From IMG/VR virus record IMGVR_UViG_3300046170_000450, positions 22,912 to 86,911 of that record: 64,000 bases of DNA; one strand, written 5' to 3'. The translations under genes and the position numbers were made by a program. Under the pieces are notes generated by a model. That model ran no database searches. It saw nothing but the letters and a program-made list of their open reading frames with translations, and was not told the DNA's origin. How positions within the stretch are numbered: position 1 is the first letter of the stretch; the number at the start of each line of letters is the position of its first letter. This stretch comes from a virus. Positions 1-64,000 of the stretch are shown piece by piece.

Positions 1-158
1 AATCAGCAGAGCAATTTACTGGAATAGGAAAAAGAATGAGTCTAACTGTTGGTATTGGGCTAAGGTATTGGAGAATTAGGCTTGACAACTATCGTGTAAA
101 TTATATTATATATATCATAAATTTTAACTAAAACAAAAACCCAAACAAAAGGAAAAAT

Positions 159-1025
159 ATGGAAAAATATCCATTCATCGTTTCAGAAGATACAGCTACC
201 CTTCTCCATGAAGGCAAGCCTTATACTCTGAATAATTCTCACTCTAATTTTAAGCCCTTCAAGAAGGCTTTGATTGCAGGTGATTTTGAAACGGCAATCA
301 ATTATCTAGACATCAAAAAGCAGATCAAAGAGTTTGCCGATGGAGAGTTAAAGGTTGAAAACGGCTCAGTATATTACTACGGCACTCAGCTTCACGGCAA
401 GGTCGTAGACAAGCTAATTGAGCTACTCGAAAGCGGTATGAAGATAGGCAGTCCATTCATTAAGTTCGTAAAGAATTTGTTGGACAATCCTAGCAACAGT
501 TCGGTCGAGGAGTTGTATGACTTCCTATCTTACAAATCACTTCCTATTGATGATGATGGCTATGTGCTAGGCTACAAGGGAGTTGCCCATGATGGTTGGT
601 CAATTAGTGGCAATACTCAAACTATCGTCTTGCAAGGCGAAGTGAATGAGCGTGGTCAAATTATGAATCGCGTTGGTGATACAATCGAAGTTCAGCGTAG
701 AAGCGTTGATGATAACCGCCAAAACAATTGCTCTCATGGCTTGCATATCGGCTCGTTCGATTACGCTAAGTCTTGGGCGGGTGGTGGTCAACTTCTGTTG
801 GTTCGTTTCAACCCTGCTGATGCAGTCAGCGTTCCACAAGATTGTTCCTGTCAGAAACTACGAGTCTGTAAGTATGAAATCATTGAGGAAATCGAAGTCG
901 AAAATGATTCCGAGATTACCGAACCATATTATGGCGTTTATACTGACGGCAATGTAGATGACATTGATAACGATTATGATGAAGATTATGATGATGAGGA
1001 GGAATACGAAAATGAACAGTATTAG
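159..1025 (+). CDS. rIIB: rIIB-like protein (T4 rIIB family)
   Basis: 288 aa ORF with rIIB-like motifs (NPS..SV.ELYDFL, GYKGV, VDDNRQNNCSHGLHIG, LLVRFNPADAVSVP.D....KLRVCKYEI) and an acidic tail. Confidence 0.75.
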   Translation: MEKYPFIVSEDTATLLHEGKPYTLNNSHSNFKPFKKALIAGDFETAINYLDIKKQIKEFADGELKVENGSVYYYGTQLHGKVVDKLIELLESGMKIGSPFIKFVKNLLDNPSNSSVEELYDFLSYKSLPIDDDGYVLGYKGVAHDGWSISGNTQTIVLQGEVNERGQIMNRVGDTIEVQRRSVDDNRQNNCSHGLHIGSFDYAKSWAGGGQLLLVRFNPADAVSVPQDCSCQKLRVCKYEIIEEIEVENDSEITEPYYGVYTDGNVDDIDNDYDEDYDDEEEYENEQY

Positions 1026-1927
1026 TGGTATTTATATATTTCTTAATCTTTTTAATTTGGCTATTAGGCTTTCCAAATGAGTAAACCAAACCAAATCATC
1101 ATAGAAGTAGATGGTCAAAAAGCCACCTACACCCTACAAGGAGACGAAGCTGAAAAGCTAGAAACGACCTTGGGAGCGTTTGAGGATGTGTTAGCAACAC
1201 ATTTTAAAATTGACCCAATGGTAAACTCCTTAGACATCGTAGATGCAGTAGCACTCGATTAAGAGTTAAAAGCGTGGGGGCAGGTAGCGAAAACATCTAC
1301 CTGTCCCCAAAAAAACAACTGATATAAAATTATAAAAAATTTAAAAAAACTTATGCAAAACGCAAACTATGTAGTCGTAGAAAAGGGTGATAAAAGCATC
1401 GTAAACTTTTATTCCACAAAACTGCCCCAATCTTTGGCTTGGGCTAAAGAATGTTCCAGACAAATGAAATCAATGAGTGGCAAAGAATATGAAGTCCTAG
1501 TCAAGATAGAAGGTCAACAAGAGCTAATGCAATTAAAAGATTATGAACATACCTTGGGTGGAAAAAGAGATAGCTGAGATTAAAAATTGGCTAGAATTAA
1601 ACGAAGGTCAATCCTTCCTGCCTACAATGGATATGGATGACCTTTTGCACAAAAAAGAAGTGGCACACAAAAAAGAGGTGCTTGAAATCTTAACAAGAAT
1701 TAAACATCATTAAAAAATGTATATCGTAGTTCACACAATGAAGCCAGATGGCAAAGATGAATGTTCGTCATTTGAGTCCGACTGGTCAACCCATGAAACC
1801 CTTGAGGAAGCTCAAAAAGAATATCAATTCTTGTTAGATTGTCCTCAAATTTACACCGCCTCAATTTGTGGCGTTATCGAATCAACTGATTATTCACCTG
1901 CCGAAAACAACAAGATATAAAACAATT

Positions 1928-2191
1928 ATGAAAATACAAACCACAGAAGATATGCAAGATATGCTCGCGGAAGATGCAATGCAATTAGACGGATTAGATG
2001 ATGCTATTATTGGTGTCAGCACTCAAGGCTATATTGTTTATAGCTATTGGAAGATCGTTCAGAAGTTTATATCCGATGATGGCATGACTGATGAAGAAGC
2101 TTTGGAATATACCGATTATAATGTTGTTGGGCTAGACGGAAACGGTAATTGGGTAATTATGTATGATAGGGAGGAATGTATCGTTTTTTAG
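1928..2191 (+). CDS. conserved phage hypothetical protein
   Basis: DGLDDAIIG...VYS..K......M..EEA.EY.DYNV.G pattern recalled from phage hypotheticals; ATG at 1928 preferred over the upstream alternative start. Confidence 0.55.
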   Translation: MKIQTTEDMQDMLAEDAMQLDGLDDAIIGVSTQGYIVYSYWKIVQKFISDDGMTDEEALEYTDYNVVGLDGNGNWVIMYDREECIVF

Positions 2192-2275
2192 TATTGCTTT
2201 CATTTGTATTGACAGATCGAATCAATGCGTATATCATAATCTTTTCTTATTAAACATATAACCAGTCCTAATCTA

Positions 2276-2821
2276 ATGAATATATTTGCTTTATCAACAG
2301 ATCACGAAGTATCGGCTAAATGGCATAACGACAAACATTGTGTTAAGATGGTCACAGAGGTGATGCAATGTCTATCCTGTGCTGTGATTCGGCACAAGAC
2401 TCCAACTCATCTTTTACCCCTGTCTAAGAAAGGCACACCAGTAAAGGGTGGGTATCATCATCATCCTAGCTCAATTTGGGCAGGTAACACCAAAGGAAAT
2501 TTTGAATGGTTATGTCATCATGGAGTAGCTCTCGCCAAAGAATACACAAGTCGCTATGGCAAGACCCACTTCTGCGAAGCCACTATTACCAAACTATTTT
2601 CTTTGATTGATTATATACCAGACGGAAAGCAAGAAGATTTCGCCATCGCTATCTCAGAAGATTCAGAGTGTCGCAAGGTCGAAGGTTTTAGTGATCTTCA
2701 TCCTTGCCTTCAGTATCGGCTCTATTACAAGCTAGACAAAGCCCACTTAGCAAACTGGAAACAGAACAAGCCTAATTGGTATGACAGGTCAGTAGAAAAA
2801 ATCATCGCCTCTGCAATTTAA
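2276..2821 (+). CDS. pyrimidine-dimer DNA glycosylase / endonuclease V-like protein
   Basis: MNIF.L......A..H.DKH.VKM..E..Q.LS, HHPS..W, N..WL..H...L..EY..RYGK.H, YR.YY..DK motifs. Confidence 0.75.
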   Translation: MNIFALSTDHEVSAKWHNDKHCVKMVTEVMQCLSCAVIRHKTPTHLLPLSKKGTPVKGGYHHHPSSIWAGNTKGNFEWLCHHGVALAKEYTSRYGKTHFCEATITKLFSLIDYIPDGKQEDFAIAISEDSECRKVEGFSDLHPCLQYRLYYKLDKAHLANWKQNKPNWYDRSVEKIIASAI

Positions 2822-3429
2822 AAAAATTTAAAAAAATATGAAACTACAAAAATTAACACTATCAGAGCAAGTCCTAGTAAGGATTTTGGGGCAATTATAT
2901 TCGATTGATTCGACTTCAGCCGAAAAGTTTAAAGATGAAGTAGGCGAAGAAGTTTGGTCTTTCGTGGAGAAGCAAGAAGGAGAGTAATATATTGGAGACG
3001 TATAGAAAACACGCTATTATACTAATGCAGAAAGCTATCAAAAAAGGAATTTTGGATACAAAAAATGCCGAAGATTTGCTGGAGTTGTTCGACGAAGAAT
3101 CAGCAGAACACAGTCCTTGTTATGCTTATGACATACTTGAGCAAGATTTATCAAACAAAAGTCATGAGTAACTACGTTGAATTGCCAAGCATAAATTGTA
3201 TTTATTTCAAAGAAAGTGAAACTATATATATGCTAGAAGGTCGCAAGCCAATTTTCACAAGCGGAACCAAACTAGAAAATATCGACGATCTTTGGGTAAA
3301 GCAATTAAGCAAAGAAGATAAAAAACTAATTGAGAAAGATTTAAAAAAATTTAAAAAAATTTAACTATGAATGGAGGACATTTTGATTTATACTTGACTT
3401 GAGGTATAAATGGGTATAAACTTATATAA

Positions 3430-3921
3430 ATGAAAGCAATAGAAGCCAACTTATTAGATTTCCCAAATGGGATCAATATGATTTTTCACCAAGCTAATAC
3501 GGAAAATGTTATGGGCGCAGGTATCGCAAAACAAATTCGTGAGCGTTATCCAGAAGCATATAAGGTAGATAGAGATTATTTCGTGCCAAAAGGCAAGGAC
3601 AGATTGGGGCATTATACCCAAGCACTTGTAAATGGCGACGATACAGACTATAAAATGGTGGCGAATCTTTATGGTCAAATGTTAAATGAGGATAGTATTT
3701 TTGGCATTAGGACTAATTATTTTGCTCTAAGGGATGCTTTGAGAGATTGTTTGGGCAATTATAATGCTTTTTTTTCACATTATGATAAGCCAATTTGCGG
3801 TTTTCCTTATGGCATGGGATGTGGATTAGGAGGTGGAGATTGGAAAATCGTAGAGAGTATTATTAAAGAAGCCTTAAAAGAATTTCACCTAAAAGGATTT
3901 ATTATAAAGTATCAGCCATGA
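3430..3921 (+). CDS. macro domain (ADP-ribose binding/processing) protein
   Basis: HQAN..NVMGAGIAKQI...YP and ANLYGQ...GMGCGLGGGDW motifs. Confidence 0.85.
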   Translation: MKAIEANLLDFPNGINMIFHQANTENVMGAGIAKQIRERYPEAYKVDRDYFVPKGKDRLGHYTQALVNGDDTDYKMVANLYGQMLNEDSIFGIRTNYFALRDALRDCLGNYNAFFSHYDKPICGFPYGMGCGLGGGDWKIVESIIKEALKEFHLKGFIIKYQP

Positions 3922-6523
3922 GTAAATTTTTAGATGAATCCTGTATTGACCCAGAAGCGACTCTATCCATTCCAGAGAGTGATGAGTCTAATCCATTCCT
4001 ACAAGCCCTTATGAGTGGTATATTGAGCCAAGTAGGACGTTGTGACTACTCTGATATAGACAATCACCCAGAATTAGATAGATTAAACAAAGATTTATAA
4101 TCGCCATTTGAAATTATAAAAGAAGTATTATGAAATTATTTTTAAAAGTTTTTAAAAGTTTATTTAAAATTGTGCTTTCCCTCACCATCGCTATCGTGAG
4201 TTTCATAGTAGATATACTCCTTTCACTAGAGTGGAAACTAGAGAGACTAAACTCCAAATTATACCCTCCTCCCTCTGTAAGTAACGAAGAATACATGAAG
4301 AAGTTAGTAAAAGAATACAATGAAAGAATAAGTAGAAAAGAAGTAGTTGTAGATTAAAATTATATGGATAGGGAATTGTCCCTCTTAGCTCTCTAAAATA
4401 AAACAAAATCTTATTTGATTAACATGAAAACAAAAACGCATTATTATCTAGGTATTACATTATCATATATAGTAGGTCTATTACTTACTGTGCCATTCTT
4501 GGTTATATTTGGGTTTATACGGCTCGTAGCCTGCGTTGCGGGCTTGGCGTATGATACGTTTATGTTCACACCAAGAGTTGTAAACAATTTTATATACAGG
4601 TATTATCAGCAACAACTGGAATCTGAAAACCATTCAACAAATCTAAACTAATCTGGTGGGAATAGATAAAATCTCAAATAAGCTCTGCCGACGAGTAAAC
4701 ACAAAAAATTTCTACGTTGATTAGTATCAGTAGAATCTGTTGCCGAATTATAACTCGACCAAATATAGTTTGCTGACTAAGCTGTGTGAAAAACAGAATC
4801 GAATTTAAATATTTTTAAATATTCACTTTATACCTTCCCCGATATTTCTTATACAAGAATTACTGCTGGACTCCCGTGAGGGATAAGACTGACTACGGCG
4901 GTGTAGGTGATGAATTAAAATTTATTTAAATTTCCTTATGCTTTACTGTCGAAAAAAGAACAAAAAAATTGGGAAGATTATTGTGCGCCCCTTTTGCACC
5001 TATATATCATATTACACTAAAGACATAAAAATTCCACTGGGAATCGAAAAAATCGCAAATATTGCTTGACAATTATACCAACTTGAAATATACTACCGCT
5101 ATGAAAATTAAGAAAAAAGAACTAATTCAATACATTAAAGGCTGTGCAGAACAATCAGAGAAACAAGCCTATAATTGGAGTGACGATGGTTATTTTGACG
5201 AAGCTTACAAAGCTCAAGTGATTGCTAACTTCTTGAGGGAAGAGCTTGTGCAAGGTATCGAAAATGATTTCGTCAAGGAGAAGTAATGAAACTCAGAATC
5301 TTTAGAAACATAAACGGAAGCCATAAGGATAAATTCCCCGATGGCAAAGAGTATCTACTAGATGTAGAGAATGACAACAAGCCCGCCGAATTTGAAAGCA
5401 TGGAAGATATTTTTAAATTATTTAAAGATGAAGGGTATGACATTTCAACTGAACAAGACCTAATCAATAATGGTATCAATGTAGAAGAAGTTAAATAATG
5501 CTCGCCAAAAAATTATCTAACCAAATATGCTTCACTCTTGTTTTTGCTTCTTTTGTATGCTTTTGCTTCCAATTAGTATCACACGGAATTTATCTTGCGA
5601 TACTGGCGAACACGCTAAAACACCATTGGTTTAAATTTTAAAAAAAAATGGAAATATTTTTAATTATAATAATCCTTACCAGCCTTTTAATAAACTGTTT
5701 TACTGAGGTTTAGTCGCCAAATATATATGAAGCCAAATATCGAACTCCACAAACCAAACAAAAAATCTTATACGATTGTCATCTGGGGTGTATTCCTCAT
5801 AATCCTAATCGCACAAATCTTTTGGTTAGGCAAAGAGGTGGGGGAACTCAAGACTACCATAGAAAAGCAAGAAAAATTTAACGAGGTTCAGTCTGATGTT
5901 ATAAGCACAATCCTAGACCATCTATTAAACGAAATCAAAAAAGACGAAGGTTCTAAATTTATTTAAATTATTTTAAATTTTGTTTGACATTGTGAAGTAT
6001 TAGTGCATACTGGTTTACATGATTAAGAAAACATTAAACAAAGATGGCACACCTCGTAAGACAGGTAGTGGTCGCAAGAAGGGTGCAAAGTCCTTTGTCA
6101 ACATCACCTTAGCCGAACTAGAAAAGTTTTGTGGTTCAGCGACAGGTATTCCAGTTAGTCGTGTATGGCTAGAACAAATGGGTGCGTGTATCCAAGGCAC
6201 TGCTCCTACTCCTGTATCAACTATTGCACCAGAGCCAGAAGCCGAACAAAAAATCTCATTCACTCTACATCAGTAACATGACAAAAGAAAAAGCATATAT
6301 TATAGCCTCATCACATTTTTTGTGCAATGAGTTTCCCAAAGGATTACTAGATAAAGATGAATCTGAAGTAATGGATTTTATCCGAGACAACAAGTGGGAG
6401 CCATTTGAATCGTGGGAACCGCATGGAATTTGGGGTTTGATTGAAGACCTAGCTGAAGATTTTTTAAAAAACTCTGCACAAAAGGATTGACACAACCACA
6501 AAAATCCACATACTGAAAGTCCT

Positions 6524-7456
6524 ATGATTACTAAAACTATGTTCAAAAACCTAATCGGTCAAGACGAGGTAAAGCGTCAGCTTTCCTTTTACGCTAAAGC
6601 ACAAAATTCTACTGGAGTCGCACCATTTCTTATGTTGAGTGGGGCAAAGGGCTTGGGTAAGACAGAATTCGCCAAGGAGTATGCTTCCAACCTCAAGAAC
6701 AAGGATGGCAGTCAACGCCCATTCCTTGAGATCAACTGCTCCACTATTAAGAATGCTAATGCTTTCTTTGAGCAAATCTTCTTGCCTATCGTGATGCATA
6801 ACGAGATTACCATCCTATTGGACGAGGCACACATGCTTCCCAAGGATTTGGTTAATGCCTTCCTTACTGTATTCAACACAGAGAAGAGCAACTTCAAAGA
6901 GTATCATCATGGTGAACAGATTTTTGCTTTTGATTTTGCCCAACAGAATTTTATCTTCGCTACTACTGAGATGGATAAGTTGTTTGCTCCCTTCAAGGAT
7001 CGCCTCACTATTGTGGACTTCAAGCCCTACACAGTTGACGAGCTATCTGAAATTATTGATTTGGTTTGTGGAGAGATCGAGTTTGAAGATGGGCTTCTGC
7101 AAGACATCGCTGAGACTACAAGGGGCAACGCTCGTTCAGCAGTCAAGCGTTCCAAAGAGATCATGCTCTACTGCGAGTCTGTGAATGACAAGGATTATTC
7201 CAAGAAGGATTGGGAGAAGATGTCTCACACCTTGGGCATCAAGCCTCTTGGGTTGTCCAACATTGAGATTGAGATTCTCAGCATCCTCAAGGATCGTGGC
7301 AACTGCTCGCTTCAGATGCTATCAGCCGTCACAGGCATGTCTCGCACAGCCATCCAGAAAGAAGCAGAACTCTATCTGCTCAAGCGAGGTCTGATGAAGA
7401 TCGATGGTCAACGTGAGATAAGTGGAAAGGGTATGAATATACTACAAAAAATTTAG
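6524..7456 (+). CDS. ruvB: RuvB-like Holliday junction branch-migration AAA+ ATPase
   Basis: LIGQ, Walker A GAKGLGKT, Walker B LLDEAH, FATT, PFKDRL, RGNAR and a C-terminal winged helix (GLSNIE...E.YLLKRGL...GQR); 310 aa. Confidence 0.8.
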   Translation: MITKTMFKNLIGQDEVKRQLSFYAKAQNSTGVAPFLMLSGAKGLGKTEFAKEYASNLKNKDGSQRPFLEINCSTIKNANAFFEQIFLPIVMHNEITILLDEAHMLPKDLVNAFLTVFNTEKSNFKEYHHGEQIFAFDFAQQNFIFATTEMDKLFAPFKDRLTIVDFKPYTVDELSEIIDLVCGEIEFEDGLLQDIAETTRGNARSAVKRSKEIMLYCESVNDKDYSKKDWEKMSHTLGIKPLGLSNIEIEILSILKDRGNCSLQMLSAVTGMSRTAIQKEAELYLLKRGLMKIDGQREISGKGMNILQKI

Positions 7457-7480
7457 TATTAGTTATCATAAATGAGAATT

Positions 7481-7512
7481 CGGTAGGGTGTGAAAGCCCT
7501 GCCGATTTTTTT
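7481..7512 (+). terminator. intrinsic terminator after ruvB-like gene
   Basis: CGGTAGGG-loop-CCCTGCCG stem followed by a T run. Confidence 0.75.
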
Positions 7513-7629
7513 TGCGCCCAAATAAGCTCGACAATCTATACCACATCAAATATAGCTGACAATTCGTATCAAGTCAAATAAAGAGTAATATATATACTAT
7601 ACAAAAAAAAGAATAAGCTGCCAAAATTA

Positions 7630-7708
7630 CATAAGTTGTTGAATATCAAGGGTTTGCGGGATCGCGGGGGCCCCAGCCCCGCAAGTCATTGACTTACAGG
7701 GACTTATG
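7630..7708. repeat. 79-bp double-palindrome element, copy 1
   Basis: CATAAGTTGTTGA-ATA-TCAAGGGTTTGCG / 21-bp GC-rich spacer / CGCAAGTCATTGA-CTT-ACAGGGACTTATG. Confidence 0.95.
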
Positions 7709-7711
7709 GGA

Positions 7712-7930
7712 TCAGTAGTCTGGTTCGTCAGGCAGGTGATCAAAGTAGTTGCAGGGGTCACGAAACCCAACATCTGCATCAGGGTAGGCAGCTTGAGCCT
7801 CCTCAATGGTGTCGAAGTTATCGACGAAGCGTTTGCAGGTTTGACCCGCAAGCACTGAAGACTCAGGGTATTCCCCGAACTCATAGACGGAGAAGCCCCC
7901 GCCTTTCCCATTTTCTATTGTTTTATCCAT
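7712..7930 (-). CDS. small hypothetical protein (leaderless)
   Basis: 72 aa ORF; TTGACA-N16-CATACT-N7-ATG upstream; stop 3 nt from element copy 1. Confidence 0.7.
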   Translation of the reverse strand: MDKTIENGKGGGFSVYEFGEYPESSVLAGQTCKRFVDNFDTIEEAQAAYPDADVGFRDPCNYFDHLPDEPDY

Positions 7931-7991
7931 AACTAACAGTATGGTTATTTTTTTGTGGTTGTCAATAGATTTTTTAAAATTTATTTAAATT

Positions 7992-8070
7992 TGTAAGTCG
8001 TTCTATATCAAGGAGTTGCGCGTCGGGGTGGGCCCCAGCCCCGCAAGTGCCTGATAGTCAAGCACTTACG
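7992..8070. repeat. 79-bp double-palindrome element, copy 2
   Basis: TGTAAGTCGTTCT-ATA-TCAAGGAGTTGCG / 21 bp / CGCAAGTGCCTGA-TAG-TCAAGCACTTACG. Confidence 0.95.
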
Positions 8071-8073
8071 AAT

Positions 8074-8250
8074 TTAATCGTCGTGGATTAAATGCGGGCG
8101 CGATTTATACCAAGCCCTGATCATTGCAGAAGTCCAATTCTTGGGCTCGCTTTCAAGCCAAGAGCGCGGCTTCTTTTCGTAAAGCTCAATCTCTTTAGCC
8201 ACACGAATTTTTTTCTCTTGTTCCGTTTCTTTTTTAAAGGGTAGTTTCAT
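8074..8250 (-). CDS. small hypothetical protein (58 aa)
   Basis: Hand translation MKLPFKKETEQEKKIRVAKE...PHLIHDD*; stop 3 nt from element copy 2. Confidence 0.55.
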   Translation of the reverse strand: MKLPFKKETEQEKKIRVAKEIELYEKKPRSWLESEPKNWTSAMIRAWYKSRPHLIHDD

Positions 8251-8612
8251 TTTAGTCTAATGGTTTTTTGTGTTTGGTTTTTCGGTTGTATTTCGATCTG
8301 TCAAAAAAAGGGCGGGAGGGCAAAAGCCCTTGCCCCTTGCGAACACTTTTCAAGATGTTCCGAAGATTAAGTTTTGGAGGAATTGATTTTGCCATTTGCG
8401 GGAGTCCTGTTCGGGTGTCCTATTTTCAAGGGTCGTATTAAAGCGCGAGAACTCGTCTTGCAAGTCGGCTTCGGTTGTGGGCAATTGCCCAATTTGGTCG
8501 GTTGGATTTTTTTGTTCACAGATTTTTTTGATTAGGTTATATCGTTCAGTATGATTCATGATTGAGGGTTATTATTAGTAGAATTAAGAGGGTTAGAACT
8601 ATTATCATTTTG

Positions 8613-9320
8613 TTAGCCTATAACAAAACCTGTTTCGTCCTTCTTGGCAAGTCCTTTTTGCACAAGTCCTACAATTTTATTTTTACCATCCAAGAAACGC
8701 AAGTCAGTTTCATCGCCGTTAACAACTTTAACAGACTTCCAAGACTTTGGAAACTCATTGCGAAAGACTGCCGCGACATTTCCGCCAAGCTTGAGAACCA
8801 AGTCAACCAAGTTGTCATTGCATTCACTGCGCGAAAAAGTAAGATGGTAGTTGCTTGGCATTTTACCTTTGAGATATTTTTGCATACGAGGAAAAGACTT
8901 GGTATAATCGTAGAATTGAACATCTGGATACATTTCCATAAGCGAAAGCTTTTTTCCGTCCGATTCAACCTTTATGCTTTCCCAAGGCAAGTCACTTGTA
9001 AGATTAAGACGGAAGCAAGGCTTCATATCTTTTTTTGCGGAAAGCTTAACAGCGTTGCCAATCTCTTTAGCAAGTTGCCAAGTAAAAGCATTTTTATCGG
9101 CAAAGAATTTTTGTGTTTTTGCAATGCGAGATTTTTGAACATTCGACATCGCGCCACGTCCAGCGGTGTTAAGACAAGCGGCGGCGCATCCAGCAGAAGC
9201 GTGAGCGCAAACATTTTTGCCAGCTAAGTTAAAAGGCGCAAGGTGCAGACCAAAAGTAGTCCAGCCAAGTTTTTCGCCTTTGATTGTTTTCGAGTTTCCT
9301 GAGTTTAGTAGTTTAGTCAT
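8613..9320 (-). CDS. GP88-like Cys-rich phage protein
   Basis: NSKT.K...LHLAP...NVC..AS.GC.AACLNTAGRG...RLN.TSD..WE...FYDYTK...YHLTFS motifs; leaderless TTGACT-N17-GATAAT-N7-ATG. Confidence 0.7.
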   Translation of the reverse strand: MTKLLNSGNSKTIKGEKLGWTTFGLHLAPFNLAGKNVCAHASAGCAAACLNTAGRGAMSNVQKSRIAKTQKFFADKNAFTWQLAKEIGNAVKLSAKKDMKPCFRLNLTSDLPWESIKVESDGKKLSLMEMYPDVQFYDYTKSFPRMQKYLKGKMPSNYHLTFSRSECNDNLVDLVLKLGGNVAAVFRNEFPKSWKSVKVVNGDETDLRFLDGKNKIVGLVQKGLAKKDETGFVIG

Positions 9321-9436
9321 AAAAGGTATTATCTTATTTTTTATTAGTTAAGTCAAGGGATTTTCTAACAAAATTTAAAAAAACTTTTTTAAAAAAAGAC
9401 TTGACAGCCGAGCGAAGAGCTAGGTAAAAAAAGTTT

Positions 9437-9515
9437 CGTAAGTCGTTGAATACCAAGGACTTACGCGTCGCGGGGGGCCGCGGCCCCGCAAGTCGTTGAT
9501 TATCAAGCACTTATG
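9437..9515. repeat. 79-bp double-palindrome element, copy 3
   Basis: CGTAAGTCGTTGA-ATA-CCAAGGACTTACG / 21 bp / CGCAAGTCGTTGA-TTA-TCAAGCACTTATG. Confidence 0.95.
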
Positions 9516-9571
9516 AATGTCAAGTAAAAAAGAAAAAGCCCCGCCCTTTCGGGCGAGGCGGTGAGGCTAGG

Positions 9572-10357
9572 CTAGGAAGCGTTTAAAACCAGCTCGCTTT
9601 GCGGAGCTTTCGCCCCTGCGTAGGTGTCGAGGACACTATACAGCGAGTTGGAGCGATTCGCCACGTTGAGCGAGTTGCCGCGCCACACGTTCGTGAAGGC
9701 GTTTTGAAGCGACCAAAGGTCACGCCCCTCGAAATTCTCATGCTCTGGCTTGTGCCATTGTCCGAAGATGTCGGCAATTTGAGTTTTGCCACACGCACCA
9801 GCTTGGAAGCCGCGCAAGATAAGATCATGCGCCGTGCGGTCATCAATCTCGCAAGACTTGTAAGAGTCAATGCGATTGTCGGAAGTAGTCCAAGAATCCA
9901 TCAACTGCCCAATCGCACGAGAAATGATTTGCGGTAAGTCGCGCATGATGTGAGTAGTATGACGGCGACCAAGCACAATCTCATTAGAGAAGATCAGATT
10001 AGAGCAAACGAAAGGTGCGTCACCTGCCGAGATGCCTGCACGGAACGCTTTGTCGTGCGAGTTGCGGAGGCACATGACTGTGCCAACGTCATCCCCATGC
10101 TTGCGACCTACGCCGCTAACTTGGAAAAGACCAAAGTAGCGTTGCCCGTAGCGGTGCAAAGCATGATGCTCTTGCACAATGTCAAGCGAAGGGTTGTTGT
10201 CGATAGCCGAGCGAAACTCAGAAACCAAAGCATCGTGAGCAACTGGAGTCCAGCGATCAGAAGCCTCTGGAGTTTTCACAGCTTTGACTTCATCAAAGTC
10301 GCATTGCTTTGATTCGCAAACATTAAGGTTGAGGAAGTTTTCGTTGATAGTAACCAT
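9572..10357 (-). CDS. DUF932/DUF945-family protein
   Basis: LRNSHDK......AG...FVCSN....RHT and LWSL.NAFT motifs. Confidence 0.75.
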   Translation of the reverse strand: MVTINENFLNLNVCESKQCDFDEVKAVKTPEASDRWTPVAHDALVSEFRSAIDNNPSLDIVQEHHALHRYGQRYFGLFQVSGVGRKHGDDVGTVMCLRNSHDKAFRAGISAGDAPFVCSNLIFSNEIVLGRRHTTHIMRDLPQIISRAIGQLMDSWTTSDNRIDSYKSCEIDDRTAHDLILRGFQAGACGKTQIADIFGQWHKPEHENFEGRDLWSLQNAFTNVWRGNSLNVANRSNSLYSVLDTYAGAKAPQSELVLNAS

Positions 10358-10504
10358 AGTATTAGTATTTAGTATTATTATTTAATTGTGAGATTACATC
10401 TTATAAGAAAAGTGGTGTGGTGTCAAGCGTTTATCGAAATAAAAATGAAATATTTTTTGTTTTTAAACTGGCATGGATCTTGAGCCTAGGAGCAGTCAAG
10501 GTTC

Positions 10505-10584
10505 CGTAAGTCGTTGTTTATCAAGGACTTGCGGGCGCGGGGGGGCCGCAGTCCACGCAAGCCGTTGAATATCAACAACTTATG
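10505..10584. repeat. double-palindrome element, copy 4 (80 bp, 22-bp spacer)
   Basis: CGTAAGTCGTTGT-TTA-TCAAGGACTTGCG / 22 bp with G run / CGCAAGCCGTTGA-ATA-TCAACAACTTATG. Confidence 0.95.
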
Positions 10585-10943
10585 AGACTAGCCTTTATCA
10601 TTGTAGGTGTCACTTCCACAGAGCCGACTTTGACGGGATAGCGATTAGGGTTAGCCACATAGAAAAATCTGTGCGATTGGTAAGGGTTATATTTTACCAA
10701 CTCAACGGGAGTTTTCTTTGGCTGCTCAACTCTTTCGCCAATGATGAAAGCATGAACGTTTTTTCTTTTCTGTTCCAAGACTCTTCTACGTCCTGCTTGC
10801 GAGACTTCAAAAGAAGCATTGTTCAAAAAGATTTGCTGAACGTGATCTGTAACACGCCAACCTTTTCCCTCGACCCATGATTGAACCGAAAGGCATTTTT
10901 TGTTGAGGTTGCGATAGACTCTGACTTTGTTTTTGTTTACCAT
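10572..10943 (-). CDS. conserved phage hypothetical protein
   Basis: VYRNLNK...SVQ...F.VSQAGR.RVL..KRKNVHAF..G...YNPY pattern; stop codon inside element copy 4. Confidence 0.7.
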   Translation of the reverse strand: MVNKNKVRVYRNLNKKCLSVQSWVEGKGWRVTDHVQQIFLNNASFEVSQAGRRRVLEQKRKNVHAFIIGERVEQPKKTPVELVKYNPYQSHRFFYVANPNRYPVKVGSVEVTPTMIKASLISC

Positions 10944-11117
10944 GCTGTGCTTTGTATTTCTTTTCTGTGTTCTTCGTAGGTTTCGATGTACTCCTGCAAG
11001 TCGCCAAGTGTTTCAAACCTAGCTAGTTTTTCTTCGTCTTCCATGCACTCTACCACAATGTCTCCACCTTCTTCGTAGTGTTCGTAACAGTATTCATTTA
11101 TTTGTTCGATTGTCATA

Positions 11118-11459
11118 TTATAGTTCCTCCCATCCGACTGATTTACACATTAAGGTTGTTGGGTGTCCGTTAGAATCACGGATCTTAACGACATCGCCAA
11201 CGCTTGTCGAGTGAAAAGTTTCCTTGTCCGAGCAGTTTTCCCACAGAGCCAAAAGAATTTTTTCGTGCGCTTTGGTTATAAGCTCAATCGGTGCGTTGGT
11301 TACGTGAAACAAAAGCTCAGCAAGCTTTGACGGAATGTGTGGATAATCGATGTGTTCTGCATTCAGTCGAACAGAGAAAACGCATTTTCGAGCGACTTCC
11401 CATTTCTGAACAAAAGGTTCATCTTCAGAGCGGTGTAGTGATAAGGTTATTGTTTTCAT
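11118..11459 (-). CDS. YodL-like domain protein
   Basis: C-terminal HSTSVGDVVKI...C.SVGWEEL resembles the YodL HSLSVGDVV...DSFGF motif. Confidence 0.5.
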   Translation of the reverse strand: MKTITLSLHRSEDEPFVQKWEVARKCVFSVRLNAEHIDYPHIPSKLAELLFHVTNAPIELITKAHEKILLALWENCSDKETFHSTSVGDVVKIRDSNGHPTTLMCKSVGWEEL

Positions 11460-11497
11460 ATTAGTATAATGTATTATTTTTTGTGATTAGTCAAGCA

Positions 11498-11788
11498 TTA
11501 CTTTGCATAAGACGCATCGTAACCATTTTCTTCTAAGATTTGAATAATTGACGGAGATAGAGCAAAAACTCCATCATAGTCAACCAACTCTTTGCCCTCA
11601 AACCAAAGACCTCCTTCGGCATACCATTCTCCTCCTCCTGTTTTTTCATCGTACATTTCAAACGAGCCATAGTTTTTGTTTGGCTGTACATGCACGGATA
11701 TATTCATCTGCACTCCATTTTCTTCACGGATTGTTCCGAATGAGTTTTCGAGGGCGAGGTCTTCAGTAGTTGTTTTTGTGATGTTCAT
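11498..11788 (-). CDS. hypothetical protein
   Basis: 96 aa ORF with its own sigma70-like promoter; EGGLWFEGKELVDYDGVF motif. Confidence 0.65.
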   Translation of the reverse strand: MNITKTTTEDLALENSFGTIREENGVQMNISVHVQPNKNYGSFEMYDEKTGGGEWYAEGGLWFEGKELVDYDGVFALSPSIIQILEENGYDASYAK

Positions 11789-11859
11789 ATTAGTATAATG
11801 TATTATTTGATTCGGCGAGTCAACCCCTTTTTTAAAATTTATTTAAATTTATTTAAATT

Positions 11860-11938
11860 CGTAAGTTGTTGATTATCAAGCACTTGCGGGTCTGCACTGG
11901 CCCCCGCCGCGCAAGTCGTTGACCACCAAGGACTTACA
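11860..11938. repeat. 79-bp double-palindrome element, copy 5
   Basis: CGTAAGTTGTTGA-TTA-TCAAGCACTTGCG / 21 bp / CGCAAGTCGTTGA-CCA-CCAAGGACTTACA. Confidence 0.95.
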
Positions 11939-12049
11939 GAACTCTTAATCCATATAGCGAAAAGCCGCCTTACCCCAAACACACAAAGGGTAAGACGGCA
12001 CACACACGTTGCACACACTACAACAAAAGAATTCAAGCTGGCTTTAAAA

Positions 12050-12140
12050 TGGCAGAGAAGATGGGATTCGAACCCATGGAACCTTTTTGAGGTTCACCTC
12101 TTTAGCAAAGAAGCGCTTTCGACCGCTCAGCCACTTCTCT
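12050..12140 (-). tRNA. tRNA-Ser(GCT)
   Basis: Cloverleaf with long variable arm, anticodon loop TT-GCT-AA, GGTTCGAATCC T-arm, encoded CCA. Confidence 0.92.
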
Positions 12141-12220
12141 AGAAATTTAAGCCGCCTCGCCCTAACCGCAAGATAGTCACAAGACGAGACGGCACACACA
12201 CATGTTACAACAACAAAAGG

Positions 12221-12472
12221 TTAGACAAGTTTAATTTTTTCGATTCTGTGCTTATAGAAAGAACGGATGCCGCTATGCTTCGCGCCAGTGGCGTAAGAGT
12301 AGGTATTGAACATATCGCCCAAGTCTTCAATGAAGTTCATGTCAATGACATAAGAGCCGACAGTTTCATCAGACTTTTTCTTGTAGGTGATTTGAGCCAT
12401 ATTATTCTTAGCGAAAGCGCGACGAACAGCAAGGCGGGTTTTTTGGATTGGATTTAGTTTTAGGTTTTTCAT
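12221..12472 (-). CDS. WYL-like (SH3-fold) small protein
   Basis: ITYKKK...GIRSFYKHRIEKIKLV resembles the WYL-domain Y...R.F..DRI..I signature. Confidence 0.45.
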   Translation of the reverse strand: MKNLKLNPIQKTRLAVRRAFAKNNMAQITYKKKSDETVGSYVIDMNFIEDLGDMFNTYSYATGAKHSGIRSFYKHRIEKIKLV

Positions 12473-12533
12473 GTTTTCTTTTCTCCGTTTTGGATTTTCG
12501 ATTGTTAAGATTATATCTTAGCAGATTTTTATG

Positions 12534-12836
12534 TTATGTCAATACTTTTTTAGGAAGTTTTGCGATTTTTTCTAACAAGTCATTAGCAGAGTCTACATTA
12601 AGGAAGCCTGCGACATCGTCTGTAATTTCTGGGTGTTTGGCAATGCATCCATTCTCATCCAGCAATGCAAGCTCTAAGCCGTAAGAAGAATCGTGTAGGA
12701 CTACAGAAGCTCCATAGCCATTAGGAAACTCAAAAATCTTTTGCCAACCAAAAAGTTCTTTACGTTCGGTTAATGTCATAGTGTGATGAGAGGTGGATGA
12801 GACTTTGAATATTTGTTGTATGGTGTCTTTGTTCAT
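12534..12836 (-). CDS. conserved phage hypothetical protein
   Basis: FPNGYGASVV...SYG.ELA.L.......ITDDV.GFL pattern; start uncertain. Confidence 0.6.
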   Translation of the reverse strand: MNKDTIQQIFKVSSTSHHTMTLTERKELFGWQKIFEFPNGYGASVVLHDSSYGLELALLDENGCIAKHPEITDDVAGFLNVDSANDLLEKIAKLPKKVLT

Positions 12837-13130
12837 AAGGCGTATAATATTATTATTTGTTTTGGTTGTCAAGGTTTTGTTTGAAGTTTCTTCTCCACCT
12901 CGCAAGACCAAGCATTCCTATGCGCTTGAAGGTCTCCCAATTTGGCTTGGGGTCTGACAGTTCTAGCCATATTTTCATTCTTCGTTTGGGATCTATATTC
13001 ACACCTAATAGTATACCAAACCGAATCGAAATAGCAAGCAAATAAATAGCAAATCGAACACTTTTTTACGGCAAATAGTGTAAAGTATTGATAGTCAAGG
13101 ACTTCGGGAACAAAAAAAACTTACAGGTTC

Positions 13131-13209
13131 TGTAAGTTGCTGACTATCAAAGACTTGCGGGTCGGGGCGGGCCCTGGCCTCGCAAGTCGTTGAGAAACAA
13201 GGACTTACA
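13131..13209. repeat. 79-bp double-palindrome element, copy 6 (extra degenerate half-site at 13079-13107)
   Basis: TGTAAGTTGCTGA-CTA-TCAAAGACTTGCG / 21 bp / CGCAAGTCGTTGA-GAA-ACAAGGACTTACA. Confidence 0.95.
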
Positions 13210-13399
13210 CAGTCCCAACGTGCTCCCCGTCGCGCTCGATCGCCCAGCCCTCGTAGAGGTCGATATGCCTCACGTCACCACGCCCAACAGTAGGGCAGTA
13301 GATCATGGCGAGTTGCCCGCAAGAATAGGTGAACATCACCTGCACAGTGCGAGCGTGGTTGCGAGTCGGGCGGAGGAGATCGTCTTTTTTGATTATCAT
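13205..13399 (-). CDS. small hypothetical protein (leaderless)
   Basis: TTGACA-N16-TAGACT-N6-ATG; TAA stop supplied by element copy 6. Confidence 0.65.
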   Translation of the reverse strand: MIIKKDDLLRPTRNHARTVQVMFTYSCGQLAMIYCPTVGRGDVRHIDLYEGWAIERDGEHVGTV

Positions 13400-13470
13400 G
13401 ACTACAGTCTAACAAAAAAAATCGTTCTGTCAACTGTTTTTTTAAAAAAAATTAAAAAAAATTTAGATTA

Positions 13471-13549
13471 CATAAGTTATTGATCACCAAGTACTTGCGC
13501 CGCTCACGCCGCCCCCGCCCCGCAAGTCGTTGACTATCAAGGACTTATG
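13471..13549. repeat. 79-bp double-palindrome element, copy 7
   Basis: CATAAGTTATTGA-TCA-CCAAGTACTTGCG / 21 bp / CGCAAGTCGTTGA-CTA-TCAAGGACTTATG. Confidence 0.95.
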
Positions 13550-13743
13550 AGTTCCTCTTCTCTCTCTTCGCGGACTAGGTCAAAGACCTCGGCTAGGGTC
13601 TTCACCTCACCCGTTTCGCCGTTGGTGAGGGTTTCCTTGTTGCCACAAGGCTCGCAGAATTCGAGCCAGTCGCTACCGAGAACGAGGGTGTTGGTACCGC
13701 CCATAGGGCGGCGAGTGTCGCAGAAACAGCAATGATCAGCCAT
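13537..13743 (-). CDS. small zinc-finger-like protein
   Basis: CCFC...FCEPC; TGA stop inside element copy 7. Confidence 0.6.
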   Translation of the reverse strand: MADHCCFCDTRRPMGGTNTLVLGSDWLEFCEPCGNKETLTNGETGEVKTLAEVFDLVREEREEELISP

Positions 13744-13763
13744 AATTTTTTGTGTGGTTAGGG

Positions 13764-13958
13764 TTAGCGGAAGTCAGCGTTGTGCATGAGTTCCTGTTGG
13801 AAAAGTCGCTCTTGGCGTTGAGCCTCGCCACGCTCGCGCTCGGATTGCTCGCGAAGCATTGCAGTTTCAAACTCGGCGAACTCAGCCTCGGACAAGTCAG
13901 CCCAAGGGTCGAAGGAAGCAGGAGTGGCGGAAGGAGTGGATGTATTTTTGATTGTCAT
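13764..13958 (-). CDS. small hypothetical protein (leaderless)
   Basis: TTGACA-N16-TATTCT-N7-ATG upstream. Confidence 0.6.
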   Translation of the reverse strand: MTIKNTSTPSATPASFDPWADLSEAEFAEFETAMLREQSERERGEAQRQERLFQQELMHNADFR

Positions 13959-14012
13959 AATTAAAAGAATAAGAAAAAAGGTTAGGCTGTCAAGGCTTTT
14001 GCGAAAAAAAGA

Positions 14013-14252
14013 TTAGAAATCTGACATTCTTTCTTCGCGTTCCATCGCGTCCCAAGCCTCGTCGTCGAGTTGCTTTTGAGAAGGGACAGGAAGCGGAGCG
14101 ACCTCGTCGAGGCGAGAGACGGGAACCCACTGTTCGCCGCCATCTTCATCCAAGACCCAAGCGAGACCCATCTTGACGTCACCGACAAAGACAGGGATGG
14201 AAAGATCGAGGAGGGCTTCTGTGCCAGATTTGATTTGTGTTGTAGTTATCAT
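14013..14252 (-). CDS. small acidic hypothetical protein (leaderless)
   Basis: TTGACT-N17-TACAAT-N6-ATG; resembles 17903-18133 (V.D.DG.E..V....L). Confidence 0.65.
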   Translation of the reverse strand: MITTTQIKSGTEALLDLSIPVFVGDVKMGLAWVLDEDGGEQWVPVSRLDEVAPLPVPSQKQLDDEAWDAMEREERMSDF

Positions 14253-14377
14253 ACGAGTATTGTATCAGAGAAAATCGGAAAAGTCAACCCCTAAACGCAT
14301 CTTTTTTTGCTTTTTTTTAACTTTTTTTTCGTGCGGCAGATTGGCACGGCAATTGACACGAGCGCAGTTCGGGGTTT

Positions 14378-14456
14378 CGTAAGTCGTTGTATATCAAGCA
14401 CTTGCGCGGCGGGGCGGGCCCCCGACCCGTAAGTCGTTGACTATCAGTAACTTACA
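14378..14456. repeat. 79-bp double-palindrome element, copy 8
   Basis: CGTAAGTCGTTGT-ATA-TCAAGCACTTGCG / 21 bp / CGTAAGTCGTTGA-CTA-TCAGTAACTTACA. Confidence 0.95.
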
Positions 14457-14880
14457 GATGCTTTGAGACCTTTGTCCAATAAATTTCTAGATTTTTTTGC
14501 TTTTGGTCGCTCTTTGGATTTGCAACACGCTTCCAAGCTGATCCGCCCCCGTTCCATATAAAAGCAAGATGTTTTGCGTTTAACTTTTCACCATTGCGTT
14601 TGATATACTTTTCATAGTGACGAAAGATTCCGATTGCGATATTGTGAGAAGTCAAGCGGTTTGACATTTGCTGATGTTTTACATTCGTGCCGTAGATACG
14701 ATTATAGTCGTCCAACATGATTGGTCTGATCTGAAGAGAGCCTAACGCTTTTTCGCTTTCGTTATAAGCAGAAGGATTGCAATTGCTTTCCACTTTTTCT
14801 AAAGCAATAATTAAATCAGTTAATGTTGCACCTTGCGCGATTGATGCGCAGATGGCGAATATTAGTATTAGTTTTTTCAT
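14452..14880 (-). CDS. secreted lysozyme-like / lytic transglycosylase (SLT/destabilase-like) protein
   Basis: Signal peptide MKKLILIFAICASIAQGA, catalytic-Glu motif VES..NP.A, G.LQI, WNGG; TAA stop supplied by element copy 8. Confidence 0.7.
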   Translation of the reverse strand: MKKLILIFAICASIAQGATLTDLIIALEKVESNCNPSAYNESEKALGSLQIRPIMLDDYNRIYGTNVKHQQMSNRLTSHNIAIGIFRHYEKYIKRNGEKLNAKHLAFIWNGGGSAWKRVANPKSDQKQKNLEIYWTKVSKHL

Positions 14881-14925
14881 AGTGTTTTTTTAAAAAACTT
14901 TCGATTTCGTTTTGAGGATGTAGGC

Positions 14926-15135
14926 TCATACAAGAAAAGTAACGTTTATCGGTTTTCCTTCTGGGTGCATTTCAGATATCCCCCTATAGTGTAAGGGAAT
15001 GTCTTCTACATAGGTCGATGCCCCGTGGTATTTTGTGCGCACGTAGCACTTAGCGTTTTGCGGCATTTCTTTTAGCTTCGCGATCACCTCCGCAACTGTA
15101 GGTGCGTCCCCGTATTTCCTGTATTTAGTTTCCAT
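14926..15135 (-). CDS. small hypothetical protein
   Basis: 69 aa ORF, TV.E.IAKL.EMP..A motif. Confidence 0.6.
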   Translation of the reverse strand: METKYRKYGDAPTVAEVIAKLKEMPQNAKCYVRTKYHGASTYVEDIPLHYRGISEMHPEGKPINVTFLV

Positions 15136-15421
15136 TATTTAAAACATCGCCTTTGATACTGCCTTTGACACTTCCCCAGATATTGCCCCTAACATCTCTG
15201 TAGATATTGCCGCCGACATAGCCTCCAATAGAGCCTTTTACATTGCCTCTGATACTGCCTTCAATAGTACCCCTAACATCGCTCCATATATTACCTTCTA
15301 CAAAGCCATAAACATAGCCGTGGATATCGCCTTCGACATTCAAAACCCTAAGGTTTCCCTCGGAGTCGCGTTTGAACGAAACGAGTTTTTTGATTTCTTC
15401 TAGTGTTGGTTCTTTTTTCAT
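15125..15421 (-). CDS. small beta-helix repeat protein (G-x-[IV]-x tetrapeptide repeats)
   Basis: GDIH-GYVY-GFVE-GNIW-SDVR-GTIE-GSIR-GNVK-GSIG-GYVG-GNIY repeats. Confidence 0.65.
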   Translation of the reverse strand: MKKEPTLEEIKKLVSFKRDSEGNLRVLNVEGDIHGYVYGFVEGNIWSDVRGTIEGSIRGNVKGSIGGYVGGNIYRDVRGNIWGSVKGSIKGDVLNNGN

Positions 15422-15654
15422 AGTGTTTTTTTAAAAAACTTTCGATTTCGTTTTGAGACACAGAGAACCCCGTCAGAGTATCCAATGTCCGTGGCGTATC
15501 CAGATTTTATAAATTTGCGCTCTAATTCTTGGAGCCGTAAGTGATAGTGGCACTCTTCGTAGTCTGTTGGCACATATATGCGAACGACCATTTCTAGTGG
15601 TTCGTCTGGCGTCATTCCCCACCCGATATGTTTTCTTTGAAATGTTAGCTTCAT
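15418..15654 (-). CDS. hypothetical protein
   Basis: 78 aa ORF downstream of a TTGACA-N16-CATACT promoter. Confidence 0.55.
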   Translation of the reverse strand: MKLTFQRKHIGWGMTPDEPLEMVVRIYVPTDYEECHYHLRLQELERKFIKSGYATDIGYSDGVLCVSKRNRKFFKKTL

Positions 15655-15678
15655 AGTTTATATTGGTTTGTAGTATGG

Positions 15679-15858
15679 TTATTTTTGTTCGATTGTCAAG
15701 CGATTTTGGAAAGTTTTTTCCATTAATTTTTGCTCGGTGCGACCATAGATTGCGCCCCAATTCTTGGCAGGGATCGCAGGGTAGAGTTTGCGTTGAGTGT
15801 TGTAGCTCGCTTGCGTGAGGTGGTCGATTACCGAATCAATTTCTTTATTTGTTATCAT
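15679..15858 (-). CDS. 59 aa hypothetical protein, paralog A
   Basis: Hand translation MITNKEIDSVIDHLTQASYNTQRKLYP...LTIEQK*; leaderless promoter; paralog at 17660-17839. Confidence 0.75.
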   Translation of the reverse strand: MITNKEIDSVIDHLTQASYNTQRKLYPAIPAKNWGAIYGRTEQKLMEKTFQNRLTIEQK

Positions 15859-15927
15859 GCTTACAGTATGGGGATAAAAACGAGAAAGTCAACCCTTTTT
15901 TTAATTTTTTTAACTTTTTTTCAGTTG

Positions 15928-16006
15928 CGTAAGTCATTCACTATCAAGCACTTGCGTGGCGCGGGCGGCCCTGGCCCCGCAAGTCGTTGATATTCAAGGA
16001 CTTACA
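15928..16006. repeat. 79-bp double-palindrome element, copy 9
   Basis: CGTAAGTCATTCA-CTA-TCAAGCACTTGCG / 21 bp / CGCAAGTCGTTGA-TAT-TCAAGGACTTACA. Confidence 0.95.
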
Positions 16007-16139
16007 TGATTGCGTTTATCGCAACCCCTGAGACGGTGTCAAACATTTTTTGAAACCAGCCAATTTTGTTTGCGATGAAGTAAGTGCAAGCCGCGATTGT
16101 CAAGCAAATTGCAGTTGTTTTGTCAATTATTATTTTCAT
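16002..16139 (-). CDS. 45 aa hydrophobic peptide
   Basis: Hand translation MKIIIDKTTAICLTIAACTYFIANKIGWFQKMFDTVSGVAINAIM*; TAA supplied by element copy 9. Confidence 0.5.
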   Translation of the reverse strand: MKIIIDKTTAICLTIAACTYFIANKIGWFQKMFDTVSGVAINAIM

Positions 16140-16453
16140 TTTATTTTATTGCGTTGTCGATTTCCTCAAAGCGATGCCAAGAGCTTTCTTTGATTTGTTG
16201 AGCTTTGTCGTCGAGCTTAAGCCCGACGAACATTGCTAACCCAAGAATTAATCCAAAAAGAACAAGAGCTAAAATTTCCCAAATTTTCATTTTTTTTATT
16301 CTCCGATTGGGTAGCCTTGCTCTATCCAAGCTTGGCGTTGTAAGTCTTCTCTTTCAGTCTCTCGGTCGAGCGACATGATTAGAAAAGCAGTAAGGACTCC
16401 ACACATTACAAGTAGGCAGAGGGCGAGGGTTTTTGTTTCGTTGTCCATTAGTA

Positions 16454-16711
16454 TTATTTTGATTGGTGGTATTCAGCCATATATTGAACGCTTCTTTCAA
16501 GCTTGTCAAGTATATCTTGAGGGTTAATTCCTTCAGCGATCTTGAGGTTGTTAAGAATCTCTACGTCGCTAGCACGACCGCCGAGTTCACGACCGAAGCC
16601 ATAGCGACCATCTGTAAAAGAACAGCGACCATAAGTGATATCAGTCAAAACCATAGGCTTGTTGTCAACGATGTAAGCCTTACCGAGTGTGAGTGTGTTT
16701 AGTGTTTCCAT
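16454..16711 (-). CDS. hypothetical protein (leaderless)
   Basis: TTGACA-N16-CATACT-N7-ATG. Confidence 0.65.
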   Translation of the reverse strand: METLNTLTLGKAYIVDNKPMVLTDITYGRCSFTDGRYGFGRELGGRASDVEILNNLKIAEGINPQDILDKLERSVQYMAEYHQSK

Positions 16712-17017
16712 GATTAACAGTATGTTTATTTTTGTGTGATTGTCAAGCGATTTTGGAAAGTTTTTTGAGAATTATTAAAGATCCAAAAGAAGCGTTTCCC
16801 AAGTATCAAGCTCGGCGGCGTGGAACTCTGCCTTGTCAAGATCATTCTTTTCAAGTGCTTTTTCGTAACGAGCCTTGTGCAGGGCAATTTTCTTTTGTAT
16901 GGATTCTTTTTTAAGCATGATTACAGTATGGTTAAAAGTAGTGGAAAGTCAAGCGGTTTTTTTAAAAAAAGTAAAAAAAAGTTTTTTTAAATTGGCACGG
17001 AGTTTGAACAGCGGTTT

Positions 17018-17096
17018 CGTAAGTGCTTGATTACCAAGGACTTGCGCGGCGCGGGGGGCCGCAGGCTCGCAAGTCGCTGATATTCAACGACTTACG
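17018..17096. repeat. 79-bp double-palindrome element, copy 10
   Basis: CGTAAGTGCTTGA-TTA-CCAAGGACTTGCG / 21 bp / CGCAAGTCGCTGA-TAT-TCAACGACTTACG. Confidence 0.95.
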
Positions 17097-17103
17097 AAGT
17101 TGG

Positions 17104-17286
17104 CTAAGGGTTCTGGTCGACGACTTCGTCGCCGCACCAGATCATCCAATCTTGACAAGGGCGGGCGAACTCGTAAGCCGCATCAAGACCTCGGCGAGAC
17201 TTCGGAAAGTCGCGAACTTGTTCAAGCATTTCGCCTGAGTTAGAAAAATCTGCGGTAGTGACTGTGTATTTTTTATTGTTTATCAT
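17104..17286 (-). CDS. small hypothetical protein (leaderless)
   Basis: TTGACA-N16-TATTGT-N7-ATG; stop 7 nt from element copy 10. Confidence 0.6.
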   Translation of the reverse strand: MINNKKYTVTTADFSNSGEMLEQVRDFPKSRRGLDAAYEFARPCQDWMIWCGDEVVDQNP

Positions 17287-17659
17287 GTATACTACAATAG
17301 GGATTCAAGCGGTGATGTCAAGCTTATCGTAAACTTTTTTTAATTTTTTTTAACGATTCTTTAGGCGAACCATCACATCTTTATTTTCTTCAAGGGTCTG
17401 AGCGAAAAGAGCGTCGCAAAACACTCGCCATTCTTCTTCAGTGATGATGCCATCGTTGAGAGCGAACCACATCTTTTGATATTCTGCGCGTGTAATTTTA
17501 TCTTTCATAATTATTTGCATTCGGATTTTTCGAGACGGACTAAGCCGCGAACTTCTAAGCAAGAAGCGATGAAGTCAGCCCAGTCATAATCCATTTCATC
17601 GAGGGCTGCCCAGTATTGGCGAGAGAAGTGCAGTTGTTCATTCATGTTTTATAGTATGG

Positions 17660-17839
17660 TTATTTTTGTGCGATTGTCAACTGTTTTTGAAAATTATTTT
17701 CAAGTTTTTTAGCCACGCCCTCGCCGTAGACTTTGCCCCAGCGACCAGCTTTGATCTCTGGGTAGAGTTTGCGTTGCGTGTTGTAGCTCACTTGCGTGAG
17801 GTGGTCAATGACGTTGTCGATTTCTTTATTGCTTATCAT
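17660..17839 (-). CDS. 59 aa hypothetical protein, paralog B
   Basis: Hand translation MISNKEIDNVIDHLTQVSYNTQRKLYP...LTIAQK*; TTGACA-N16-CATACT-N7-ATG. Confidence 0.75.
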   Translation of the reverse strand: MISNKEIDNVIDHLTQVSYNTQRKLYPEIKAGRWGKVYGEGVAKKLENNFQKQLTIAQK

Positions 17840-17902
17840 GTCTTACAGTATGGCTAAAAGTTGGGGCTTGTCAAGCTTATCGCAAAGTTTTTTTAATTTT
17901 TT

Positions 17903-18133
17903 TTAGTAGCGACCTATGCGAGCTAGAGATTTTTCTTCGCGAAGAAAGCTCTCTTCTTTTTCTTCTTCGCTCTCGATCAACTCGTCTTGTTCCAAGTCGC
18001 CGTATTTGACGAAGAACTCGCGACCGTCATCATCGGAAACAAGCACTTGTGGATAAAAGCCGTATGCGTCAATGACGAAGACAGTTGAGTTGTCAGTTGT
18101 GAGGAGAGCGGATTTGTTTTCTATTATGTTCAT
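17903..18133 (-). CDS. small acidic hypothetical protein (leaderless), first gene of the minus-strand small-gene block
   Basis: TTGACA-N17-CATTCT-N7-ATG. Confidence 0.65.
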   Translation of the reverse strand: MNIIENKSALLTTDNSTVFVIDAYGFYPQVLVSDDDGREFFVKYGDLEQDELIESEEEKEESFLREEKSLARIGRY

Positions 18134-18337
18134 GCTTTATAGAATGTAAAATTTCGCACACGATGTCAAGCCCTCAGATAAAAAAAACAATTTTTTTTTT
18201 GCGATTACCCTACCCTATTGTTAAACAAATGCGTCCAGAGAAACACAGAACAAGCGGGGGGGAGGGTTTTCTAAAAGTCTCAACACATTTTCACCATAGC
18301 AAATTACTTAAGTGCGAAAAAAACCCAGACCCTATTT

Positions 18338-19465
18338 CTAAAAAGGCATTTTATTTGATTTATAAACGTTATCTCTAAACCAAAGAGGTTGCAAGTTAGT
18401 ATAGTAGTTAGTGCCACCCTTCGAAACAGGAATAATGTGGTCTATTGTCCAATACTGCCATTTATCATCACACGTAGATTTTCCATAGTTATCCCAAGTC
18501 ATACCTTCTTGAAATTGAGATTCAAGATGGCGTTTGAGTTCTTTATTTGTTAAACCTATTTCTTTTTTATAATTATCTTCTGGAGTCTTTATGAAACTTC
18601 TAAGTCTCTTTCTAACGTTTTGGTGTATTTTGTATTCTGGTTTTTGGTTTAGTTGTCGTCTTTTTTCTTTGCCTTGTGGCGAATCCCTCCATTTCTTTGA
18701 TGATTTTAGTCTACGCTTTCTATCAGCGGGGGCTTCATTTTTAAGCTTATTTTTGTTATAAGTGCTTGTACATTCTTGGCATCTATAAGAATAGTAAGTA
18801 ATGCCACTCTTAGTGTATGTTTCAAATTCCGAAAGGGGGAAAATACCACCACAGGTTTTACATATTCCTTTTTGATTTTTTTCATCAGTATATATTAATA
18901 CATGATTTTTTCCATCTGGTATGGCCCAACCCTCTTTTTCTAATTCTTTTAGTTTTGATTCTGGGATTTTTATTTTTGAAGAACTATGTCGAGTATACTT
19001 ACCTTTAGATAGTTTTTCGGCTAAAAAGTTTAACTCTTTTTTGGCGGTAAAGCAAAAATAACCATTACCTTCATAACTTAAAGGGACTTTTATTTTTTTT
19101 AATCCCAACTTAGTGAAAAACAATAATTGCCAAACTTTTTTATCTTCGATACCCTCTTGCCCAAAAAGTCCCAAGCCTCTTAAGTATGAAGCTAATTCTT
19201 TAGTGTTGTAAAAATCATTTCTATCTGCGTTTAAAACAGTTTTAAAATAATTTTTTTGAAAGATTGATGAGTATTTTTCTTTATTCAGAATCTCATAATC
19301 TAAAAATTGTCCCACCTTATTTCTCTTGATGAGTATATCATCAACATCTAAGATATCAGCGCAAATTTCTTCGACGACAATTTTCTCAATTAATTTGGAA
19401 CCTATTTTGATTTCAACAGAGTGAAAATCATCGCATTCAACTAAACTACATTTACAATAACCCAT
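18338..19465 (-). CDS. HNH endonuclease with zinc-finger
   Basis: CKTC...CQEC, L..HLE.QF..GMTW.NYG...W.IDHIIPVS.GG.N.YTNLQPLW..DN..KSNK. Confidence 0.85.
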   Translation of the reverse strand: MGYCKCSLVECDDFHSVEIKIGSKLIEKIVVEEICADILDVDDILIKRNKVGQFLDYEILNKEKYSSIFQKNYFKTVLNADRNDFYNTKELASYLRGLGLFGQEGIEDKKVWQLLFFTKLGLKKIKVPLSYEGNGYFCFTAKKELNFLAEKLSKGKYTRHSSSKIKIPESKLKELEKEGWAIPDGKNHVLIYTDEKNQKGICKTCGGIFPLSEFETYTKSGITYYSYRCQECTSTYNKNKLKNEAPADRKRRLKSSKKWRDSPQGKEKRRQLNQKPEYKIHQNVRKRLRSFIKTPEDNYKKEIGLTNKELKRHLESQFQEGMTWDNYGKSTCDDKWQYWTIDHIIPVSKGGTNYYTNLQPLWFRDNVYKSNKMPF

Positions 19466-19501
19466 AATATATTTTTATTCATTTCAGTTTATTTTTAAAA
19501 T

Positions 19502-19576
19502 TGGTACTCCGACCAGGATTCGAACCTGGAACGCAAGATTAGAAGTCATGTGTTATATCCCTTTAACTATCGGAGC
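19502..19576 (-). tRNA. tRNA-Arg(TCT)
   Basis: Anticodon loop CT-TCT-AA, GGTTCGAATCC, CCA. Confidence 0.9.
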
Positions 19577-20091
19577 GTTTGTTTTTTGTGCCAGTTCAAA
19601 AAAGTGTCAATATCCGCTAATTGATTATATTCGATTTCATATCTACTTTGATCATAAGTGAAATTATTGGTTTTGGTCCCAGCTTTCTTTAAGTCAGCTA
19701 TTTTGAAAAACTTTTTTTTGGATATAATGCCGCATATCCAAACAACGCTAAAATCATTCTTGACTCTACTGAAAATATAGTAATCGGTGTCTCTATTTTT
19801 TTGCTCTTCATATAGGGTGGCACTATAATTAGACATTGGTTTGCTATTGCATCCTTGAGCTTTGGAATCTATTGTGTCTGAGTTTTTTAAAACAAAATCA
19901 ACAGAATAACCTTCGGCATAAACTATATCTGCATAAGTATTGCTAATTGCTGCTTCAGCTAGATAACCAGTTATTCTTTGTCTTTGTTTGTTTGATCTGT
20001 GAGTGCCTGTATGTCCGAACATTTCATAGAATTTTTTATTTCTTTGATTTGCTTCATCAAGCATGAATTTTGTGACTTCAACTTCTACCAT
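19567..20091 (-). CDS. PD-(D/E)XK restriction-endonuclease-like protein inside the tRNA cluster
   Basis: G.LAE....D.....IDSK...DYYIF.RV....WICG..SK..F; TTGACT-N16-TAGTAT promoter supports ATG at 20091. Confidence 0.55.
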   Translation of the reverse strand: MVEVEVTKFMLDEANQRNKKFYEMFGHTGTHRSNKQRQRITGYLAEAAISNTYADIVYAEGYSVDFVLKNSDTIDSKAQGCNSKPMSNYSATLYEEQKNRDTDYYIFSRVKNDFSVVWICGIISKKKFFKIADLKKAGTKTNNFTYDQSRYEIEYNQLADIDTFLNWHKKQTLR

Positions 20092-20135
20092 GAGTGTGTA
20101 TACTATTAGCCCCAAAATAAAAGTCAAGCTAAAAA

Positions 20136-20210
20136 TGGTGGGCCCTGAGAATTACGATATCTCGACCTAACGATTATGAGTCGTTTGCTCTTCCTCTGAG
20201 CTAAAGGCCC
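20136..20210 (-). tRNA. tRNA-CAT, probably Ile2 (lysidine type); atypical T loop
   Basis: GGGCC acceptor and CGA-CTCATAA-TCG anticodon arm similar to bacterial Ile2; T loop reads ATCGTAA; CCA encoded. Confidence 0.75.
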
Positions 20211-20215
20211 TAAAA

Positions 20216-20730
20216 GTGTGAGGGAGTCGACCGCTACGCAATCCTTATCCTCATTATCAACCCCCGCCGTCGCAGAGGAATTACAAACTCAATCTAAAAC
20301 ACCAATATAAGATTTGATCAGATTCTTATACTTTTTCGCCAAAGTGTGCATCAATGATATAGGAGTCTTTCGACTCTCACGGCACATATGTCCGAATTTC
20401 GTCATTAAGAGGCATGGCAGGTCTACTTTAATAATAGTTAACCCAATAGATGACGTAGAGAAGTTACCTTGTATGACAAATGATCGATCTAACAGCATGC
20501 CGCTCAATCAACGCTTATTCCACAAGCCTCATATCTTAGCACGTTTTACACTACATTTTCGATTGCCCCCGATTGGAACGGTGGATCATTACCCAATACT
20601 TCTTCAAAAGCATTGGAACTATTAAAAAAAACGCCCCAATGGTGATCAACCCATTGCTCCCTGTTGTATTCCGCAGAATTGTTTCAGGTGAGTAACCATC
20701 ACTGCTCGTATGCAGGATAGGATATAGGAC
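20216..20730 (-). ncRNA. unassigned structured RNA region within the tRNA cluster
   Basis: No credible ORF; several hairpins including GAGTC-GAAA-GACTC and a long-range helix; internal GTGTAA motif at 20546-20551. Confidence 0.5.
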
Positions 20731-20734
20731 AAGA

Positions 20735-20811
20735 TGGCAGGTTCGGCAGGATTTGAACCTGCGAATGACTGGATCAAAACCAGTTGTGTTAGGCCGCTTC
20801 ACCACGAACCA
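20735..20811 (-). tRNA. tRNA-Gln(TTG)
   Basis: ACTGG-TT-TTG-AT-CCAGT anticodon arm, GGTTCAAATCC, CCA. Confidence 0.88.
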
Positions 20812-20817
20812 ATAAAA

Positions 20818-20892
20818 TGGTACACCCTCTGGGACTTGAACCCAGAACCAATTGATTAAAAGTCAACTGCTCTACCATTGAGCTAAAGGTGT
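20818..20892 (-). tRNA. tRNA-Lys(TTT)
   Basis: GTTGA-CT-TTT-AA-TCAAT, GGTTCAAGTCC, CCA. Confidence 0.92.
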
Positions 20893-20899
20893 TTAAAGG

Positions 20900-20982
20900 T
20901 GGTGCATCTGGAGCGAATCGAACGCTCATCTTCTGGGCCAGCGAATGGAAGCCAGACATAATAGCCGTTATACGACAAATGC
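20900..20982 (-). tRNA. tRNA-Gly(TCC)-like with an 8-nt insertion in the anticodon loop
   Basis: TCTGG-CT-TCC-A-[TTCGCTGG]-C-CCAGA; GTTCGATTC T-arm; CCA. Confidence 0.7.
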
Positions 20983-20990
20983 AAAAAAAG

Positions 20991-21068
20991 CTGTTCAGGC
21001 TGGATTCGAACCAGCATTGCCGAAGCACGGATTAACAGTCCGCTGTATTACCTATCTACCACTGAACA
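20991..21068 (-). tRNA. tRNA-Asn(GTT) with extended variable arm, no encoded CCA
   Basis: GCGGA-CT-GTT-AA-TCCGT, then an 11-nt variable region GCTTCGGCAAT, then GGTTCGAATCC. Confidence 0.8.
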
Positions 21069-21076
21069 ATAAAAAA

Positions 21077-21162
21077 TGGTACAAGCGACAGGATTCGAAC
21101 CTGTAAAACCAATGGTGCCAGATTTACAGTCTGGTGCAGCTAACCGTATCTGCCTCACTTGC
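21077..21162 (-). tRNA. tRNA-Tyr(GTA)
   Basis: CCAGA-CT-GTA-AA-TCTGG, long variable arm, CCA. Confidence 0.9.
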
Positions 21163-21169
21163 TTAAAAA

Positions 21170-21257
21170 TGGCAGAGAGAGTGGGATTTGAACCCACGGA
21201 TGCTTTCACATCAACAGTTTTCAAGACTGCCGCCTTAAGCCGCTCAGCCATCTCTCT
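21170..21257 (-). tRNA. tRNA-Ser(TGA)
   Basis: GCAGT-CT-TGA-AA-ACTGT, long variable arm, CCA. Confidence 0.92.
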
Positions 21258-21262
21258 AAAAA

Positions 21263-21338
21263 TGGAGGTCACACTCGGATTTGAACCGAGAAAGGCTGAT
21301 TACAAATCAGCTGTTTTGCCAATTAAAACTATGCGACC
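21263..21338 (-). tRNA. tRNA-Thr(TGT)
   Basis: GCTGA-TT-TGT-AA-TCAGC, GGTTCAAATCC, CCA. Confidence 0.88.
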
Positions 21339-21342
21339 TAAG

Positions 21343-21416
21343 TACCCCTACACGGATTCGAACCGTGGTTGACGCGATGAAAACGCGGTGTCCTAACCAG
21401 ACTAGACGATAGGGGC
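21343..21416 (-). tRNA. tRNA-Glu(TTC), no full CCA
   Basis: CGCG-TT-TTC-AT-CGCG, GGTTCGAATCC. Confidence 0.85.
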
Positions 21417-21421
21417 TTAAA

Positions 21422-21493
21422 TGGTTGCAGGGGCAGGAATTGAACCTGCTCACGAAGCTTATGAGACTCCGTTGGCTACCTAACCTCCCTACA
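21422..21493 (-). tRNA. tRNA-Met(CAT), initiator-like acceptor end, atypical D-arm
   Basis: CT-CAT-AA loop and CCCTGCAACCA 3' end; lacks the three consecutive G-C pairs of a canonical fMet anticodon stem. Confidence 0.65.
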
Positions 21494-21750
21494 TAAAAAT
21501 TTCAAAAAAATAAACTATCAAAGATCAATAACAAACACTATGTATATAAAAAATAAAATGTCAACCCCAAAAACAAAAAACCCCAACTTTTTTACAAGTC
21601 GGGGCTAAGTTGATTCGGAGAGTTATAAAAAACTACACAACGAAAGCCCCAATACTTGATTGTGGTCCATTATTCGTTTCTGTTGTCTTTATAAGCATCT
21701 GCGTGTTATATTACACTTAAAAGCAAAAAATTAAATTAAAATTGGTTTTA

Positions 21751-22998
21751 TTAATAAACTGTGTAAGACGAAAGGTCGCCTTCTGTTACAGTGTAGCCCG
21801 TGGAAATTCCAGCGAGTGCGTCTACCTCCGCAATTGTTGAGTTAAGGGCGGAAGTTAAGTCTCCGTAGAAGGGTCCAGCTTTTGGCGTCGTGAATGTTGA
21901 TACTAGTAGCAACTTGGTGTCATTCACGGCAAAAAGAGGAGACCCAGAATCTCCAGCAATTATGGTTTTGTTGAAAGCTAGTCTGTCTGTTTTTACTGGA
22001 ACTGAAAAAAGAGCTCGATTATATGATCCAGACGAGTCATAAACATAATTAAAATCAAGTAGCACCACTTTGTTTTCTTGGTTTAGGGCAATGATTGGTA
22101 AGGAGTTTGCTGCAGCGGAATTATTTCCTGAGGGTAAATAGGTTGCGTAATTGCTGGGAAAGATTTCACAGGGGGTGATGTCGTTGGGGAGATCTTCGTT
22201 TAACAGAGCAATGTATACATCGGTTGGGTTTGCACCGTTGTCAACGCGCTTTCCTTGGATAACAGTTCTATTGAAAACAGTTCCGTCAGTTCCAACAAAT
22301 CTTACGGTTGTCCCATTTCCGTACCTATAATGATTAGCCAAGACGACGTGTCTTGGAGTGACAAGGGTTCCAGCCTTCTTCGTTCCGCCAGATGAGTTCC
22401 AAGGCGACTCGCAGGTTAAGGCGTCAAGGTGAGACGCATTTAAGATTAACGAACTGTTTCTGGTGTAGTTTTGTGAGGCATGGTTCTCAGTTGAAAATAG
22501 ACTCTGCTGAAGGCTTGTTGATGCGCCCGATAGAGAGGTGTCTATGGTAGTTGTCAAAGCTTCTCTAGCTGTGCCTGAAACGCCGCCCTCAATAACTTCA
22601 GTGGTAATGCCACCCGATACATCTAAGTTAACTATCAACGCCCTAGTTACAGTGTCTGTTCCCTTAGCTGCTACAATAGTTATCGTTGTTGAGGCTGACT
22701 CTTCAACCAAAGAGGATATGACTCCAAATGAATCAACTTCAATTTCAGCAGCGTTACTGCTTGAGTATGAAAAAGAAACATCTGCGGCGCCAAGGGAAGT
22801 GCTGTAATTGAGTAGGGGATACAAGTATGCAATCTCTACCGAGGATGAAGACGTGGAGCTGGTGATAGTTTTGTCATCTTCTGTAATTGAAGACTGGGAC
22901 TGAGAGCCTAAAGCGGAGGCCTCTTTAACCACGTTAATGTCAAACCAGAACTTTAATGGCTTTCCTTCGTTTTCTATAGCCGTGCCTAAGTTTGTCAT
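21751..22998 (-). CDS. Ig-like domain + trypsin-like serine protease (copy 2)
   Basis: SYSSSN....VDS.G Big_2-like segment; GTLVTPRHVVLANH, DVYIALL, GDSGSP catalytic triad motifs. Confidence 0.8.
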   Translation of the reverse strand: MTNLGTAIENEGKPLKFWFDINVVKEASALGSQSQSSITEDDKTITSSTSSSSVEIAYLYPLLNYSTSLGAADVSFSYSSSNAAEIEVDSFGVISSLVEESASTTITIVAAKGTDTVTRALIVNLDVSGGITTEVIEGGVSGTAREALTTTIDTSLSGASTSLQQSLFSTENHASQNYTRNSSLILNASHLDALTCESPWNSSGGTKKAGTLVTPRHVVLANHYRYGNGTTVRFVGTDGTVFNRTVIQGKRVDNGANPTDVYIALLNEDLPNDITPCEIFPSNYATYLPSGNNSAAANSLPIIALNQENKVVLLDFNYVYDSSGSYNRALFSVPVKTDRLAFNKTIIAGDSGSPLFAVNDTKLLLVSTFTTPKAGPFYGDLTSALNSTIAEVDALAGISTGYTVTEGDLSSYTVY

Positions 22999-24077
22999 CC
23001 TTGATTATTTTCAGTTAGAGCCCCGTCTAAACATAATCTAGTTTTTCCTGCGCCTGAAACCGTTTCAAAGGTTGTTGAGGTTCTACAAGAGATCAGAGTT
23101 CCTGTTAGAGTGCCGCTTTTTCCGAAAGAGTCGTCACCGCCTACGCAGTTTGTATACGTGCCACTAGCAGGAGAGTAACCACCAAACGACCAATCGCCCC
23201 CTATGCATCGAGTAAATGTTCCGCTGGATAAGCCCTGTGCTGTATACCAACCGCCAAAGGAGGATGCCCCGCCCTCGCAATTAATAAAAGTTCCGCTGGC
23301 TGTTCCAGACCCACCAAACGAATTTTCAAAGGGAGCCTCGCAGTTTATAAAAGTTCCGCTGGCTGTTCCAGACCCACCAAAGGAATTAGTAGTTGCGCGG
23401 CAATCAATGAAAGTTCCGCTGGCTATTCCACCATTACCGCCAAAAGAATTTGCTCCACCAAAGCACGAACGGAATACCTGTAAAGGCTTGTCACCCACAA
23501 TAGTATTGGATGCCATTTGTAAACCATAGACAAGAATATTATTTGCCGAGAAGGATATGCCAGCTCCATCAATGTAAGTATTTAGCTTAGAAGCATCCCC
23601 AGAAAAATTAGTAGACATTAAATCAACAAATTCGGTATCAATGTCAAGTGTGGACGCTAACGTGTATCTTCCTGAGCCAATTATCAACGTTGCTCTATTG
23701 TTGTTCGCTAAAGCGCTTCCGTTGGGAGTTAGGGCACACGCTTTATTATAGGCTGCAGCCAAAGCTAATCCATTTTCAGCCGCCGTTCCAGTAGCTTTAA
23801 CATACACGGCAGAATTGCTATCGAGGTCTGACCCCAGCGCTTCGTAAGCGGACGCGCTAGTAAAGCGAACTTGTAATTTTCGATCCGTATCTACCATGAC
23901 CTGTCCGACGACGGCGCTAGTAACGGCATCAATCTCCGCTGTCGTTCCCGCTGGTGGAACGATGGCGCCAAACTCTACGGTGTCTGCGCTTCCAAGTCCA
24001 ATTGAAGATCTTAGCTGTGTTTTCTGTTCGTCGGTAGGCGGTGTTCCTACTGGGCTGTTCCCTAAATCAATGCTCAT
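22995..24077 (-). CDS. putative virion fibre/adaptor protein with ASGTF..C.GG..SFGG beta-helix repeats
   Basis: N-terminal ~37 aa shared with 25478-26476; about six 19-24 aa repeats. Confidence 0.65.
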   Translation of the reverse strand: MSIDLGNSPVGTPPTDEQKTQLRSSIGLGSADTVEFGAIVPPAGTTAEIDAVTSAVVGQVMVDTDRKLQVRFTSASAYEALGSDLDSNSAVYVKATGTAAENGLALAAAYNKACALTPNGSALANNNRATLIIGSGRYTLASTLDIDTEFVDLMSTNFSGDASKLNTYIDGAGISFSANNILVYGLQMASNTIVGDKPLQVFRSCFGGANSFGGNGGIASGTFIDCRATTNSFGGSGTASGTFINCEAPFENSFGGSGTASGTFINCEGGASSFGGWYTAQGLSSGTFTRCIGGDWSFGGYSPASGTYTNCVGGDDSFGKSGTLTGTLISCRTSTTFETVSGAGKTRLCLDGALTENNQG

Positions 24078-24142
24078 AATTTTGTTCCTTGTCTGTTGAA
24101 GATTTACAATAAAAGTTACACTTAATAATTAAAATTTGTTTA

Positions 24143-25474
24143 TCAATAAGTGGGGTAAGCCGAAAGATCACACTCAGTGACGGTGTAACCTGTAGAGATT
24201 CCAGCGAGTGTATCTACATCAGTTATTAGCTGGTTTATGTCTGATATTAAATTAGAAAGATAAGCGCCCGCGCTTGGTGTAGTATTCAAGCCTATGAGCA
24301 CCAATTTAGAACCTAAAACAAAACAGTTTGGAGCACCACTGTCTCCCACAACAATATTTTCGTTTAATGTGTATAGTTTGTCAGTGTTTGAAACTAATCT
24401 TGTAGAAACCCTGTCTGATGTGGTTGAGAATCCTAAAGAGGAGGGAATATAGCTTAAACCGTTCACCATACTTGAAGGGGGCGTAGAACTAAACCAGTGT
24501 TTTTCTAAATTGCTACCAAAGTAAATGCCTTTTGATAAAATGCTTTGCAATCTAGTTAAACCCTTTTGTTCTTGATCGAAAACAGCAATAGCTGTGCTCA
24601 TCCAGTCATATTGACCTGTATAATCTCCAGCATTGCTGGGAATTACTTCCATGCTTTCAATGTTAGAGGGCAAGTCTGAATCGAGTAGACATATTTGAAC
24701 ATCGTAGCAGTAGTTACCAGACTGACCAGCGTATAGGGGGTGGGTTTTAACCTTTTGTATTGTTCTGGTAACGGCTGTTGTTGAGCCGCTAACATTAGCT
24801 ACGAAGTCAATAGTATCCCCTACATACAAAGGATAATGAGCTGTGCATATTATATGACGCTTTGTTATTGCTGTTCCCGCTCTCCTGTTTCCGCCTCTAC
24901 TGTTGTTAGGACTAACAGCCGAAAGACCACTTAATCCAATCCCCCAGAAATCTTCATTTCGAGTAAAAGTATTTGTCGAAGTGTTGACGCTGGAAAATCT
25001 AGGCTTTGCTGTGGATGGGTCACTATTAGAAACCAAAGTTTCTAAACGATTGTTCATGGCTTCTCCTGCTGTTCCTGCTTTATTTGATATATAATCGATG
25101 GATGCTCCAGCAGAAATACTTACCGAAACCTTTGTGCTATTGGAAATAGAATAACTATCAGAAGTCCTTGAAACAGTAACGGTAATTGTTACTTCCCCGT
25201 CAGATACAACCGTTAAAACCCCAGATGCATCTACCGTCGCAATGCCTTCATCGCTCGAAGAAAACGTAGCGGTATAATCATCTTCTTCAATTGGATGCAC
25301 AACTTCCCAGTTTATTGTGTGCGAATCGGCAAGTGTTGCCCCTGTAACTCGTTCAATAGCATGCGAATCTTCTGTAATGTTAACGGTAGAGCCAGTTACC
25401 TGCTCGTTTGAAAATGAAACCCCATTTATAGACGCCCAAAAACTAAAAGGTTGTTTTATAGTCAGCCTACTCAT
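24143..25474 (-). CDS. Ig-like domain + trypsin-like serine protease (copy 1)
   Basis: FSSSDEGIATVDASGVLT..SDG.VTITV (Big_2); GTAITKRHIICTAH, DVQICLL, GDSGAP. Confidence 0.82.
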   Translation of the reverse strand: MSRLTIKQPFSFWASINGVSFSNEQVTGSTVNITEDSHAIERVTGATLADSHTINWEVVHPIEEDDYTATFSSSDEGIATVDASGVLTVVSDGEVTITVTVSRTSDSYSISNSTKVSVSISAGASIDYISNKAGTAGEAMNNRLETLVSNSDPSTAKPRFSSVNTSTNTFTRNEDFWGIGLSGLSAVSPNNSRGGNRRAGTAITKRHIICTAHYPLYVGDTIDFVANVSGSTTAVTRTIQKVKTHPLYAGQSGNYCYDVQICLLDSDLPSNIESMEVIPSNAGDYTGQYDWMSTAIAVFDQEQKGLTRLQSILSKGIYFGSNLEKHWFSSTPPSSMVNGLSYIPSSLGFSTTSDRVSTRLVSNTDKLYTLNENIVVGDSGAPNCFVLGSKLVLIGLNTTPSAGAYLSNLISDINQLITDVDTLAGISTGYTVTECDLSAYPTY

Positions 25475-25477
25475 ACA

Positions 25478-26476
25478 TTAGACGAGTTTTGTAACTGTAG
25501 TTTCGGCGATACTTATCAATAGAGGGTCTGCAGAAGAAACTATCTGGCTAGCCGACATATTGAACGTGCCGCTTGAAGAAGGTTTAACAATCAATGTGAT
25601 TGAGTATGAGCCAAGAAGCGGACTAGTGACAGCTACCTGACCACTACTCACGAGCGAAATACTGTCATTCTCGCTTAACTTACCCTTTAGGAATAAAACT
25701 TGATTTTTATTTTTTAGGTCGTCGCATTTAAATTGAATAGTGGATGCATTGTATAGACCAGTGTAACCTACGTTAAACTTTAAGTTTCCTTCAGCAAGGT
25801 CACCAACAAACACATCTAGTTCAATTTTATATTCAGAGCCTCCCAATAGGGGAATACTAACTAACTCATTAGGAGATGTGCTAGACGTTACTATATGTTT
25901 AAACTGAAACGAGTAAGATGCTGAACCCTGTTTTATCAAATGAGTTCTGTTCGGGACAACTACAGAGCTAGTAACCAAACCCGCGTTTACATCATTAGCA
26001 TCATACCAACCCGCAGGACCCTGTTCGCCACTGTGATATAAATAAGTAGTGGATGATGAATCGTTAAACTCTTCATTTTGAAAAATAGTCAACGTAGCTG
26101 TGGGAGAAAAGACATCCGCAGATGCAGCGACTAGTCCAGATTCAAATAATTTACTGTCAGGTAGACTAACCCCTGAACTAGTGGTTAAAGAATCCTCGCT
26201 CACGCTGCTAATTGAACTAATAACGTCGTATGATGAAGACCCTGTAAATCTCACAAACTGACCTCGATCAGAATCGAAATACGTATCTCCCTCGGTGGCG
26301 TCTGTTACGGCGTCAAGCTCGGACGTTGTTAAGTTTGGAAAATTAAATTGTGAAGTAGTTACCTCACCAAACTCTACGATGTCAGCGCTTCCTAAGCCCA
26401 TAGAAGACCTTAGTTGTGTTTTCTGTTCATCGGTAGGTGGAGTTCCTACTGGGTTGTTTCCTAAATCAATACTCAT
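25478..26476 (-). CDS. putative virion fibre/adaptor protein
   Basis: MSIDLGNNPVGTPPTDEQKTQLRSSMGLG N-terminus shared with 22995-24077; PNLTTSELDAV...GD.YFDSD fibre-like motif. Confidence 0.6.
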   Translation of the reverse strand: MSIDLGNNPVGTPPTDEQKTQLRSSMGLGSADIVEFGEVTTSQFNFPNLTTSELDAVTDATEGDTYFDSDRGQFVRFTGSSSYDVISSISSVSEDSLTTSSGVSLPDSKLFESGLVAASADVFSPTATLTIFQNEEFNDSSSTTYLYHSGEQGPAGWYDANDVNAGLVTSSVVVPNRTHLIKQGSASYSFQFKHIVTSSTSPNELVSIPLLGGSEYKIELDVFVGDLAEGNLKFNVGYTGLYNASTIQFKCDDLKNKNQVLFLKGKLSENDSISLVSSGQVAVTSPLLGSYSITLIVKPSSSGTFNMSASQIVSSADPLLISIAETTVTKLV

Positions 26477-26483
26477 AATGTTA

Positions 26484-26879
26484 TTAGTTATAAATCAAAG
26501 ATTGGTTGTTAAATGTAAGGATCTCCCCGTTGAATATAAGTTCATCGCCTGATTCTAGGATCAATTTAAATCCATCTTCGTCCAAAATGAAGTTGCCATT
26601 TTCAAGCTGTAGACAATCTGTAAAAAAATCAGCAACGTCTTGAGGTCTAAATCCCGCATCTATAGGATGAGCTATTTTATCAGCGAGGCCAAATTTATTT
26701 AATTTTCTGTTTAACTCTTGTATAACATGAGTAAACATATGAAAGTTTTGAGATTCACTTATTGGATACGAAACCAAAAGAGAATCTATCCGACTTGTAA
26801 AAGAGTTTACAGTATCGTCGTCCCAATTAAATGTTTGGTGTATTTCTTTTTCTAGAAGATGGATATTTTCTGCGCTCAT
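26484..26879 (-). CDS. hypothetical, probably virion-associated protein
   Basis: L.LENG...LDEDG..L.LE motif; GTGTAA upstream. Confidence 0.6.
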   Translation of the reverse strand: MSAENIHLLEKEIHQTFNWDDDTVNSFTSRIDSLLVSYPISESQNFHMFTHVIQELNRKLNKFGLADKIAHPIDAGFRPQDVADFFTDCLQLENGNFILDEDGFKLILESGDELIFNGEILTFNNQSLIYN

Positions 26880-26900
26880 ATACTATAGTGTATTACACAC

Positions 26901-27009
26901 AAAAAACCCCATAATCTTGATAACCAAGAAAATGGGGTTTAAAATTCTATGCGACCGAATAGCAAAACACACCACGCGATTAAGCAGATGGAGGTGAATA
27001 GTGTTACAC
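26901..27009 (-). ncRNA. candidate ~95-nt small RNA
   Basis: GTGTAA motif (27004-27009), no minus-strand ORF seen, then a CCCCAT...ATGGGG hairpin plus T run terminator. Confidence 0.4.
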
Positions 27010-27064
27010 TTAAAAACAAAGAAAAAAGAAAAAAAAAATAAAAATAAAAAGTGTAAATGAGTTT

Positions 27065-27853
27065 ATGTTTGTAGGTTCGGAAGATACAAAGGTGATTATA
27101 CAAGGTTACGCCATAACTGGCGTAACGGATATATCATTCACTTCCAATATTGAAGAAGATGCGGTCGTGTTACTTGCTGAAAGGGGTATAACTAGAAAGA
27201 TTAATAAAGGGCATACAATACAATGCAAAATTTCAAAACCTTATTTAGGCAGAGATAGATTTCAAGAATTTACAGGAATTACCGATCTTTCTGGCCAATT
27301 TGTATATGGCGCGAATGCCGTGGAATTTAATGAGGCGACTATTTCTTCATATTCTATATCTGTAGATACCAACAGTTCTCCGAAAATATCAATAGATATG
27401 AAAATATTTGGAGATTTCAAACCAACAACAAACATCGCCTCCACGCAGAGCGATTATTCTTTCGAAGAATTGGGCCCAGATTCCGTTTCAATAAATGTTG
27501 AGGGGAGAAATTCAGTTTTAACAGATTTTTCGTATAGTGTGAATTTTGATGTTAAACCCACATATGAAATAGATTCTATAAAATCTTCCAGCGCCAAAAT
27601 TTTATCTCCAATAAAATATAGCACATCCGCCAAAATGTTAATGGACGAACAAGAATTTCAAGATGTTACTGGATTAATTCAATCAGAGACATTTAACAGA
27701 AATATAACATTTGATATACGGGATACAGGGAACTCTGTTTTAAATACTTATAATATCCCAAACGCAAGTATAAGATCCCAGGAAGTTGGTGTTGCGGCTG
27801 GAGATTTGGTTCAGTTTTCAATACAATATCAGGGGCTACAACTAAATGCTTAA
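27065..27853 (+). CDS. tail-tube-like structural protein
   Basis: Beta-rich internally duplicated fold; paralogous to the N-terminus of 27846-29156; GTGTAA-N8-ATG. Confidence 0.55.
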   Translation: MFVGSEDTKVIIQGYAITGVTDISFTSNIEEDAVVLLAERGITRKINKGHTIQCKISKPYLGRDRFQEFTGITDLSGQFVYGANAVEFNEATISSYSISVDTNSSPKISIDMKIFGDFKPTTNIASTQSDYSFEELGPDSVSINVEGRNSVLTDFSYSVNFDVKPTYEIDSIKSSSAKILSPIKYSTSAKMLMDEQEFQDVTGLIQSETFNRNITFDIRDTGNSVLNTYNIPNASIRSQEVGVAAGDLVQFSIQYQGLQLNA

Positions 27854-29156
27854 TGGATCAGAAGAGAGCCATATAATACTGCAAGATGTATTGCTAACTG
27901 GCATAGGCAACATATCTTTCCAATCAACCAATCAGGAAGGATTTACAAAGCTACTCGCAAACAGGGGAATAAACAGAAAAATTTACAAGCCGCCGACAAC
28001 GACTTGTAGTTTTTCTAAACCTTATAATGGTAAGGATTATTTGCAATCATTAACTGGAGCTACTAATTTATCTGGGCAATTTATATACGGAAACAATGCA
28101 ATAGATTTTACTGATGCAGTTATTTCTAGTTATGGTTTAGATTTAGATTCCAATGGTTTTGGCGAAATAAGCGTGACACTTCAAATTTTTGGAGACATGA
28201 AACCAACTACCAATTTAAAACTTTTAACAGCCTCCAATGATTTCGAAGCGTTAGATATGACCCCTGCGATTTTTTCTCTTAATCTAGATGATAAAAATTC
28301 TGCTATAAAATCCTTGAATTACGAAGCTGTATTTGATGTAAAACCTACAAGCAATATCGGCAGCATAAATTATTCAAATGTCAATATATTTTCTCCAGTA
28401 GTTCATAAAATAAATGCTAATATCGAAATGCTGGAGCAAGAAATAGAAGATGTCACGGGGTTAATTCAAGAAGACAAATTTAATAAAAAAATAGATATAA
28501 TCTTTTCGCCAAAAGAAAACGAATCAAGCATCAACAGGATTTTTGAAATACAATCCATAATAAAGGATATAGAGTCTAGCGGCATCGCTTTAGATGACTT
28601 AGATTTTTCTATCGGTACTTGCGCACTAAATTCTTTTCAATTTGAAAAAAGCGCACTAACAAATCAAACATTGGACTCTAGAGCTGGAGAAGTTGTTCAA
28701 CTATCTAATGAGTACAGCGCCTATTCAACAATTGAAAAAGTAACTGGCTCTCTACCAACTCCATCGGAATTCAATACCTGTGCGGAACATTTATCCCAAT
28801 TAGAAGAAAATCTTAATACTGCTTTATTTAGATTAAATGGTACTCTTTATGCAAATGAAGTTGATTATGAAGATAGAGAAGCAGGCCAAACTGATTTCAA
28901 TTTATGGCTCCGTGAAATATCAACAAGAGAACCAAAAACTGGAGAAGATTTTGAGCTTAAGGTTTTGGGCGCATATCCCACAAACATAAAAGCTCATATT
29001 GACATATACTATGAAAGCCAAATTGATTTCGAAAATCAAAATACTGGACAAACGGATCAACAACTATTAGGTTTTATTGATATTTATTATGGAAACCAGG
29101 TAGATTTCGAAAACATAAGCACTGGAGAAACAGATCAAGATTTAAATCAATTTTAA
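27846..29156 (+). CDS. tail-tube-like structural protein with C-terminal (I/V)DFE...GQTD repeats
   Basis: Shares LLA.RGI.RKI, SKPY.G.D, LSGQF.YG.NA, IFGD.KPTTN with the upstream gene. Confidence 0.55.
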   Translation: MLNGSEESHIILQDVLLTGIGNISFQSTNQEGFTKLLANRGINRKIYKPPTTTCSFSKPYNGKDYLQSLTGATNLSGQFIYGNNAIDFTDAVISSYGLDLDSNGFGEISVTLQIFGDMKPTTNLKLLTASNDFEALDMTPAIFSLNLDDKNSAIKSLNYEAVFDVKPTSNIGSINYSNVNIFSPVVHKINANIEMLEQEIEDVTGLIQEDKFNKKIDIIFSPKENESSINRIFEIQSIIKDIESSGIALDDLDFSIGTCALNSFQFEKSALTNQTLDSRAGEVVQLSNEYSAYSTIEKVTGSLPTPSEFNTCAEHLSQLEENLNTALFRLNGTLYANEVDYEDREAGQTDFNLWLREISTREPKTGEDFELKVLGAYPTNIKAHIDIYYESQIDFENQNTGQTDQQLLGFIDIYYGNQVDFENISTGETDQDLNQF

Positions 29157-29174
29157 AAAAGTGTAATAAACATT

Positions 29175-30056
29175 ATGGCTGGTGGATTTATATACGAAAA
29201 AACAATAGATAGTTCCTTTCAAGATGGAACGGACAAAAGCTTACTTATTGAACCTAATTACGCTTACCAAGTTCCATTGACATTTGGTAGCGATTGGGAA
29301 GAAATAAAAATAGGTATGTTTGTTAGTTTCGTGCAAACAGGAGCGGGAAACGAAAATAAAGGTATTATAGGTTCTACCACGATTGACGCTGGCGGGACAA
29401 CAAATGATACTTTTACTTATTTAGGATTGATTAAAGAGCAAGATCAAAACTCTTTGCCATTATCTACAAATAATAGCGGCTTTATTGGCACTCAATCTAG
29501 ATATATGTATGTTATCAATAACAGCTCCTATGCCTACAATAAAATGACGCACCCTGATTATGGCGCCCCTACCCAAGGTGATAATAAATTCTTTTCAAGT
29601 TACCAAGGCCAAGAGTTAGAGGCGCGAGAAATAACCGAGAGTCAAGGAAATTTTAATATAGTAGGAACAACAGGAACTTCTTCCCTCAACGCATATCCAC
29701 ATAAAGAAGATTATTTTTGCTCCTATTGGGGTCTTAGCTATAAGGTTTTAAATAAAGGACAGAGCGACCAGCTAATCGGTTTTACAGCTTCACAGTATGA
29801 TATATCTACCACACCTTCAGCAAGAAATGGCATGAATTTTAACAAAATAGAAGATCCAAGTATAGAAAATTTAAAAAATATAATAAACGGTATAGGAGAA
29901 TACGAATATCCCAATTTACATGGTAATACGTCGACAGGGTTTGTTTGGAACAAAGATGCAAGCGCTTTAGCTTTACCAGATTCTTTATTTTTTTACAACG
30001 CATTCCAATCTACAAGACCAAGAATCCATGCTTGGGCGGTGAAAAAGATATCTTAA
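29175..30056 (+). CDS. hypothetical late protein
   Basis: 293 aa ORF, GTGTAA-N8-ATG. Confidence 0.6.
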   Translation: MAGGFIYEKTIDSSFQDGTDKSLLIEPNYAYQVPLTFGSDWEEIKIGMFVSFVQTGAGNENKGIIGSTTIDAGGTTNDTFTYLGLIKEQDQNSLPLSTNNSGFIGTQSRYMYVINNSSYAYNKMTHPDYGAPTQGDNKFFSSYQGQELEAREITESQGNFNIVGTTGTSSLNAYPHKEDYFCSYWGLSYKVLNKGQSDQLIGFTASQYDISTTPSARNGMNFNKIEDPSIENLKNIINGIGEYEYPNLHGNTSTGFVWNKDASALALPDSLFFYNAFQSTRPRIHAWAVKKIS

Positions 30057-30073
30057 AGTGTAATAAGATTTGA

Positions 30074-30766
30074 ATGTCTAACAAACTTGAATTCAAACAA
30101 TTGAATCATAAAATAAGATTCAAAGAGCGTAAATTTAAATTTACTGAAAATCAAATTGATTTTTTAAAAACAGCGCTTCATGCAGATTCGCAATTATTGT
30201 TTTTATCTGGCCCTGCTGGCACCGCAAAGACCTATATGGCTGTATATTCGGCTTTGCAGGCCATGATAGACTCTAACCTTGAAAAAGGTATTCTATACAT
30301 CAGGAGCATAGCTGAGAGCGCACAGAGAAGCATGGGTGCGCTGCCAGGGTCTTTAGAAGAAAAGTTTGCAGTTTTTGCAGGCCCATTTTACGATAAGCTG
30401 GATGAAATGCTTAATACTTCTGACATTAAGATTTTAAGAGAAAAAAATATGTTTGATTGCATACCTGTTAATTATGTGAGGGGCGCGAACTGGGACGATA
30501 CAATTGTAATCATTGATGAGGCTCAGAACTTTTCTTATAGTGAATTAGTGACTGTTTTAACGAGAATAGGAGAAGGTTCAAAAATAATTATATGCGGAGA
30601 CATTATGCAAAGCGATATTAGTAATAGCGGATTTGCTGAAATTTTCAACACGTTTGATAATGAAGACTCTGTAGAAAATGGAGTTATATGCAAACGATTT
30701 AGCACAGAAGACATTAAGAGAAGTAGGATCGTAAAATTTATCGTATCAAAACTTGAGAATAATTAA
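30074..30766 (+). CDS. phoH: PhoH-family ATPase
   Basis: GPAGTAKTY, LPG.LEEK, YVRG, IIDEAQN, LTRIGEGSK...GDI.QSD, EDIKRS.IV. Confidence 0.92.
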   Translation: MSNKLEFKQLNHKIRFKERKFKFTENQIDFLKTALHADSQLLFLSGPAGTAKTYMAVYSALQAMIDSNLEKGILYIRSIAESAQRSMGALPGSLEEKFAVFAGPFYDKLDEMLNTSDIKILREKNMFDCIPVNYVRGANWDDTIVIIDEAQNFSYSELVTVLTRIGEGSKIIICGDIMQSDISNSGFAEIFNTFDNEDSVENGVICKRFSTEDIKRSRIVKFIVSKLENN

Positions 30767-30785
30767 AATAAATTTATAATAGTTT

Positions 30786-31100
30786 ATGGCTATTAAATTT
30801 TGTACAGATTGCGGCAAGAAGATTGAATATAAATTCAGTCCGCCCAAGTTTTGTTCTGATTGTGGAAGCTCGCTTGATTCGTCTTGCGCAAGCGAAGATT
30901 CACCAATCAGTAGAAAAGCGAAAAAAATTGAATCTCTAGGTGAAGATGAGACAGATGCAGAATATGTACCTCGTATCACAAGGCTTGAATACGAAATCGA
31001 CAATTTTGGGGCGGACGTTCAGCAAACAATGGGTTCTCTAGCTGGTAAACGCCCTTTGGTTAGAAACAAAAGAACCGTTAGAAACATTAATGATTTATAA
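30786..31100 (+). CDS. double zinc-ribbon protein
   Basis: FCTDCG...KFCSDCG. Confidence 0.75.
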   Translation: MAIKFCTDCGKKIEYKFSPPKFCSDCGSSLDSSCASEDSPISRKAKKIESLGEDETDAEYVPRITRLEYEIDNFGADVQQTMGSLAGKRPLVRNKRTVRNINDL

Positions 31101-31771
31101 TGTACAGTTTCGAAGACAAGCTGAAAGAAATAGAAGTAGCTTTAGAACGCAAGAGATCAAAATGGGATTTAGACGCTTTAGCTTATATTGATTACGACGA
31201 CATTAAACAAACTATTATGTGCCACATACATAAAAAGTGGCATTTATGGAATCAATCAAAACCAATCGAACCTTGGTTAAGTAGAGTTGTATCTAATCAA
31301 TTTAAAAACTTACTACGCAATCATTACGGCAATTATGCCAGACCGTGTTTAAGGTGCAAGTATAATCTTGGAGGCGATGGTTGTAGCAAAACAAAAAGCG
31401 GAATACAAGATAATCGTTGTACGGAATATAAAGATTGGGAGCGGAAGAAAAAAGCCGCCTATGATATCAAGCTCGCCGTTACAATAGAGCACCACACCCA
31501 TGAAGTACATGAAAGGAAAGATGAGTTTCTTGATTTAGAGTTGGCGACGTTCAAGCTTTCGAGCGAAATCAAAGAAGAACTTACGCCAAGGCAATTTACA
31601 GCTTTTCAAATGCTCTTCATTCAAAACAAACCCGAAGAAGAGGTCGCAAAATTTTTGGGATTCAAAACAACAGAAAAAAGGAGATCAGCGGGGTACAAGC
31701 AAATCAAGAATTTGAAAAAAATTTTTCAAGACAAAGCCAAACAAATTATCAAAAATAAGGATATTATATGA
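31100..31771 (+). CDS. phage-encoded sigma70/ECF-like sigma factor with Cys-rich insert
   Basis: Region-2-like DDIKQ...W...WL.RVVSNQFKNLLR and region-4-like LTPRQ..AF.M......EEVAKFLG. Confidence 0.65.
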   Translation: MYSFEDKLKEIEVALERKRSKWDLDALAYIDYDDIKQTIMCHIHKKWHLWNQSKPIEPWLSRVVSNQFKNLLRNHYGNYARPCLRCKYNLGGDGCSKTKSGIQDNRCTEYKDWERKKKAAYDIKLAVTIEHHTHEVHERKDEFLDLELATFKLSSEIKEELTPRQFTAFQMLFIQNKPEEEVAKFLGFKTTEKRRSAGYKQIKNLKKIFQDKAKQIIKNKDII

Positions 31772-32814
31772 TTGAATTAACAGACCATCAAAAAGAATTT
31801 ATCCTAAATATGTTCGAAGACGATCCGAATATCATCAACATTACGAAAAAGGTATTTGATAATGACGAGCTTGATGGGAGATCAAAAGAAGGGCGCAGTG
31901 TCAGTAAATTTTTGGCTAAAAATGGTCTAAAGGCTAAAACGACAAAACGAGAAAAGATAAAAGAAATACCGCTTTCTCAAGAGCAGTTAGAAAAAATCGA
32001 AGAACTAAAGCAAGACAAATTAAATACTTCAGAAATAGCTGATATTATATTTCAGACTAAAGTAACCAGATTGTCTAAAGAATGGCGCTCTGTAAATGAA
32101 ATAATAAATCAAAGCAAGGAAGAAGAAAAAGATAAGGGGGAGGATTCTGCTGGAAATTATATTGCTCCTCAAGCAGTTTCTAGAATAATTAAAAAAATTA
32201 ACGACTCAACTGGATACGGTTTAGAGGAGGGTAAAATGTCTAGAAACCAGCATACTTGCTGCGATAAGTTAAGGGTAAATTTATCGAATTCGCGATTTGT
32301 GGCTATTGTAAATAACTATATAAACGCAAGAGATAAAGAATTATTTGAGCAAGAATTTATTCGACTGACTTGGGACAAGCCAGACCTTACCCCAGACGAA
32401 CTAAACCTTTACATGAACGTATGCAAAGAAATTATTAATTTAGAACTTATTACCTCTCACCTGCAAAAACTAAACGATATGTTTGAGTCTGCGGACGATC
32501 AAGATGAGATGAGTATTAGATTAGCAGAGATTATCAAAGCCAAAAGTTCAGAGTATCACCAGTGTGAAACTCGTATTGAAAATCTTACAAAAAAACTTCA
32601 GGGGGATCGTGGGGCTCGTTTAGCTAGCAAGCAAAAAGATACAGCTTCATTTCTTTCTATAGTTCAGCTTTTTCAGGAAGAAGAAGAGCGACAAAATATG
32701 GTTAGAATAGCTGAAATGCAAAAGGAAGTAATTAAAGAAGAGGCTCAACGTCTCGAAGGTATGGCCGCATGGAAGGCTCGTGTTCTAGGGATCGGTATTG
32801 AAGATGTCTTATAA
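31768..32814 (+). CDS. helical/coiled-coil protein upstream of terminase (possible small terminase)
   Basis: 348 aa ORF; function inferred only from position and coiled-coil C-terminus. Confidence 0.4.
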   Translation: MIELTDHQKEFILNMFEDDPNIINITKKVFDNDELDGRSKEGRSVSKFLAKNGLKAKTTKREKIKEIPLSQEQLEKIEELKQDKLNTSEIADIIFQTKVTRLSKEWRSVNEIINQSKEEEKDKGEDSAGNYIAPQAVSRIIKKINDSTGYGLEEGKMSRNQHTCCDKLRVNLSNSRFVAIVNNYINARDKELFEQEFIRLTWDKPDLTPDELNLYMNVCKEIINLELITSHLQKLNDMFESADDQDEMSIRLAEIIKAKSSEYHQCETRIENLTKKLQGDRGARLASKQKDTASFLSIVQLFQEEEERQNMVRIAEMQKEVIKEEAQRLEGMAAWKARVLGIGIEDVL

Positions 32815-33721
32815 ATGTAAAGAATGTGAAGCTGAGTTTAACTCAGAAAAAAGCCTTCATGCGCATCTTAAGGCACACAAGATGTATGTAGCTGACTATT
32901 ATATTAAACATTACCCAAGGTTTAATAAGTTAAATGGCAACCCGCTACCCTTTAAGAAAAAAGACGAATACTTTGAAAATGATTTTATCAATAGATCACA
33001 ACTTGTAAAGTGGTGCGAGTCTGCGCCAGATGAAGAAGTCAAGAGCTATATTATTGAGTTAGGTAAAAAAAGAATTGAAAGAAAAAAGTATGAGAATGCA
33101 CCCTTTCATTTAGAGCTTCTCAAACGACAGTTGCCAGATATAGATCTTTATAAAAAACACTTCGGTACATATACCAATGCTTGTGAGGCTATGGGATCGA
33201 AGCCCATATTCTACAAGGGAATGCCAAAGGAATTTATGAATAATGTGGAAGTTGAAGTTCTGATCGACACTAGGGAGCAGCAACCGTTAGAGTTCAATAA
33301 ATCTACAATTTTAAAGTTAGACTTTGGAGATTACACTTTGGGTGGAGATGATTTTACTAATACATTTGTAGATAGAAAAAGCGCTGGCGATTTTTTATCA
33401 ACCTTTGGAGGGCAAGTAGATAGGTTTAGAAGAGAGATGAAAAGATGTGTTGAGCTAGATAGCTATATGTATATTGTTGTGGAGAAGCCCTTAGCAGCAA
33501 TAGAGAAGGAGGCTATGTTCACAAAAGGGAGAAGAGTTTCTAAACTAGGATGGGTTTTCTCTAACTTAATTTCTGTCCAACACGAGTTCGCGGGTCATTG
33601 CCAATTTGTATTTACAGACAGTAGGAGCCATAGTGAAGAAATTATACCTAAACTTTTAAGTCTGGGCAAAAAGCTTTGGGACGTAGACGTGCAATATTTT
33701 TTAGACAAGGAGGAAAGATGA
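32804..33721 (+). CDS. C2H2 zinc finger + ERCC4 (XPF/Mus81-like) nuclease
   Basis: CKEC...F.....L..H...H; IDTREQ.PL, GDY, V(D)RKS..DF, YIVVE. Confidence 0.8.
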   Translation: MSYKCKECEAEFNSEKSLHAHLKAHKMYVADYYIKHYPRFNKLNGNPLPFKKKDEYFENDFINRSQLVKWCESAPDEEVKSYIIELGKKRIERKKYENAPFHLELLKRQLPDIDLYKKHFGTYTNACEAMGSKPIFYKGMPKEFMNNVEVEVLIDTREQQPLEFNKSTILKLDFGDYTLGGDDFTNTFVDRKSAGDFLSTFGGQVDRFRREMKRCVELDSYMYIVVEKPLAAIEKEAMFTKGRRVSKLGWVFSNLISVQHEFAGHCQFVFTDSRSHSEEIIPKLLSLGKKLWDVDVQYFLDKEER

Positions 33722-35568
33722 GTTGGGATATAGGAAATCAAAAGCCTTTAAAGAGGGAGCCAGTTAATAATCAAGTTATGGGTCTTGAGGGTTATCTTGA
33801 GGACACTAAAGCGAAAATTTGGTTGTATAAATTTTTAAAGGAAAATGTAACCTTTACTACTGAATTGCTTACTGGCATCGAGCTATTCCCATTTCAGCAC
33901 ATGGCGGTTAAAGCAATGATGGAGAACGATTACTTTTTGGGTATCTGGTCTCGTGGTATGTCTAAGTCTTTCTCTACTGGTATTTTCGCATTGCTAGACG
34001 CAATGATGAACCAAGGTGTACATATTGGAATCATTTCAAAATCGTTTCGTCAATCTAAGATGATCTTTCGTAAAATAGAAGATATATCACAAGACCCTAA
34101 AGCTGAACTGTTTAGACAGTGTATAGGCAAGGTAAGCAAGTCTAATGATGAATGGTCAATGCAAATTGGTAAGAGCCGCATTACTGCCTTGCCGCTTGGT
34201 GACGGAGAAAAGCTTCGTGGTTTTCGTTTCCAGCGTATTATTATTGATGAGCTTCTACTTATGCCAGAAAAAGTTTTGAACGAAGTTATTATGCCGTTCC
34301 TAGCTGTTGTGGAAAACCCCACAGAACGTCAAAAAATTAAAGATGCAGAAGACGCAATGATTGAGGCTGGCAAGATGACAGAAGAGGAAAGAACCGAATG
34401 GCCATCTAATAAAATGATTGGTTTGTCGTCAGCATCATACAAGTTTGAATATCTCTACAAAATGTATCAAGCCTATGAGAACATGATCTTTAATCCTGGA
34501 GCAAAAAATCAAGGCAGAAGATGCATTATGCAGTTTAGTTATGATTGCGCCCCAAAAGCCCTATATGATGAAAACTTAATATCTCAAGCAAGAGGAACAA
34601 TGAGTCAGTCGCAAATCGACCGAGAGTTTAATGCTCAATTTACCGATGACAGTGCTGGCTATTTTAAGATTAGTAAGATGGCTGAATGCACTATTGAGGA
34701 TGGGGAATCCCCTGCCGTAGAAGTGGCTGGCGATCCAGACGCAGGGTATATAATGGCGTTTGACCCCTCTTGGTCTGAGTCAGAAACTTCTGATGATTTT
34801 GCTATACAAGTTATAAAGCTCATGCCAGAAAAAAAGAAAGGTGTCGTTGTCCACAGTTATGCACTTCCTGGGACAAACCTAAAAAAACATATGACTTATT
34901 TTAAATATCTTTTAGATAGTTTTAATATTATTATGATTGTAGGAGACTACAATGGAGGCGTGCAGTTTATAAACTCTTGCAACGAAAGCGATATGTTTAA
35001 AAAAGAAAAGTTAGAAATAGGGGTTTTTGATCCAAAACTAGATAATCCACACGATTATGAAAAAGACTTGAGGGACGCTAGAAGGAATTACAATAAAAGT
35101 AGCAATACCATATGCATATTAAGAAAGCCAGTGTCCAACTGGATTAGAAGCGCAAATGAAATGTTGCAAACAGCTTTTGATAGAAAGAGGTTATATTTTG
35201 CTGCGACCGCTATGGATGATAATTATTCTTTGCAAAAAGCAAAAAAGATTCCGATCAAGGAATTAAAGTTTTCAAAGTATGAAGACGAAAAGAATGTTGG
35301 GGCAAAGATGATTGACTTCATTGAACATCAAAAGGATATGATAGACTTAACGAAAGCTGAATGCGCACTTATACAAGTAACTTCGTCTGCTGGAGGCACT
35401 CAAAGTTTTGATCTTCCCAGCAATTTAAAAAGACAGAAGGGCGTAGATAGACCTAGAAAAGACTCCTATTCCGCTATTGTGCTAGGCAATTGGGGTATGA
35501 ATATTTATTACGATATGATGAATATTCCCGAAGAAGCTAACCATGGATTTACTCCGATGTTTATTTAA
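33718..35568 (+). CDS. terL: terminase large subunit
   Basis: L.PFQ, SRGMSKS Walker A, LRGFR, IIIDE Walker B, SSA, REF.A.F, DPS...SDD nuclease, KD.YSA. Confidence 0.9.
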   Translation: MSWDIGNQKPLKREPVNNQVMGLEGYLEDTKAKIWLYKFLKENVTFTTELLTGIELFPFQHMAVKAMMENDYFLGIWSRGMSKSFSTGIFALLDAMMNQGVHIGIISKSFRQSKMIFRKIEDISQDPKAELFRQCIGKVSKSNDEWSMQIGKSRITALPLGDGEKLRGFRFQRIIIDELLLMPEKVLNEVIMPFLAVVENPTERQKIKDAEDAMIEAGKMTEEERTEWPSNKMIGLSSASYKFEYLYKMYQAYENMIFNPGAKNQGRRCIMQFSYDCAPKALYDENLISQARGTMSQSQIDREFNAQFTDDSAGYFKISKMAECTIEDGESPAVEVAGDPDAGYIMAFDPSWSESETSDDFAIQVIKLMPEKKKGVVVHSYALPGTNLKKHMTYFKYLLDSFNIIMIVGDYNGGVQFINSCNESDMFKKEKLEIGVFDPKLDNPHDYEKDLRDARRNYNKSSNTICILRKPVSNWIRSANEMLQTAFDRKRLYFAATAMDDNYSLQKAKKIPIKELKFSKYEDEKNVGAKMIDFIEHQKDMIDLTKAECALIQVTSSAGGTQSFDLPSNLKRQKGVDRPRKDSYSAIVLGNWGMNIYYDMMNIPEEANHGFTPMFI

Positions 35569-35617
35569 AAAGTTCGAAAAGTGACTTTTAAAAAGTGTAA
35601 CTAACTTTATAATAGCT

Positions 35618-35773
35618 ATGCCGATACCGAAACCAGGAAAAAAGGAAGAACAAAAACAATTCATGTCTCGTTGCTTGGGCGACAAGGTGATGAAAGAAGA
35701 ATTTAAAGACATCAATCAGAGAATTGCGGTATGCATAACATCATTTAAAGAAAAGGACAAAAAAGATGGCTAA
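35618..35773 (+). CDS. small head-morphogenesis-associated peptide (51 aa)
   Basis: Hand translation MPIPKPGKKEEQKQFMSRCLGDKVMKEEFKDINQRIAVC...; GTGTAA at 35595-35600. Confidence 0.6.
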   Translation: MPIPKPGKKEEQKQFMSRCLGDKVMKEEFKDINQRIAVCITSFKEKDKKDG

Positions 35774-37712
35774 AAGAAAATATACGAAAAAATCTAATTA
35801 TTGGAACAAATTTCAAAAGGTCTCTAACGAAGCGTCTGCGACCCAACAGGATGTAGAGCCCGCAACAATGGGCGAGGCCTATCACGTTTCTCACGGGTCG
35901 TATAATCGATCTGGTTCTATTAGCAACTTGTCGTCCTCTAGCACATCTACGCGAATTAATAGATCCTCCGTTACGAGTCCACTTAATAAATTTAGTCAAA
36001 TTAGGGGCGGGCTTTTACCTTATGAAATTTCTTCTGACGGAATCAATGTAAGAGAGGCGATTGAGCTTTGCCAAAAAGCTTATGCAAATGTTCCGATCTT
36101 TAGAAATACTATCGACATGATGTCTGAGTTCGCAAACTCGGAATTGTATCTAGAGGGAGGCAACGCAACATCTAGAAACTTTTTTGAAAAACTATTAGAC
36201 AGAATCAAAATTTGGGATTTAAAAGATCAATACTTTAGGGAATACTATAGAAGTGGAAATATTTTCTTGTATCGCATTGATGGTAAATTTAGCTTAGATG
36301 ACTACAAAAAGTTTTCGCAAAATGTGTCCGAAGGGCCTTCTCTAAATAAATTTCCTCTTAAATATGTCGTATTGAACCCCTTTGAAATTGTAGCTAAGCG
36401 CAGCACCGTATTTAACACGAAGGATGGAGCTTATGCAAAAATTCTTTCCGAGTTCGACATGGAAAGATTAGCTAACCCCAAAAATGATTACGATCAAGCA
36501 GTCTTTGATGCGCTAGAACCAGAAGTTCAACAGCAAATCAGGGATGGAGCATACTTTAAAGATGGTTTAAAAATTAACCTAAAGAACGATAAAATTTCTT
36601 ACAGCTTTTATAAAAAGCAAGATTACGAACCATTCGCTATTCCATTTGGCTATCCTGTTCTTGAAGACATTAACGCCAAGATGGAAATGAAGAAAATGGA
36701 CCAAGCGATCATGAGAACCGTTGAAAATGTTATTCTAATGATCACGATGGGTGCCGAACCAGACAAGGGGGGCATTAACCCAAACAATGTAAAAGCGATG
36801 CAAAAACTTTTCCAAAATGAATCTGTCGGTAGGGTTTTAGTTTCTGACTATACCACAAAGGCAGACTTTGTTATCCCAGATATCAACAAGGTTGTTGGGC
36901 CAGGAAAATATGAAGTTATTAATAAAGACATTAAGGAAGGGTTGCAAAATATCATTCTTAATGACGACAAATATAATGGCGCTCAAATTAAAGCTCGTGT
37001 ATTTTTGGACAGGCTCAAAGAAGCTCGTGAAGCTTTTATTCAAGATTTTCTACAACCAGAAATTAGACGCATAGCTAAAGATTTAGGATTCAGATCATAC
37101 CCGACTGTTAAGTTTAAAGATATAGATTTGCGTGATGAAGTTCAACTTATGAGAGTCGCTACAAGGCTTATGGAGTTGGGCGTTATGACTGCAGAACAAG
37201 GTATGGATTTATTTCACACTGGAAGGTTTCCCCTTGCTGAAGAGCTGGAAGGAGCGCAAGAAAAGTTCGTGGAGCAAAGAGAAAAAGGTTACTTTAATCC
37301 AGTAGTTGGAGGAGTTCCGATGATTGAACCCGATGAAGAATCCAACGAGCAAAAAAAGAAGCCAGATGGTGGAATGGCTGGAAGGCCAGAGGGTTCTAAG
37401 GATCAATTCTCAAGAGAAAATATTCAAGGCACGATTTATGAAGTGGAAGCGCTAAGCTCTATCGCAAAAGAAAAAATGTTAGAAAAGCTTGATTCAGAAT
37501 CATTAAGCGAAGATCAAGAAAAAATGCTGAGCAAGCTATGCGAATCTGTTGTTTGTGCTTCAGAAAAAGAAAATTGGCAGGAAACAATTATTTCTTGTGT
37601 AAATGATTTTGCGCAGATTGAAAGACTGGGAACCCTGAACGGTGTTTTTGAAATTTCAGACGCTCATAAATTAGAAGTTTATCCATCAGCAATATTATAT
37701 CACTCAAAATGA
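35766..37712 (+). CDS. portal protein
   Basis: 648 aa directly after terminase; AY..VPIFRN.ID.M.EF, EYYRSGN.F.Y, K.DYE.FA.P portal-like motifs. Confidence 0.8.
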   Translation: MAKRKYTKKSNYWNKFQKVSNEASATQQDVEPATMGEAYHVSHGSYNRSGSISNLSSSSTSTRINRSSVTSPLNKFSQIRGGLLPYEISSDGINVREAIELCQKAYANVPIFRNTIDMMSEFANSELYLEGGNATSRNFFEKLLDRIKIWDLKDQYFREYYRSGNIFLYRIDGKFSLDDYKKFSQNVSEGPSLNKFPLKYVVLNPFEIVAKRSTVFNTKDGAYAKILSEFDMERLANPKNDYDQAVFDALEPEVQQQIRDGAYFKDGLKINLKNDKISYSFYKKQDYEPFAIPFGYPVLEDINAKMEMKKMDQAIMRTVENVILMITMGAEPDKGGINPNNVKAMQKLFQNESVGRVLVSDYTTKADFVIPDINKVVGPGKYEVINKDIKEGLQNIILNDDKYNGAQIKARVFLDRLKEAREAFIQDFLQPEIRRIAKDLGFRSYPTVKFKDIDLRDEVQLMRVATRLMELGVMTAEQGMDLFHTGRFPLAEELEGAQEKFVEQREKGYFNPVVGGVPMIEPDEESNEQKKKPDGGMAGRPEGSKDQFSRENIQGTIYEVEALSSIAKEKMLEKLDSESLSEDQEKMLSKLCESVVCASEKENWQETIISCVNDFAQIERLGTLNGVFEISDAHKLEVYPSAILYHSK

Positions 37713-38178
37713 AAGAAATCAAAAATCCCCTAGAAATGAGCGTAGACCGCTCCAACGGCAATATAGAGATATCTATTGCGAAAAAATACAGCAAAACTGA
37801 AGAAGCTATGTACAAGTCATACATGAATATTTGCTCTATGGATGACAAAGCCTTAGTTGATACTTCTGGTATGGACGAAGAGTCTACGGCCAAAAGTTGT
37901 GGAATGCAATACGATAAAATGAGGGCAATGATGAATGAAGTCGGAGAAGGGGGATTGACTGAAAACCAAAAAAAGCTTCCCTAAACCTTTGCAAAAAGCC
38001 ATTTTAGAAAAAATGAAAAAAGAAGGAAAGGCTTTCCGAATCCGATGAAAAGAATTTCAAGCCTCATATGATGTATGATCCAAAAACTGGCAAAAGCTAC
38101 GAAGCAAAAACCTACAAAGATCATATGGATATGAAAAAAATGGGCTATACCCACGAGGATCCCAAGAAGAATGCATAA
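37709..38178 (+). CDS. hypothetical head-region protein (apparent indels near 37980-38035)
   Basis: ORF 37709-37984 continues in other frames as KPLQKAILEKMKKEG...FKPHMMYDPKTGKSY...GYTHEDPKKNA*. Confidence 0.5.
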
Positions 38179-39004
38179 GTACACAGCAAAGTTCGATTTT
38201 GAAATTAAAGCCTGCGAAGAAATTTCAGGCATTAATGTAAGTAAGGCTAATATTGAAAATTTAAGAGAGTTGATACCAACCTCTGTAGATTTAGAAAAGA
38301 ATATTGACTTGATGGGCGTGGCATTTAACGCTGCGGTTGTTAACGAGTTTAATAAGAATGGCGATGGGATTGATACAAAAACAGCAATCGATTCAGTTCA
38401 GCAGTTTATTCATAAACCAACAAATATCGAGCATAACAAGAAAAAAGTTGTTGGTCATATTGTAAATGCTGGCTTTAGCGATTACTCTGATAGCTCTATC
38501 TTGATTAATGTTGATGAAAACGAAAAAGATGCATTTAATATCGCTTTGGGTGCTGTGGTATATAAGACCGTAGACAAAGAATTTTTTGAAATACTAGAGA
38601 AAAGTACCGACCCAAAAAACAAAATGCACAATACGGTTTCTGCGAGTTGGGAAATTGGGTTTAGCGAATATAAAATCGCAGTAGGCAGTAAGAATCTCAA
38701 GGACGCAGAAATTATTTCTGATCCCGATCAAGTAAGGGAAATGAAAGGGATGCTGAGAGCCTTTGGAGGCAAAGGGAAGACCGAAGATGGTCGTCCAGTC
38801 TACCGACTCATCACTGGTCAAGTTTATCCCCTGGGCATAGGATTTACTATGAAGCCAGCTGCAAATGTTAAGGGTGTAATCAGTCAAGAGCACAAGCTCG
38901 ATGAACCCAAAAACAAAAACTCTAATCAAGGGACAAGCCTCACAATTAGAAAAAACGTCAAAGAAAATTTCACAAAAATTAAAAAATACTGTAAACAATA
39001 CTAA
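38171..39004 (+). CDS. prohead protease
   Basis: N.NGD, KP.NIEH.K..VVGHI, SASWE motifs; position between portal and capsid. Confidence 0.7.
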   Translation: MHKYTAKFDFEIKACEEISGINVSKANIENLRELIPTSVDLEKNIDLMGVAFNAAVVNEFNKNGDGIDTKTAIDSVQQFIHKPTNIEHNKKKVVGHIVNAGFSDYSDSSILINVDENEKDAFNIALGAVVYKTVDKEFFEILEKSTDPKNKMHNTVSASWEIGFSEYKIAVGSKNLKDAEIISDPDQVREMKGMLRAFGGKGKTEDGRPVYRLITGQVYPLGIGFTMKPAANVKGVISQEHKLDEPKNKNSNQGTSLTIRKNVKENFTKIKKYCKQY

Positions 39005-39008
39005 AATT

Positions 39009-39713
39009 ATGGAACTAGAAACTCTACTATCAGAATTAAAAGACTCTCTTGCGGAAAAGAAATTTTCTGAAGAAGCTGTCGCTGGCATGACTTCGACATT
39101 TGCCGAAGCCATTAAACAAAAAGATGATGAGTACAAAGCTTCTCTTGAAGCTGCGGAACAAGAGAAGGCTGAAATCGCTTCTGCGAGAGAAGAGCTTCAA
39201 GCTTCCGTAGAGGCTATCAAGGAGGAACTTAAAGCTGCTCAAGAGCGCATCGAATCTTTCGAGGCGGAAAAGAAGGCTGAAGAAGCAGTTGCTCGCTTCA
39301 ATGCTCGTATGGAAGAAATTGATTCCATTTACGATCTTGCAGAAAGTGATAGCTCATTTATTGCAGAAAAGATTAAGGGTCTTGATGACACTGAAGAGTC
39401 TTTTGCATCATTTAAGGATGAGCTTACTATTTTCTGGGCATCAAAAAACAAGGAAGCTAAAGCAAAACAAGAAGAAGCTATCGCCGCTCGCGTCGAAGCT
39501 GAAATCGAAAAGCGCCTCAACACAGCAGAAGCATCAGAAGCTACTGAAGCTAAAGAAGAAGCAGTTGCTGAAGAAGTAGACGTTGAAGAAGCTCTTGAAA
39601 ATGCAGAAGCTACCGAAGAAGCTCTTCCTAACAATAATGAAGCCCAAGCTTCAAATAAAACTTTTAAGGATAAGTTCGCTGCTGCGTTTAGCCGTGAAAA
39701 TATTCTTGGATAA
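39009..39713 (+). CDS. capsid scaffolding protein
   Basis: Ala/Glu/Lys-rich coiled coil between protease and capsid genes; may be fused to the protease. Confidence 0.7.
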   Translation: MELETLLSELKDSLAEKKFSEEAVAGMTSTFAEAIKQKDDEYKASLEAAEQEKAEIASAREELQASVEAIKEELKAAQERIESFEAEKKAEEAVARFNARMEEIDSIYDLAESDSSFIAEKIKGLDDTEESFASFKDELTIFWASKNKEAKAKQEEAIAARVEAEIEKRLNTAEASEATEAKEEAVAEEVDVEEALENAEATEEALPNNNEAQASNKTFKDKFAAAFSRENILG

Positions 39714-39743
39714 ATAAAAAACTAAATTTAACTAAAAAAAATT

Positions 39744-40365
39744 ATGGCACTAAGATTACTTCCATTCAGACAGTATGACGAGCAAGACGTTGTTAACGTT
39801 TTTCGCTCTCCAAAACGCCGATGTTCTTGAGTCCACCACTGGTGACGGCAAGGGTTCTAACGGTGTTTTCGTCAAGGTCACTGACGGTAACTTCGACCAA
39901 GATGTTATTACTTACGGTTCTAACAGCTATCTTGGCAAGACAGATTACCCTCACGTCGGTGGCGACATGTATCCTACCAACCCTCTTGAAGTTGCTGCTG
40001 CTGCTTCTGGCGAAATCCCTCTTGGATTGACCCTGAATCAAACAGCGAAGACTGATGAGAATGGTGAGAAACTTCTTTATAACGCAACCAAGAAAGAAGA
40101 GCTTCAGGCTGTTCTTCCTGGCCAAAGCGTACCTGTTGCAACTAAAGGTATCTTTACCTTGAGCGCAAACGCAATCGAAGGTGGCGCAGCTTCTGTGTTC
40201 ACTGTCGGTGACGGCTTTGAAGTTGCTGGTGATGGCACTTTAGGTCCTGCTACTGCGGGTTCTGCTGAGTCTCTCGGTATGGTTCTTGGAACTGGCTCAC
40301 GCTCTTCCCAGGGTGGCCTTACTGACCAGTTCGCTGGTGATTATGTTATCGTCAAACTTGGTTAA
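39744..40365 (+). CDS. capsid decoration/cement protein (one apparent indel near 39800)
   Basis: ATG 39744 MALRLLPFRQYDEQDVVN joins the 196 aa ORF by a 1-nt shift; lies immediately before the capsid gene. Confidence 0.6.
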
Positions 40366-40385
40366 TACGAAAGGAACTTTATAAT

Positions 40386-41477
40386 ATGAAAATTACTTTG
40401 AAAAATACTCCAGAACAAGTCGAGCTTATCAAGGCTATGGCTTCTCGCAACCGTGACGTTGCTTACGAAGCTCAAACTGCCCTTGCTGAGTTTATCGGAC
40501 CTGTTCTCGCAGAAGTTATCAACAATGCACCTGCGTTGTCTAACCTCTTTACTACTCTTCAGTACAACGCTGATGACAATCCTTCGATTCCGTTGGATCT
40601 GTATTTCGACGTTTCTGATGAAGACTATGTTCAAGTTTATAGCCAAAGCCGTGCTGGTGGTCTTCCTACTTCGGAAGTTCTTCCAACATCTTCGGAGCTC
40701 AAGATCGCTACTTATAGCCTTGATTCCGCTGTGAGCTTTGATCGTCGTTATGCTGCTAAGAGCCGCATGGACGTTGTTGCTAAAACAATGACTCGTGTTG
40801 CACAAGAAATTCTTCTTAAGCAAAACAAGATCTCTGCTAATGTTGTAATGAAAGCTCTTGCTAACGCTGAAACTAACGGCTTCAAGCACGTTCAGTCTTC
40901 TGCTGCTGCTGACCGTTTCGTTCTTGCTGACCTTAACAGCATGATCACTCGCTCGAAGAGAATTGTTACCTCTTTCGTTGGTGGCACTCCTGACGCTCGT
41001 CAGGGTCGTGGTGTAACCGATATCGTTTGCTCTCCTGAAATCGTGGAAGAGCTTCGTGCTATCGCTTACAATCCAATCAACACCAAAGTAGCCCCTGCTG
41101 GCGCTGGTACTGATTCGGTTCGTACTGCTGACGTTATAGCTGAACAAGCTTATAGTGCTGCTGGCGCTCCTGAGTTCTACGGTATCAATGTTATCGAACT
41201 TAACGAGTTTGGTGATGGACAGAAGTTCAACACTACTTTCGACAACAGCTACGCTGGTTCTTTCACTCCTGCTAGTGAGCAGATTGTTGTTGGTATCGAC
41301 CGTAGCCGCGAAGCATTGGTTCGCCCAGTTGCTGTTGACGCTGAAAACGGTGGTGAGTTTAGCCTCATCGCTGATGACCAGTACAGCATTCGCCAAAGCA
41401 AGATCGGATACTTCGGTTCTCTTGAAGAGGGTCGTATCGTTCTTGATGACCGCGCTCTTGTTGGTTGCATCGTTTAA
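40386..41477 (+). CDS. major capsid protein
   Basis: 363 aa, strongly biased codons, position after scaffold/decoration genes, followed by a terminator. Confidence 0.8.
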   Translation: MKITLKNTPEQVELIKAMASRNRDVAYEAQTALAEFIGPVLAEVINNAPALSNLFTTLQYNADDNPSIPLDLYFDVSDEDYVQVYSQSRAGGLPTSEVLPTSSELKIATYSLDSAVSFDRRYAAKSRMDVVAKTMTRVAQEILLKQNKISANVVMKALANAETNGFKHVQSSAAADRFVLADLNSMITRSKRIVTSFVGGTPDARQGRGVTDIVCSPEIVEELRAIAYNPINTKVAPAGAGTDSVRTADVIAEQAYSAAGAPEFYGINVIELNEFGDGQKFNTTFDNSYAGSFTPASEQIVVGIDRSREALVRPVAVDAENGGEFSLIADDQYSIRQSKIGYFGSLEEGRIVLDDRALVGCIV

Positions 41478-41499
41478 TCGAACAAAACACTTAAAACTA

Positions 41500-41527
41500 A
41501 GCCGTCCCGAAAGGGGCGGCTTTTTTT
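41500..41527 (+). terminator. intrinsic terminator after capsid gene
   Basis: AGCCGTCCC-GAAA-GGGGCGGCT plus T run. Confidence 0.85.
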
Positions 41528-41562
41528 GTGTAATATTTACGCTTTTGTTTTATCATAAGTGT

Positions 41563-42225
41563 ATGGATAATATATCAAAAAAAATTAATGAAGAGGGAAG
41601 CAAGTGCGAACAATTGCCCGAAGCTATCCCTGTGGACGAAGAAAAAGTAAAAGAGTTCATGAAGAAAGTCCAGGAAACAATTAATGCAGACGAGAGAGAT
41701 ATTGCGACTGCAGTTGAAAACGACGAACCTAATAACGAAGAAATGCAGAAGAGTGTTCAGGCTAACACTTTGGACAGCTTAAACTATGCAGATGGAAAAC
41801 AAAGGGATGAAATTGATGAAATTGAAGCCAAAGAAAAGCTAATGGGTGTAGATGTCATTTCTCCGTTTGGCACAAGTAATCCCAAAGTTTTTAAAAGAAA
41901 GCTAGAGTCCATGGGGCATGTTAGAAAATCAACACTCGCAGAAAAAACAGGAACAAGAGTTTTTGCGGATGAAGAAATGCAGAACGAAGCTCTAATTAGA
42001 GCTTTTCACGAATGGAGGGGAAGCAATTGGGGGTCGACAGGGAGTAAGACTCAAGCCAAAGCGAAGATGCTTGCGTCCGATTCCGTGCAGGACTTTGAGA
42101 ATAAACTCAAAAGAAAAACCCTATCTGAACTTCAAGAAATGGCAATGAAGTTGGGGTTTACTCCAAGTTTCGATAGGATTAGACTAATATCAGCCTTAAG
42201 GCAGGAATATCTTAAGAGGAGTTGA
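41563..42225 (+). CDS. hypothetical protein with C-terminal Rho-N/SAP-like helical motif
   Basis: L..KTLSELQEMAMKLG......R..LI..L; ATG 41563 lies after the terminator. Confidence 0.55.
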   Translation: MDNISKKINEEGSKCEQLPEAIPVDEEKVKEFMKKVQETINADERDIATAVENDEPNNEEMQKSVQANTLDSLNYADGKQRDEIDEIEAKEKLMGVDVISPFGTSNPKVFKRKLESMGHVRKSTLAEKTGTRVFADEEMQNEALIRAFHEWRGSNWGSTGSKTQAKAKMLASDSVQDFENKLKRKTLSELQEMAMKLGFTPSFDRIRLISALRQEYLKRS

Positions 42226-42246
42226 TTTTTTAGTGTAATATACTAT

Positions 42247-42504
42247 ATGAAAAACGAATCAGAAAATGTTTTAGATGGTCTGACTCTAGCCAATGGGAAA
42301 GAGGAAGTTGAAAAAGCCACCACCCCAAAGAAAAAAAAAGCCAAGAAAGCGGCCAAAAAATCTACTCAAAAAACAAAATATTCCTACGACGAATTGAAGG
42401 GAAAAAAGCCCCATCAGCTTGAGGCAATATGTAAAGAATTAAATATTTTAATAGAGAGATTTAATAAGCTTGAAGTTATTAAAAATATTTTAGATAAAAA
42501 TTAA
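42247..42504 (+). CDS. small basic protein with Rho-N-like motif
   Basis: GTGTAA-N8-ATG; Lys-rich; L..K....L..ICKELNI......K..VI..IL. Confidence 0.55.
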   Translation: MKNESENVLDGLTLANGKEEVEKATTPKKKKAKKAAKKSTQKTKYSYDELKGKKPHQLEAICKELNILIERFNKLEVIKNILDKN

Positions 42505-42505
42505 T

Positions 42506-42970
42506 ATGGGAAACATCGGAGATTTAGCTAACTCTATTTATATTAATGAATTTGATTCCTCTGGAGTAGCGGTTGAATCTATTTCTGGGTGGATTGAAAA
42601 CAATATTGGCCAACTGAATAATGCAATCTACACTAGTTTTTCTGGGGTTAGCGGCATCGTTGATGGACTAAATCTTGAAGAGCAAAGCATCTTAAGGGAG
42701 ATGTATTTGTATCACTACTACACTAAACAAACAAGAAATACAATTCGTGGCATTGCCAATGACACGAATGGCAACATTCTGAGCGTCAGGGATGGCGACA
42801 ATGCCATTACTTTTGTAAATAAGAACGAAGTGTCCAAGGTCTACAAAAATCTCGCTCAGGACGCAAATGAAAAGCTTATGGACTTAGTGTCTAGATACAA
42901 TAATTACCGAGCCAGCCCAAGACAAGTTGGAGGAATTGAGTCGAGAGCGCAAGCATCTGACACTGATTAA
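42506..42970 (+). CDS. putative head-tail adaptor
   Basis: 154 aa; function inferred from position after the capsid gene. Confidence 0.45.
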   Translation: MGNIGDLANSIYINEFDSSGVAVESISGWIENNIGQLNNAIYTSFSGVSGIVDGLNLEEQSILREMYLYHYYTKQTRNTIRGIANDTNGNILSVRDGDNAITFVNKNEVSKVYKNLAQDANEKLMDLVSRYNNYRASPRQVGGIESRAQASDTD

Positions 42971-43100
42971 TTACCCCCAGAGTATATCTCTGATAGCGTA
43001 ATCATTGCATAGCAGCGGTGGTTGCGCTTTTTTATGGGCACAAAAAAACCCCGTCGAATTCGACGGGGTTAGTTTTAAATGTTGAAGGGCTTCTTATCTA

Positions 43101-44525
43101 TTAGCTCAAGCTTACAGAGGCGCTGATTGCATCACTTACACTTGCGTCAGTGGGAGAAAATACAAGAGACGTCGCTTGACCGCTAAGGCCTGTGATACCC
43201 AATGCGCCAGCATTACCTGTGATTGTTCCACCGCCAACTGAAGTTAAGTCAAGGTCTGCGCTGCCAGTATAACTAGTAACAAATGAACGACTTGATTGCC
43301 CGTGGACATATCCAACTGTTTTAGAGTCTCCAGAAGCAATACTTACCCCATTAACAACAACTGTTTCACTTGGTGTGAGACCGCCATCACTAATAACGAC
43401 AGGCTGAAGAGCAAATTTTGCATCAGTATTTTTACCAGAGAAGAAAACGTTATTTTCTAAGTCGTCTGGACCACCTACAGAAACACTAAATGTCATATCT
43501 ACGGTTTTGTTAGGCCCTACGCTAGAACTAAACGATTCAGAGTCAAGCTTTAGATTTGTAAGTTTGTAAATAGCAGATTTATCTCCAGCAGGGTCTTTAA
43601 TTGTAATCTGTGCAGAAGGGATAAAGCTGTCGTCTGCAATAATGTCAGTCAAAGATCTTTCTGCGGTCTCGTTAACGATTGCAGAAACAGACAAAGTTGG
43701 AGTAATTGGAAAGTCTACGGTTCTAGCAAACGGGAATCTAGTGCCAAGTCTTTCAATTGGGCTTCTGCTAAGTGGAATACTCAAAGAAACACTTTGAACG
43801 TGAGCGCCGTCAGTTCCGTCGATCGTTGCGATGGTATCATTGTTGGCGTTAGCCAAATCAAAAATAACGTCTGCTGGTCTCAGCGCTGTAGTTGTCCCTT
43901 CGTCAGTACCAGGGTCTGCTGGTCTAATTTCAATACCATTACCAGCGGTTTGATTAGCGATTGGCGTACCTGAAATTGGATCGATACCAGCGCCAGTAAA
44001 GTTGCCAGAAAATCCATCATTAGTTCCAGTTACATCTGCTGATGCGTTGATATTGGAACCCTCAAAAGAAACTGTGATTGTAGGAAACCCTCCAACAGAA
44101 GCTTCAAGTGAATAATCTGTAACGAATGCATTACCAATCCCGATGGAGCCAAAAGATCCAGTACTAAAATTAGCATCTTTACCCTCTGGACTAGTCATAA
44201 TATAAAGGTTTTGACCGCTAGAAGAAGTAATTTGTCCAGAAACAAAGCCAACATTAAGGTTGGAGTTGGAGAAATTTAAAGCTTCTTCGTTGAATCCATC
44301 CGTGAGATAGTATGAAACATCAGCAGATACTGTTGGTGCTTCAAGGATCAACGAATCGATTCTGGATAATTGTCCGAACTGATTAATGTCAGTTCGCGAA
44401 ACGTTAAATGAATAATTCGCGGATTGAACTCTGCGAAGTTGCATGTGGTCCTGCTTGCTTGTAGAGTTGATTTCTTTACTTGCGAAGAGGGCTTCTGATT
44501 GATAAATGACTCTATTTCTGCTCAT
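43101..44525 (-). CDS. major tail tube protein
   Basis: RNRVIYQS, RVQSANYSF...R.DI.QFG, duplicated tube-like halves (HVQS.SLSIPL.R.PIERLG), C-terminal extra domain; terminator at 43041-43070. Confidence 0.7.
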   Translation of the reverse strand: MSRNRVIYQSEALFASKEINSTSKQDHMQLRRVQSANYSFNVSRTDINQFGQLSRIDSLILEAPTVSADVSYYLTDGFNEEALNFSNSNLNVGFVSGQITSSSGQNLYIMTSPEGKDANFSTGSFGSIGIGNAFVTDYSLEASVGGFPTITVSFEGSNINASADVTGTNDGFSGNFTGAGIDPISGTPIANQTAGNGIEIRPADPGTDEGTTTALRPADVIFDLANANNDTIATIDGTDGAHVQSVSLSIPLSRSPIERLGTRFPFARTVDFPITPTLSVSAIVNETAERSLTDIIADDSFIPSAQITIKDPAGDKSAIYKLTNLKLDSESFSSSVGPNKTVDMTFSVSVGGPDDLENNVFFSGKNTDAKFALQPVVISDGGLTPSETVVVNGVSIASGDSKTVGYVHGQSSRSFVTSYTGSADLDLTSVGGGTITGNAGALGITGLSGQATSLVFSPTDASVSDAISASVSLS

Positions 44526-44574
44526 AATTTATGTCTATATTTACAGTTAAAAATTTAAAATGTGAAATGTGAAA

Positions 44575-45422
44575 TTAAGAACGAGGAAACCTATTTGCAG
44601 AAACCTCAAAATCTATAAATCCGATTTTTAAATTTCCAGGTATTATTCCTTGTTTTTTTTCTGAAAATTTAGAGACCGTCACATCTTCTATGTAATAAGG
44701 ATTTGCAGTTAAATAAGTATTTGCTAAATTTGTATAATTATATAAACCGTTTTTAATATCACCATATTCGGTTGAGGGGTGTTTAGAAAATGGTATTTTG
44801 GAGATAATCTTTCTGGAGGAATCTGCAAATATAGATAAAGCTCCATCAAGTTGATAAGAATTTTCAGCTAAAACGATAGCTTTAACGATATTTGTTGTTT
44901 TTTCTTCTCCGCCAAAGGCGAAACCTTCATTTCTCATATATTCGCAATTTAAAAATATAGCTGGAGCCATTTGATCGTATGGATTAACTCCAGTTTCTGT
45001 TTTTGCGTATCTGCTATTTAATTCAAATTTGTTTTCTAAAATTAAATCTTCTTCAGTTTCGTTCGTTAAATAAATATTAAAATCTTTTACGGCAAAACTT
45101 CCAGTAATAGTATTGTTTGTTCCAAAATTACCACCTGTTTCAATGATTCTTCCGTTTCAAAATCAAAATAATTCCATCGTTTCTGCCGCTACCCATAAGA
45201 GATGATGGTATTATTGGATTTGTGTCTCCATTTATTGAAGAATCGTTTACCCCATTGCTTATATGGGCTTGAATAAGATTTGTACTCATTCGGGAGTCTG
45301 GTATCATCAGAATAATAAAAAGATCCTGTTTGGTTGGAATAAGCCTCTCCCTTCTGAAGGAGCTCGTGGTCGAACCAAAGCATGAAACTTGTCATGAGTT
45401 CGTGTTGATACTGTGGTTTCAT
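44575..45422 (-). CDS. tail terminator/neck protein (broken by apparent indels)
   Basis: ORFs 45189-45422 and 44575-44970 are linked by coding-like sequence; GTGTAA-N9-ATG. Confidence 0.5.
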
Positions 45423-45437
45423 AAAGATATTTTACAC

Positions 45438-46484
45438 TTATATCTGCAGGTTTGAAAATTCTTTTTCATACCTTTTAATTAAATCAGATATATATTTTAC
45501 ATTTTTGAATTTTGATTTTTTCCTAACTCTTTCTTGGGGACTGGATTCCTAAGCCAGATCTACTGTTGCTGTCTCTTTTCTTAAATAAAATCCAAGTCCA
45601 GATATTCCAGTTTCAATTCCTTTCGCCCAGCTACGGCCAGCTGCCCAAGGCATTGGGGTGCAGCAAAAATATCTTTTGCTGATCGGTATGTTAATTCTAT
45701 AATTTATTCTTTTTGTTGGATGCGTTTAGATAATCAAAGGATCGTTCTGTTCTAGGATCTTAAAATTGGTTCTATTGGATCATCTCTAGAATCAAAACCT
45801 ATAAAGGAAAACAAATTTCCGCTTCCCCCGCCTAAGTGTGCCACTTGATGTTTGTTTGCTTCAATGCCCCCTTTTATTTCTATAGTCACTGGGTGGTTTA
45901 AAAATTCAGCTATCATTTCATTTTTCTTCTTTTGAAAAGCCTCTTGAAAAATTTTCTGATTTCTGGCCGTAACTTGAGGAGGCTAGATTTTTGTTTATTT
46001 CTGACTGTCAAATTTAAGGATAGCCATTATTCTTCAATTGGGGAAGATAAAAATGATAATATTGTGGGCCAAAAATACCAGTTGGATTGCCTTTACTGTC
46101 ATGGTGTATTTTCGACCTTCAAATTCGCACCTCTTTGCCTCTTTTAAAATCTCAAACCCATCTTGCATCTACGGTTATTCTAACAGAGCCATCAATTAAA
46201 TTCTATACCTAATTGAGAGTCTATTGTCCTCCCAGCTAAGTTTTGTTCTCTTGATTTATGTATTTGATTCTTGCTTTTATTATGTGGCTAACAACGTTTT
46301 AGTGGTTGAGGTTTCTCCCCCGCTTGTTTTACCATAAATCCCATTGTATTCAGAACTGGCGGCAATTAATATTTTTCTTCCTTCTTCATAAACGGTAATA
46401 TTTCTAGCGAAAGGTTTCGTGAATATCATCAATGATAGCTTTAATTGTGTTTTTCTGAGAATCTGATATGAGAGAAGTCGGCAT
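45438..46484 (-). CDS. two neck/head-closure genes (about 46027-46484 and 45438-46027), heavily frameshifted
   Basis: GTGTAA-N8-ATG at 46484; coding-like fragments such as SWAKGIETGISGLG in shifting frames. Confidence 0.4.
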
Positions 46485-46533
46485 GTCTACTTTTACACTT
46501 TTTTGTGTAAAGTAATTCAGGTATAAGGATATT

Positions 46534-46824
46534 ATGATTGCAAAGGAATTTTTGTATGATCGTTCGGATCATCATATTAGGTATTTATTCAAGTCTTTTT
46601 TGCAGACCCTGGAGGAGATGCAGAAAGTTCATGAGATAAATTTTGTAAAATTATATGACTCTCTGCCAGAAGAGCATCATAACTTAATTGAAATGGCTGA
46701 TTATTTTGATGAGAAATATTACGAACTGTACAGAAAAAGAATTTTAGATATTGGAAATTCTGTTTTGCGAGATTATAATAGTGAGTTAGAAAATCTAACA
46801 GTAGAATTCAGATTTAAACAATAA
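46534..46824 (+). CDS. hypothetical protein
   Basis: 96 aa ORF with GTGTAA upstream. Confidence 0.6.
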   Translation: MIAKEFLYDRSDHHIRYLFKSFLQTLEEMQKVHEINFVKLYDSLPEEHHNLIEMADYFDEKYYELYRKRILDIGNSVLRDYNSELENLTVEFRFKQ

Positions 46825-46827
46825 GGC

Positions 46828-47544
46828 ATGGAAAATATTTACGAATTTACATTAAACAAAAAAGTAAAAAAGCAGGTAGAGAAAACAAGAAAAACAAAAG
46901 ACGGCGAAGAGGAAACAGTTCTTTCTAGCCGTACCGTGAATTCTCCTGTTAAATTTATTATCAAAAAACCCACAAGAAGGGTTGCTGACGAAGCTGAACT
47001 TTTTTATTCAATTGAGTTGAGTAAGGCATCAAGATGGGCATCGTCACAAAAGCAATGCTTATTAAAAAGTATGCTGATAATGGAGGAGCTTATCAGAAGA
47101 AGAGTCCAAGCACTTTTAAAGTCTTTGAAAGAGCTTCAATGATTTAGAAAACGAGTACAAGTTAGTGTTAGCTACAAAAAACAAAGCAGAAAAGAAAAGT
47201 CGAAGAATTCGAACATTAAAATATTGTACCTAAGAAGAGAATTGCAAGATCTTGAATCTTCTTTACAATCTGTTTATCAACATACCGCCGATGCAAAAGC
47301 GGAAAAAAACTTTTGCTTTGGTATGCTATTAATCTTATCTAAATCTTCGAAGACGAAGGAGAGGAAGATTTTTTAAGGATGGACTTTGAAGAAAAGTTAG
47401 AAGATTTTATGAAAAATACGAAGCTGACGAAGGTTTTGATCTTGAAGCTGCTCAAAAATTTGCTAAAGTAGTTGGGTATTGGTTTTATAACCAAGACCGC
47501 AAGAGAAAAAATATAGAAAGTTCATCGAAGATGGTGGGCAATGA
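46828..47544 (+). CDS. putative tail assembly chaperone (multiple apparent indels)
   Basis: IKKPTRR..DEAELFY N-terminus; coding-like text continues across frames; position before tape measure. Confidence 0.45.
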
Positions 47545-48508
47545 TAAAAATTTAGAAATAGTTTCAGAAATATTGCAAGGAGTTACTGTTGTAGATAGCT
47601 CCTTTGGTTCTTTATATTTTAGACACCTTTCTCAAGTTCAACAAAGAGAGGCTATTTCAGAGTCTAAGATTTTTGAAAAAGAAGCCGCCTCCAAGGGGCT
47701 GTTGTCAAGAGAACAGTCGCTAGAGGAGATAATCCAGCAAGAGATGTGGTCGGAAGAAAACGAGAAACAAATCAAAGATCTGAATACGGAAATAGAAAAT
47801 TTAAAAAAAATAAATTCTCAAGTATTTTTGCCATCAAAGAAAAAAGAAATAGAAAAAAACCTTAAGGAAAAACAAAACATTTTGTTTTCAATGGAGTCGG
47901 AAAAAGAAGAGTTGCTGGGACTGACTGTTGAAAAGTACTCCAACAATAAAATACAAAAAAATATTGTAAGCAAAATCTTGTTTTATGATAGGGAGTTCAA
48001 GAAAAGCGTTTTTGATGACCTGTATGTAAATGAAGCCTTTAAAGAGGTGGAGATATATAAAATGCAAAAAGATTTTTTTGAAAAATTTAACGACACAAAC
48101 ATTTCCACCGCAGTTTTGAGTGATTACTTTTCTATGTATTTACCGTTTTGTGAAGATGTTCTGGGCGTTTTTGGAAAACCGCTTAGAGATTTAACAAGTT
48201 ACCAATTGAAGCTTATTTCGTTTGGTAGATATTTTTTAAATATATTTAAAAACACAACAAAAGAGATCCCCGAAAATATAGCAAAAGATCCAGAACTTTT
48301 AATTAGCTTTTATCAAAACCAAAGGGAGGACTCAAGGAAACAGAGCTCTACTTCGGGCGACGGCGGATCAACCTATTTCGGCGCAACAAAAGAAGATATT
48401 GAAGCAATCAAGAGAGAAGACGAAAATGCGGTTGATTTGTCCGATGAAATAAAGAAAAAGGGAGGATCTCTTAATATGAAGCAAATGATGGAATTGCACG
48501 GACTTTAG
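47531..48508 (+). CDS. putative tail assembly chaperone
   Basis: 325 aa ORF immediately upstream of the tape measure gene. Confidence 0.5.
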   Translation: MVGNDKNLEIVSEILQGVTVVDSSFGSLYFRHLSQVQQREAISESKIFEKEAASKGLLSREQSLEEIIQQEMWSEENEKQIKDLNTEIENLKKINSQVFLPSKKKEIEKNLKEKQNILFSMESEKEELLGLTVEKYSNNKIQKNIVSKILFYDREFKKSVFDDLYVNEAFKEVEIYKMQKDFFEKFNDTNISTAVLSDYFSMYLPFCEDVLGVFGKPLRDLTSYQLKLISFGRYFLNIFKNTTKEIPENIAKDPELLISFYQNQREDSRKQSSTSGDGGSTYFGATKEDIEAIKREDENAVDLSDEIKKKGGSLNMKQMMELHGL

Positions 48509-48523
48509 GTGTAAAGACCATAT

Positions 48524-51500
48524 ATGGCGGTAACAGTAGGAGTTAATTTAGAACCAAATTCCAAAAAGGTTGAGGCGGCTTTAGCTAGGATTCAAGCCCA
48601 AGCTAAGGGTATTGATTTTGGTGGAGGGGCGAGGTCAATTGAAAAACTATCCAGACCGCTGGGAAAGATAACTGGACAAGCCACAGAGTTTCAAAAATCA
48701 CTTGAAGCTTCTAATGCTCGTGTTTTGGCTTTCGGTGCCTCCGTTGCTGTTATTAATAAGCTTTCCCAGGCCTTTGGTGCGCTTGTTGAAAACACAATTA
48801 GAGTAGAAGCGACTTTTGCTAAAATTAACACCATTCTTGGGGGAACTCAAAAACAATTAGAGCAGTTTGGAAATGGTATTTTTGCTGTAGCGCAAAAAAC
48901 CGCAACATCTTTTGATCAGGTCGCTGAAGGTGCTTTAGAATTAGCACGTCAAGGTTTGAGTGTTGAGGAATCCCTTTCTCGTGTTGAGACTTCTCTAAAA
49001 CTCGTTCGTGTTGCTGGTATTGATTCGCAACAAGCTGTAGCTGGTCTTACCGCCGCAATCAAGGGTTTTGAGGGCGCTGGTTTAACCGTTGCTCAGATCG
49101 CAGACAAACTTGCGGAGGTTGATACCAAGTTTGCTGTATCTACTGAAGACTTAATTAATGGGCTGGAACGTGCATCTGCTTCGGCTCGTGTTGCTGGGGT
49201 TTCTTTTGATGAGCTTTTGGCTGTTGTGACAACCGTTCAGGAAAGAACTCAGCGTGGTGGCGCTGTTATTGGTAATGCTTTTAAGACTATTTTTGCAAGA
49301 CTTGGCAGAACGGATACTTTAGTAGCTCTTGAAGAGCTTGGCATCAGTGTTTTAGATACTGAAGGCAATGTCAGGTCTGCGATACCTCTTTTTACCGAAT
49401 TGGCTTTTAAGTTGGATGAGCTTGGATTAAAAAGCATTCAGGCTGGAGACGTTATACAGAAAGTCGCTGGTGTTCGTCAGCGTGATATTTTAATTAGCTT
49501 GGTTGAAGATTTAACTTCAGGACAAAGTCAATTTGCTAACGCCTTAAATGTTTCGGCTGGAGCGGCTGGATCTCTGGATAGAAAAAATGCCCAATTAAAC
49601 GATACGCTTGAAGCGTTGATTAATAATTTAACGGTTGGCGCACAGAAACTTTCTTCAGTAATCGGAGAACTTGGCTTTGCAGACGCAGCAAAAGATATTT
49701 TAAAAGTTTTCTCTTCAGTGGTTAATGGTATTACTGATTTGCTTCAGGGGGATTCTATAGGTTCTAAATTTGCCCAGGGACTTATCAAGGGAATAGGTGG
49801 CATCTTGACTGGACCAGGTTTGGCTTTAATCAGTGCTATATTTGTCAAACTATTTGTGGACTTGGCAAAGTTCGGGGCAAGTTCATTGAGAAGCTTGCTT
49901 GGTATTAACAAGGCAGCAGAGGCTCAAAAATCGCTACAACAGTCCGTTCTTCAAACACTTTTACAAAACGAAAATATTCAAAGAGAAATTCTTGCTCTTG
50001 AGGGTAACAAAGTTGCACAAGAACAATTACTTTTAAAAATTTATAATCAACAGGCAGCTGCTTTAGCTAGAGTACAAAAGGCTGCCGCAACCGTAACTCC
50101 TGGACTTTTTAAGGGGGGCTTTAGGGGCGGCGAAAGCGGCGTAGGAAGAACTGGCAGAGGCGCTAGTGGTTATGTCGCCGCTGAAGCTCGTGATGTATCT
50201 AGAGGAGTTGGTGGAGCGCCCGCAAGCTCTAAGGTAGTCTCGATTCCAAACTTTGCTTTTGGTGGCGGTAAGCGAGGTACAATGGTTGCCAACACTAGCG
50301 AGTATTTTGTTCCTAATTACGCTGGCGGTGGAGATGCAATATTTAATCGTGACATGGTTCGCTCTGGCGGTCTTCCATCTGGCGCAAGAAAGATAAATGC
50401 AGCTGGTGGTTTTATACCTAATTTTGCAAAAAGAAATATAGGTAACTTCGGATTTCTCGTTCCAGAAAAAGGAGCTAAAAGACCACTAAAAGATTTTGAC
50501 GTTTCTTTGGGCGGAAAGAAAACAACATTAACTGGAGGAACTGTAAGAGGAATTGACCCGTCGCAAGCCAAAACAGTATCTGACCCAATAGAGGGTAGAA
50601 TTAAAAAATCAGTTATAGACTCTAGCACTGCATACGCTAATGAGTTACAGCCACTAGGAAGGTCTGTATCCAGAACAGATATCGAAAACGGATTTGGCAC
50701 AATAGCTGGGGCAAAAGGTGCTCTGCAGTCAGCTATAGGCGCAGCTTTTGAAGTGGGTATTACAAAATCTTTAGATTACAAGGCCGCACAAAGAGAAAAA
50801 GGCGGAGATTTTGATATTAGAGGAGGAGTTAATTTACCAAGAATACAAAAACTTTTTGGAATGCCCTCTTCGATGAGCATAGCTGATCTAAAGGTATCTG
50901 ACTCTGTAGGAAATACTGAAAGCTTTTACTCTAAAGTAATGAAAGAAATAGGAGCTGGGCCTTTTGGTGCGAGAGAGAAAAAAGCTAATGCTAGAAAATT
51001 AGCGGCAGCACAGCTTAGAAAAAAATATCCAGGATTTTACACAACCAAAGGACTATTAAAAACAAGAGGTATATCATCTTCGGATAAAAAAAGAATGCAA
51101 GATCTTGAAGAGAGAACGACAAATAAAATTTTTACTTCTAGGTTCGGAAATGCTTCTTCTGGTTATATTCCAAATTTCGCCATGTCGCCTCTTGACGATG
51201 CTATTGAAAGAGAAAAAGCCGCTGGCCTACCAATTAATCAAATAAGAATTAATCAAAGCGGAAAACTTCGTAGTGCCCAAAACCCAATGGGTCTTGCTGT
51301 TACCAATACTAGAGATGAGCCAACTGGTGCTATACCAAACTTTGCGAAACCTTTGAATGCAAGTAAATCAGGTTCGGGTGGAGAAGGTATGGGTGGCTCA
51401 GGGGGAGGGCTTTTTGCTTTGTTTGCTCTACAAGCAGCGCTAGGTGGATTAACCAACACTGTTGACGATAGCAACAAATCAGCCAAAAACTTTGGGGATG

Positions 51501-54127
51501 GTTTGTCAAGCTTTGTAAATACATTAATTGTTTTACAAGCTACTGGATTAGGACCACAGGGTCTTGGATCACTTAAAGGTGTTGGAAAATTTACAAATGT
51601 GTTAAAAAAATCCTTTGGAGGATTGAAAAGATTCCTTGGGCCCGTAGCTCTTGGACTTGGAGCGCTTGATGGAGTCTTAAAAGCAGGTGGTGCTGGAGGA
51701 ATAGTAGAAACATTTAAAACTTTAAAAGATTCGGCGACGGGCGATGGCCGAAGAAAAGCTGTAGCAGATATTGAAAGCAGTCAAATTAGAGCGCTAGAGC
51801 AAGGAAAGTTTAGTGGCTCTACAGATGAAGGCGTAACTGTGGCTAGGGGTCAGGTGGCAAAGTTTGAGCAGGGGGTCAGAGATGCAAAAATTGGAGTTAG
51901 AGTAAATCCAGAAGGCAGCTCCCTATTTGACCTTGATCGAAAATCTGCGATAAAAGATCTAGCAAGGCAAGAAAAGCTTTTAGAAAGAGCTAGAGAGCAA
52001 CTATCAAAAACAACTACTGATCTAGCGCAAAAAGAAGCAACGCAGGCAGAATTTAGATCTGGTGCAAGAATAACAAAAGAGCAAGCCGATACGCGTACTA
52101 AGGAATTTTTTGCTAGGAGAGGGGGCGATATAGAAGTTACGAAAGGATCAGCAAATTTAGAAGGTCAAAAAAAGCTACTAACAGAAACCAGTTTAATAGA
52201 AAAAGATAGAATTCAATCTCAAATACAATCTAACGATTTAATCGCTGAAATGGCGCTAGCCAGAAATGATAATTTGCAGACCTTGGCTCAAGAACTTATA
52301 GAAAGCGAAAAAGTTGGAGGAATAGAAAAAGAAAAATTAGAATCCGTCTTGGATAGCATTAACTTTAAAACCGATGAAGTGGCGATGTCTGAACAACTAG
52401 CGAAATCATTGGGAGTCGAACAGAGTGTAGCGAGAGGTATTTTAGAAAATGCTAGAGCAAAAAATGCAGTTTTAGAATCGGAGCATACCACAAAAACTAC
52501 CCTATTAAAACAAACTCAAGCGCTTGCGGCGCTTGAAGCCCAAATTGCTGAATCTAGAAGATTAGCTTCGAGAAATTTATCCAATGATCTTGGCCAAGCC
52601 CGCAGCGGAAGAGAACTAGGAACAATAAAAAGAGACGCGGGTATTAGGGGAAATAATTTTGAATTAAAATCTGGAGCAATAGGATCTGGTAGAGAAAGAG
52701 AAATAAAGTTTCTGAACGAACAAATGCGACTTGAAGAAGAACTTACCCAGTTGAAAGGAAGAGCTTCTGATTCAGAGACAACTTTTTTAAGTCTGAAGGC
52801 TCAGGCAGACGCTGGCAACTTGTCGATGCAAGACGAAAAATATCAAAATGCGGTAAATCAGCTTATAATCGATCAGGAGAGGCTTGATAAGCTTACACCT
52901 TTAATAGAGGCAGAAAAGCAATTAGCCCAATTTAGGGGCCAGCAAAGTGGCTTTAGCTTAGGTTTAGAAGAATTAGATTCGACAATATTAAGCTTTGAGG
53001 ATAAGCTTGGTAGAGAAATACCAGGACTATTTGCAGATAATTTAGGTACGGCAATTAAAGACGCTGTTACTGGAGCTGAAGATATAGGCGATGCTCTTTC
53101 AAAGGCTGGAGAAAGTTTCTTAGGCTACATTAGAGATGCATTTTTACAACAAGCAGCAAATCAGGCCACTAGCGCTATATTTGGCGGAATGGGAGGCGGT
53201 GGAGCCCCAGGCACGGGCGGAGGCTTAGTTAGCACTGTTACTGGAGTCGCTGGAGTCGCTGGAGCCGCTGGAGCCGCTGGAGCCGAGGGAGAAAAAAAGG
53301 GAGGGATCGGAGGATTTTTCTCTAATCTCTTCGGCGGAGGCAAAAAAGGCGGTGGCGCTTTAGGTGGCAGCCCAACAAATCCACTATTTGTTCAAGATGT
53401 AGCTAATGCCATAGGTGGAGGAGCTGCTACTGGTGCAGAAAAAGCGTTAGAGAATATAACTGGAAAAGAAGGAACAGAGCAGGAAGGCTTTTTTAGTAAA
53501 ATAAAAAGCGGATTTGGCGATTTATTAGGCGGTTTAAAAGATAAACTTGGTGGAATGTTCAGTGGACTAAAAGACAGTCTCGGCGGTTTGTTTGGTGGTG
53601 GCGCAGGTGGCGGCGGAATATTTAGTAGTCTTCTCGGCGGACTAGGTGGAATAGGAAGCGGGATTGGTGGAATATTTAGCAGTCTTTTGGGTGGTTTCAG
53701 CGGTGGCTTGGGCAGTTTATTCAGCTTCTTTAATACTGGCGGGCCAGTTGGCAGGGGAACAGATACAGTACCAGCAATGTTAACACCTGGAGAATTTGTA
53801 GTAAAGAAATCTGCAGTGGATAAATACGGAACAGGTTTTTTATCTAGTTTAAACAATGGAGTATTACCAATGCGAGGATTCCAAAACGGAGGATCTGTTT
53901 CTCCAGTCGCTGCAGAAGCTGGCGCTTCTGCGATGGGGGGAAACCAAATCAGCAATAACTCCGATTTTACTTTTAACATACAAGACAGTAAAGTCAGTCA
54001 AGAGGGAGGGCAAGGCTCTTCAGAAAACCAAAGGGAATTTGCTTCTAGAATTAGATCAGCAGTCACAACAGTGATACAAGAAGAGTCTCGGAGTGGAGGA
54101 AGTCTAAATTATTTATATAAGTCATAA
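48524..54127 (+). CDS. tail tape measure protein
   Basis: 1867 aa; TMP core (ELARQG, DKL..VD...AV....L, G..IGNAFKTIFARL), repeated A.GFIPNFA motifs, Gly-rich region and DTVPAMLTPGEFVV C-terminus. Confidence 0.92.
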   Translation: MAVTVGVNLEPNSKKVEAALARIQAQAKGIDFGGGARSIEKLSRPLGKITGQATEFQKSLEASNARVLAFGASVAVINKLSQAFGALVENTIRVEATFAKINTILGGTQKQLEQFGNGIFAVAQKTATSFDQVAEGALELARQGLSVEESLSRVETSLKLVRVAGIDSQQAVAGLTAAIKGFEGAGLTVAQIADKLAEVDTKFAVSTEDLINGLERASASARVAGVSFDELLAVVTTVQERTQRGGAVIGNAFKTIFARLGRTDTLVALEELGISVLDTEGNVRSAIPLFTELAFKLDELGLKSIQAGDVIQKVAGVRQRDILISLVEDLTSGQSQFANALNVSAGAAGSLDRKNAQLNDTLEALINNLTVGAQKLSSVIGELGFADAAKDILKVFSSVVNGITDLLQGDSIGSKFAQGLIKGIGGILTGPGLALISAIFVKLFVDLAKFGASSLRSLLGINKAAEAQKSLQQSVLQTLLQNENIQREILALEGNKVAQEQLLLKIYNQQAAALARVQKAAATVTPGLFKGGFRGGESGVGRTGRGASGYVAAEARDVSRGVGGAPASSKVVSIPNFAFGGGKRGTMVANTSEYFVPNYAGGGDAIFNRDMVRSGGLPSGARKINAAGGFIPNFAKRNIGNFGFLVPEKGAKRPLKDFDVSLGGKKTTLTGGTVRGIDPSQAKTVSDPIEGRIKKSVIDSSTAYANELQPLGRSVSRTDIENGFGTIAGAKGALQSAIGAAFEVGITKSLDYKAAQREKGGDFDIRGGVNLPRIQKLFGMPSSMSIADLKVSDSVGNTESFYSKVMKEIGAGPFGAREKKANARKLAAAQLRKKYPGFYTTKGLLKTRGISSSDKKRMQDLEERTTNKIFTSRFGNASSGYIPNFAMSPLDDAIEREKAAGLPINQIRINQSGKLRSAQNPMGLAVTNTRDEPTGAIPNFAKPLNASKSGSGGEGMGGSGGGLFALFALQAALGGLTNTVDDSNKSAKNFGDGLSSFVNTLIVLQATGLGPQGLGSLKGVGKFTNVLKKSFGGLKRFLGPVALGLGALDGVLKAGGAGGIVETFKTLKDSATGDGRRKAVADIESSQIRALEQGKFSGSTDEGVTVARGQVAKFEQGVRDAKIGVRVNPEGSSLFDLDRKSAIKDLARQEKLLERAREQLSKTTTDLAQKEATQAEFRSGARITKEQADTRTKEFFARRGGDIEVTKGSANLEGQKKLLTETSLIEKDRIQSQIQSNDLIAEMALARNDNLQTLAQELIESEKVGGIEKEKLESVLDSINFKTDEVAMSEQLAKSLGVEQSVARGILENARAKNAVLESEHTTKTTLLKQTQALAALEAQIAESRRLASRNLSNDLGQARSGRELGTIKRDAGIRGNNFELKSGAIGSGREREIKFLNEQMRLEEELTQLKGRASDSETTFLSLKAQADAGNLSMQDEKYQNAVNQLIIDQERLDKLTPLIEAEKQLAQFRGQQSGFSLGLEELDSTILSFEDKLGREIPGLFADNLGTAIKDAVTGAEDIGDALSKAGESFLGYIRDAFLQQAANQATSAIFGGMGGGGAPGTGGGLVSTVTGVAGVAGAAGAAGAEGEKKGGIGGFFSNLFGGGKKGGGALGGSPTNPLFVQDVANAIGGGAATGAEKALENITGKEGTEQEGFFSKIKSGFGDLLGGLKDKLGGMFSGLKDSLGGLFGGGAGGGGIFSSLLGGLGGIGSGIGGIFSSLLGGFSGGLGSLFSFFNTGGPVGRGTDTVPAMLTPGEFVVKKSAVDKYGTGFLSSLNNGVLPMRGFQNGGSVSPVAAEAGASAMGGNQISNNSDFTFNIQDSKVSQEGGQGSSENQREFASRIRSAVTTVIQEESRSGGSLNYLYKS

Positions 54128-54129
54128 AA

Positions 54130-55173
54130 ATGAGTGAAGTATTAGCAACTTACGATAGAGACAATAACGTAACAGGAGCTATCGAGGCTAACTCGTTTGT
54201 TCCAGAATATGGATCCACTGTATCTTTTGAAAATAAAAATGTGCATTTTTATACAGCAGACAATCATTACAAAAAATTCTCTAAAGGCTTAAACGGCACA
54301 GAAATAAAATTTGATTTAAAATTCTCAAATAAAACAGAAGAGGAAGCTAAATCTTTTTTGAGTTTCTTGGAGGGTGTTAGTAGGAACAGTTTGGGTTTTT
54401 TTGATTTTAATCAACTTAATATAAATAATGTTGAATTAGCTTTTCCTACTGGAGATGTTTATCAAAGAATAAATGAACTTTATGTCGAAAATTACGACTT
54501 TAGATTTCATGACGGACTTTTTGATATAGATTTGGTTGTTTCTAAAAATGGATATTCTTCTTTTTTGAACTGGGCAACATCTTCGTATTTAAATACTGGA
54601 AATTTTCAAACTGGCTGGTTGCCTTCAAGCAGCTATGAGAAATTTGACGTTATATACTTTCCAGAATACAATACTGTAGGGCATAGTAATTTCGACACAG
54701 CGACTAATAGAATTGAAAAATTTTACTACTGCAATGAAGATCATACATCAAGTGCTTCAAATAGCCCAACTGGAATGTCATCGAAATGGACTAGATCATT
54801 TTTTTACGATTTGGACGATAATGTTTCTATATCTACGGACAAAAAATCTGAAATTATAAAATTAAAAGATTCGTTTTCTTCTTTTGCTAAAACAGACGCT
54901 AATGCTGGTTTAATAAGGGGGCTAACATTAACGCTAAAAAACAGAAGTAATAAAGAAACTAGATCAATAATTCATTTTCTTGAAAAGCACGAAGATTACA
55001 AGCCTTTCGAATTAAACTTGCCTCAACTATATAACCAAAGAAAGTTTTTTGTTTGCAATTCTATGCAACATAAATTTGTTTATAAAGATTGTAACGACAT
55101 TACATTAAATTTAGATGAAGTAGTTAAATTTAAATCCGACGCAATGTTTGATAATTATTATTATGACAACTAA
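54130..55173 (+). CDS. distal tail / minor tail protein
   Basis: Follows the tape measure gene; duplicated L.F.N....EA..(I/F)L.FLE motif. Confidence 0.6.
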   Translation: MSEVLATYDRDNNVTGAIEANSFVPEYGSTVSFENKNVHFYTADNHYKKFSKGLNGTEIKFDLKFSNKTEEEAKSFLSFLEGVSRNSLGFFDFNQLNINNVELAFPTGDVYQRINELYVENYDFRFHDGLFDIDLVVSKNGYSSFLNWATSSYLNTGNFQTGWLPSSSYEKFDVIYFPEYNTVGHSNFDTATNRIEKFYYCNEDHTSSASNSPTGMSSKWTRSFFYDLDDNVSISTDKKSEIIKLKDSFSSFAKTDANAGLIRGLTLTLKNRSNKETRSIIHFLEKHEDYKPFELNLPQLYNQRKFFVCNSMQHKFVYKDCNDITLNLDEVVKFKSDAMFDNYYYDN

Positions 55174-56200
55174 TATAAACAGACCAACAATAACATATGA
55201 AAATGTTTGTTTATTGAAGGGTGGAGCTGGATCATTTTTAAGCGGTTCTAATGACGCATCATCCATAAAACTAGTCCCGTTAGTGCAGGATTTTTCATTT
55301 GATTTTAATACAAAAACTGAAGATATATTAACGCTTGGTGATAAATTCTATTCAAAAAGCGTAAATAGATATGACGTCGATGTAAATTTAGATGTTAATA
55401 TTTTTGAGACATTTGAAGATATGTTCTCTGGGTTTTTTAGCGGGAATTCAGTTTTAGAAGACTTAGATCAAGATGCTAGTTTTTATTTCCTAATAGGTAA
55501 AAAAAAATATTACTCAGACTTTTCTGACGCAGACGAAACAATAAATTTTGGTAACGCTTTCCTTGAAAATTTTAGTTTAACACAATCCATTAATCAGTTT
55601 TTGACATCAAAATATACTTATTCTTGTAGTAATATAAATGCTCAAACCATAGTGTCAAACGAGATAAATAACCCAGCTGTTAATTTAACTGGAGATCAAT
55701 CACAAATCATTACAACAACCCTTCCGAATGTTCAAGGCTTACTCAACGCCCAAACAAATCTTCAAGATGATATTTTTCCAGCTTACAAGACCAATTTATC
55801 AATATCTGGAGTTGAATCCGAAAATATATTTTTAATAAAAGCTGACATGATTCAAGATTTTTCCTTATCTATACCATTTGGTAGAAAAAAAATATTTTCA
55901 ATCGGAAAGAAATACCCAATAAAAAGAAAGTTTGTACACACTACGGAGGGGTCATTGTCTGCGTCTTTTATATCTTCAGAATTTAACCTAAGCGGACCGC
56001 AGTCTAATTTGAAAGATTTTCTAGAGGCAAACGATTCTTATGTAGTCGGTTTAAGTTTTGAAAATGGAAATTCAGAGACTCAAGAGTTTCAGATATCTGG
56101 CGCAAGATTATCTTCTAACTCCCAGTCAATTTCTTTGGGTCAAAATCTAAACTCTTCTTTTTCTTTTGATTTTAATATTTTTGATTTTGGGAGGGTTTAA
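55163..56200 (+). CDS. tail-tube-like baseplate protein
   Basis: VQDFSFDF...GNAFL...PAVNLTGDQ...IQDFSLSI...RK.I.SIG; paralog of the next gene and of the tail tube. Confidence 0.55.
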   Translation: MTTNINRPTITYENVCLLKGGAGSFLSGSNDASSIKLVPLVQDFSFDFNTKTEDILTLGDKFYSKSVNRYDVDVNLDVNIFETFEDMFSGFFSGNSVLEDLDQDASFYFLIGKKKYYSDFSDADETINFGNAFLENFSLTQSINQFLTSKYTYSCSNINAQTIVSNEINNPAVNLTGDQSQIITTTLPNVQGLLNAQTNLQDDIFPAYKTNLSISGVESENIFLIKADMIQDFSLSIPFGRKKIFSIGKKYPIKRKFVHTTEGSLSASFISSEFNLSGPQSNLKDFLEANDSYVVGLSFENGNSETQEFQISGARLSSNSQSISLGQNLNSSFSFDFNIFDFGRV

Positions 56201-57324
56201 TGAGTGCGTCTAGATTTGTAAATAGATACGCGGATGTTTCCTTGTTTTATAGCGAGGATGAGTTTGATCAGCAAGAAATGAATAATGGCAGCGGTATGTT
56301 CTTCTTGCCAGGGGTACAAAGTTTTGATTTTGATTTTGGATCTAATTTAATTAGTAGTAAGGGTTCAGTGGGATCAAAAAAGAAGAATTTTATTTATTCA
56401 AATCAAGCCCCAGATGTCAATGTAAATCTATCTGTCCTTGAAAATTTTGAAACATTATTTAAGGATGTTTTTACTGGAGGCCAACTTCGTGAAGATTTAA
56501 ATCGGGGAAAAAACTTTTATTCTATTGTTGGTAGAGATGAAGAAAGAACTGTTCTTAGTAAATACGAGAGTTCCCTTTCAATAGGAAATTGTTTTCTTGA
56601 TTCTATAAAAATAAATCAAAAGATTGGCGGCATTTTAACCAGCGACTACTCATATGTTGGCAGTAATATAATTGCGCAAGAATATAGTGGGATAGACGGA
56701 AGATATTCATTAAGCAGTGGCAAGGCTCCATCTGTCAATTTAACTGGAGATCAACAACCAGTTGGTAATTTTGTATTTACTGGAGTTTATGACGAATTAA
56801 TAGAATCTAATTTTATGGGAGAATGGACGCCTGGATACAAGACTTATGTTAAAATAAGCGGAATAGGAACGGAGGATTCTTTCTTGATTAAGCCAGATAA
56901 TGTCCAATCTTTTGGTATAAATCTCGATTTTAACAGAAAAAGGATAAATTCCATAGATAAGTATTTTCCGATGGGAAGGGTGGCGACACCTCCATTTTTA
57001 GGAAAAATTTCTTTAAAAAATAAAGTTTCAGATATAGAAACCAATCATTCTTTATTAAATTTTTTAAAAAATTCAGAACAATACTATATTAGCATAAGTG
57101 GAGGAAAAATAAATGGAAAAAACTTCATGGTCAATATTTCTGGGGCAAGTTTGCAGTCCAAAAACCTCAGCAGCTCTATTTCATCAGAATTATCCGAAGA
57201 TGCAAATTTAATTTTTGGCGCGAATAATATAAACATATTAACTGGCACCTCTATTTACCTTTGGAATAAGAACAACGGAACTATTTTTAGCCATAATGAC
57301 TTTATTTGGAACAGTTTCGTGTAA
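56200..57324 (+). CDS. tail-tube-like baseplate protein
   Basis: VQSFDFDF...GNCFL...PSVNLTGDQ...VQSFGINL..NRK.I. Confidence 0.55.
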   Translation: MSASRFVNRYADVSLFYSEDEFDQQEMNNGSGMFFLPGVQSFDFDFGSNLISSKGSVGSKKKNFIYSNQAPDVNVNLSVLENFETLFKDVFTGGQLREDLNRGKNFYSIVGRDEERTVLSKYESSLSIGNCFLDSIKINQKIGGILTSDYSYVGSNIIAQEYSGIDGRYSLSSGKAPSVNLTGDQQPVGNFVFTGVYDELIESNFMGEWTPGYKTYVKISGIGTEDSFLIKPDNVQSFGINLDFNRKRINSIDKYFPMGRVATPPFLGKISLKNKVSDIETNHSLLNFLKNSEQYYISISGGKINGKNFMVNISGASLQSKNLSSSISSELSEDANLIFGANNINILTGTSIYLWNKNNGTIFSHNDFIWNSFV

Positions 57325-57332
57325 ATAGAATT

Positions 57333-60300
57333 ATGGCAGACCTTTACGGAAAAAGAATAGATTCTAGTTATATCTATATACTAAATTCAGACCCAAACAC
57401 TGCAATAGTAACAAATGGAGATGGGTCTAATGTAGATTGGGATGGAAACAAAATAGTATTAAAAACAGGTAATCAAGACATATCTGGAGTTAAAAATTTC
57501 AATTCTATACCAACTTATCAAGGTTTAGAGCTTGTTTATAAAAATAATCCGCTTTCTGGTTTGGGGGAGGGTCAGCTTCAAATGGCCCAAAATTCGCAAG
57601 GTTCTGTTATATTAGCTGGAAACATAAATACTTTAAGTGGGAATTATTCTGTTATATTAGCTGGCAATAATAATTCTCTAAATGGGGACCACTCCGCCAT
57701 TGGTGTCGGCACGTATAATCATTTAATAGGGAATAGCTCGCTTATATCCGCTGGCACTCAGAACTCTCTAAGTGGGAACTTTTCTTTTATTAGTGCTGGC
57801 GATGGAAATAGCCTTACTGGAAATTCATCTACTATAAATGGTGGAGTTGGAAATGATTTGATAGGTAATCAATCCTCTATATCGGCTGGCAGCCAAAACC
57901 AAATTTCTGGCAATAAATCTTTCATAGGAGCTGGACAAAATAATATAGTAAATTCTGATCGATCTGCAATTGCTGGAGGCGATGGCAATCAAGTACATTC
58001 TGATTTCGGCGGGATAATAGCGGGTACAAATAATACAATTACTGGCGAAGGTTCTGTAATTGCTGGTGGTCATATAAATTCTATAGACGGTCAGAAATCT
58101 GCTATTTTAGGCGGAGATAATAATGAAATAAAAACGGGAAATTATTCTACAATAGTTGGAGGCAAGGAAAATATCGTAAAAAATTCAACCCACTCTTCTC
58201 TTCTTGGCGGAGAAAACAACGAAATAAGTGGGTCTTCAAGTTCTCTTGTAGGTGGATCAAACAACAACATTTCTGGGCAAAAAAGTGTTATAGTTGGAGG
58301 AAGTGGGAACAATTTAGTTTCGGATAATGCTGTTCTTGTCGGCGGTAATTCAAATTTAGTAAAAAATTCACCAAGATCAACTTTAGGTGCGGGGCTATCT
58401 AATATAATTTCTGGTTCAAGTGGTAGTTTACTGGGGGCTGGAACCCAAAATCATTTAAATGCGTCGAACAATTCTTTCATAGGTGCTGGGTCTGAAAATA
58501 CATTCTCTAGCTCTCCCAGTTCTTTCATAGGAGCTGGCTCTGGAAATAATGTTTTAAATTCTAACAGTTCGTGGATAGGTGCTGGCGATAATCATTCTTT
58601 GATTAATTCAACTGGATCTTCTATTTTAGCTGGCGAAGAAAATGTTTTATCAGGGTCTAATAATTCTTCAAGTTCTGCTGGGACTGGAAATATAATTATA
58701 AGTTCAAATGAATCTTTACTGGGAGCTGGCAATCAAAATAAACTGAGTGGTTCTGCTAATTCTGCAATTGTAGGGGGCGGGTTTAATAAAATTAGCGGAT
58801 CAAGCGATTCTTCGATTGCCGCTGGAACTGGGAATCTAGTTCAGAACTCCAACCGATCTTCCATTGCCGCTGGCGACGAAAATTACATAAGCGGAAATTC
58901 TTCTTTCATCGGTGGAGGAAGCCGCAACAAGGTTTATGTCGAAAATGCGGCGATATTGGCGGGGCTTCAAAATATTGTGAGCGGAGAGGACTCCATTCTT
59001 GGAGGGGGTTTCTTAAATCAAGCCATCGGAAACAACTCTTCGATACTCGGCGGCAGAAACAATCTGGTCGGAGAAAACACTTCTTCCGCTTCTATTTTAG
59101 GCGGCAGAGATAATGAATTGAGAACTGGAAGCTACTCTTCCTTGCTCGGCGGGATAGAAAATGTAGTATCTGGCTCTTCCTCTTCTCTGCTCGGAGGTAG
59201 CAATAATACCCTTCACGGAGATAAGAGCGTTCTTGTCGGGGGTAGCGGAAATCAGTTAATTGGAGACGGAATCGTTCTAATGGGCGGCGAGTCCAATACC
59301 GCTTCTGGAAAATTCGTCACGCTTTTCGCTGGCGAAAATAATAAGGTGAGCGGCGTGGCTTCCACGGTCGTCGCTGGTAGAGAAAACTCCATAAAACTTT
59401 CGGACGATTCTTCTATCGGAGCGGGAACTGGGAATTTTATGCAAAATTCTCAAAGGTCCCACGTTGGCGCGGGCAAAGATAATACGTTTACAAATTCTCA
59501 AGACTCCTCGGTTGGAGCGGGATCAAATAATACGTTTACAAATTCTCAAGACTCCTCGGTTGGAGCGGGATCAAATAATACGTTTACAAATTCTCAAGAC
59601 TCCTCGGTTGGAGCAGGAATTGGAAATTTACTACAAAACTCTAACCAATCTTCCATTGCCGCTGGCTCGACAAATGTAATAGCGTCATCAACTGGATCTT
59701 TAGTTGGAGTAGGGGATGATAATACTATAACTGGTTCCACTTCTTCTGTTTTGCTCGGAGGGAAAACAAACAAAATACAAAACTCAACTCATTCCTCTTT
59801 AGTAGGAGGTAGATCTAATTATATTATTGGAACTGAGTCTTCCCTTGTAGGTGGCAATAATAATTCAATAAGTGGAGACAGAAGTGTATTAGTTGGGGGT
59901 TCAAATAATAATGTATTTGGTGACGAGACTATTTTAGTTGGCGGGCAAAATAACACCGCATCAGGTCTTTATGCTACCCTTTTTGGTGGGCAAGATAATA
60001 ATTTAACTGGAACTGGTGTAGCAATTCTTGCGGGAAGAAACAATGATGTCAAAGGTTCTTTAGATTCTTGCATTTCTGCTGGCAGAATAAACGTTGTGGA
60101 AGATTCTGAAAGATGTTCTATAGCGGCTGGCCGAGGTAATAATATTATTGACTCTAGTGATTCATTTATTGCTGGTGGAACTGGAAATTCTATTATTGAG
60201 TCAGATAATGGAGTTATTTTAACTCCAGATGGTTCTACGATCGATACAAATACCGACGTGACAATTAGTTTTACAACCGCAGATACTGGAAGGATCGAAG

Positions 60301-62663
60301 AAGTGGGTTTCGGCGCTCAGTTTACTAAGTTTCCATTTCAAGATGCCGACGCAATTAGAGAGTTCGATGTTAGTCCTGCACCTTGGTATACTTGGTCGGC
60401 TGTAGATGGTTTTGACAGAATTTCAGGCTACTGGTTTGAACAAAAAGCATTTGATGCCCCTGTTTATGCATCTATTTTAAATGGAATCGAAAATAAGGTT
60501 CAGTCTGATTTTTCTACTATTTTAAATGGATCTGGGAATGAGTTGGCTGGAGCGAACTCAATAGTAGCGGGCATAAACAATAAAGCTTCTGGGCACAATT
60601 CTTACATATTTGGTGGCACAGGCAATACGATTAATTTGAGTTTTTTAACTGGGTCGTCTTCAGAAAATTTAGATCAAGGATTTCTATATTTTGGCAGAGA
60701 CTATGAAAATTACAACACGATAATTAATGGGGAAAACAACGTCATAGGCTCAAACAAAGCTAGTGAGAGATTCGTTCTTTCCAATAATACAAATCTCGAA
60801 GCTGTACAAAACAAACATTCTCATATATTTGGAGGAGAAGAGAATAGTATAGATGGAATCGGCGGTTTTATATTAAATGGTAAAAGGAATGATATACATG
60901 CGGTGACTCATTCATTGAATGAAGAATTCAATATGCCTAGGACAAGTCGAAATCAACCCATTAATGATCCTTATATTCCAGAATTAGATGGCATATTCGA
61001 AGATGATTTTTTGCAGGATTTTAATGGGACGAGGGAGACTTGGGAAAGTCACTCTTCAATTTTTTCTTCAGTTAGGTGTAGCGTACATGGACAACTTCTA
61101 TCAATAAGCAATTCTGTAAATTCAAGCATAGAAAGCGGATATAGGGGCATTAATACTTCCTCATTTCAAGATGCAGGCAATTATCCAATATTTTGTAATA
61201 TCTCTAACAGTCTCGGCTCTTCGGTTAAAGCAGCACATTATTCTTCAATCTTCAATGGTATCGGAAATGAAATATCACAAAGCGGAACAAGAATTAAAAG
61301 TGCGAACTCAACTATTTTAAACGGAAACAGAAATAAAATATTAACTGAGGTGTCAGAGCTAGATGCAATAGATGTTGCTAACAACACCTACTCTACAATT
61401 TTAAATGGGCGAAATAATACTATTTATGGTAGAAGAAGTACTATTATAAATGGCACAGAAAATACTTTAACGGGTCGATCCAATTTAATTTTTGGAGAGG
61501 GTAATACTATTACAGATCAGGACAATTCTATCACTTACTCGGCACCCGATTTTAGCTTTGTTTTTGGTGAGGATAATCTTGTTAGTGGAGCCGCTTTTAC
61601 TACTCAGCTTTCAAAAGAGGATGGAAATTATGTATTCGGGAAAAGAAACCAACTTTTGAATTGTTCTCGTTCGTTTGTTGTGGGCGGCTATAAGGTTTTT
61701 AATCAAGGAGGTTTTCTTCTTGATGGCGACAACAACAAATTTATTTTATCTTATGATATTTTTTCTTTTAACAATGTCTTATCTTCGGTTTCTGGATCTC
61801 ACGACTCAGCAATAAATAATGTTTATTATTCAGATGTGGCTGGCGCAGTCAGTTCATCGTTATCAAATCTACATGGTTCTGATATTGTTAGCTTATCGAA
61901 TTCTTTCGCAAATAATTTAGTAAATTCTAATGCAAGATCCATATTTTCGTCTAACTTGAACGGCGTTGAATTTTCGCAGTTAAGCGGCTTAAACCGTTGC
62001 ACTATTTCTAATTTACGAAACAGCGACATAACTGACGCAAGTGATTCAAGAATTCAAGGAAATAATATCAATGTAGATAATGATTTAGATTACTCGGATA
62101 TTTTGGGCAACAATATTAATTTAACTGGAAGAGTTCGTGTAGAGAACTCAAGAATAATTGGGCAAGATATTGATTTTGTTAAGCTTGGTGGTACTGCTAC
62201 TTTTGTTGAATTTGGAAATTGTGATGTTTTAGGGTTCAACAATACATTGGCGGCGGTTGGAGGCAGCATTTCAAATTTATTAATCAGAGGTTACAATAAT
62301 AATGTGACGGGCTCTAGCGATGTTTTTGTGTTCGGTGATAGAGTCAATGTAAACAATTCAAGAAACTCTATTTTCTTTGGACAAGACATAGAATCAAGCG
62401 GACAAAGCACTTTCGTTTTTGGGGATAATATAGATTCTCAGCATGTGGCTGGGTCCGTAATAAAGGATAGTAAAACGACCGCAACACAATCCAAGGGAGA
62501 AGACACTCTTTTCTTGGATTTTGACCAAGGAACTTATATGAATGTGCCCTTATGGACTGGAGCAACAACTCCAGGTGTTGGTGGGCAGATCATGTACAGT
62601 GGCGACAATATGTATATTCACAATGGATCAAATTGGAGAGAAATAAACACCTCCGCTGTATAA
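57333..62663 (+). CDS. long beta-helical tail fibre / adhesin
   Basis: Dozens of 15-16 aa S..I.(A/G)G..N.I repeats; GTGTAA-N8-ATG supports a start at 57333. Confidence 0.8.
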   Translation: MADLYGKRIDSSYIYILNSDPNTAIVTNGDGSNVDWDGNKIVLKTGNQDISGVKNFNSIPTYQGLELVYKNNPLSGLGEGQLQMAQNSQGSVILAGNINTLSGNYSVILAGNNNSLNGDHSAIGVGTYNHLIGNSSLISAGTQNSLSGNFSFISAGDGNSLTGNSSTINGGVGNDLIGNQSSISAGSQNQISGNKSFIGAGQNNIVNSDRSAIAGGDGNQVHSDFGGIIAGTNNTITGEGSVIAGGHINSIDGQKSAILGGDNNEIKTGNYSTIVGGKENIVKNSTHSSLLGGENNEISGSSSSLVGGSNNNISGQKSVIVGGSGNNLVSDNAVLVGGNSNLVKNSPRSTLGAGLSNIISGSSGSLLGAGTQNHLNASNNSFIGAGSENTFSSSPSSFIGAGSGNNVLNSNSSWIGAGDNHSLINSTGSSILAGEENVLSGSNNSSSSAGTGNIIISSNESLLGAGNQNKLSGSANSAIVGGGFNKISGSSDSSIAAGTGNLVQNSNRSSIAAGDENYISGNSSFIGGGSRNKVYVENAAILAGLQNIVSGEDSILGGGFLNQAIGNNSSILGGRNNLVGENTSSASILGGRDNELRTGSYSSLLGGIENVVSGSSSSLLGGSNNTLHGDKSVLVGGSGNQLIGDGIVLMGGESNTASGKFVTLFAGENNKVSGVASTVVAGRENSIKLSDDSSIGAGTGNFMQNSQRSHVGAGKDNTFTNSQDSSVGAGSNNTFTNSQDSSVGAGSNNTFTNSQDSSVGAGIGNLLQNSNQSSIAAGSTNVIASSTGSLVGVGDDNTITGSTSSVLLGGKTNKIQNSTHSSLVGGRSNYIIGTESSLVGGNNNSISGDRSVLVGGSNNNVFGDETILVGGQNNTASGLYATLFGGQDNNLTGTGVAILAGRNNDVKGSLDSCISAGRINVVEDSERCSIAAGRGNNIIDSSDSFIAGGTGNSIIESDNGVILTPDGSTIDTNTDVTISFTTADTGRIEEVGFGAQFTKFPFQDADAIREFDVSPAPWYTWSAVDGFDRISGYWFEQKAFDAPVYASILNGIENKVQSDFSTILNGSGNELAGANSIVAGINNKASGHNSYIFGGTGNTINLSFLTGSSSENLDQGFLYFGRDYENYNTIINGENNVIGSNKASERFVLSNNTNLEAVQNKHSHIFGGEENSIDGIGGFILNGKRNDIHAVTHSLNEEFNMPRTSRNQPINDPYIPELDGIFEDDFLQDFNGTRETWESHSSIFSSVRCSVHGQLLSISNSVNSSIESGYRGINTSSFQDAGNYPIFCNISNSLGSSVKAAHYSSIFNGIGNEISQSGTRIKSANSTILNGNRNKILTEVSELDAIDVANNTYSTILNGRNNTIYGRRSTIINGTENTLTGRSNLIFGEGNTITDQDNSITYSAPDFSFVFGEDNLVSGAAFTTQLSKEDGNYVFGKRNQLLNCSRSFVVGGYKVFNQGGFLLDGDNNKFILSYDIFSFNNVLSSVSGSHDSAINNVYYSDVAGAVSSSLSNLHGSDIVSLSNSFANNLVNSNARSIFSSNLNGVEFSQLSGLNRCTISNLRNSDITDASDSRIQGNNINVDNDLDYSDILGNNINLTGRVRVENSRIIGQDIDFVKLGGTATFVEFGNCDVLGFNNTLAAVGGSISNLLIRGYNNNVTGSSDVFVFGDRVNVNNSRNSIFFGQDIESSGQSTFVFGDNIDSQHVAGSVIKDSKTTATQSKGEDTLFLDFDQGTYMNVPLWTGATTPGVGGQIMYSGDNMYIHNGSNWREINTSAV
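59479..59614 (+). repeat. perfect 48-bp tandem repeat (about 2.8 copies) in the fibre gene
   Basis: ATAATACGTTTACAAATTCTCAAGACTCCTCGGTTGGAGCGGGATCAA units starting at 59479, 59527 and 59575. Confidence 0.95.
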
Positions 62664-62830
62664 ATTTTAAGATTCTTCTACAGGCTGATTTTCGGGATCT
62701 TTTTTGATTCCAATGCTTTTAAAATTTCTTGAACTTTTTCAAGTTCTCTTATTGGTAGGGACATTAAAATGTTGTAAATATAATTAAAGTCTTTTTCTTC
62801 TAATGTGATTTTCATATTTTTATATTAATA

Positions 62831-63244
62831 TTAAAGATCCACGTTTAAACCTTTTTTTTCTGCTTTTTCTATGGCTTTTTTAAATTTTTCTTTTTGTTGT
62901 TGGGGGTGGAGCTTGCCATTTGTCTTTTTATTGTAATCGTTATAATATTTTTCTTTAATTGGATCGACCCCTCCATTTTTTTGCGCTCTAATTTCTGAAG
63001 CTTCTGCCGATCTATTTTGTAGGTCTCCATATGTGTCATTTTTATTGACAGTTGAAGCAACAAAAGATTTAGAGTCGAAGGCGTCCATCTTCGTGTCAAA
63101 AGATAGCGAGGGATTGACATAAACACGTCTCCAGAGACCTTTCTCTGATCCATCCTCACCGTGGTACTCGTGGGCATCATTCATACCCTGAAGGACCTCT
63201 ACGATCTCTTCTGTTTCTTTATTTTCGTATAAGTATAATGGCAT
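62831..63244 (-). CDS. FmdB-like protein (Cys-less variant)
   Basis: MPLY.Y......E..EV.Q.M N-terminus. Confidence 0.55.
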   Translation of the reverse strand: MPLYLYENKETEEIVEVLQGMNDAHEYHGEDGSEKGLWRRVYVNPSLSFDTKMDAFDSKSFVASTVNKNDTYGDLQNRSAEASEIRAQKNGGVDPIKEKYYNDYNKKTNGKLHPQQQKEKFKKAIEKAEKKGLNVDL

Positions 63245-63293
63245 AACAAATTATAAAAAAGCCCCCGACTTTTTCAATCGGAGGCTTTGTAGT

Positions 63294-63660
63294 TTATTCT
63301 ACTGAAATTTGGACTGTTTTTGAATTTTCAGATTTTGGTAATTTAATCTGCAAGATTCCGTTTTTTAGTTTAGATGAAATCTTAGCGGCATTAATATAAT
63401 CAGTGTCAATTCTAAGACTGACGACATCGATTGGTTTCTCTTTTTCGTTGTTAACAAAAACCTTCAAAATACTCTTACGAACATTTGCGGTAATTTCTTC
63501 TGACCCGAAACCGACAATAACTTTTTCGACGATGTAATGATTTTCTTCGTCTTTGATTTTTATTGGTCCAACATAACCCTTGCCATGTTTATGGAAAGAG
63601 GTATCATTAAAGCCTTCATAAAAGGCGTTTTTCAATTTGATCTATTAGATTTGAATACAT
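63294..63660 (-). CDS. small heat-shock protein (Hsp20/alpha-crystallin)
   Basis: I.SKLKNGILQIKLPKSE...I.VE; ATG 63660 joins the 113 aa ORF with one fewer A in a homopolymer. Confidence 0.8.
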
Positions 63661-63673
63661 AGGCGTTTCTATT

Positions 63674-63689
63674 TGCAGGCGGTATGCCA
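63674..63689 (-). promoter_or_regulatory. sigma54-type -24/-12 promoter upstream of hsp20
   Basis: TGGCATACCGCCTGCA = GG-N10-GC; predicted +1 about 3 nt before the ATG. Confidence 0.55.
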
Positions 63690-63692
63690 AAA

Positions 63693-64000
63693 CTAACCCA
63701 ACTCTTCAATCCCTTTAAGTAAGCGGTCTACAGAGCGACCGTAAGAAAATTCTTCTTTTAGCTTCTCTCCTTCTGTGTTAATTTGTCCCTTTTTTGAGAC
63801 AGCTATATCCATAGCTTGTGCCACAACGTCACTATCCCAAGTGTAAATATTTCCCTGATTAAATGGTGAACCTTCTTGGAAAAACTTTCCGTCATAGCAT
63901 GGCTCAATTCCATTTGAGTCAACAATAATTGAGTTAGAATTATTAGCCCAATCTTTGTGGGCTGTAGCATTGAGAACAATAGACCACTTGCCGAGGCAGC
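63693..64000 (-). CDS. C-terminal part of a probable GT-B glycosyltransferase (truncated by window)
   Basis: Open frame CLGKWSIVLNATAHKDWA...AM..AV...G.KL.EEFSY.RSVD.LL resembles a GT4 C-terminus. Confidence 0.5.
   Translation of the reverse strand, partial: CLGKWSIVLNATAHKDWANNSNSIIVDSNGIEPCYDGKFFQEGSPFNQGNIYTWDSDVVAQAMDIAVSKKGQINTEGEKLKEEFSYGRSVDRLLKGIEELG

What the first reader, a model, noticed from the sequence alone, without database searches (positions are those of the whole stretch)
7630..17096. Phage gene-cassette array partitioned by ten 79-80 bp double-palindrome sites
Seen: ten copies (starts 7630, 7992, 9437, 10505, 11860, 13131, 13471, 14378, 15928, 17018) share a rigid geometry. 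Each is a 29-bp palindrome (consensus CGTAAGTCGTTGA-N3-TCAAGGACTTGCG), a GC-rich spacer of 21 bp (22 in copy 4), then a second palindrome (CGCAAGTCGTTGA-N3-TCAAGGACTTAYR). Spacer and N3 sequences vary while their lengths do not, and the half-site centres are 50 bp apart. All copies have the same orientation and I saw none elsewhere in the window. They delimit 340-1550 bp units of one to several small minus-strand genes. In 8 of 10 cases the upstream gene's stop codon lies inside the element (10572, 13205, 13537, 14452, 16002) or within 7 nt of it (7712, 8074, 17104). The next promoter follows on the other side, except after copy 1, which ends the block. Known analogues are integron attC cassettes (stop codon overlapping the site), REP/REPIN doublets and T4-type PeSL promoter cassettes, but this sequence matches none of their consensuses as I know them. 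Inference: these are recombination or protein-binding sites that let the phage shuffle, capture or excise early host-takeover genes. No recombinase gene was recognised in this window.
Basis: partly seen in the sequence, partly recalled or inferred. Interest (0 to 1): 0.92.

Follow-up and report, generated by a model that had tools for sequence, protein, structure and literature searches.

The report
Paired-palindrome boundary repeats between phage cassettes
Ten copies of a rigid 80-bp DNA unit separate the early-gene cassettes of an uncultured marine phage; they look like protein-binding boundary sites, and related phages have swapped cassettes at them.

Summary
Ten ~79-bp units (two 29-bp palindromes around an 86% G+C spacer) lie at the stated coordinates. 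The half-site pattern gives 33 hits against 0.06 expected, all inside 7633-17093.

The unit belongs to a family. A strict pattern found 19 loci in IMG/VR, each record holding one ~9-kb array. It found nothing in 50,697 deposited phages. This scan has already noted the family on other DNA.

Each unit abuts the stop codon of a minus-strand gene and is followed by a sigma70-type promoter. Arm pairing is no better within a unit than between units (z about 0). G-U does not exceed A-C. The same quarter-site persists in phages whose terminases are 24% identical. So I read conserved sequence and protein recognition, not a plain hairpin.

Relatives permute whole cassettes with breakpoints in the units. 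The crossover point varies, and no Tyr, Ser or HUH recombinase occurs in five records, one of them complete.

Sigma54-type boxes cluster beside the units: 20 of 21 lie within 120 bp.

Best reading: a protein-bound transcription-unit boundary that also serves as a homologous-recombination substrate, like PeSLs. Function is unproven.

The parts
17018..17096 (-). boundary unit E10 (two 29-bp palindromes plus a 21-bp GC spacer)
   Evidence: The stop of ORF 17104-17286(-) lies 7 nt away.
15928..16006 (-). boundary unit E9
   Evidence: The stop of ORF 16002-16139(-) lies inside the unit.
14378..14456 (-). boundary unit E8
   Evidence: The stop of ORF 14452-14880(-, SLT domain) lies inside the unit.
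13471..13549 (-). boundary unit E7
   Evidence: The stop of ORF 13537-13743(-) lies inside the unit.
13131..13209 (-). boundary unit E6. A degenerate third palindrome at 13082-13104 and a canonical hairpin plus T8 at 13138-13118 follow it.
11860..11938 (-). boundary unit E5. It follows tRNA-Ser (12050-12140).
   Evidence: The orthologous unit in L022 keeps both flanks.
10505..10584 (-). boundary unit E4 (22-bp spacer)
   Evidence: The stop of the gp82-like ORF 10572-10943(-) lies inside the unit.
9437..9515 (-). boundary unit E3. A canonical intrinsic terminator at 9559-9538(-) precedes it.
7992..8070 (-). boundary unit E2
   Evidence: The stop of ORF 8074-8250(-) lies 3 nt away.
7630..7708 (-). 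boundary unit E1, the last of the array. It faces a convergent plus-strand gene (6524-7456) and that gene's terminator (7480-7505).
16993..17007 (+). sigma54-type -24/-12 box (TGGCAC-N5-TTGA). It is antisense to the genes and points into E10 across a 10-bp gap.
   Evidence: 3 in the window against 0.36 expected
14342..14356 (+). sigma54-type box pointing into E8 across a 21-bp gap
10469..10483 (+). sigma54-type box pointing into E4 across a 21-bp gap. It is kept beside the DUF932 cassette in L022 and L014.
7938..7965 (-). example of the sigma70-type promoter that follows each unit (TTGACA-16-CATACT, 26 bp after E2). The others start at 16952, 15892, 14287, 13433, 13037, 11823, 10426, 9356 and 7624.

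Best explanation
Each unit is a protein-recognised boundary between early transcription units. Two 29-bp palindromes are each built from two copies of the quarter-site CGYAAGT-SS-TTGA. I infer that each palindrome binds a sequence-specific DNA-binding protein, probably as a dimer. The palindromes are held apart by a G+C-rich clamp of fixed length within any one genome. The complex sits directly after the last stop codon of a cassette and directly before the A/T-rich upstream region and promoter of the next cassette. I infer that it limits read-through, by roadblock or factor-assisted termination, and/or conditions the next promoter. Because ten or so near-identical copies lie in one orientation within 9 kb, they also serve as substrates for ordinary homologous recombination. 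That recombination deletes, inserts and permutes whole cassettes, as proposed for PeSL elements of T4-type phages.

Shown: the anatomy, position and family; sequence conservation without covariation; cassette permutation with breakpoints in the units; absence of the usual recombinases; and clustering of sigma54-type boxes beside the units.

Inferred: that a protein binds, which protein it is (host factor or phage protein), and what binding does.
For: Position. The units abut or overlap the upstream stop in 8 of 10 cases here, and the same holds in the relatives' arrays. A sigma70-type promoter scoring at least 9 of 12 follows within 5-128 bp in 10/10 (window), 10/10 (L022), 8/8 (L023) and 7/7 (L025, where four are 12/12). 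The first cassettes of the array (17104-18300) have promoters but no unit upstream. The last unit, E1, has no cassette after it. That fits a 3'-end boundary better than a pure upstream activator site.

Sequence rather than structure. In 88 distinct units from 16 loci, Watson-Crick pairing between partner arms equals that between arms of different units of the same genome. This holds for all four possible pairings, with z from -0.42 to 0.63. On the sense strand G-U occurs 94 times and A-C 125 times. Arm positions 8-9 are mismatched in most units.

Deep conservation. G000 and G003 share only 9 ORFs by blastp, and their TerL is 24% identical, yet both carry the same quarter-site.

Geometry. The palindrome-to-palindrome distance is fixed within a genome but is 48, 49, 50, 51 or 53 bp in different lineages.

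Protein neighbours. Of 21 sigma54-type boxes in 203 kb of arrays, 20 lie within 120 bp of a unit. The gaps are 10-11 or 21 bp, one helical turn apart, in four lineages.

Cellular use of the same site. The same single palindrome occurs 17 times (0 in the control) in the intergenic regions of one Verrucomicrobiota genome, G112. There it mostly lies 7-16 bp from a second conserved palindrome that is next to gene starts.

Recombination. Cassette order is swapped in L014 against the window, and in L015 against L003, and cassettes are relocated. The hybrid unit L014-3316 carries the upstream palindrome of window E2 and the spacer and downstream palindrome of E4. Of 128 homology-block ends, 39 fall in units against 11.5 +/- 3.9 for random placement (0 of 2000). 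Fourteen inter-genome unit pairs share one flank only, and the spacer follows either side. Spacers are homogenised within genomes.
Against: No binding protein has been identified. No HU/IHF, bEBP or RNase III family is encoded in the records searched.

Both strands are predicted to fold into one long segmented hairpin, at -27 to -46 kcal/mol with z from -1.9 to -6.8. An RNA or single-stranded DNA role is therefore not excluded. Concerted evolution could also hide covariation.

Many promoters in the array work without a unit, and E3 already has a canonical terminator just upstream, so the unit is not simply 'the' terminator.

Breakpoints are only about 1.6 times as frequent per unit as per ordinary gene end.

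The chromosomal palindromes are sporadic. They are convincing in 1-2 of 301 Verrucomicrobiota genomes and in 0 of 40 family relatives of G112. G112 has about 55% G+C against 38% for the phage, so host identity is open.
Confidence: 0.45

Rival explanations
1. Enhancer or upstream activating sites. The two palindromes bind a host activator, either a bEBP-type protein or an architectural protein such as IHF. That activator switches on the promoter downstream of the unit. On this reading the boundary position is only a consequence of compact genomes.
For: In record G005, 11 canonical TGGCAC-N5-TTGC boxes all lie beside units. Six point away from a unit at gaps of 40-66 bp and are followed by ORFs, and four of these gaps are 59-60 bp. 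That puts the palindromes near -100 and -150, the classic enhancer distance as I recall it. All 10 units of the window hold at least one exact match to the recalled IHF consensus WATCAANNNNTTR: 15 of the window's 21 matches fall in the units, against 7.0 expected for the whole window. In G112 the single palindrome lies upstream of gene starts.
Against: In the window lineage the downstream promoters are near-consensus sigma70 promoters with A/T-rich upstream regions, and such promoters usually need no activator. About ten similar promoters in the same array have no unit. The first cassettes lack an upstream unit, and the last unit has no cassette to activate. The unit-to-promoter distance varies from 5 to 128 bp. 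The sigma54-type boxes of four lineages point INTO the unit and are antisense to the genes. The four 59-60-bp spacings in G005 belong to near-identical duplicated modules. No bEBP passes the family cut-off in five records.
Confidence: 0.2
2. RNA-level element. The transcribed unit folds into a long segmented hairpin. The hairpin terminates transcription without a U-tract, protects the 3' end of the mRNA, or is cut by RNase III as in the T7 early region.
For: The units sit at the 3' ends of genes. In 9 of 10 sense-strand folds the minimum-energy structure is one long hairpin with symmetric internal loops. None of the 16 listed metatranscriptome contig pieces spans a whole unit, whereas listed DNA contigs of run X1 span E2, E3, E4, E5, E9 and E10. 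This is weak, because 215 further pieces were not shown and contigs cannot show RNA ends.
Against: There is no covariation and no excess of G-U over A-C on the sense strand. The antisense strand folds equally well. A T-run lies close after the hairpin in only about 3-4 of 10 units, judged by eye; the terminator scan lists only 13138-13118 and 9559-9538. Primary sequence is kept between phages with 24% identical TerL, which a purely structural hairpin would not need. There is no Rfam family.
Confidence: 0.15
3. Dedicated site-specific recombination sites, an integron-like cassette system. The folded or duplex unit is the substrate of a recombinase that excises and inserts cassettes.
For: Cassettes are permuted, relocated and replaced with breakpoints in the units. 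Stop codons overlap the unit. The folded form has paired boxes separated by unpaired bases and a variable apical part, which superficially resembles attC as I recall it.
Against: No PF00589, PF00239 or PF01797 match occurs in 5 of 5 records, including a complete genome, while the control genomes gave hits. The crossover lies left of the spacer in some hybrids and right of it in others. Other gene ends break nearly as often. Here the sequence is conserved and the structure is not co-varying, the opposite of attC as I recall it. The cassettes carry their own promoters. A host-encoded or novel recombinase is not excluded.
Confidence: 0.1
4. Selfish miniature mobile element (MITE- or REPIN-like) that has spread through the early region.
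For: There are many near-identical palindromic copies. Spacers are homogenised within genomes. The palindrome turns up sporadically in unrelated bacterial genomes.
Against: The copies are confined to one ~9-kb region in each of 4 full records. They always occupy the same position relative to genes. I saw no target-site duplication in the flanks (by eye). No Y1 transposase was found. Only 2 small MAG contigs hold the double unit in 596 billion bases of bacterial and archaeal genomes.
Confidence: 0.04

Closest known systems
PeSL (promoter-early stem-loop) composite terminator/promoter cassettes of T4-type phages (Arbiol et al. 2010, PMC2839356; Comeau et al. 2014, PMC4122927)
   Same: Both have the order stem-loop, then A/T-rich region, then sigma70-type early promoter, then small genes. 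Both are clustered in a hyperplastic early region. Insertions, deletions, replacements and displacements between relatives coincide with the repeats. In both cases recombination between repeats is the proposed cause. (PMC4122927 main text, parts 1-2 read.)
   Different: The PeSL stem-loops described there are short and simple (for example A3-4G3-loop-C3T3-4) and vary between phage pairs. Here the repeat is a rigid 75-85-bp double palindrome with conserved primary sequence across very divergent phages. It shows no covariation, has a G+C-rich spacer of fixed length, and has sigma54-type boxes beside it. The phages are unrelated long-tailed marine phages, not T4-type. Mini-circles were shown for PeSLs, according to PMC4122927, but have not been shown here.
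Integron attC sites
   Same: Imperfect palindromes lie directly after cassette ORFs. Stop codons overlap the site. All copies share one orientation. Cassettes are reordered.
   Different: No integrase was found. Sequence is conserved rather than structure. The cassettes carry promoters. There is no fixed crossover point. The attC features used here are recalled, not taken from a call.
Stoperators of cluster A mycobacteriophages (e.g. PMC9283540; abstract in search listing only)
   Same: Many copies of one protein-binding site are spread through intergenic gaps of early regions, and the sites are proposed to stop transcription elongation. Three cassette genes here belong to families first named in mycobacteriophage L5 or seen alongside them (gp82-like, GP88, DUF932).
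   Different: Stoperators are single asymmetric 13-bp sites bound by a monomeric repressor of a temperate phage. Here the sites are paired 29-bp palindromes. No repressor or integrase was recognised, and the units are confined to one 9-kb array.
REP/BIME and REPIN elements of bacterial chromosomes
   Same: Extragenic palindromic doublets at the 3' ends of transcription units. Some classes carry IHF sites (recalled).
   Different: Those elements are dispersed genome-wide and are mobilised by RAYT transposases. Here there is a single array and no Y1 transposase.

Membership tests
PeSL-type composite boundary cassettes | Stem-loop placed just upstream of an A/T-rich region and a sigma70-type early promoter | tested here: met
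   10 of 10 units are followed by a promoter-like site scoring at least 9 of 12
PeSL-type composite boundary cassettes | Clustered in a variable region, with indels, replacements and displacements between relatives coinciding with the repeats | tested here: met
PeSL-type composite boundary cassettes | Excision of the DNA between two repeats as mini-circles | not testable with these tools
   One search gave only low-support joints in contigs (shorter side 22-35 letters). No raw reads of this phage were found in X21.
PeSL-type composite boundary cassettes | Short simple hairpin whose sequence varies between phage groups; T4-type myovirus | tested here: not met
   The unit is a 79-bp double palindrome kept across lineages. 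TerL is at most 28% identical to any deposited phage.
Integron attC / cassette system | Cognate tyrosine recombinase (IntI) encoded with the array | tested here: not met
   0 of 5 records, one of them complete. All 14 control genomes gave hits.
Integron attC / cassette system | Structure conserved while sequence varies (recalled) | tested here: not met
   conserved sequence, z about 0 for pairing
Integron attC / cassette system | Single fixed crossover point | tested here: not met
   the spacer travels with either flank
Intrinsic (Rho-independent) terminator | G+C-rich hairpin followed at once by a U-tract | tested here: not met
   One search lists no unit as terminator-like. Only the small hairpin after E6 and the terminator before E3 qualify.
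Sigma54 enhancer (bEBP upstream activating sites) | Paired inverted-repeat sites about 80-150 bp upstream of a -24/-12 promoter | tested here: inconclusive
   Met for 6 boxes in G005. Not met in the window, where the 3 boxes point into the unit and the gene promoters are of the sigma70 type.
Sigma54 enhancer (bEBP upstream activating sites) | A cognate AAA+ activator | tested here: not met
   none above the cut-off in 5 records. A host activator cannot be tested.
IHF binding site | Match to WATCAANNNNTTR (consensus recalled) | tested here: met
   15 exact matches in the 10 units. Binding itself was not tested, and conservation extends beyond the consensus.
REP/REPIN | RAYT (Y1 HUH) transposase and genome-wide dispersal | tested here: not met
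Rfam RNA families | Match at the gathering score | tested here: not met
   only 11 tRNA matches in the window

The most novel reading that the evidence does not exclude
The units are the cis-acting part of an integrase-free cassette system. A conserved double operator recruits a host nucleoprotein complex: an IHF-like bender and/or a sigma54 holoenzyme parked head-on beside it, in helical phase. That complex both insulates each early transcription unit and actively promotes exchange of promoter-bearing cassettes between co-infecting phages. This would be a phage counterpart of integrons, built on a hijacked host DNA-binding factor.
Probability: 0.15. Interest if true: 0.85.

Novelty: new variant of a known kind. 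Interest (0 to 1): 0.66.

Why it matters
Early regions of large lytic phages are where host-takeover and anti-defence genes turn over fastest. How such genes are packaged, insulated and exchanged is known in detail only for a few model phages. Here a rigid, sequence-conserved boundary unit is shared by marine phages that have almost no proteins in common, and whole promoter-bearing cassettes have been permuted at it. If a host factor binds it, the unit shows how unrelated phages converge on one host protein to organise early transcription, and it would give a handle on the unknown host. It also offers a portable boundary part for engineering. The link to sigma54-type boxes is unusual for phages and is testable.

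Tried and rejected
Deposited phages. Megablast of the whole array and blastn of one unit found nothing in 50,697 records. TerL is at most 28% identical to any of them, so no cultured relative or annotation could be used.

Rfam. Only tRNAs matched.

Phage-encoded candidates. Tyr and Ser recombinases, Y1 transposase, HU/IHF, RNase III and the sigma54 activator family were searched. None passed a cut-off. One sub-threshold AAA+ match occurs in G001.

The gp82-like protein as the binder. It is the only array gene shared by all lineages. It has no solved relative and no Atlas lead. It has no homologue in G112, G119 or G107, which carry the palindrome, though that search had no positive control. I dropped it as unsupported.

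Other ORFs shared between G000 and G003. I scanned 8 of the 9 against family libraries: TerL and the tape measure, the gp82-like protein, and the 288-aa, PhoH, 648-aa, 363-aa, 122-aa and 731-aa proteins. No DNA-binding domain appeared. The 731-aa protein has a sub-threshold GHKL ATPase hit.

Reads. X21 raw reads laid only on A/T-rich repeats. Joints such as 10587>17019 have 22-35 letters on the shorter side in single contigs at 90% likeness, and I do not count them. RNA contig depth per bin is uneven, but the tool warns that it is no measure of expression.

Host search. The double pattern hit only two small MAG contigs. These carry several units and look like mis-binned phage fragments. The single palindrome is enriched in G112 (17 hits against 0 in the control) and perhaps in G107 (6 against 0). 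The G119 hits examined (5 of its 7) lie in repetitive sequence that looks protein-coding by eye, so I rejected them. Forty relatives of G112 lack the enrichment.

Literature. Four searches found no description of this unit: palindromic repeats with early genes and shuffling, PeSL, stoperator, and sigma54 with phage. They cover only the open-access library. Supplementary files were not opened. Those of the PeSL papers may hold sequences that I did not compare.

Papers seen. For PMC4122927 I read the main text, parts 1-2 of 3. For PMC2839356, PMC9283540, PMC8744999 and PMC4591121 I saw the search listing only.

Complex prediction was not used, because there is no protein pair to test.

Full report
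WHAT IS THERE.

The window is bases 22912-86911 of an 86.9-kb IMG/VR virus record estimated to be 64% complete. It encodes a terminase, a 1867-aa tape measure and 12 tRNAs. Runs that hold it are seawater metagenomes.

Each has a 29-bp palindrome, a spacer of 21 bp (22 bp in copy 4), and a second 29-bp palindrome. The half-site pattern gives 33 matches with up to 3 mismatches, all between 7633 and 17093. The expectation from shuffles is 0.06.

All genes of the region are on the minus strand. Eight of ten units overlap the stop codon of the upstream gene or lie within 7 nt of it. Every unit is followed, 5-93 bp further along the minus strand, by a sigma70-type promoter-like site.

About ten similar promoters in the same array have no unit. 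These include those of the first cassettes at 17104-18300. The last unit, E1, faces a convergent plus-strand gene and its terminator.

A FAMILY, NOT A ONE-OFF.

I scanned IMG/VR with a strict double-palindrome pattern that only 3 of this phage's own 10 units satisfy (derived). It returned 19 loci. Relaxed scanning shows paired units in all 19 of them, and arrays of two or more in 18.

In the four full records that could be searched, the units are confined to one stretch of about 9 kb. One of those records is a complete 172,984-bp genome with terminal repeats.

The distance between palindromes is fixed within a record but differs among lineages: 48, 49, 50, 51 or 53 bp. Spacers are 86% G+C and are much more alike within a genome than between genomes.

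The double pattern occurs in only two small MAG contigs among 596 billion bases of bacterial and archaeal genomes. These contigs carry several units and look like mis-binned phage pieces.

Nothing similar exists in 50,697 deposited phage records or in Rfam. Four literature searches found no description.

Two earlier follow-ups of this scan described the same family in other genomes and also named PeSLs as the closest known thing.

SEQUENCE OR STRUCTURE?

Both strands are predicted to fold into a single long segmented hairpin: 9 of 10 units on the sense strand and 10 of 10 on the antisense strand. The energies are -27 to -46 kcal/mol, well below shuffles for most.

The pairing, however, is a by-product of four copies of one conserved quarter-site. 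I collected 88 distinct units from 16 loci. The number of Watson-Crick pairs between partner arms is no higher than between arms taken from different units of the same genome. This holds for both local and both long-range pairings, with z from -0.42 to 0.63.

Non-canonical pairs on the sense strand are G-U 94 times and A-C 125 times. There is therefore no sign of selection on an RNA of either strand. Arm positions 8-9 are mismatched in most units.

The most invariant positions are AA, TT, TCAA and TT-R. G000 and the complete genome G003 share only 9 ORFs by blastp, and their terminases are 24% identical, yet they carry the same quarter-site.

I conclude that the arms are recognised by sequence, most simply by a DNA-binding protein.

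The lineage-specific spacing spans half a helical turn. That argues against a requirement for two dimers on one face of the helix. It fits two independent sites, or a spacer that only has to be G+C-rich.

RECOMBINATION.

Arrays of relatives are mosaics of the same gene families.

- The window has gp82-like | unit | DUF932 | unit | GP88. L014 has gp82-like | unit | GP88 | unit | DUF932. L017 has DUF932 before gp82-like.
- L015 and L003 carry two four-gene and three-gene cassettes in opposite order.
- A 64-aa cassette lies between E7 and E6 here, but is the last cassette in L022 and L011.
- The unit between GP88 and DUF932 in L014 is a hybrid. Its upstream palindrome matches window E2, and its spacer and downstream palindrome match window E4.

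Of 128 ends of blastn homology blocks inside four arrays, 39 fall in units. Random placement gives 11.5 +/- 3.9, and 0 of 2000 placements reached 39.

Two facts argue against a dedicated site-specific system.

- First, ordinary gene ends without a unit also collect breaks: 0.77 per junction against 1.22 per unit.
- Second, there is no fixed crossover point. Among 14 inter-genome unit pairs that share one flank only, the spacer goes with the shared side in some pairs and not in others.

In addition, no tyrosine recombinase, serine recombinase or Y1 transposase is encoded in any of five records, one of them complete, while the control genomes gave hits.

This is the pattern described for PeSL elements of T4-type phages. 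Those are repeated composites of stem-loop, A/T-rich region and early promoter. Cassettes are gained, lost and displaced at them, by homologous or possibly site-specific exchange (PMC4122927, read).

SIGMA54-TYPE BOXES.

Three TGGCAY-N5-TTGA boxes lie on the plus strand 10-21 bp from E10, E8 and E4 and point into them. The expectation is 0.36.

Across 203 kb of arrays from 15 records, 20 of 21 such boxes lie within 120 bp of a unit. By my own arithmetic, units plus 120-bp margins make up about 14% of that DNA.

In the window, L022, L014 and L024 the boxes always sit on the promoter side of the unit. They are antisense and point into the unit, at gaps of 10-11 or 21 bp. The box beside the DUF932 cassette keeps TGGCA and TTG in three phages while its N5 changes.

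In record G005 there are 11 canonical TGGCAC-N5-TTGC boxes, all beside units. Five point into a unit at gaps of 13-15 bp. Six point away at 40-66 bp and are followed by ORFs.

So in at least one lineage sigma54-type promoters replace sigma70-type promoters behind the units, at enhancer-like distance. In others a sigma54-type box is parked head-on against the unit. I cannot tell whether this means activation from the unit, antisense transcription starting at its base, or a parked holoenzyme that adds to a roadblock.

No activator of the sigma54 family is encoded in the five records searched.

All ten units also contain at least one exact match to the recalled IHF consensus WATCAANNNNTTR: 15 matches lie in the units, against 7.0 expected in the whole window. 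Conservation extends beyond that consensus.

A CELLULAR ECHO.

One genome, G112, has 17 hits and 0 control hits. All are intergenic and spread over large contigs. In most, the palindrome lies 7-16 bp from a second conserved palindrome that abuts gene starts. The flanking genes include two polysaccharide pyruvyl transferases, two acyltransferase-3 proteins, a GT2 glycosyltransferase, a PEP-CTERM protein, a sulfatase and others.

G107 has 6 weaker hits. The G119 hits examined lie in repetitive sequence that looks protein-coding by eye, and I rejected them. Forty family relatives of G112 lack the enrichment.

So the palindrome does serve as a promoter-upstream site in at least one bacterium. That supports protein recognition. 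Its sporadic distribution, and G112's roughly 55% G+C, leave the host and the factor unidentified.

VERDICT.

The inference is half right.

The units are best read as protein-recognised boundaries of early transcription units (confidence 0.45). They double as homology for cassette shuffling. That makes them an elaborate, sequence-constrained variant of the PeSL idea in an unrelated, uncultured group of marine phages.

The rivals, in order, are:
- an enhancer or upstream activating site for a host activator (0.2);
- an RNA hairpin acting as terminator, processing site or stabiliser (0.15);
- a true site-specific cassette system with an unrecognised recombinase (0.1);
- a selfish miniature element (0.04).

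What the bound factor is, and whether it stops or starts transcription, needs end-mapping and binding experiments.

Noticed in passing
window 10469-10483, 14342-14356, 16993-17007 (+); G005 (L027/L028) 14.1-26.0 kb: Sigma54-type -24/-12 boxes cluster beside the units. Record G005 has 11 canonical TGGCAC-N5-TTGC boxes in its array, several placed as gene promoters. This suggests sigma54-dependent early transcription in a phage.
   Followed up: partly
window 20900-20982 (-): ARAGORN calls a tRNA with a four-letter anticodon (ccat) and no amino-acid assignment inside the 11-gene tRNA cluster. Rfam scores it 48.5 bits as a tRNA.
   Followed up: no
window 18338-19465 (-): A 375-aa HNH / endonuclease VII-like gene lies between the tRNA cluster and the array. 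It is absent at this place in the relatives' arrays (a singleton), as expected of a homing endonuclease.
   Followed up: partly
window 8613-9320, 9572-10357, 10572-10943 (-): The three most widely shared cassette genes belong to GP88, DUF932 and the mycobacteriophage L5 gp82 family. The gp82-like gene is the only array gene found in all lineages, including G003 and G005.
   Followed up: partly
window 14872-14916 and 15413-15457: A 45-nt stretch is repeated with 100% identity at two gene starts inside one cassette (family D15). Several promoter-region repeat families (D5-D10) offer further recombination substrates.
   Followed up: no
L085 (contig 16319-17435, upstream of the window): The phage carries S-adenosylmethionine decarboxylase and spermidine synthase genes side by side. 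A PhoH-like gene lies at window 30074-30766.
   Followed up: no
L086 944-3139 (contig 19944-22139): A 731-aa protein is shared with G001 and G003 and has a sub-threshold GHKL (gyrase B / histidine kinase-type) ATPase hit. It lies about 8 kb from the array. A topoisomerase-like role was not examined.
   Followed up: no
G112 loci L060-L084: In one Verrucomicrobiota genome the single palindrome is paired with a second conserved palindrome (TRYGCATT-N3-4-AATGCWGTA). The pair lies next to the starts of many surface-polysaccharide genes, which looks like an undescribed regulon or repeat.
   Followed up: partly
window 21751-26476 (-): Four large minus-strand ORFs (332, 443, 360 and 415 aa) had no Pfam hit where tested (3 of the 4). 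The untested 443-aa one gave only weak Ig-like PHROG hits. I did not examine this.
   Followed up: no
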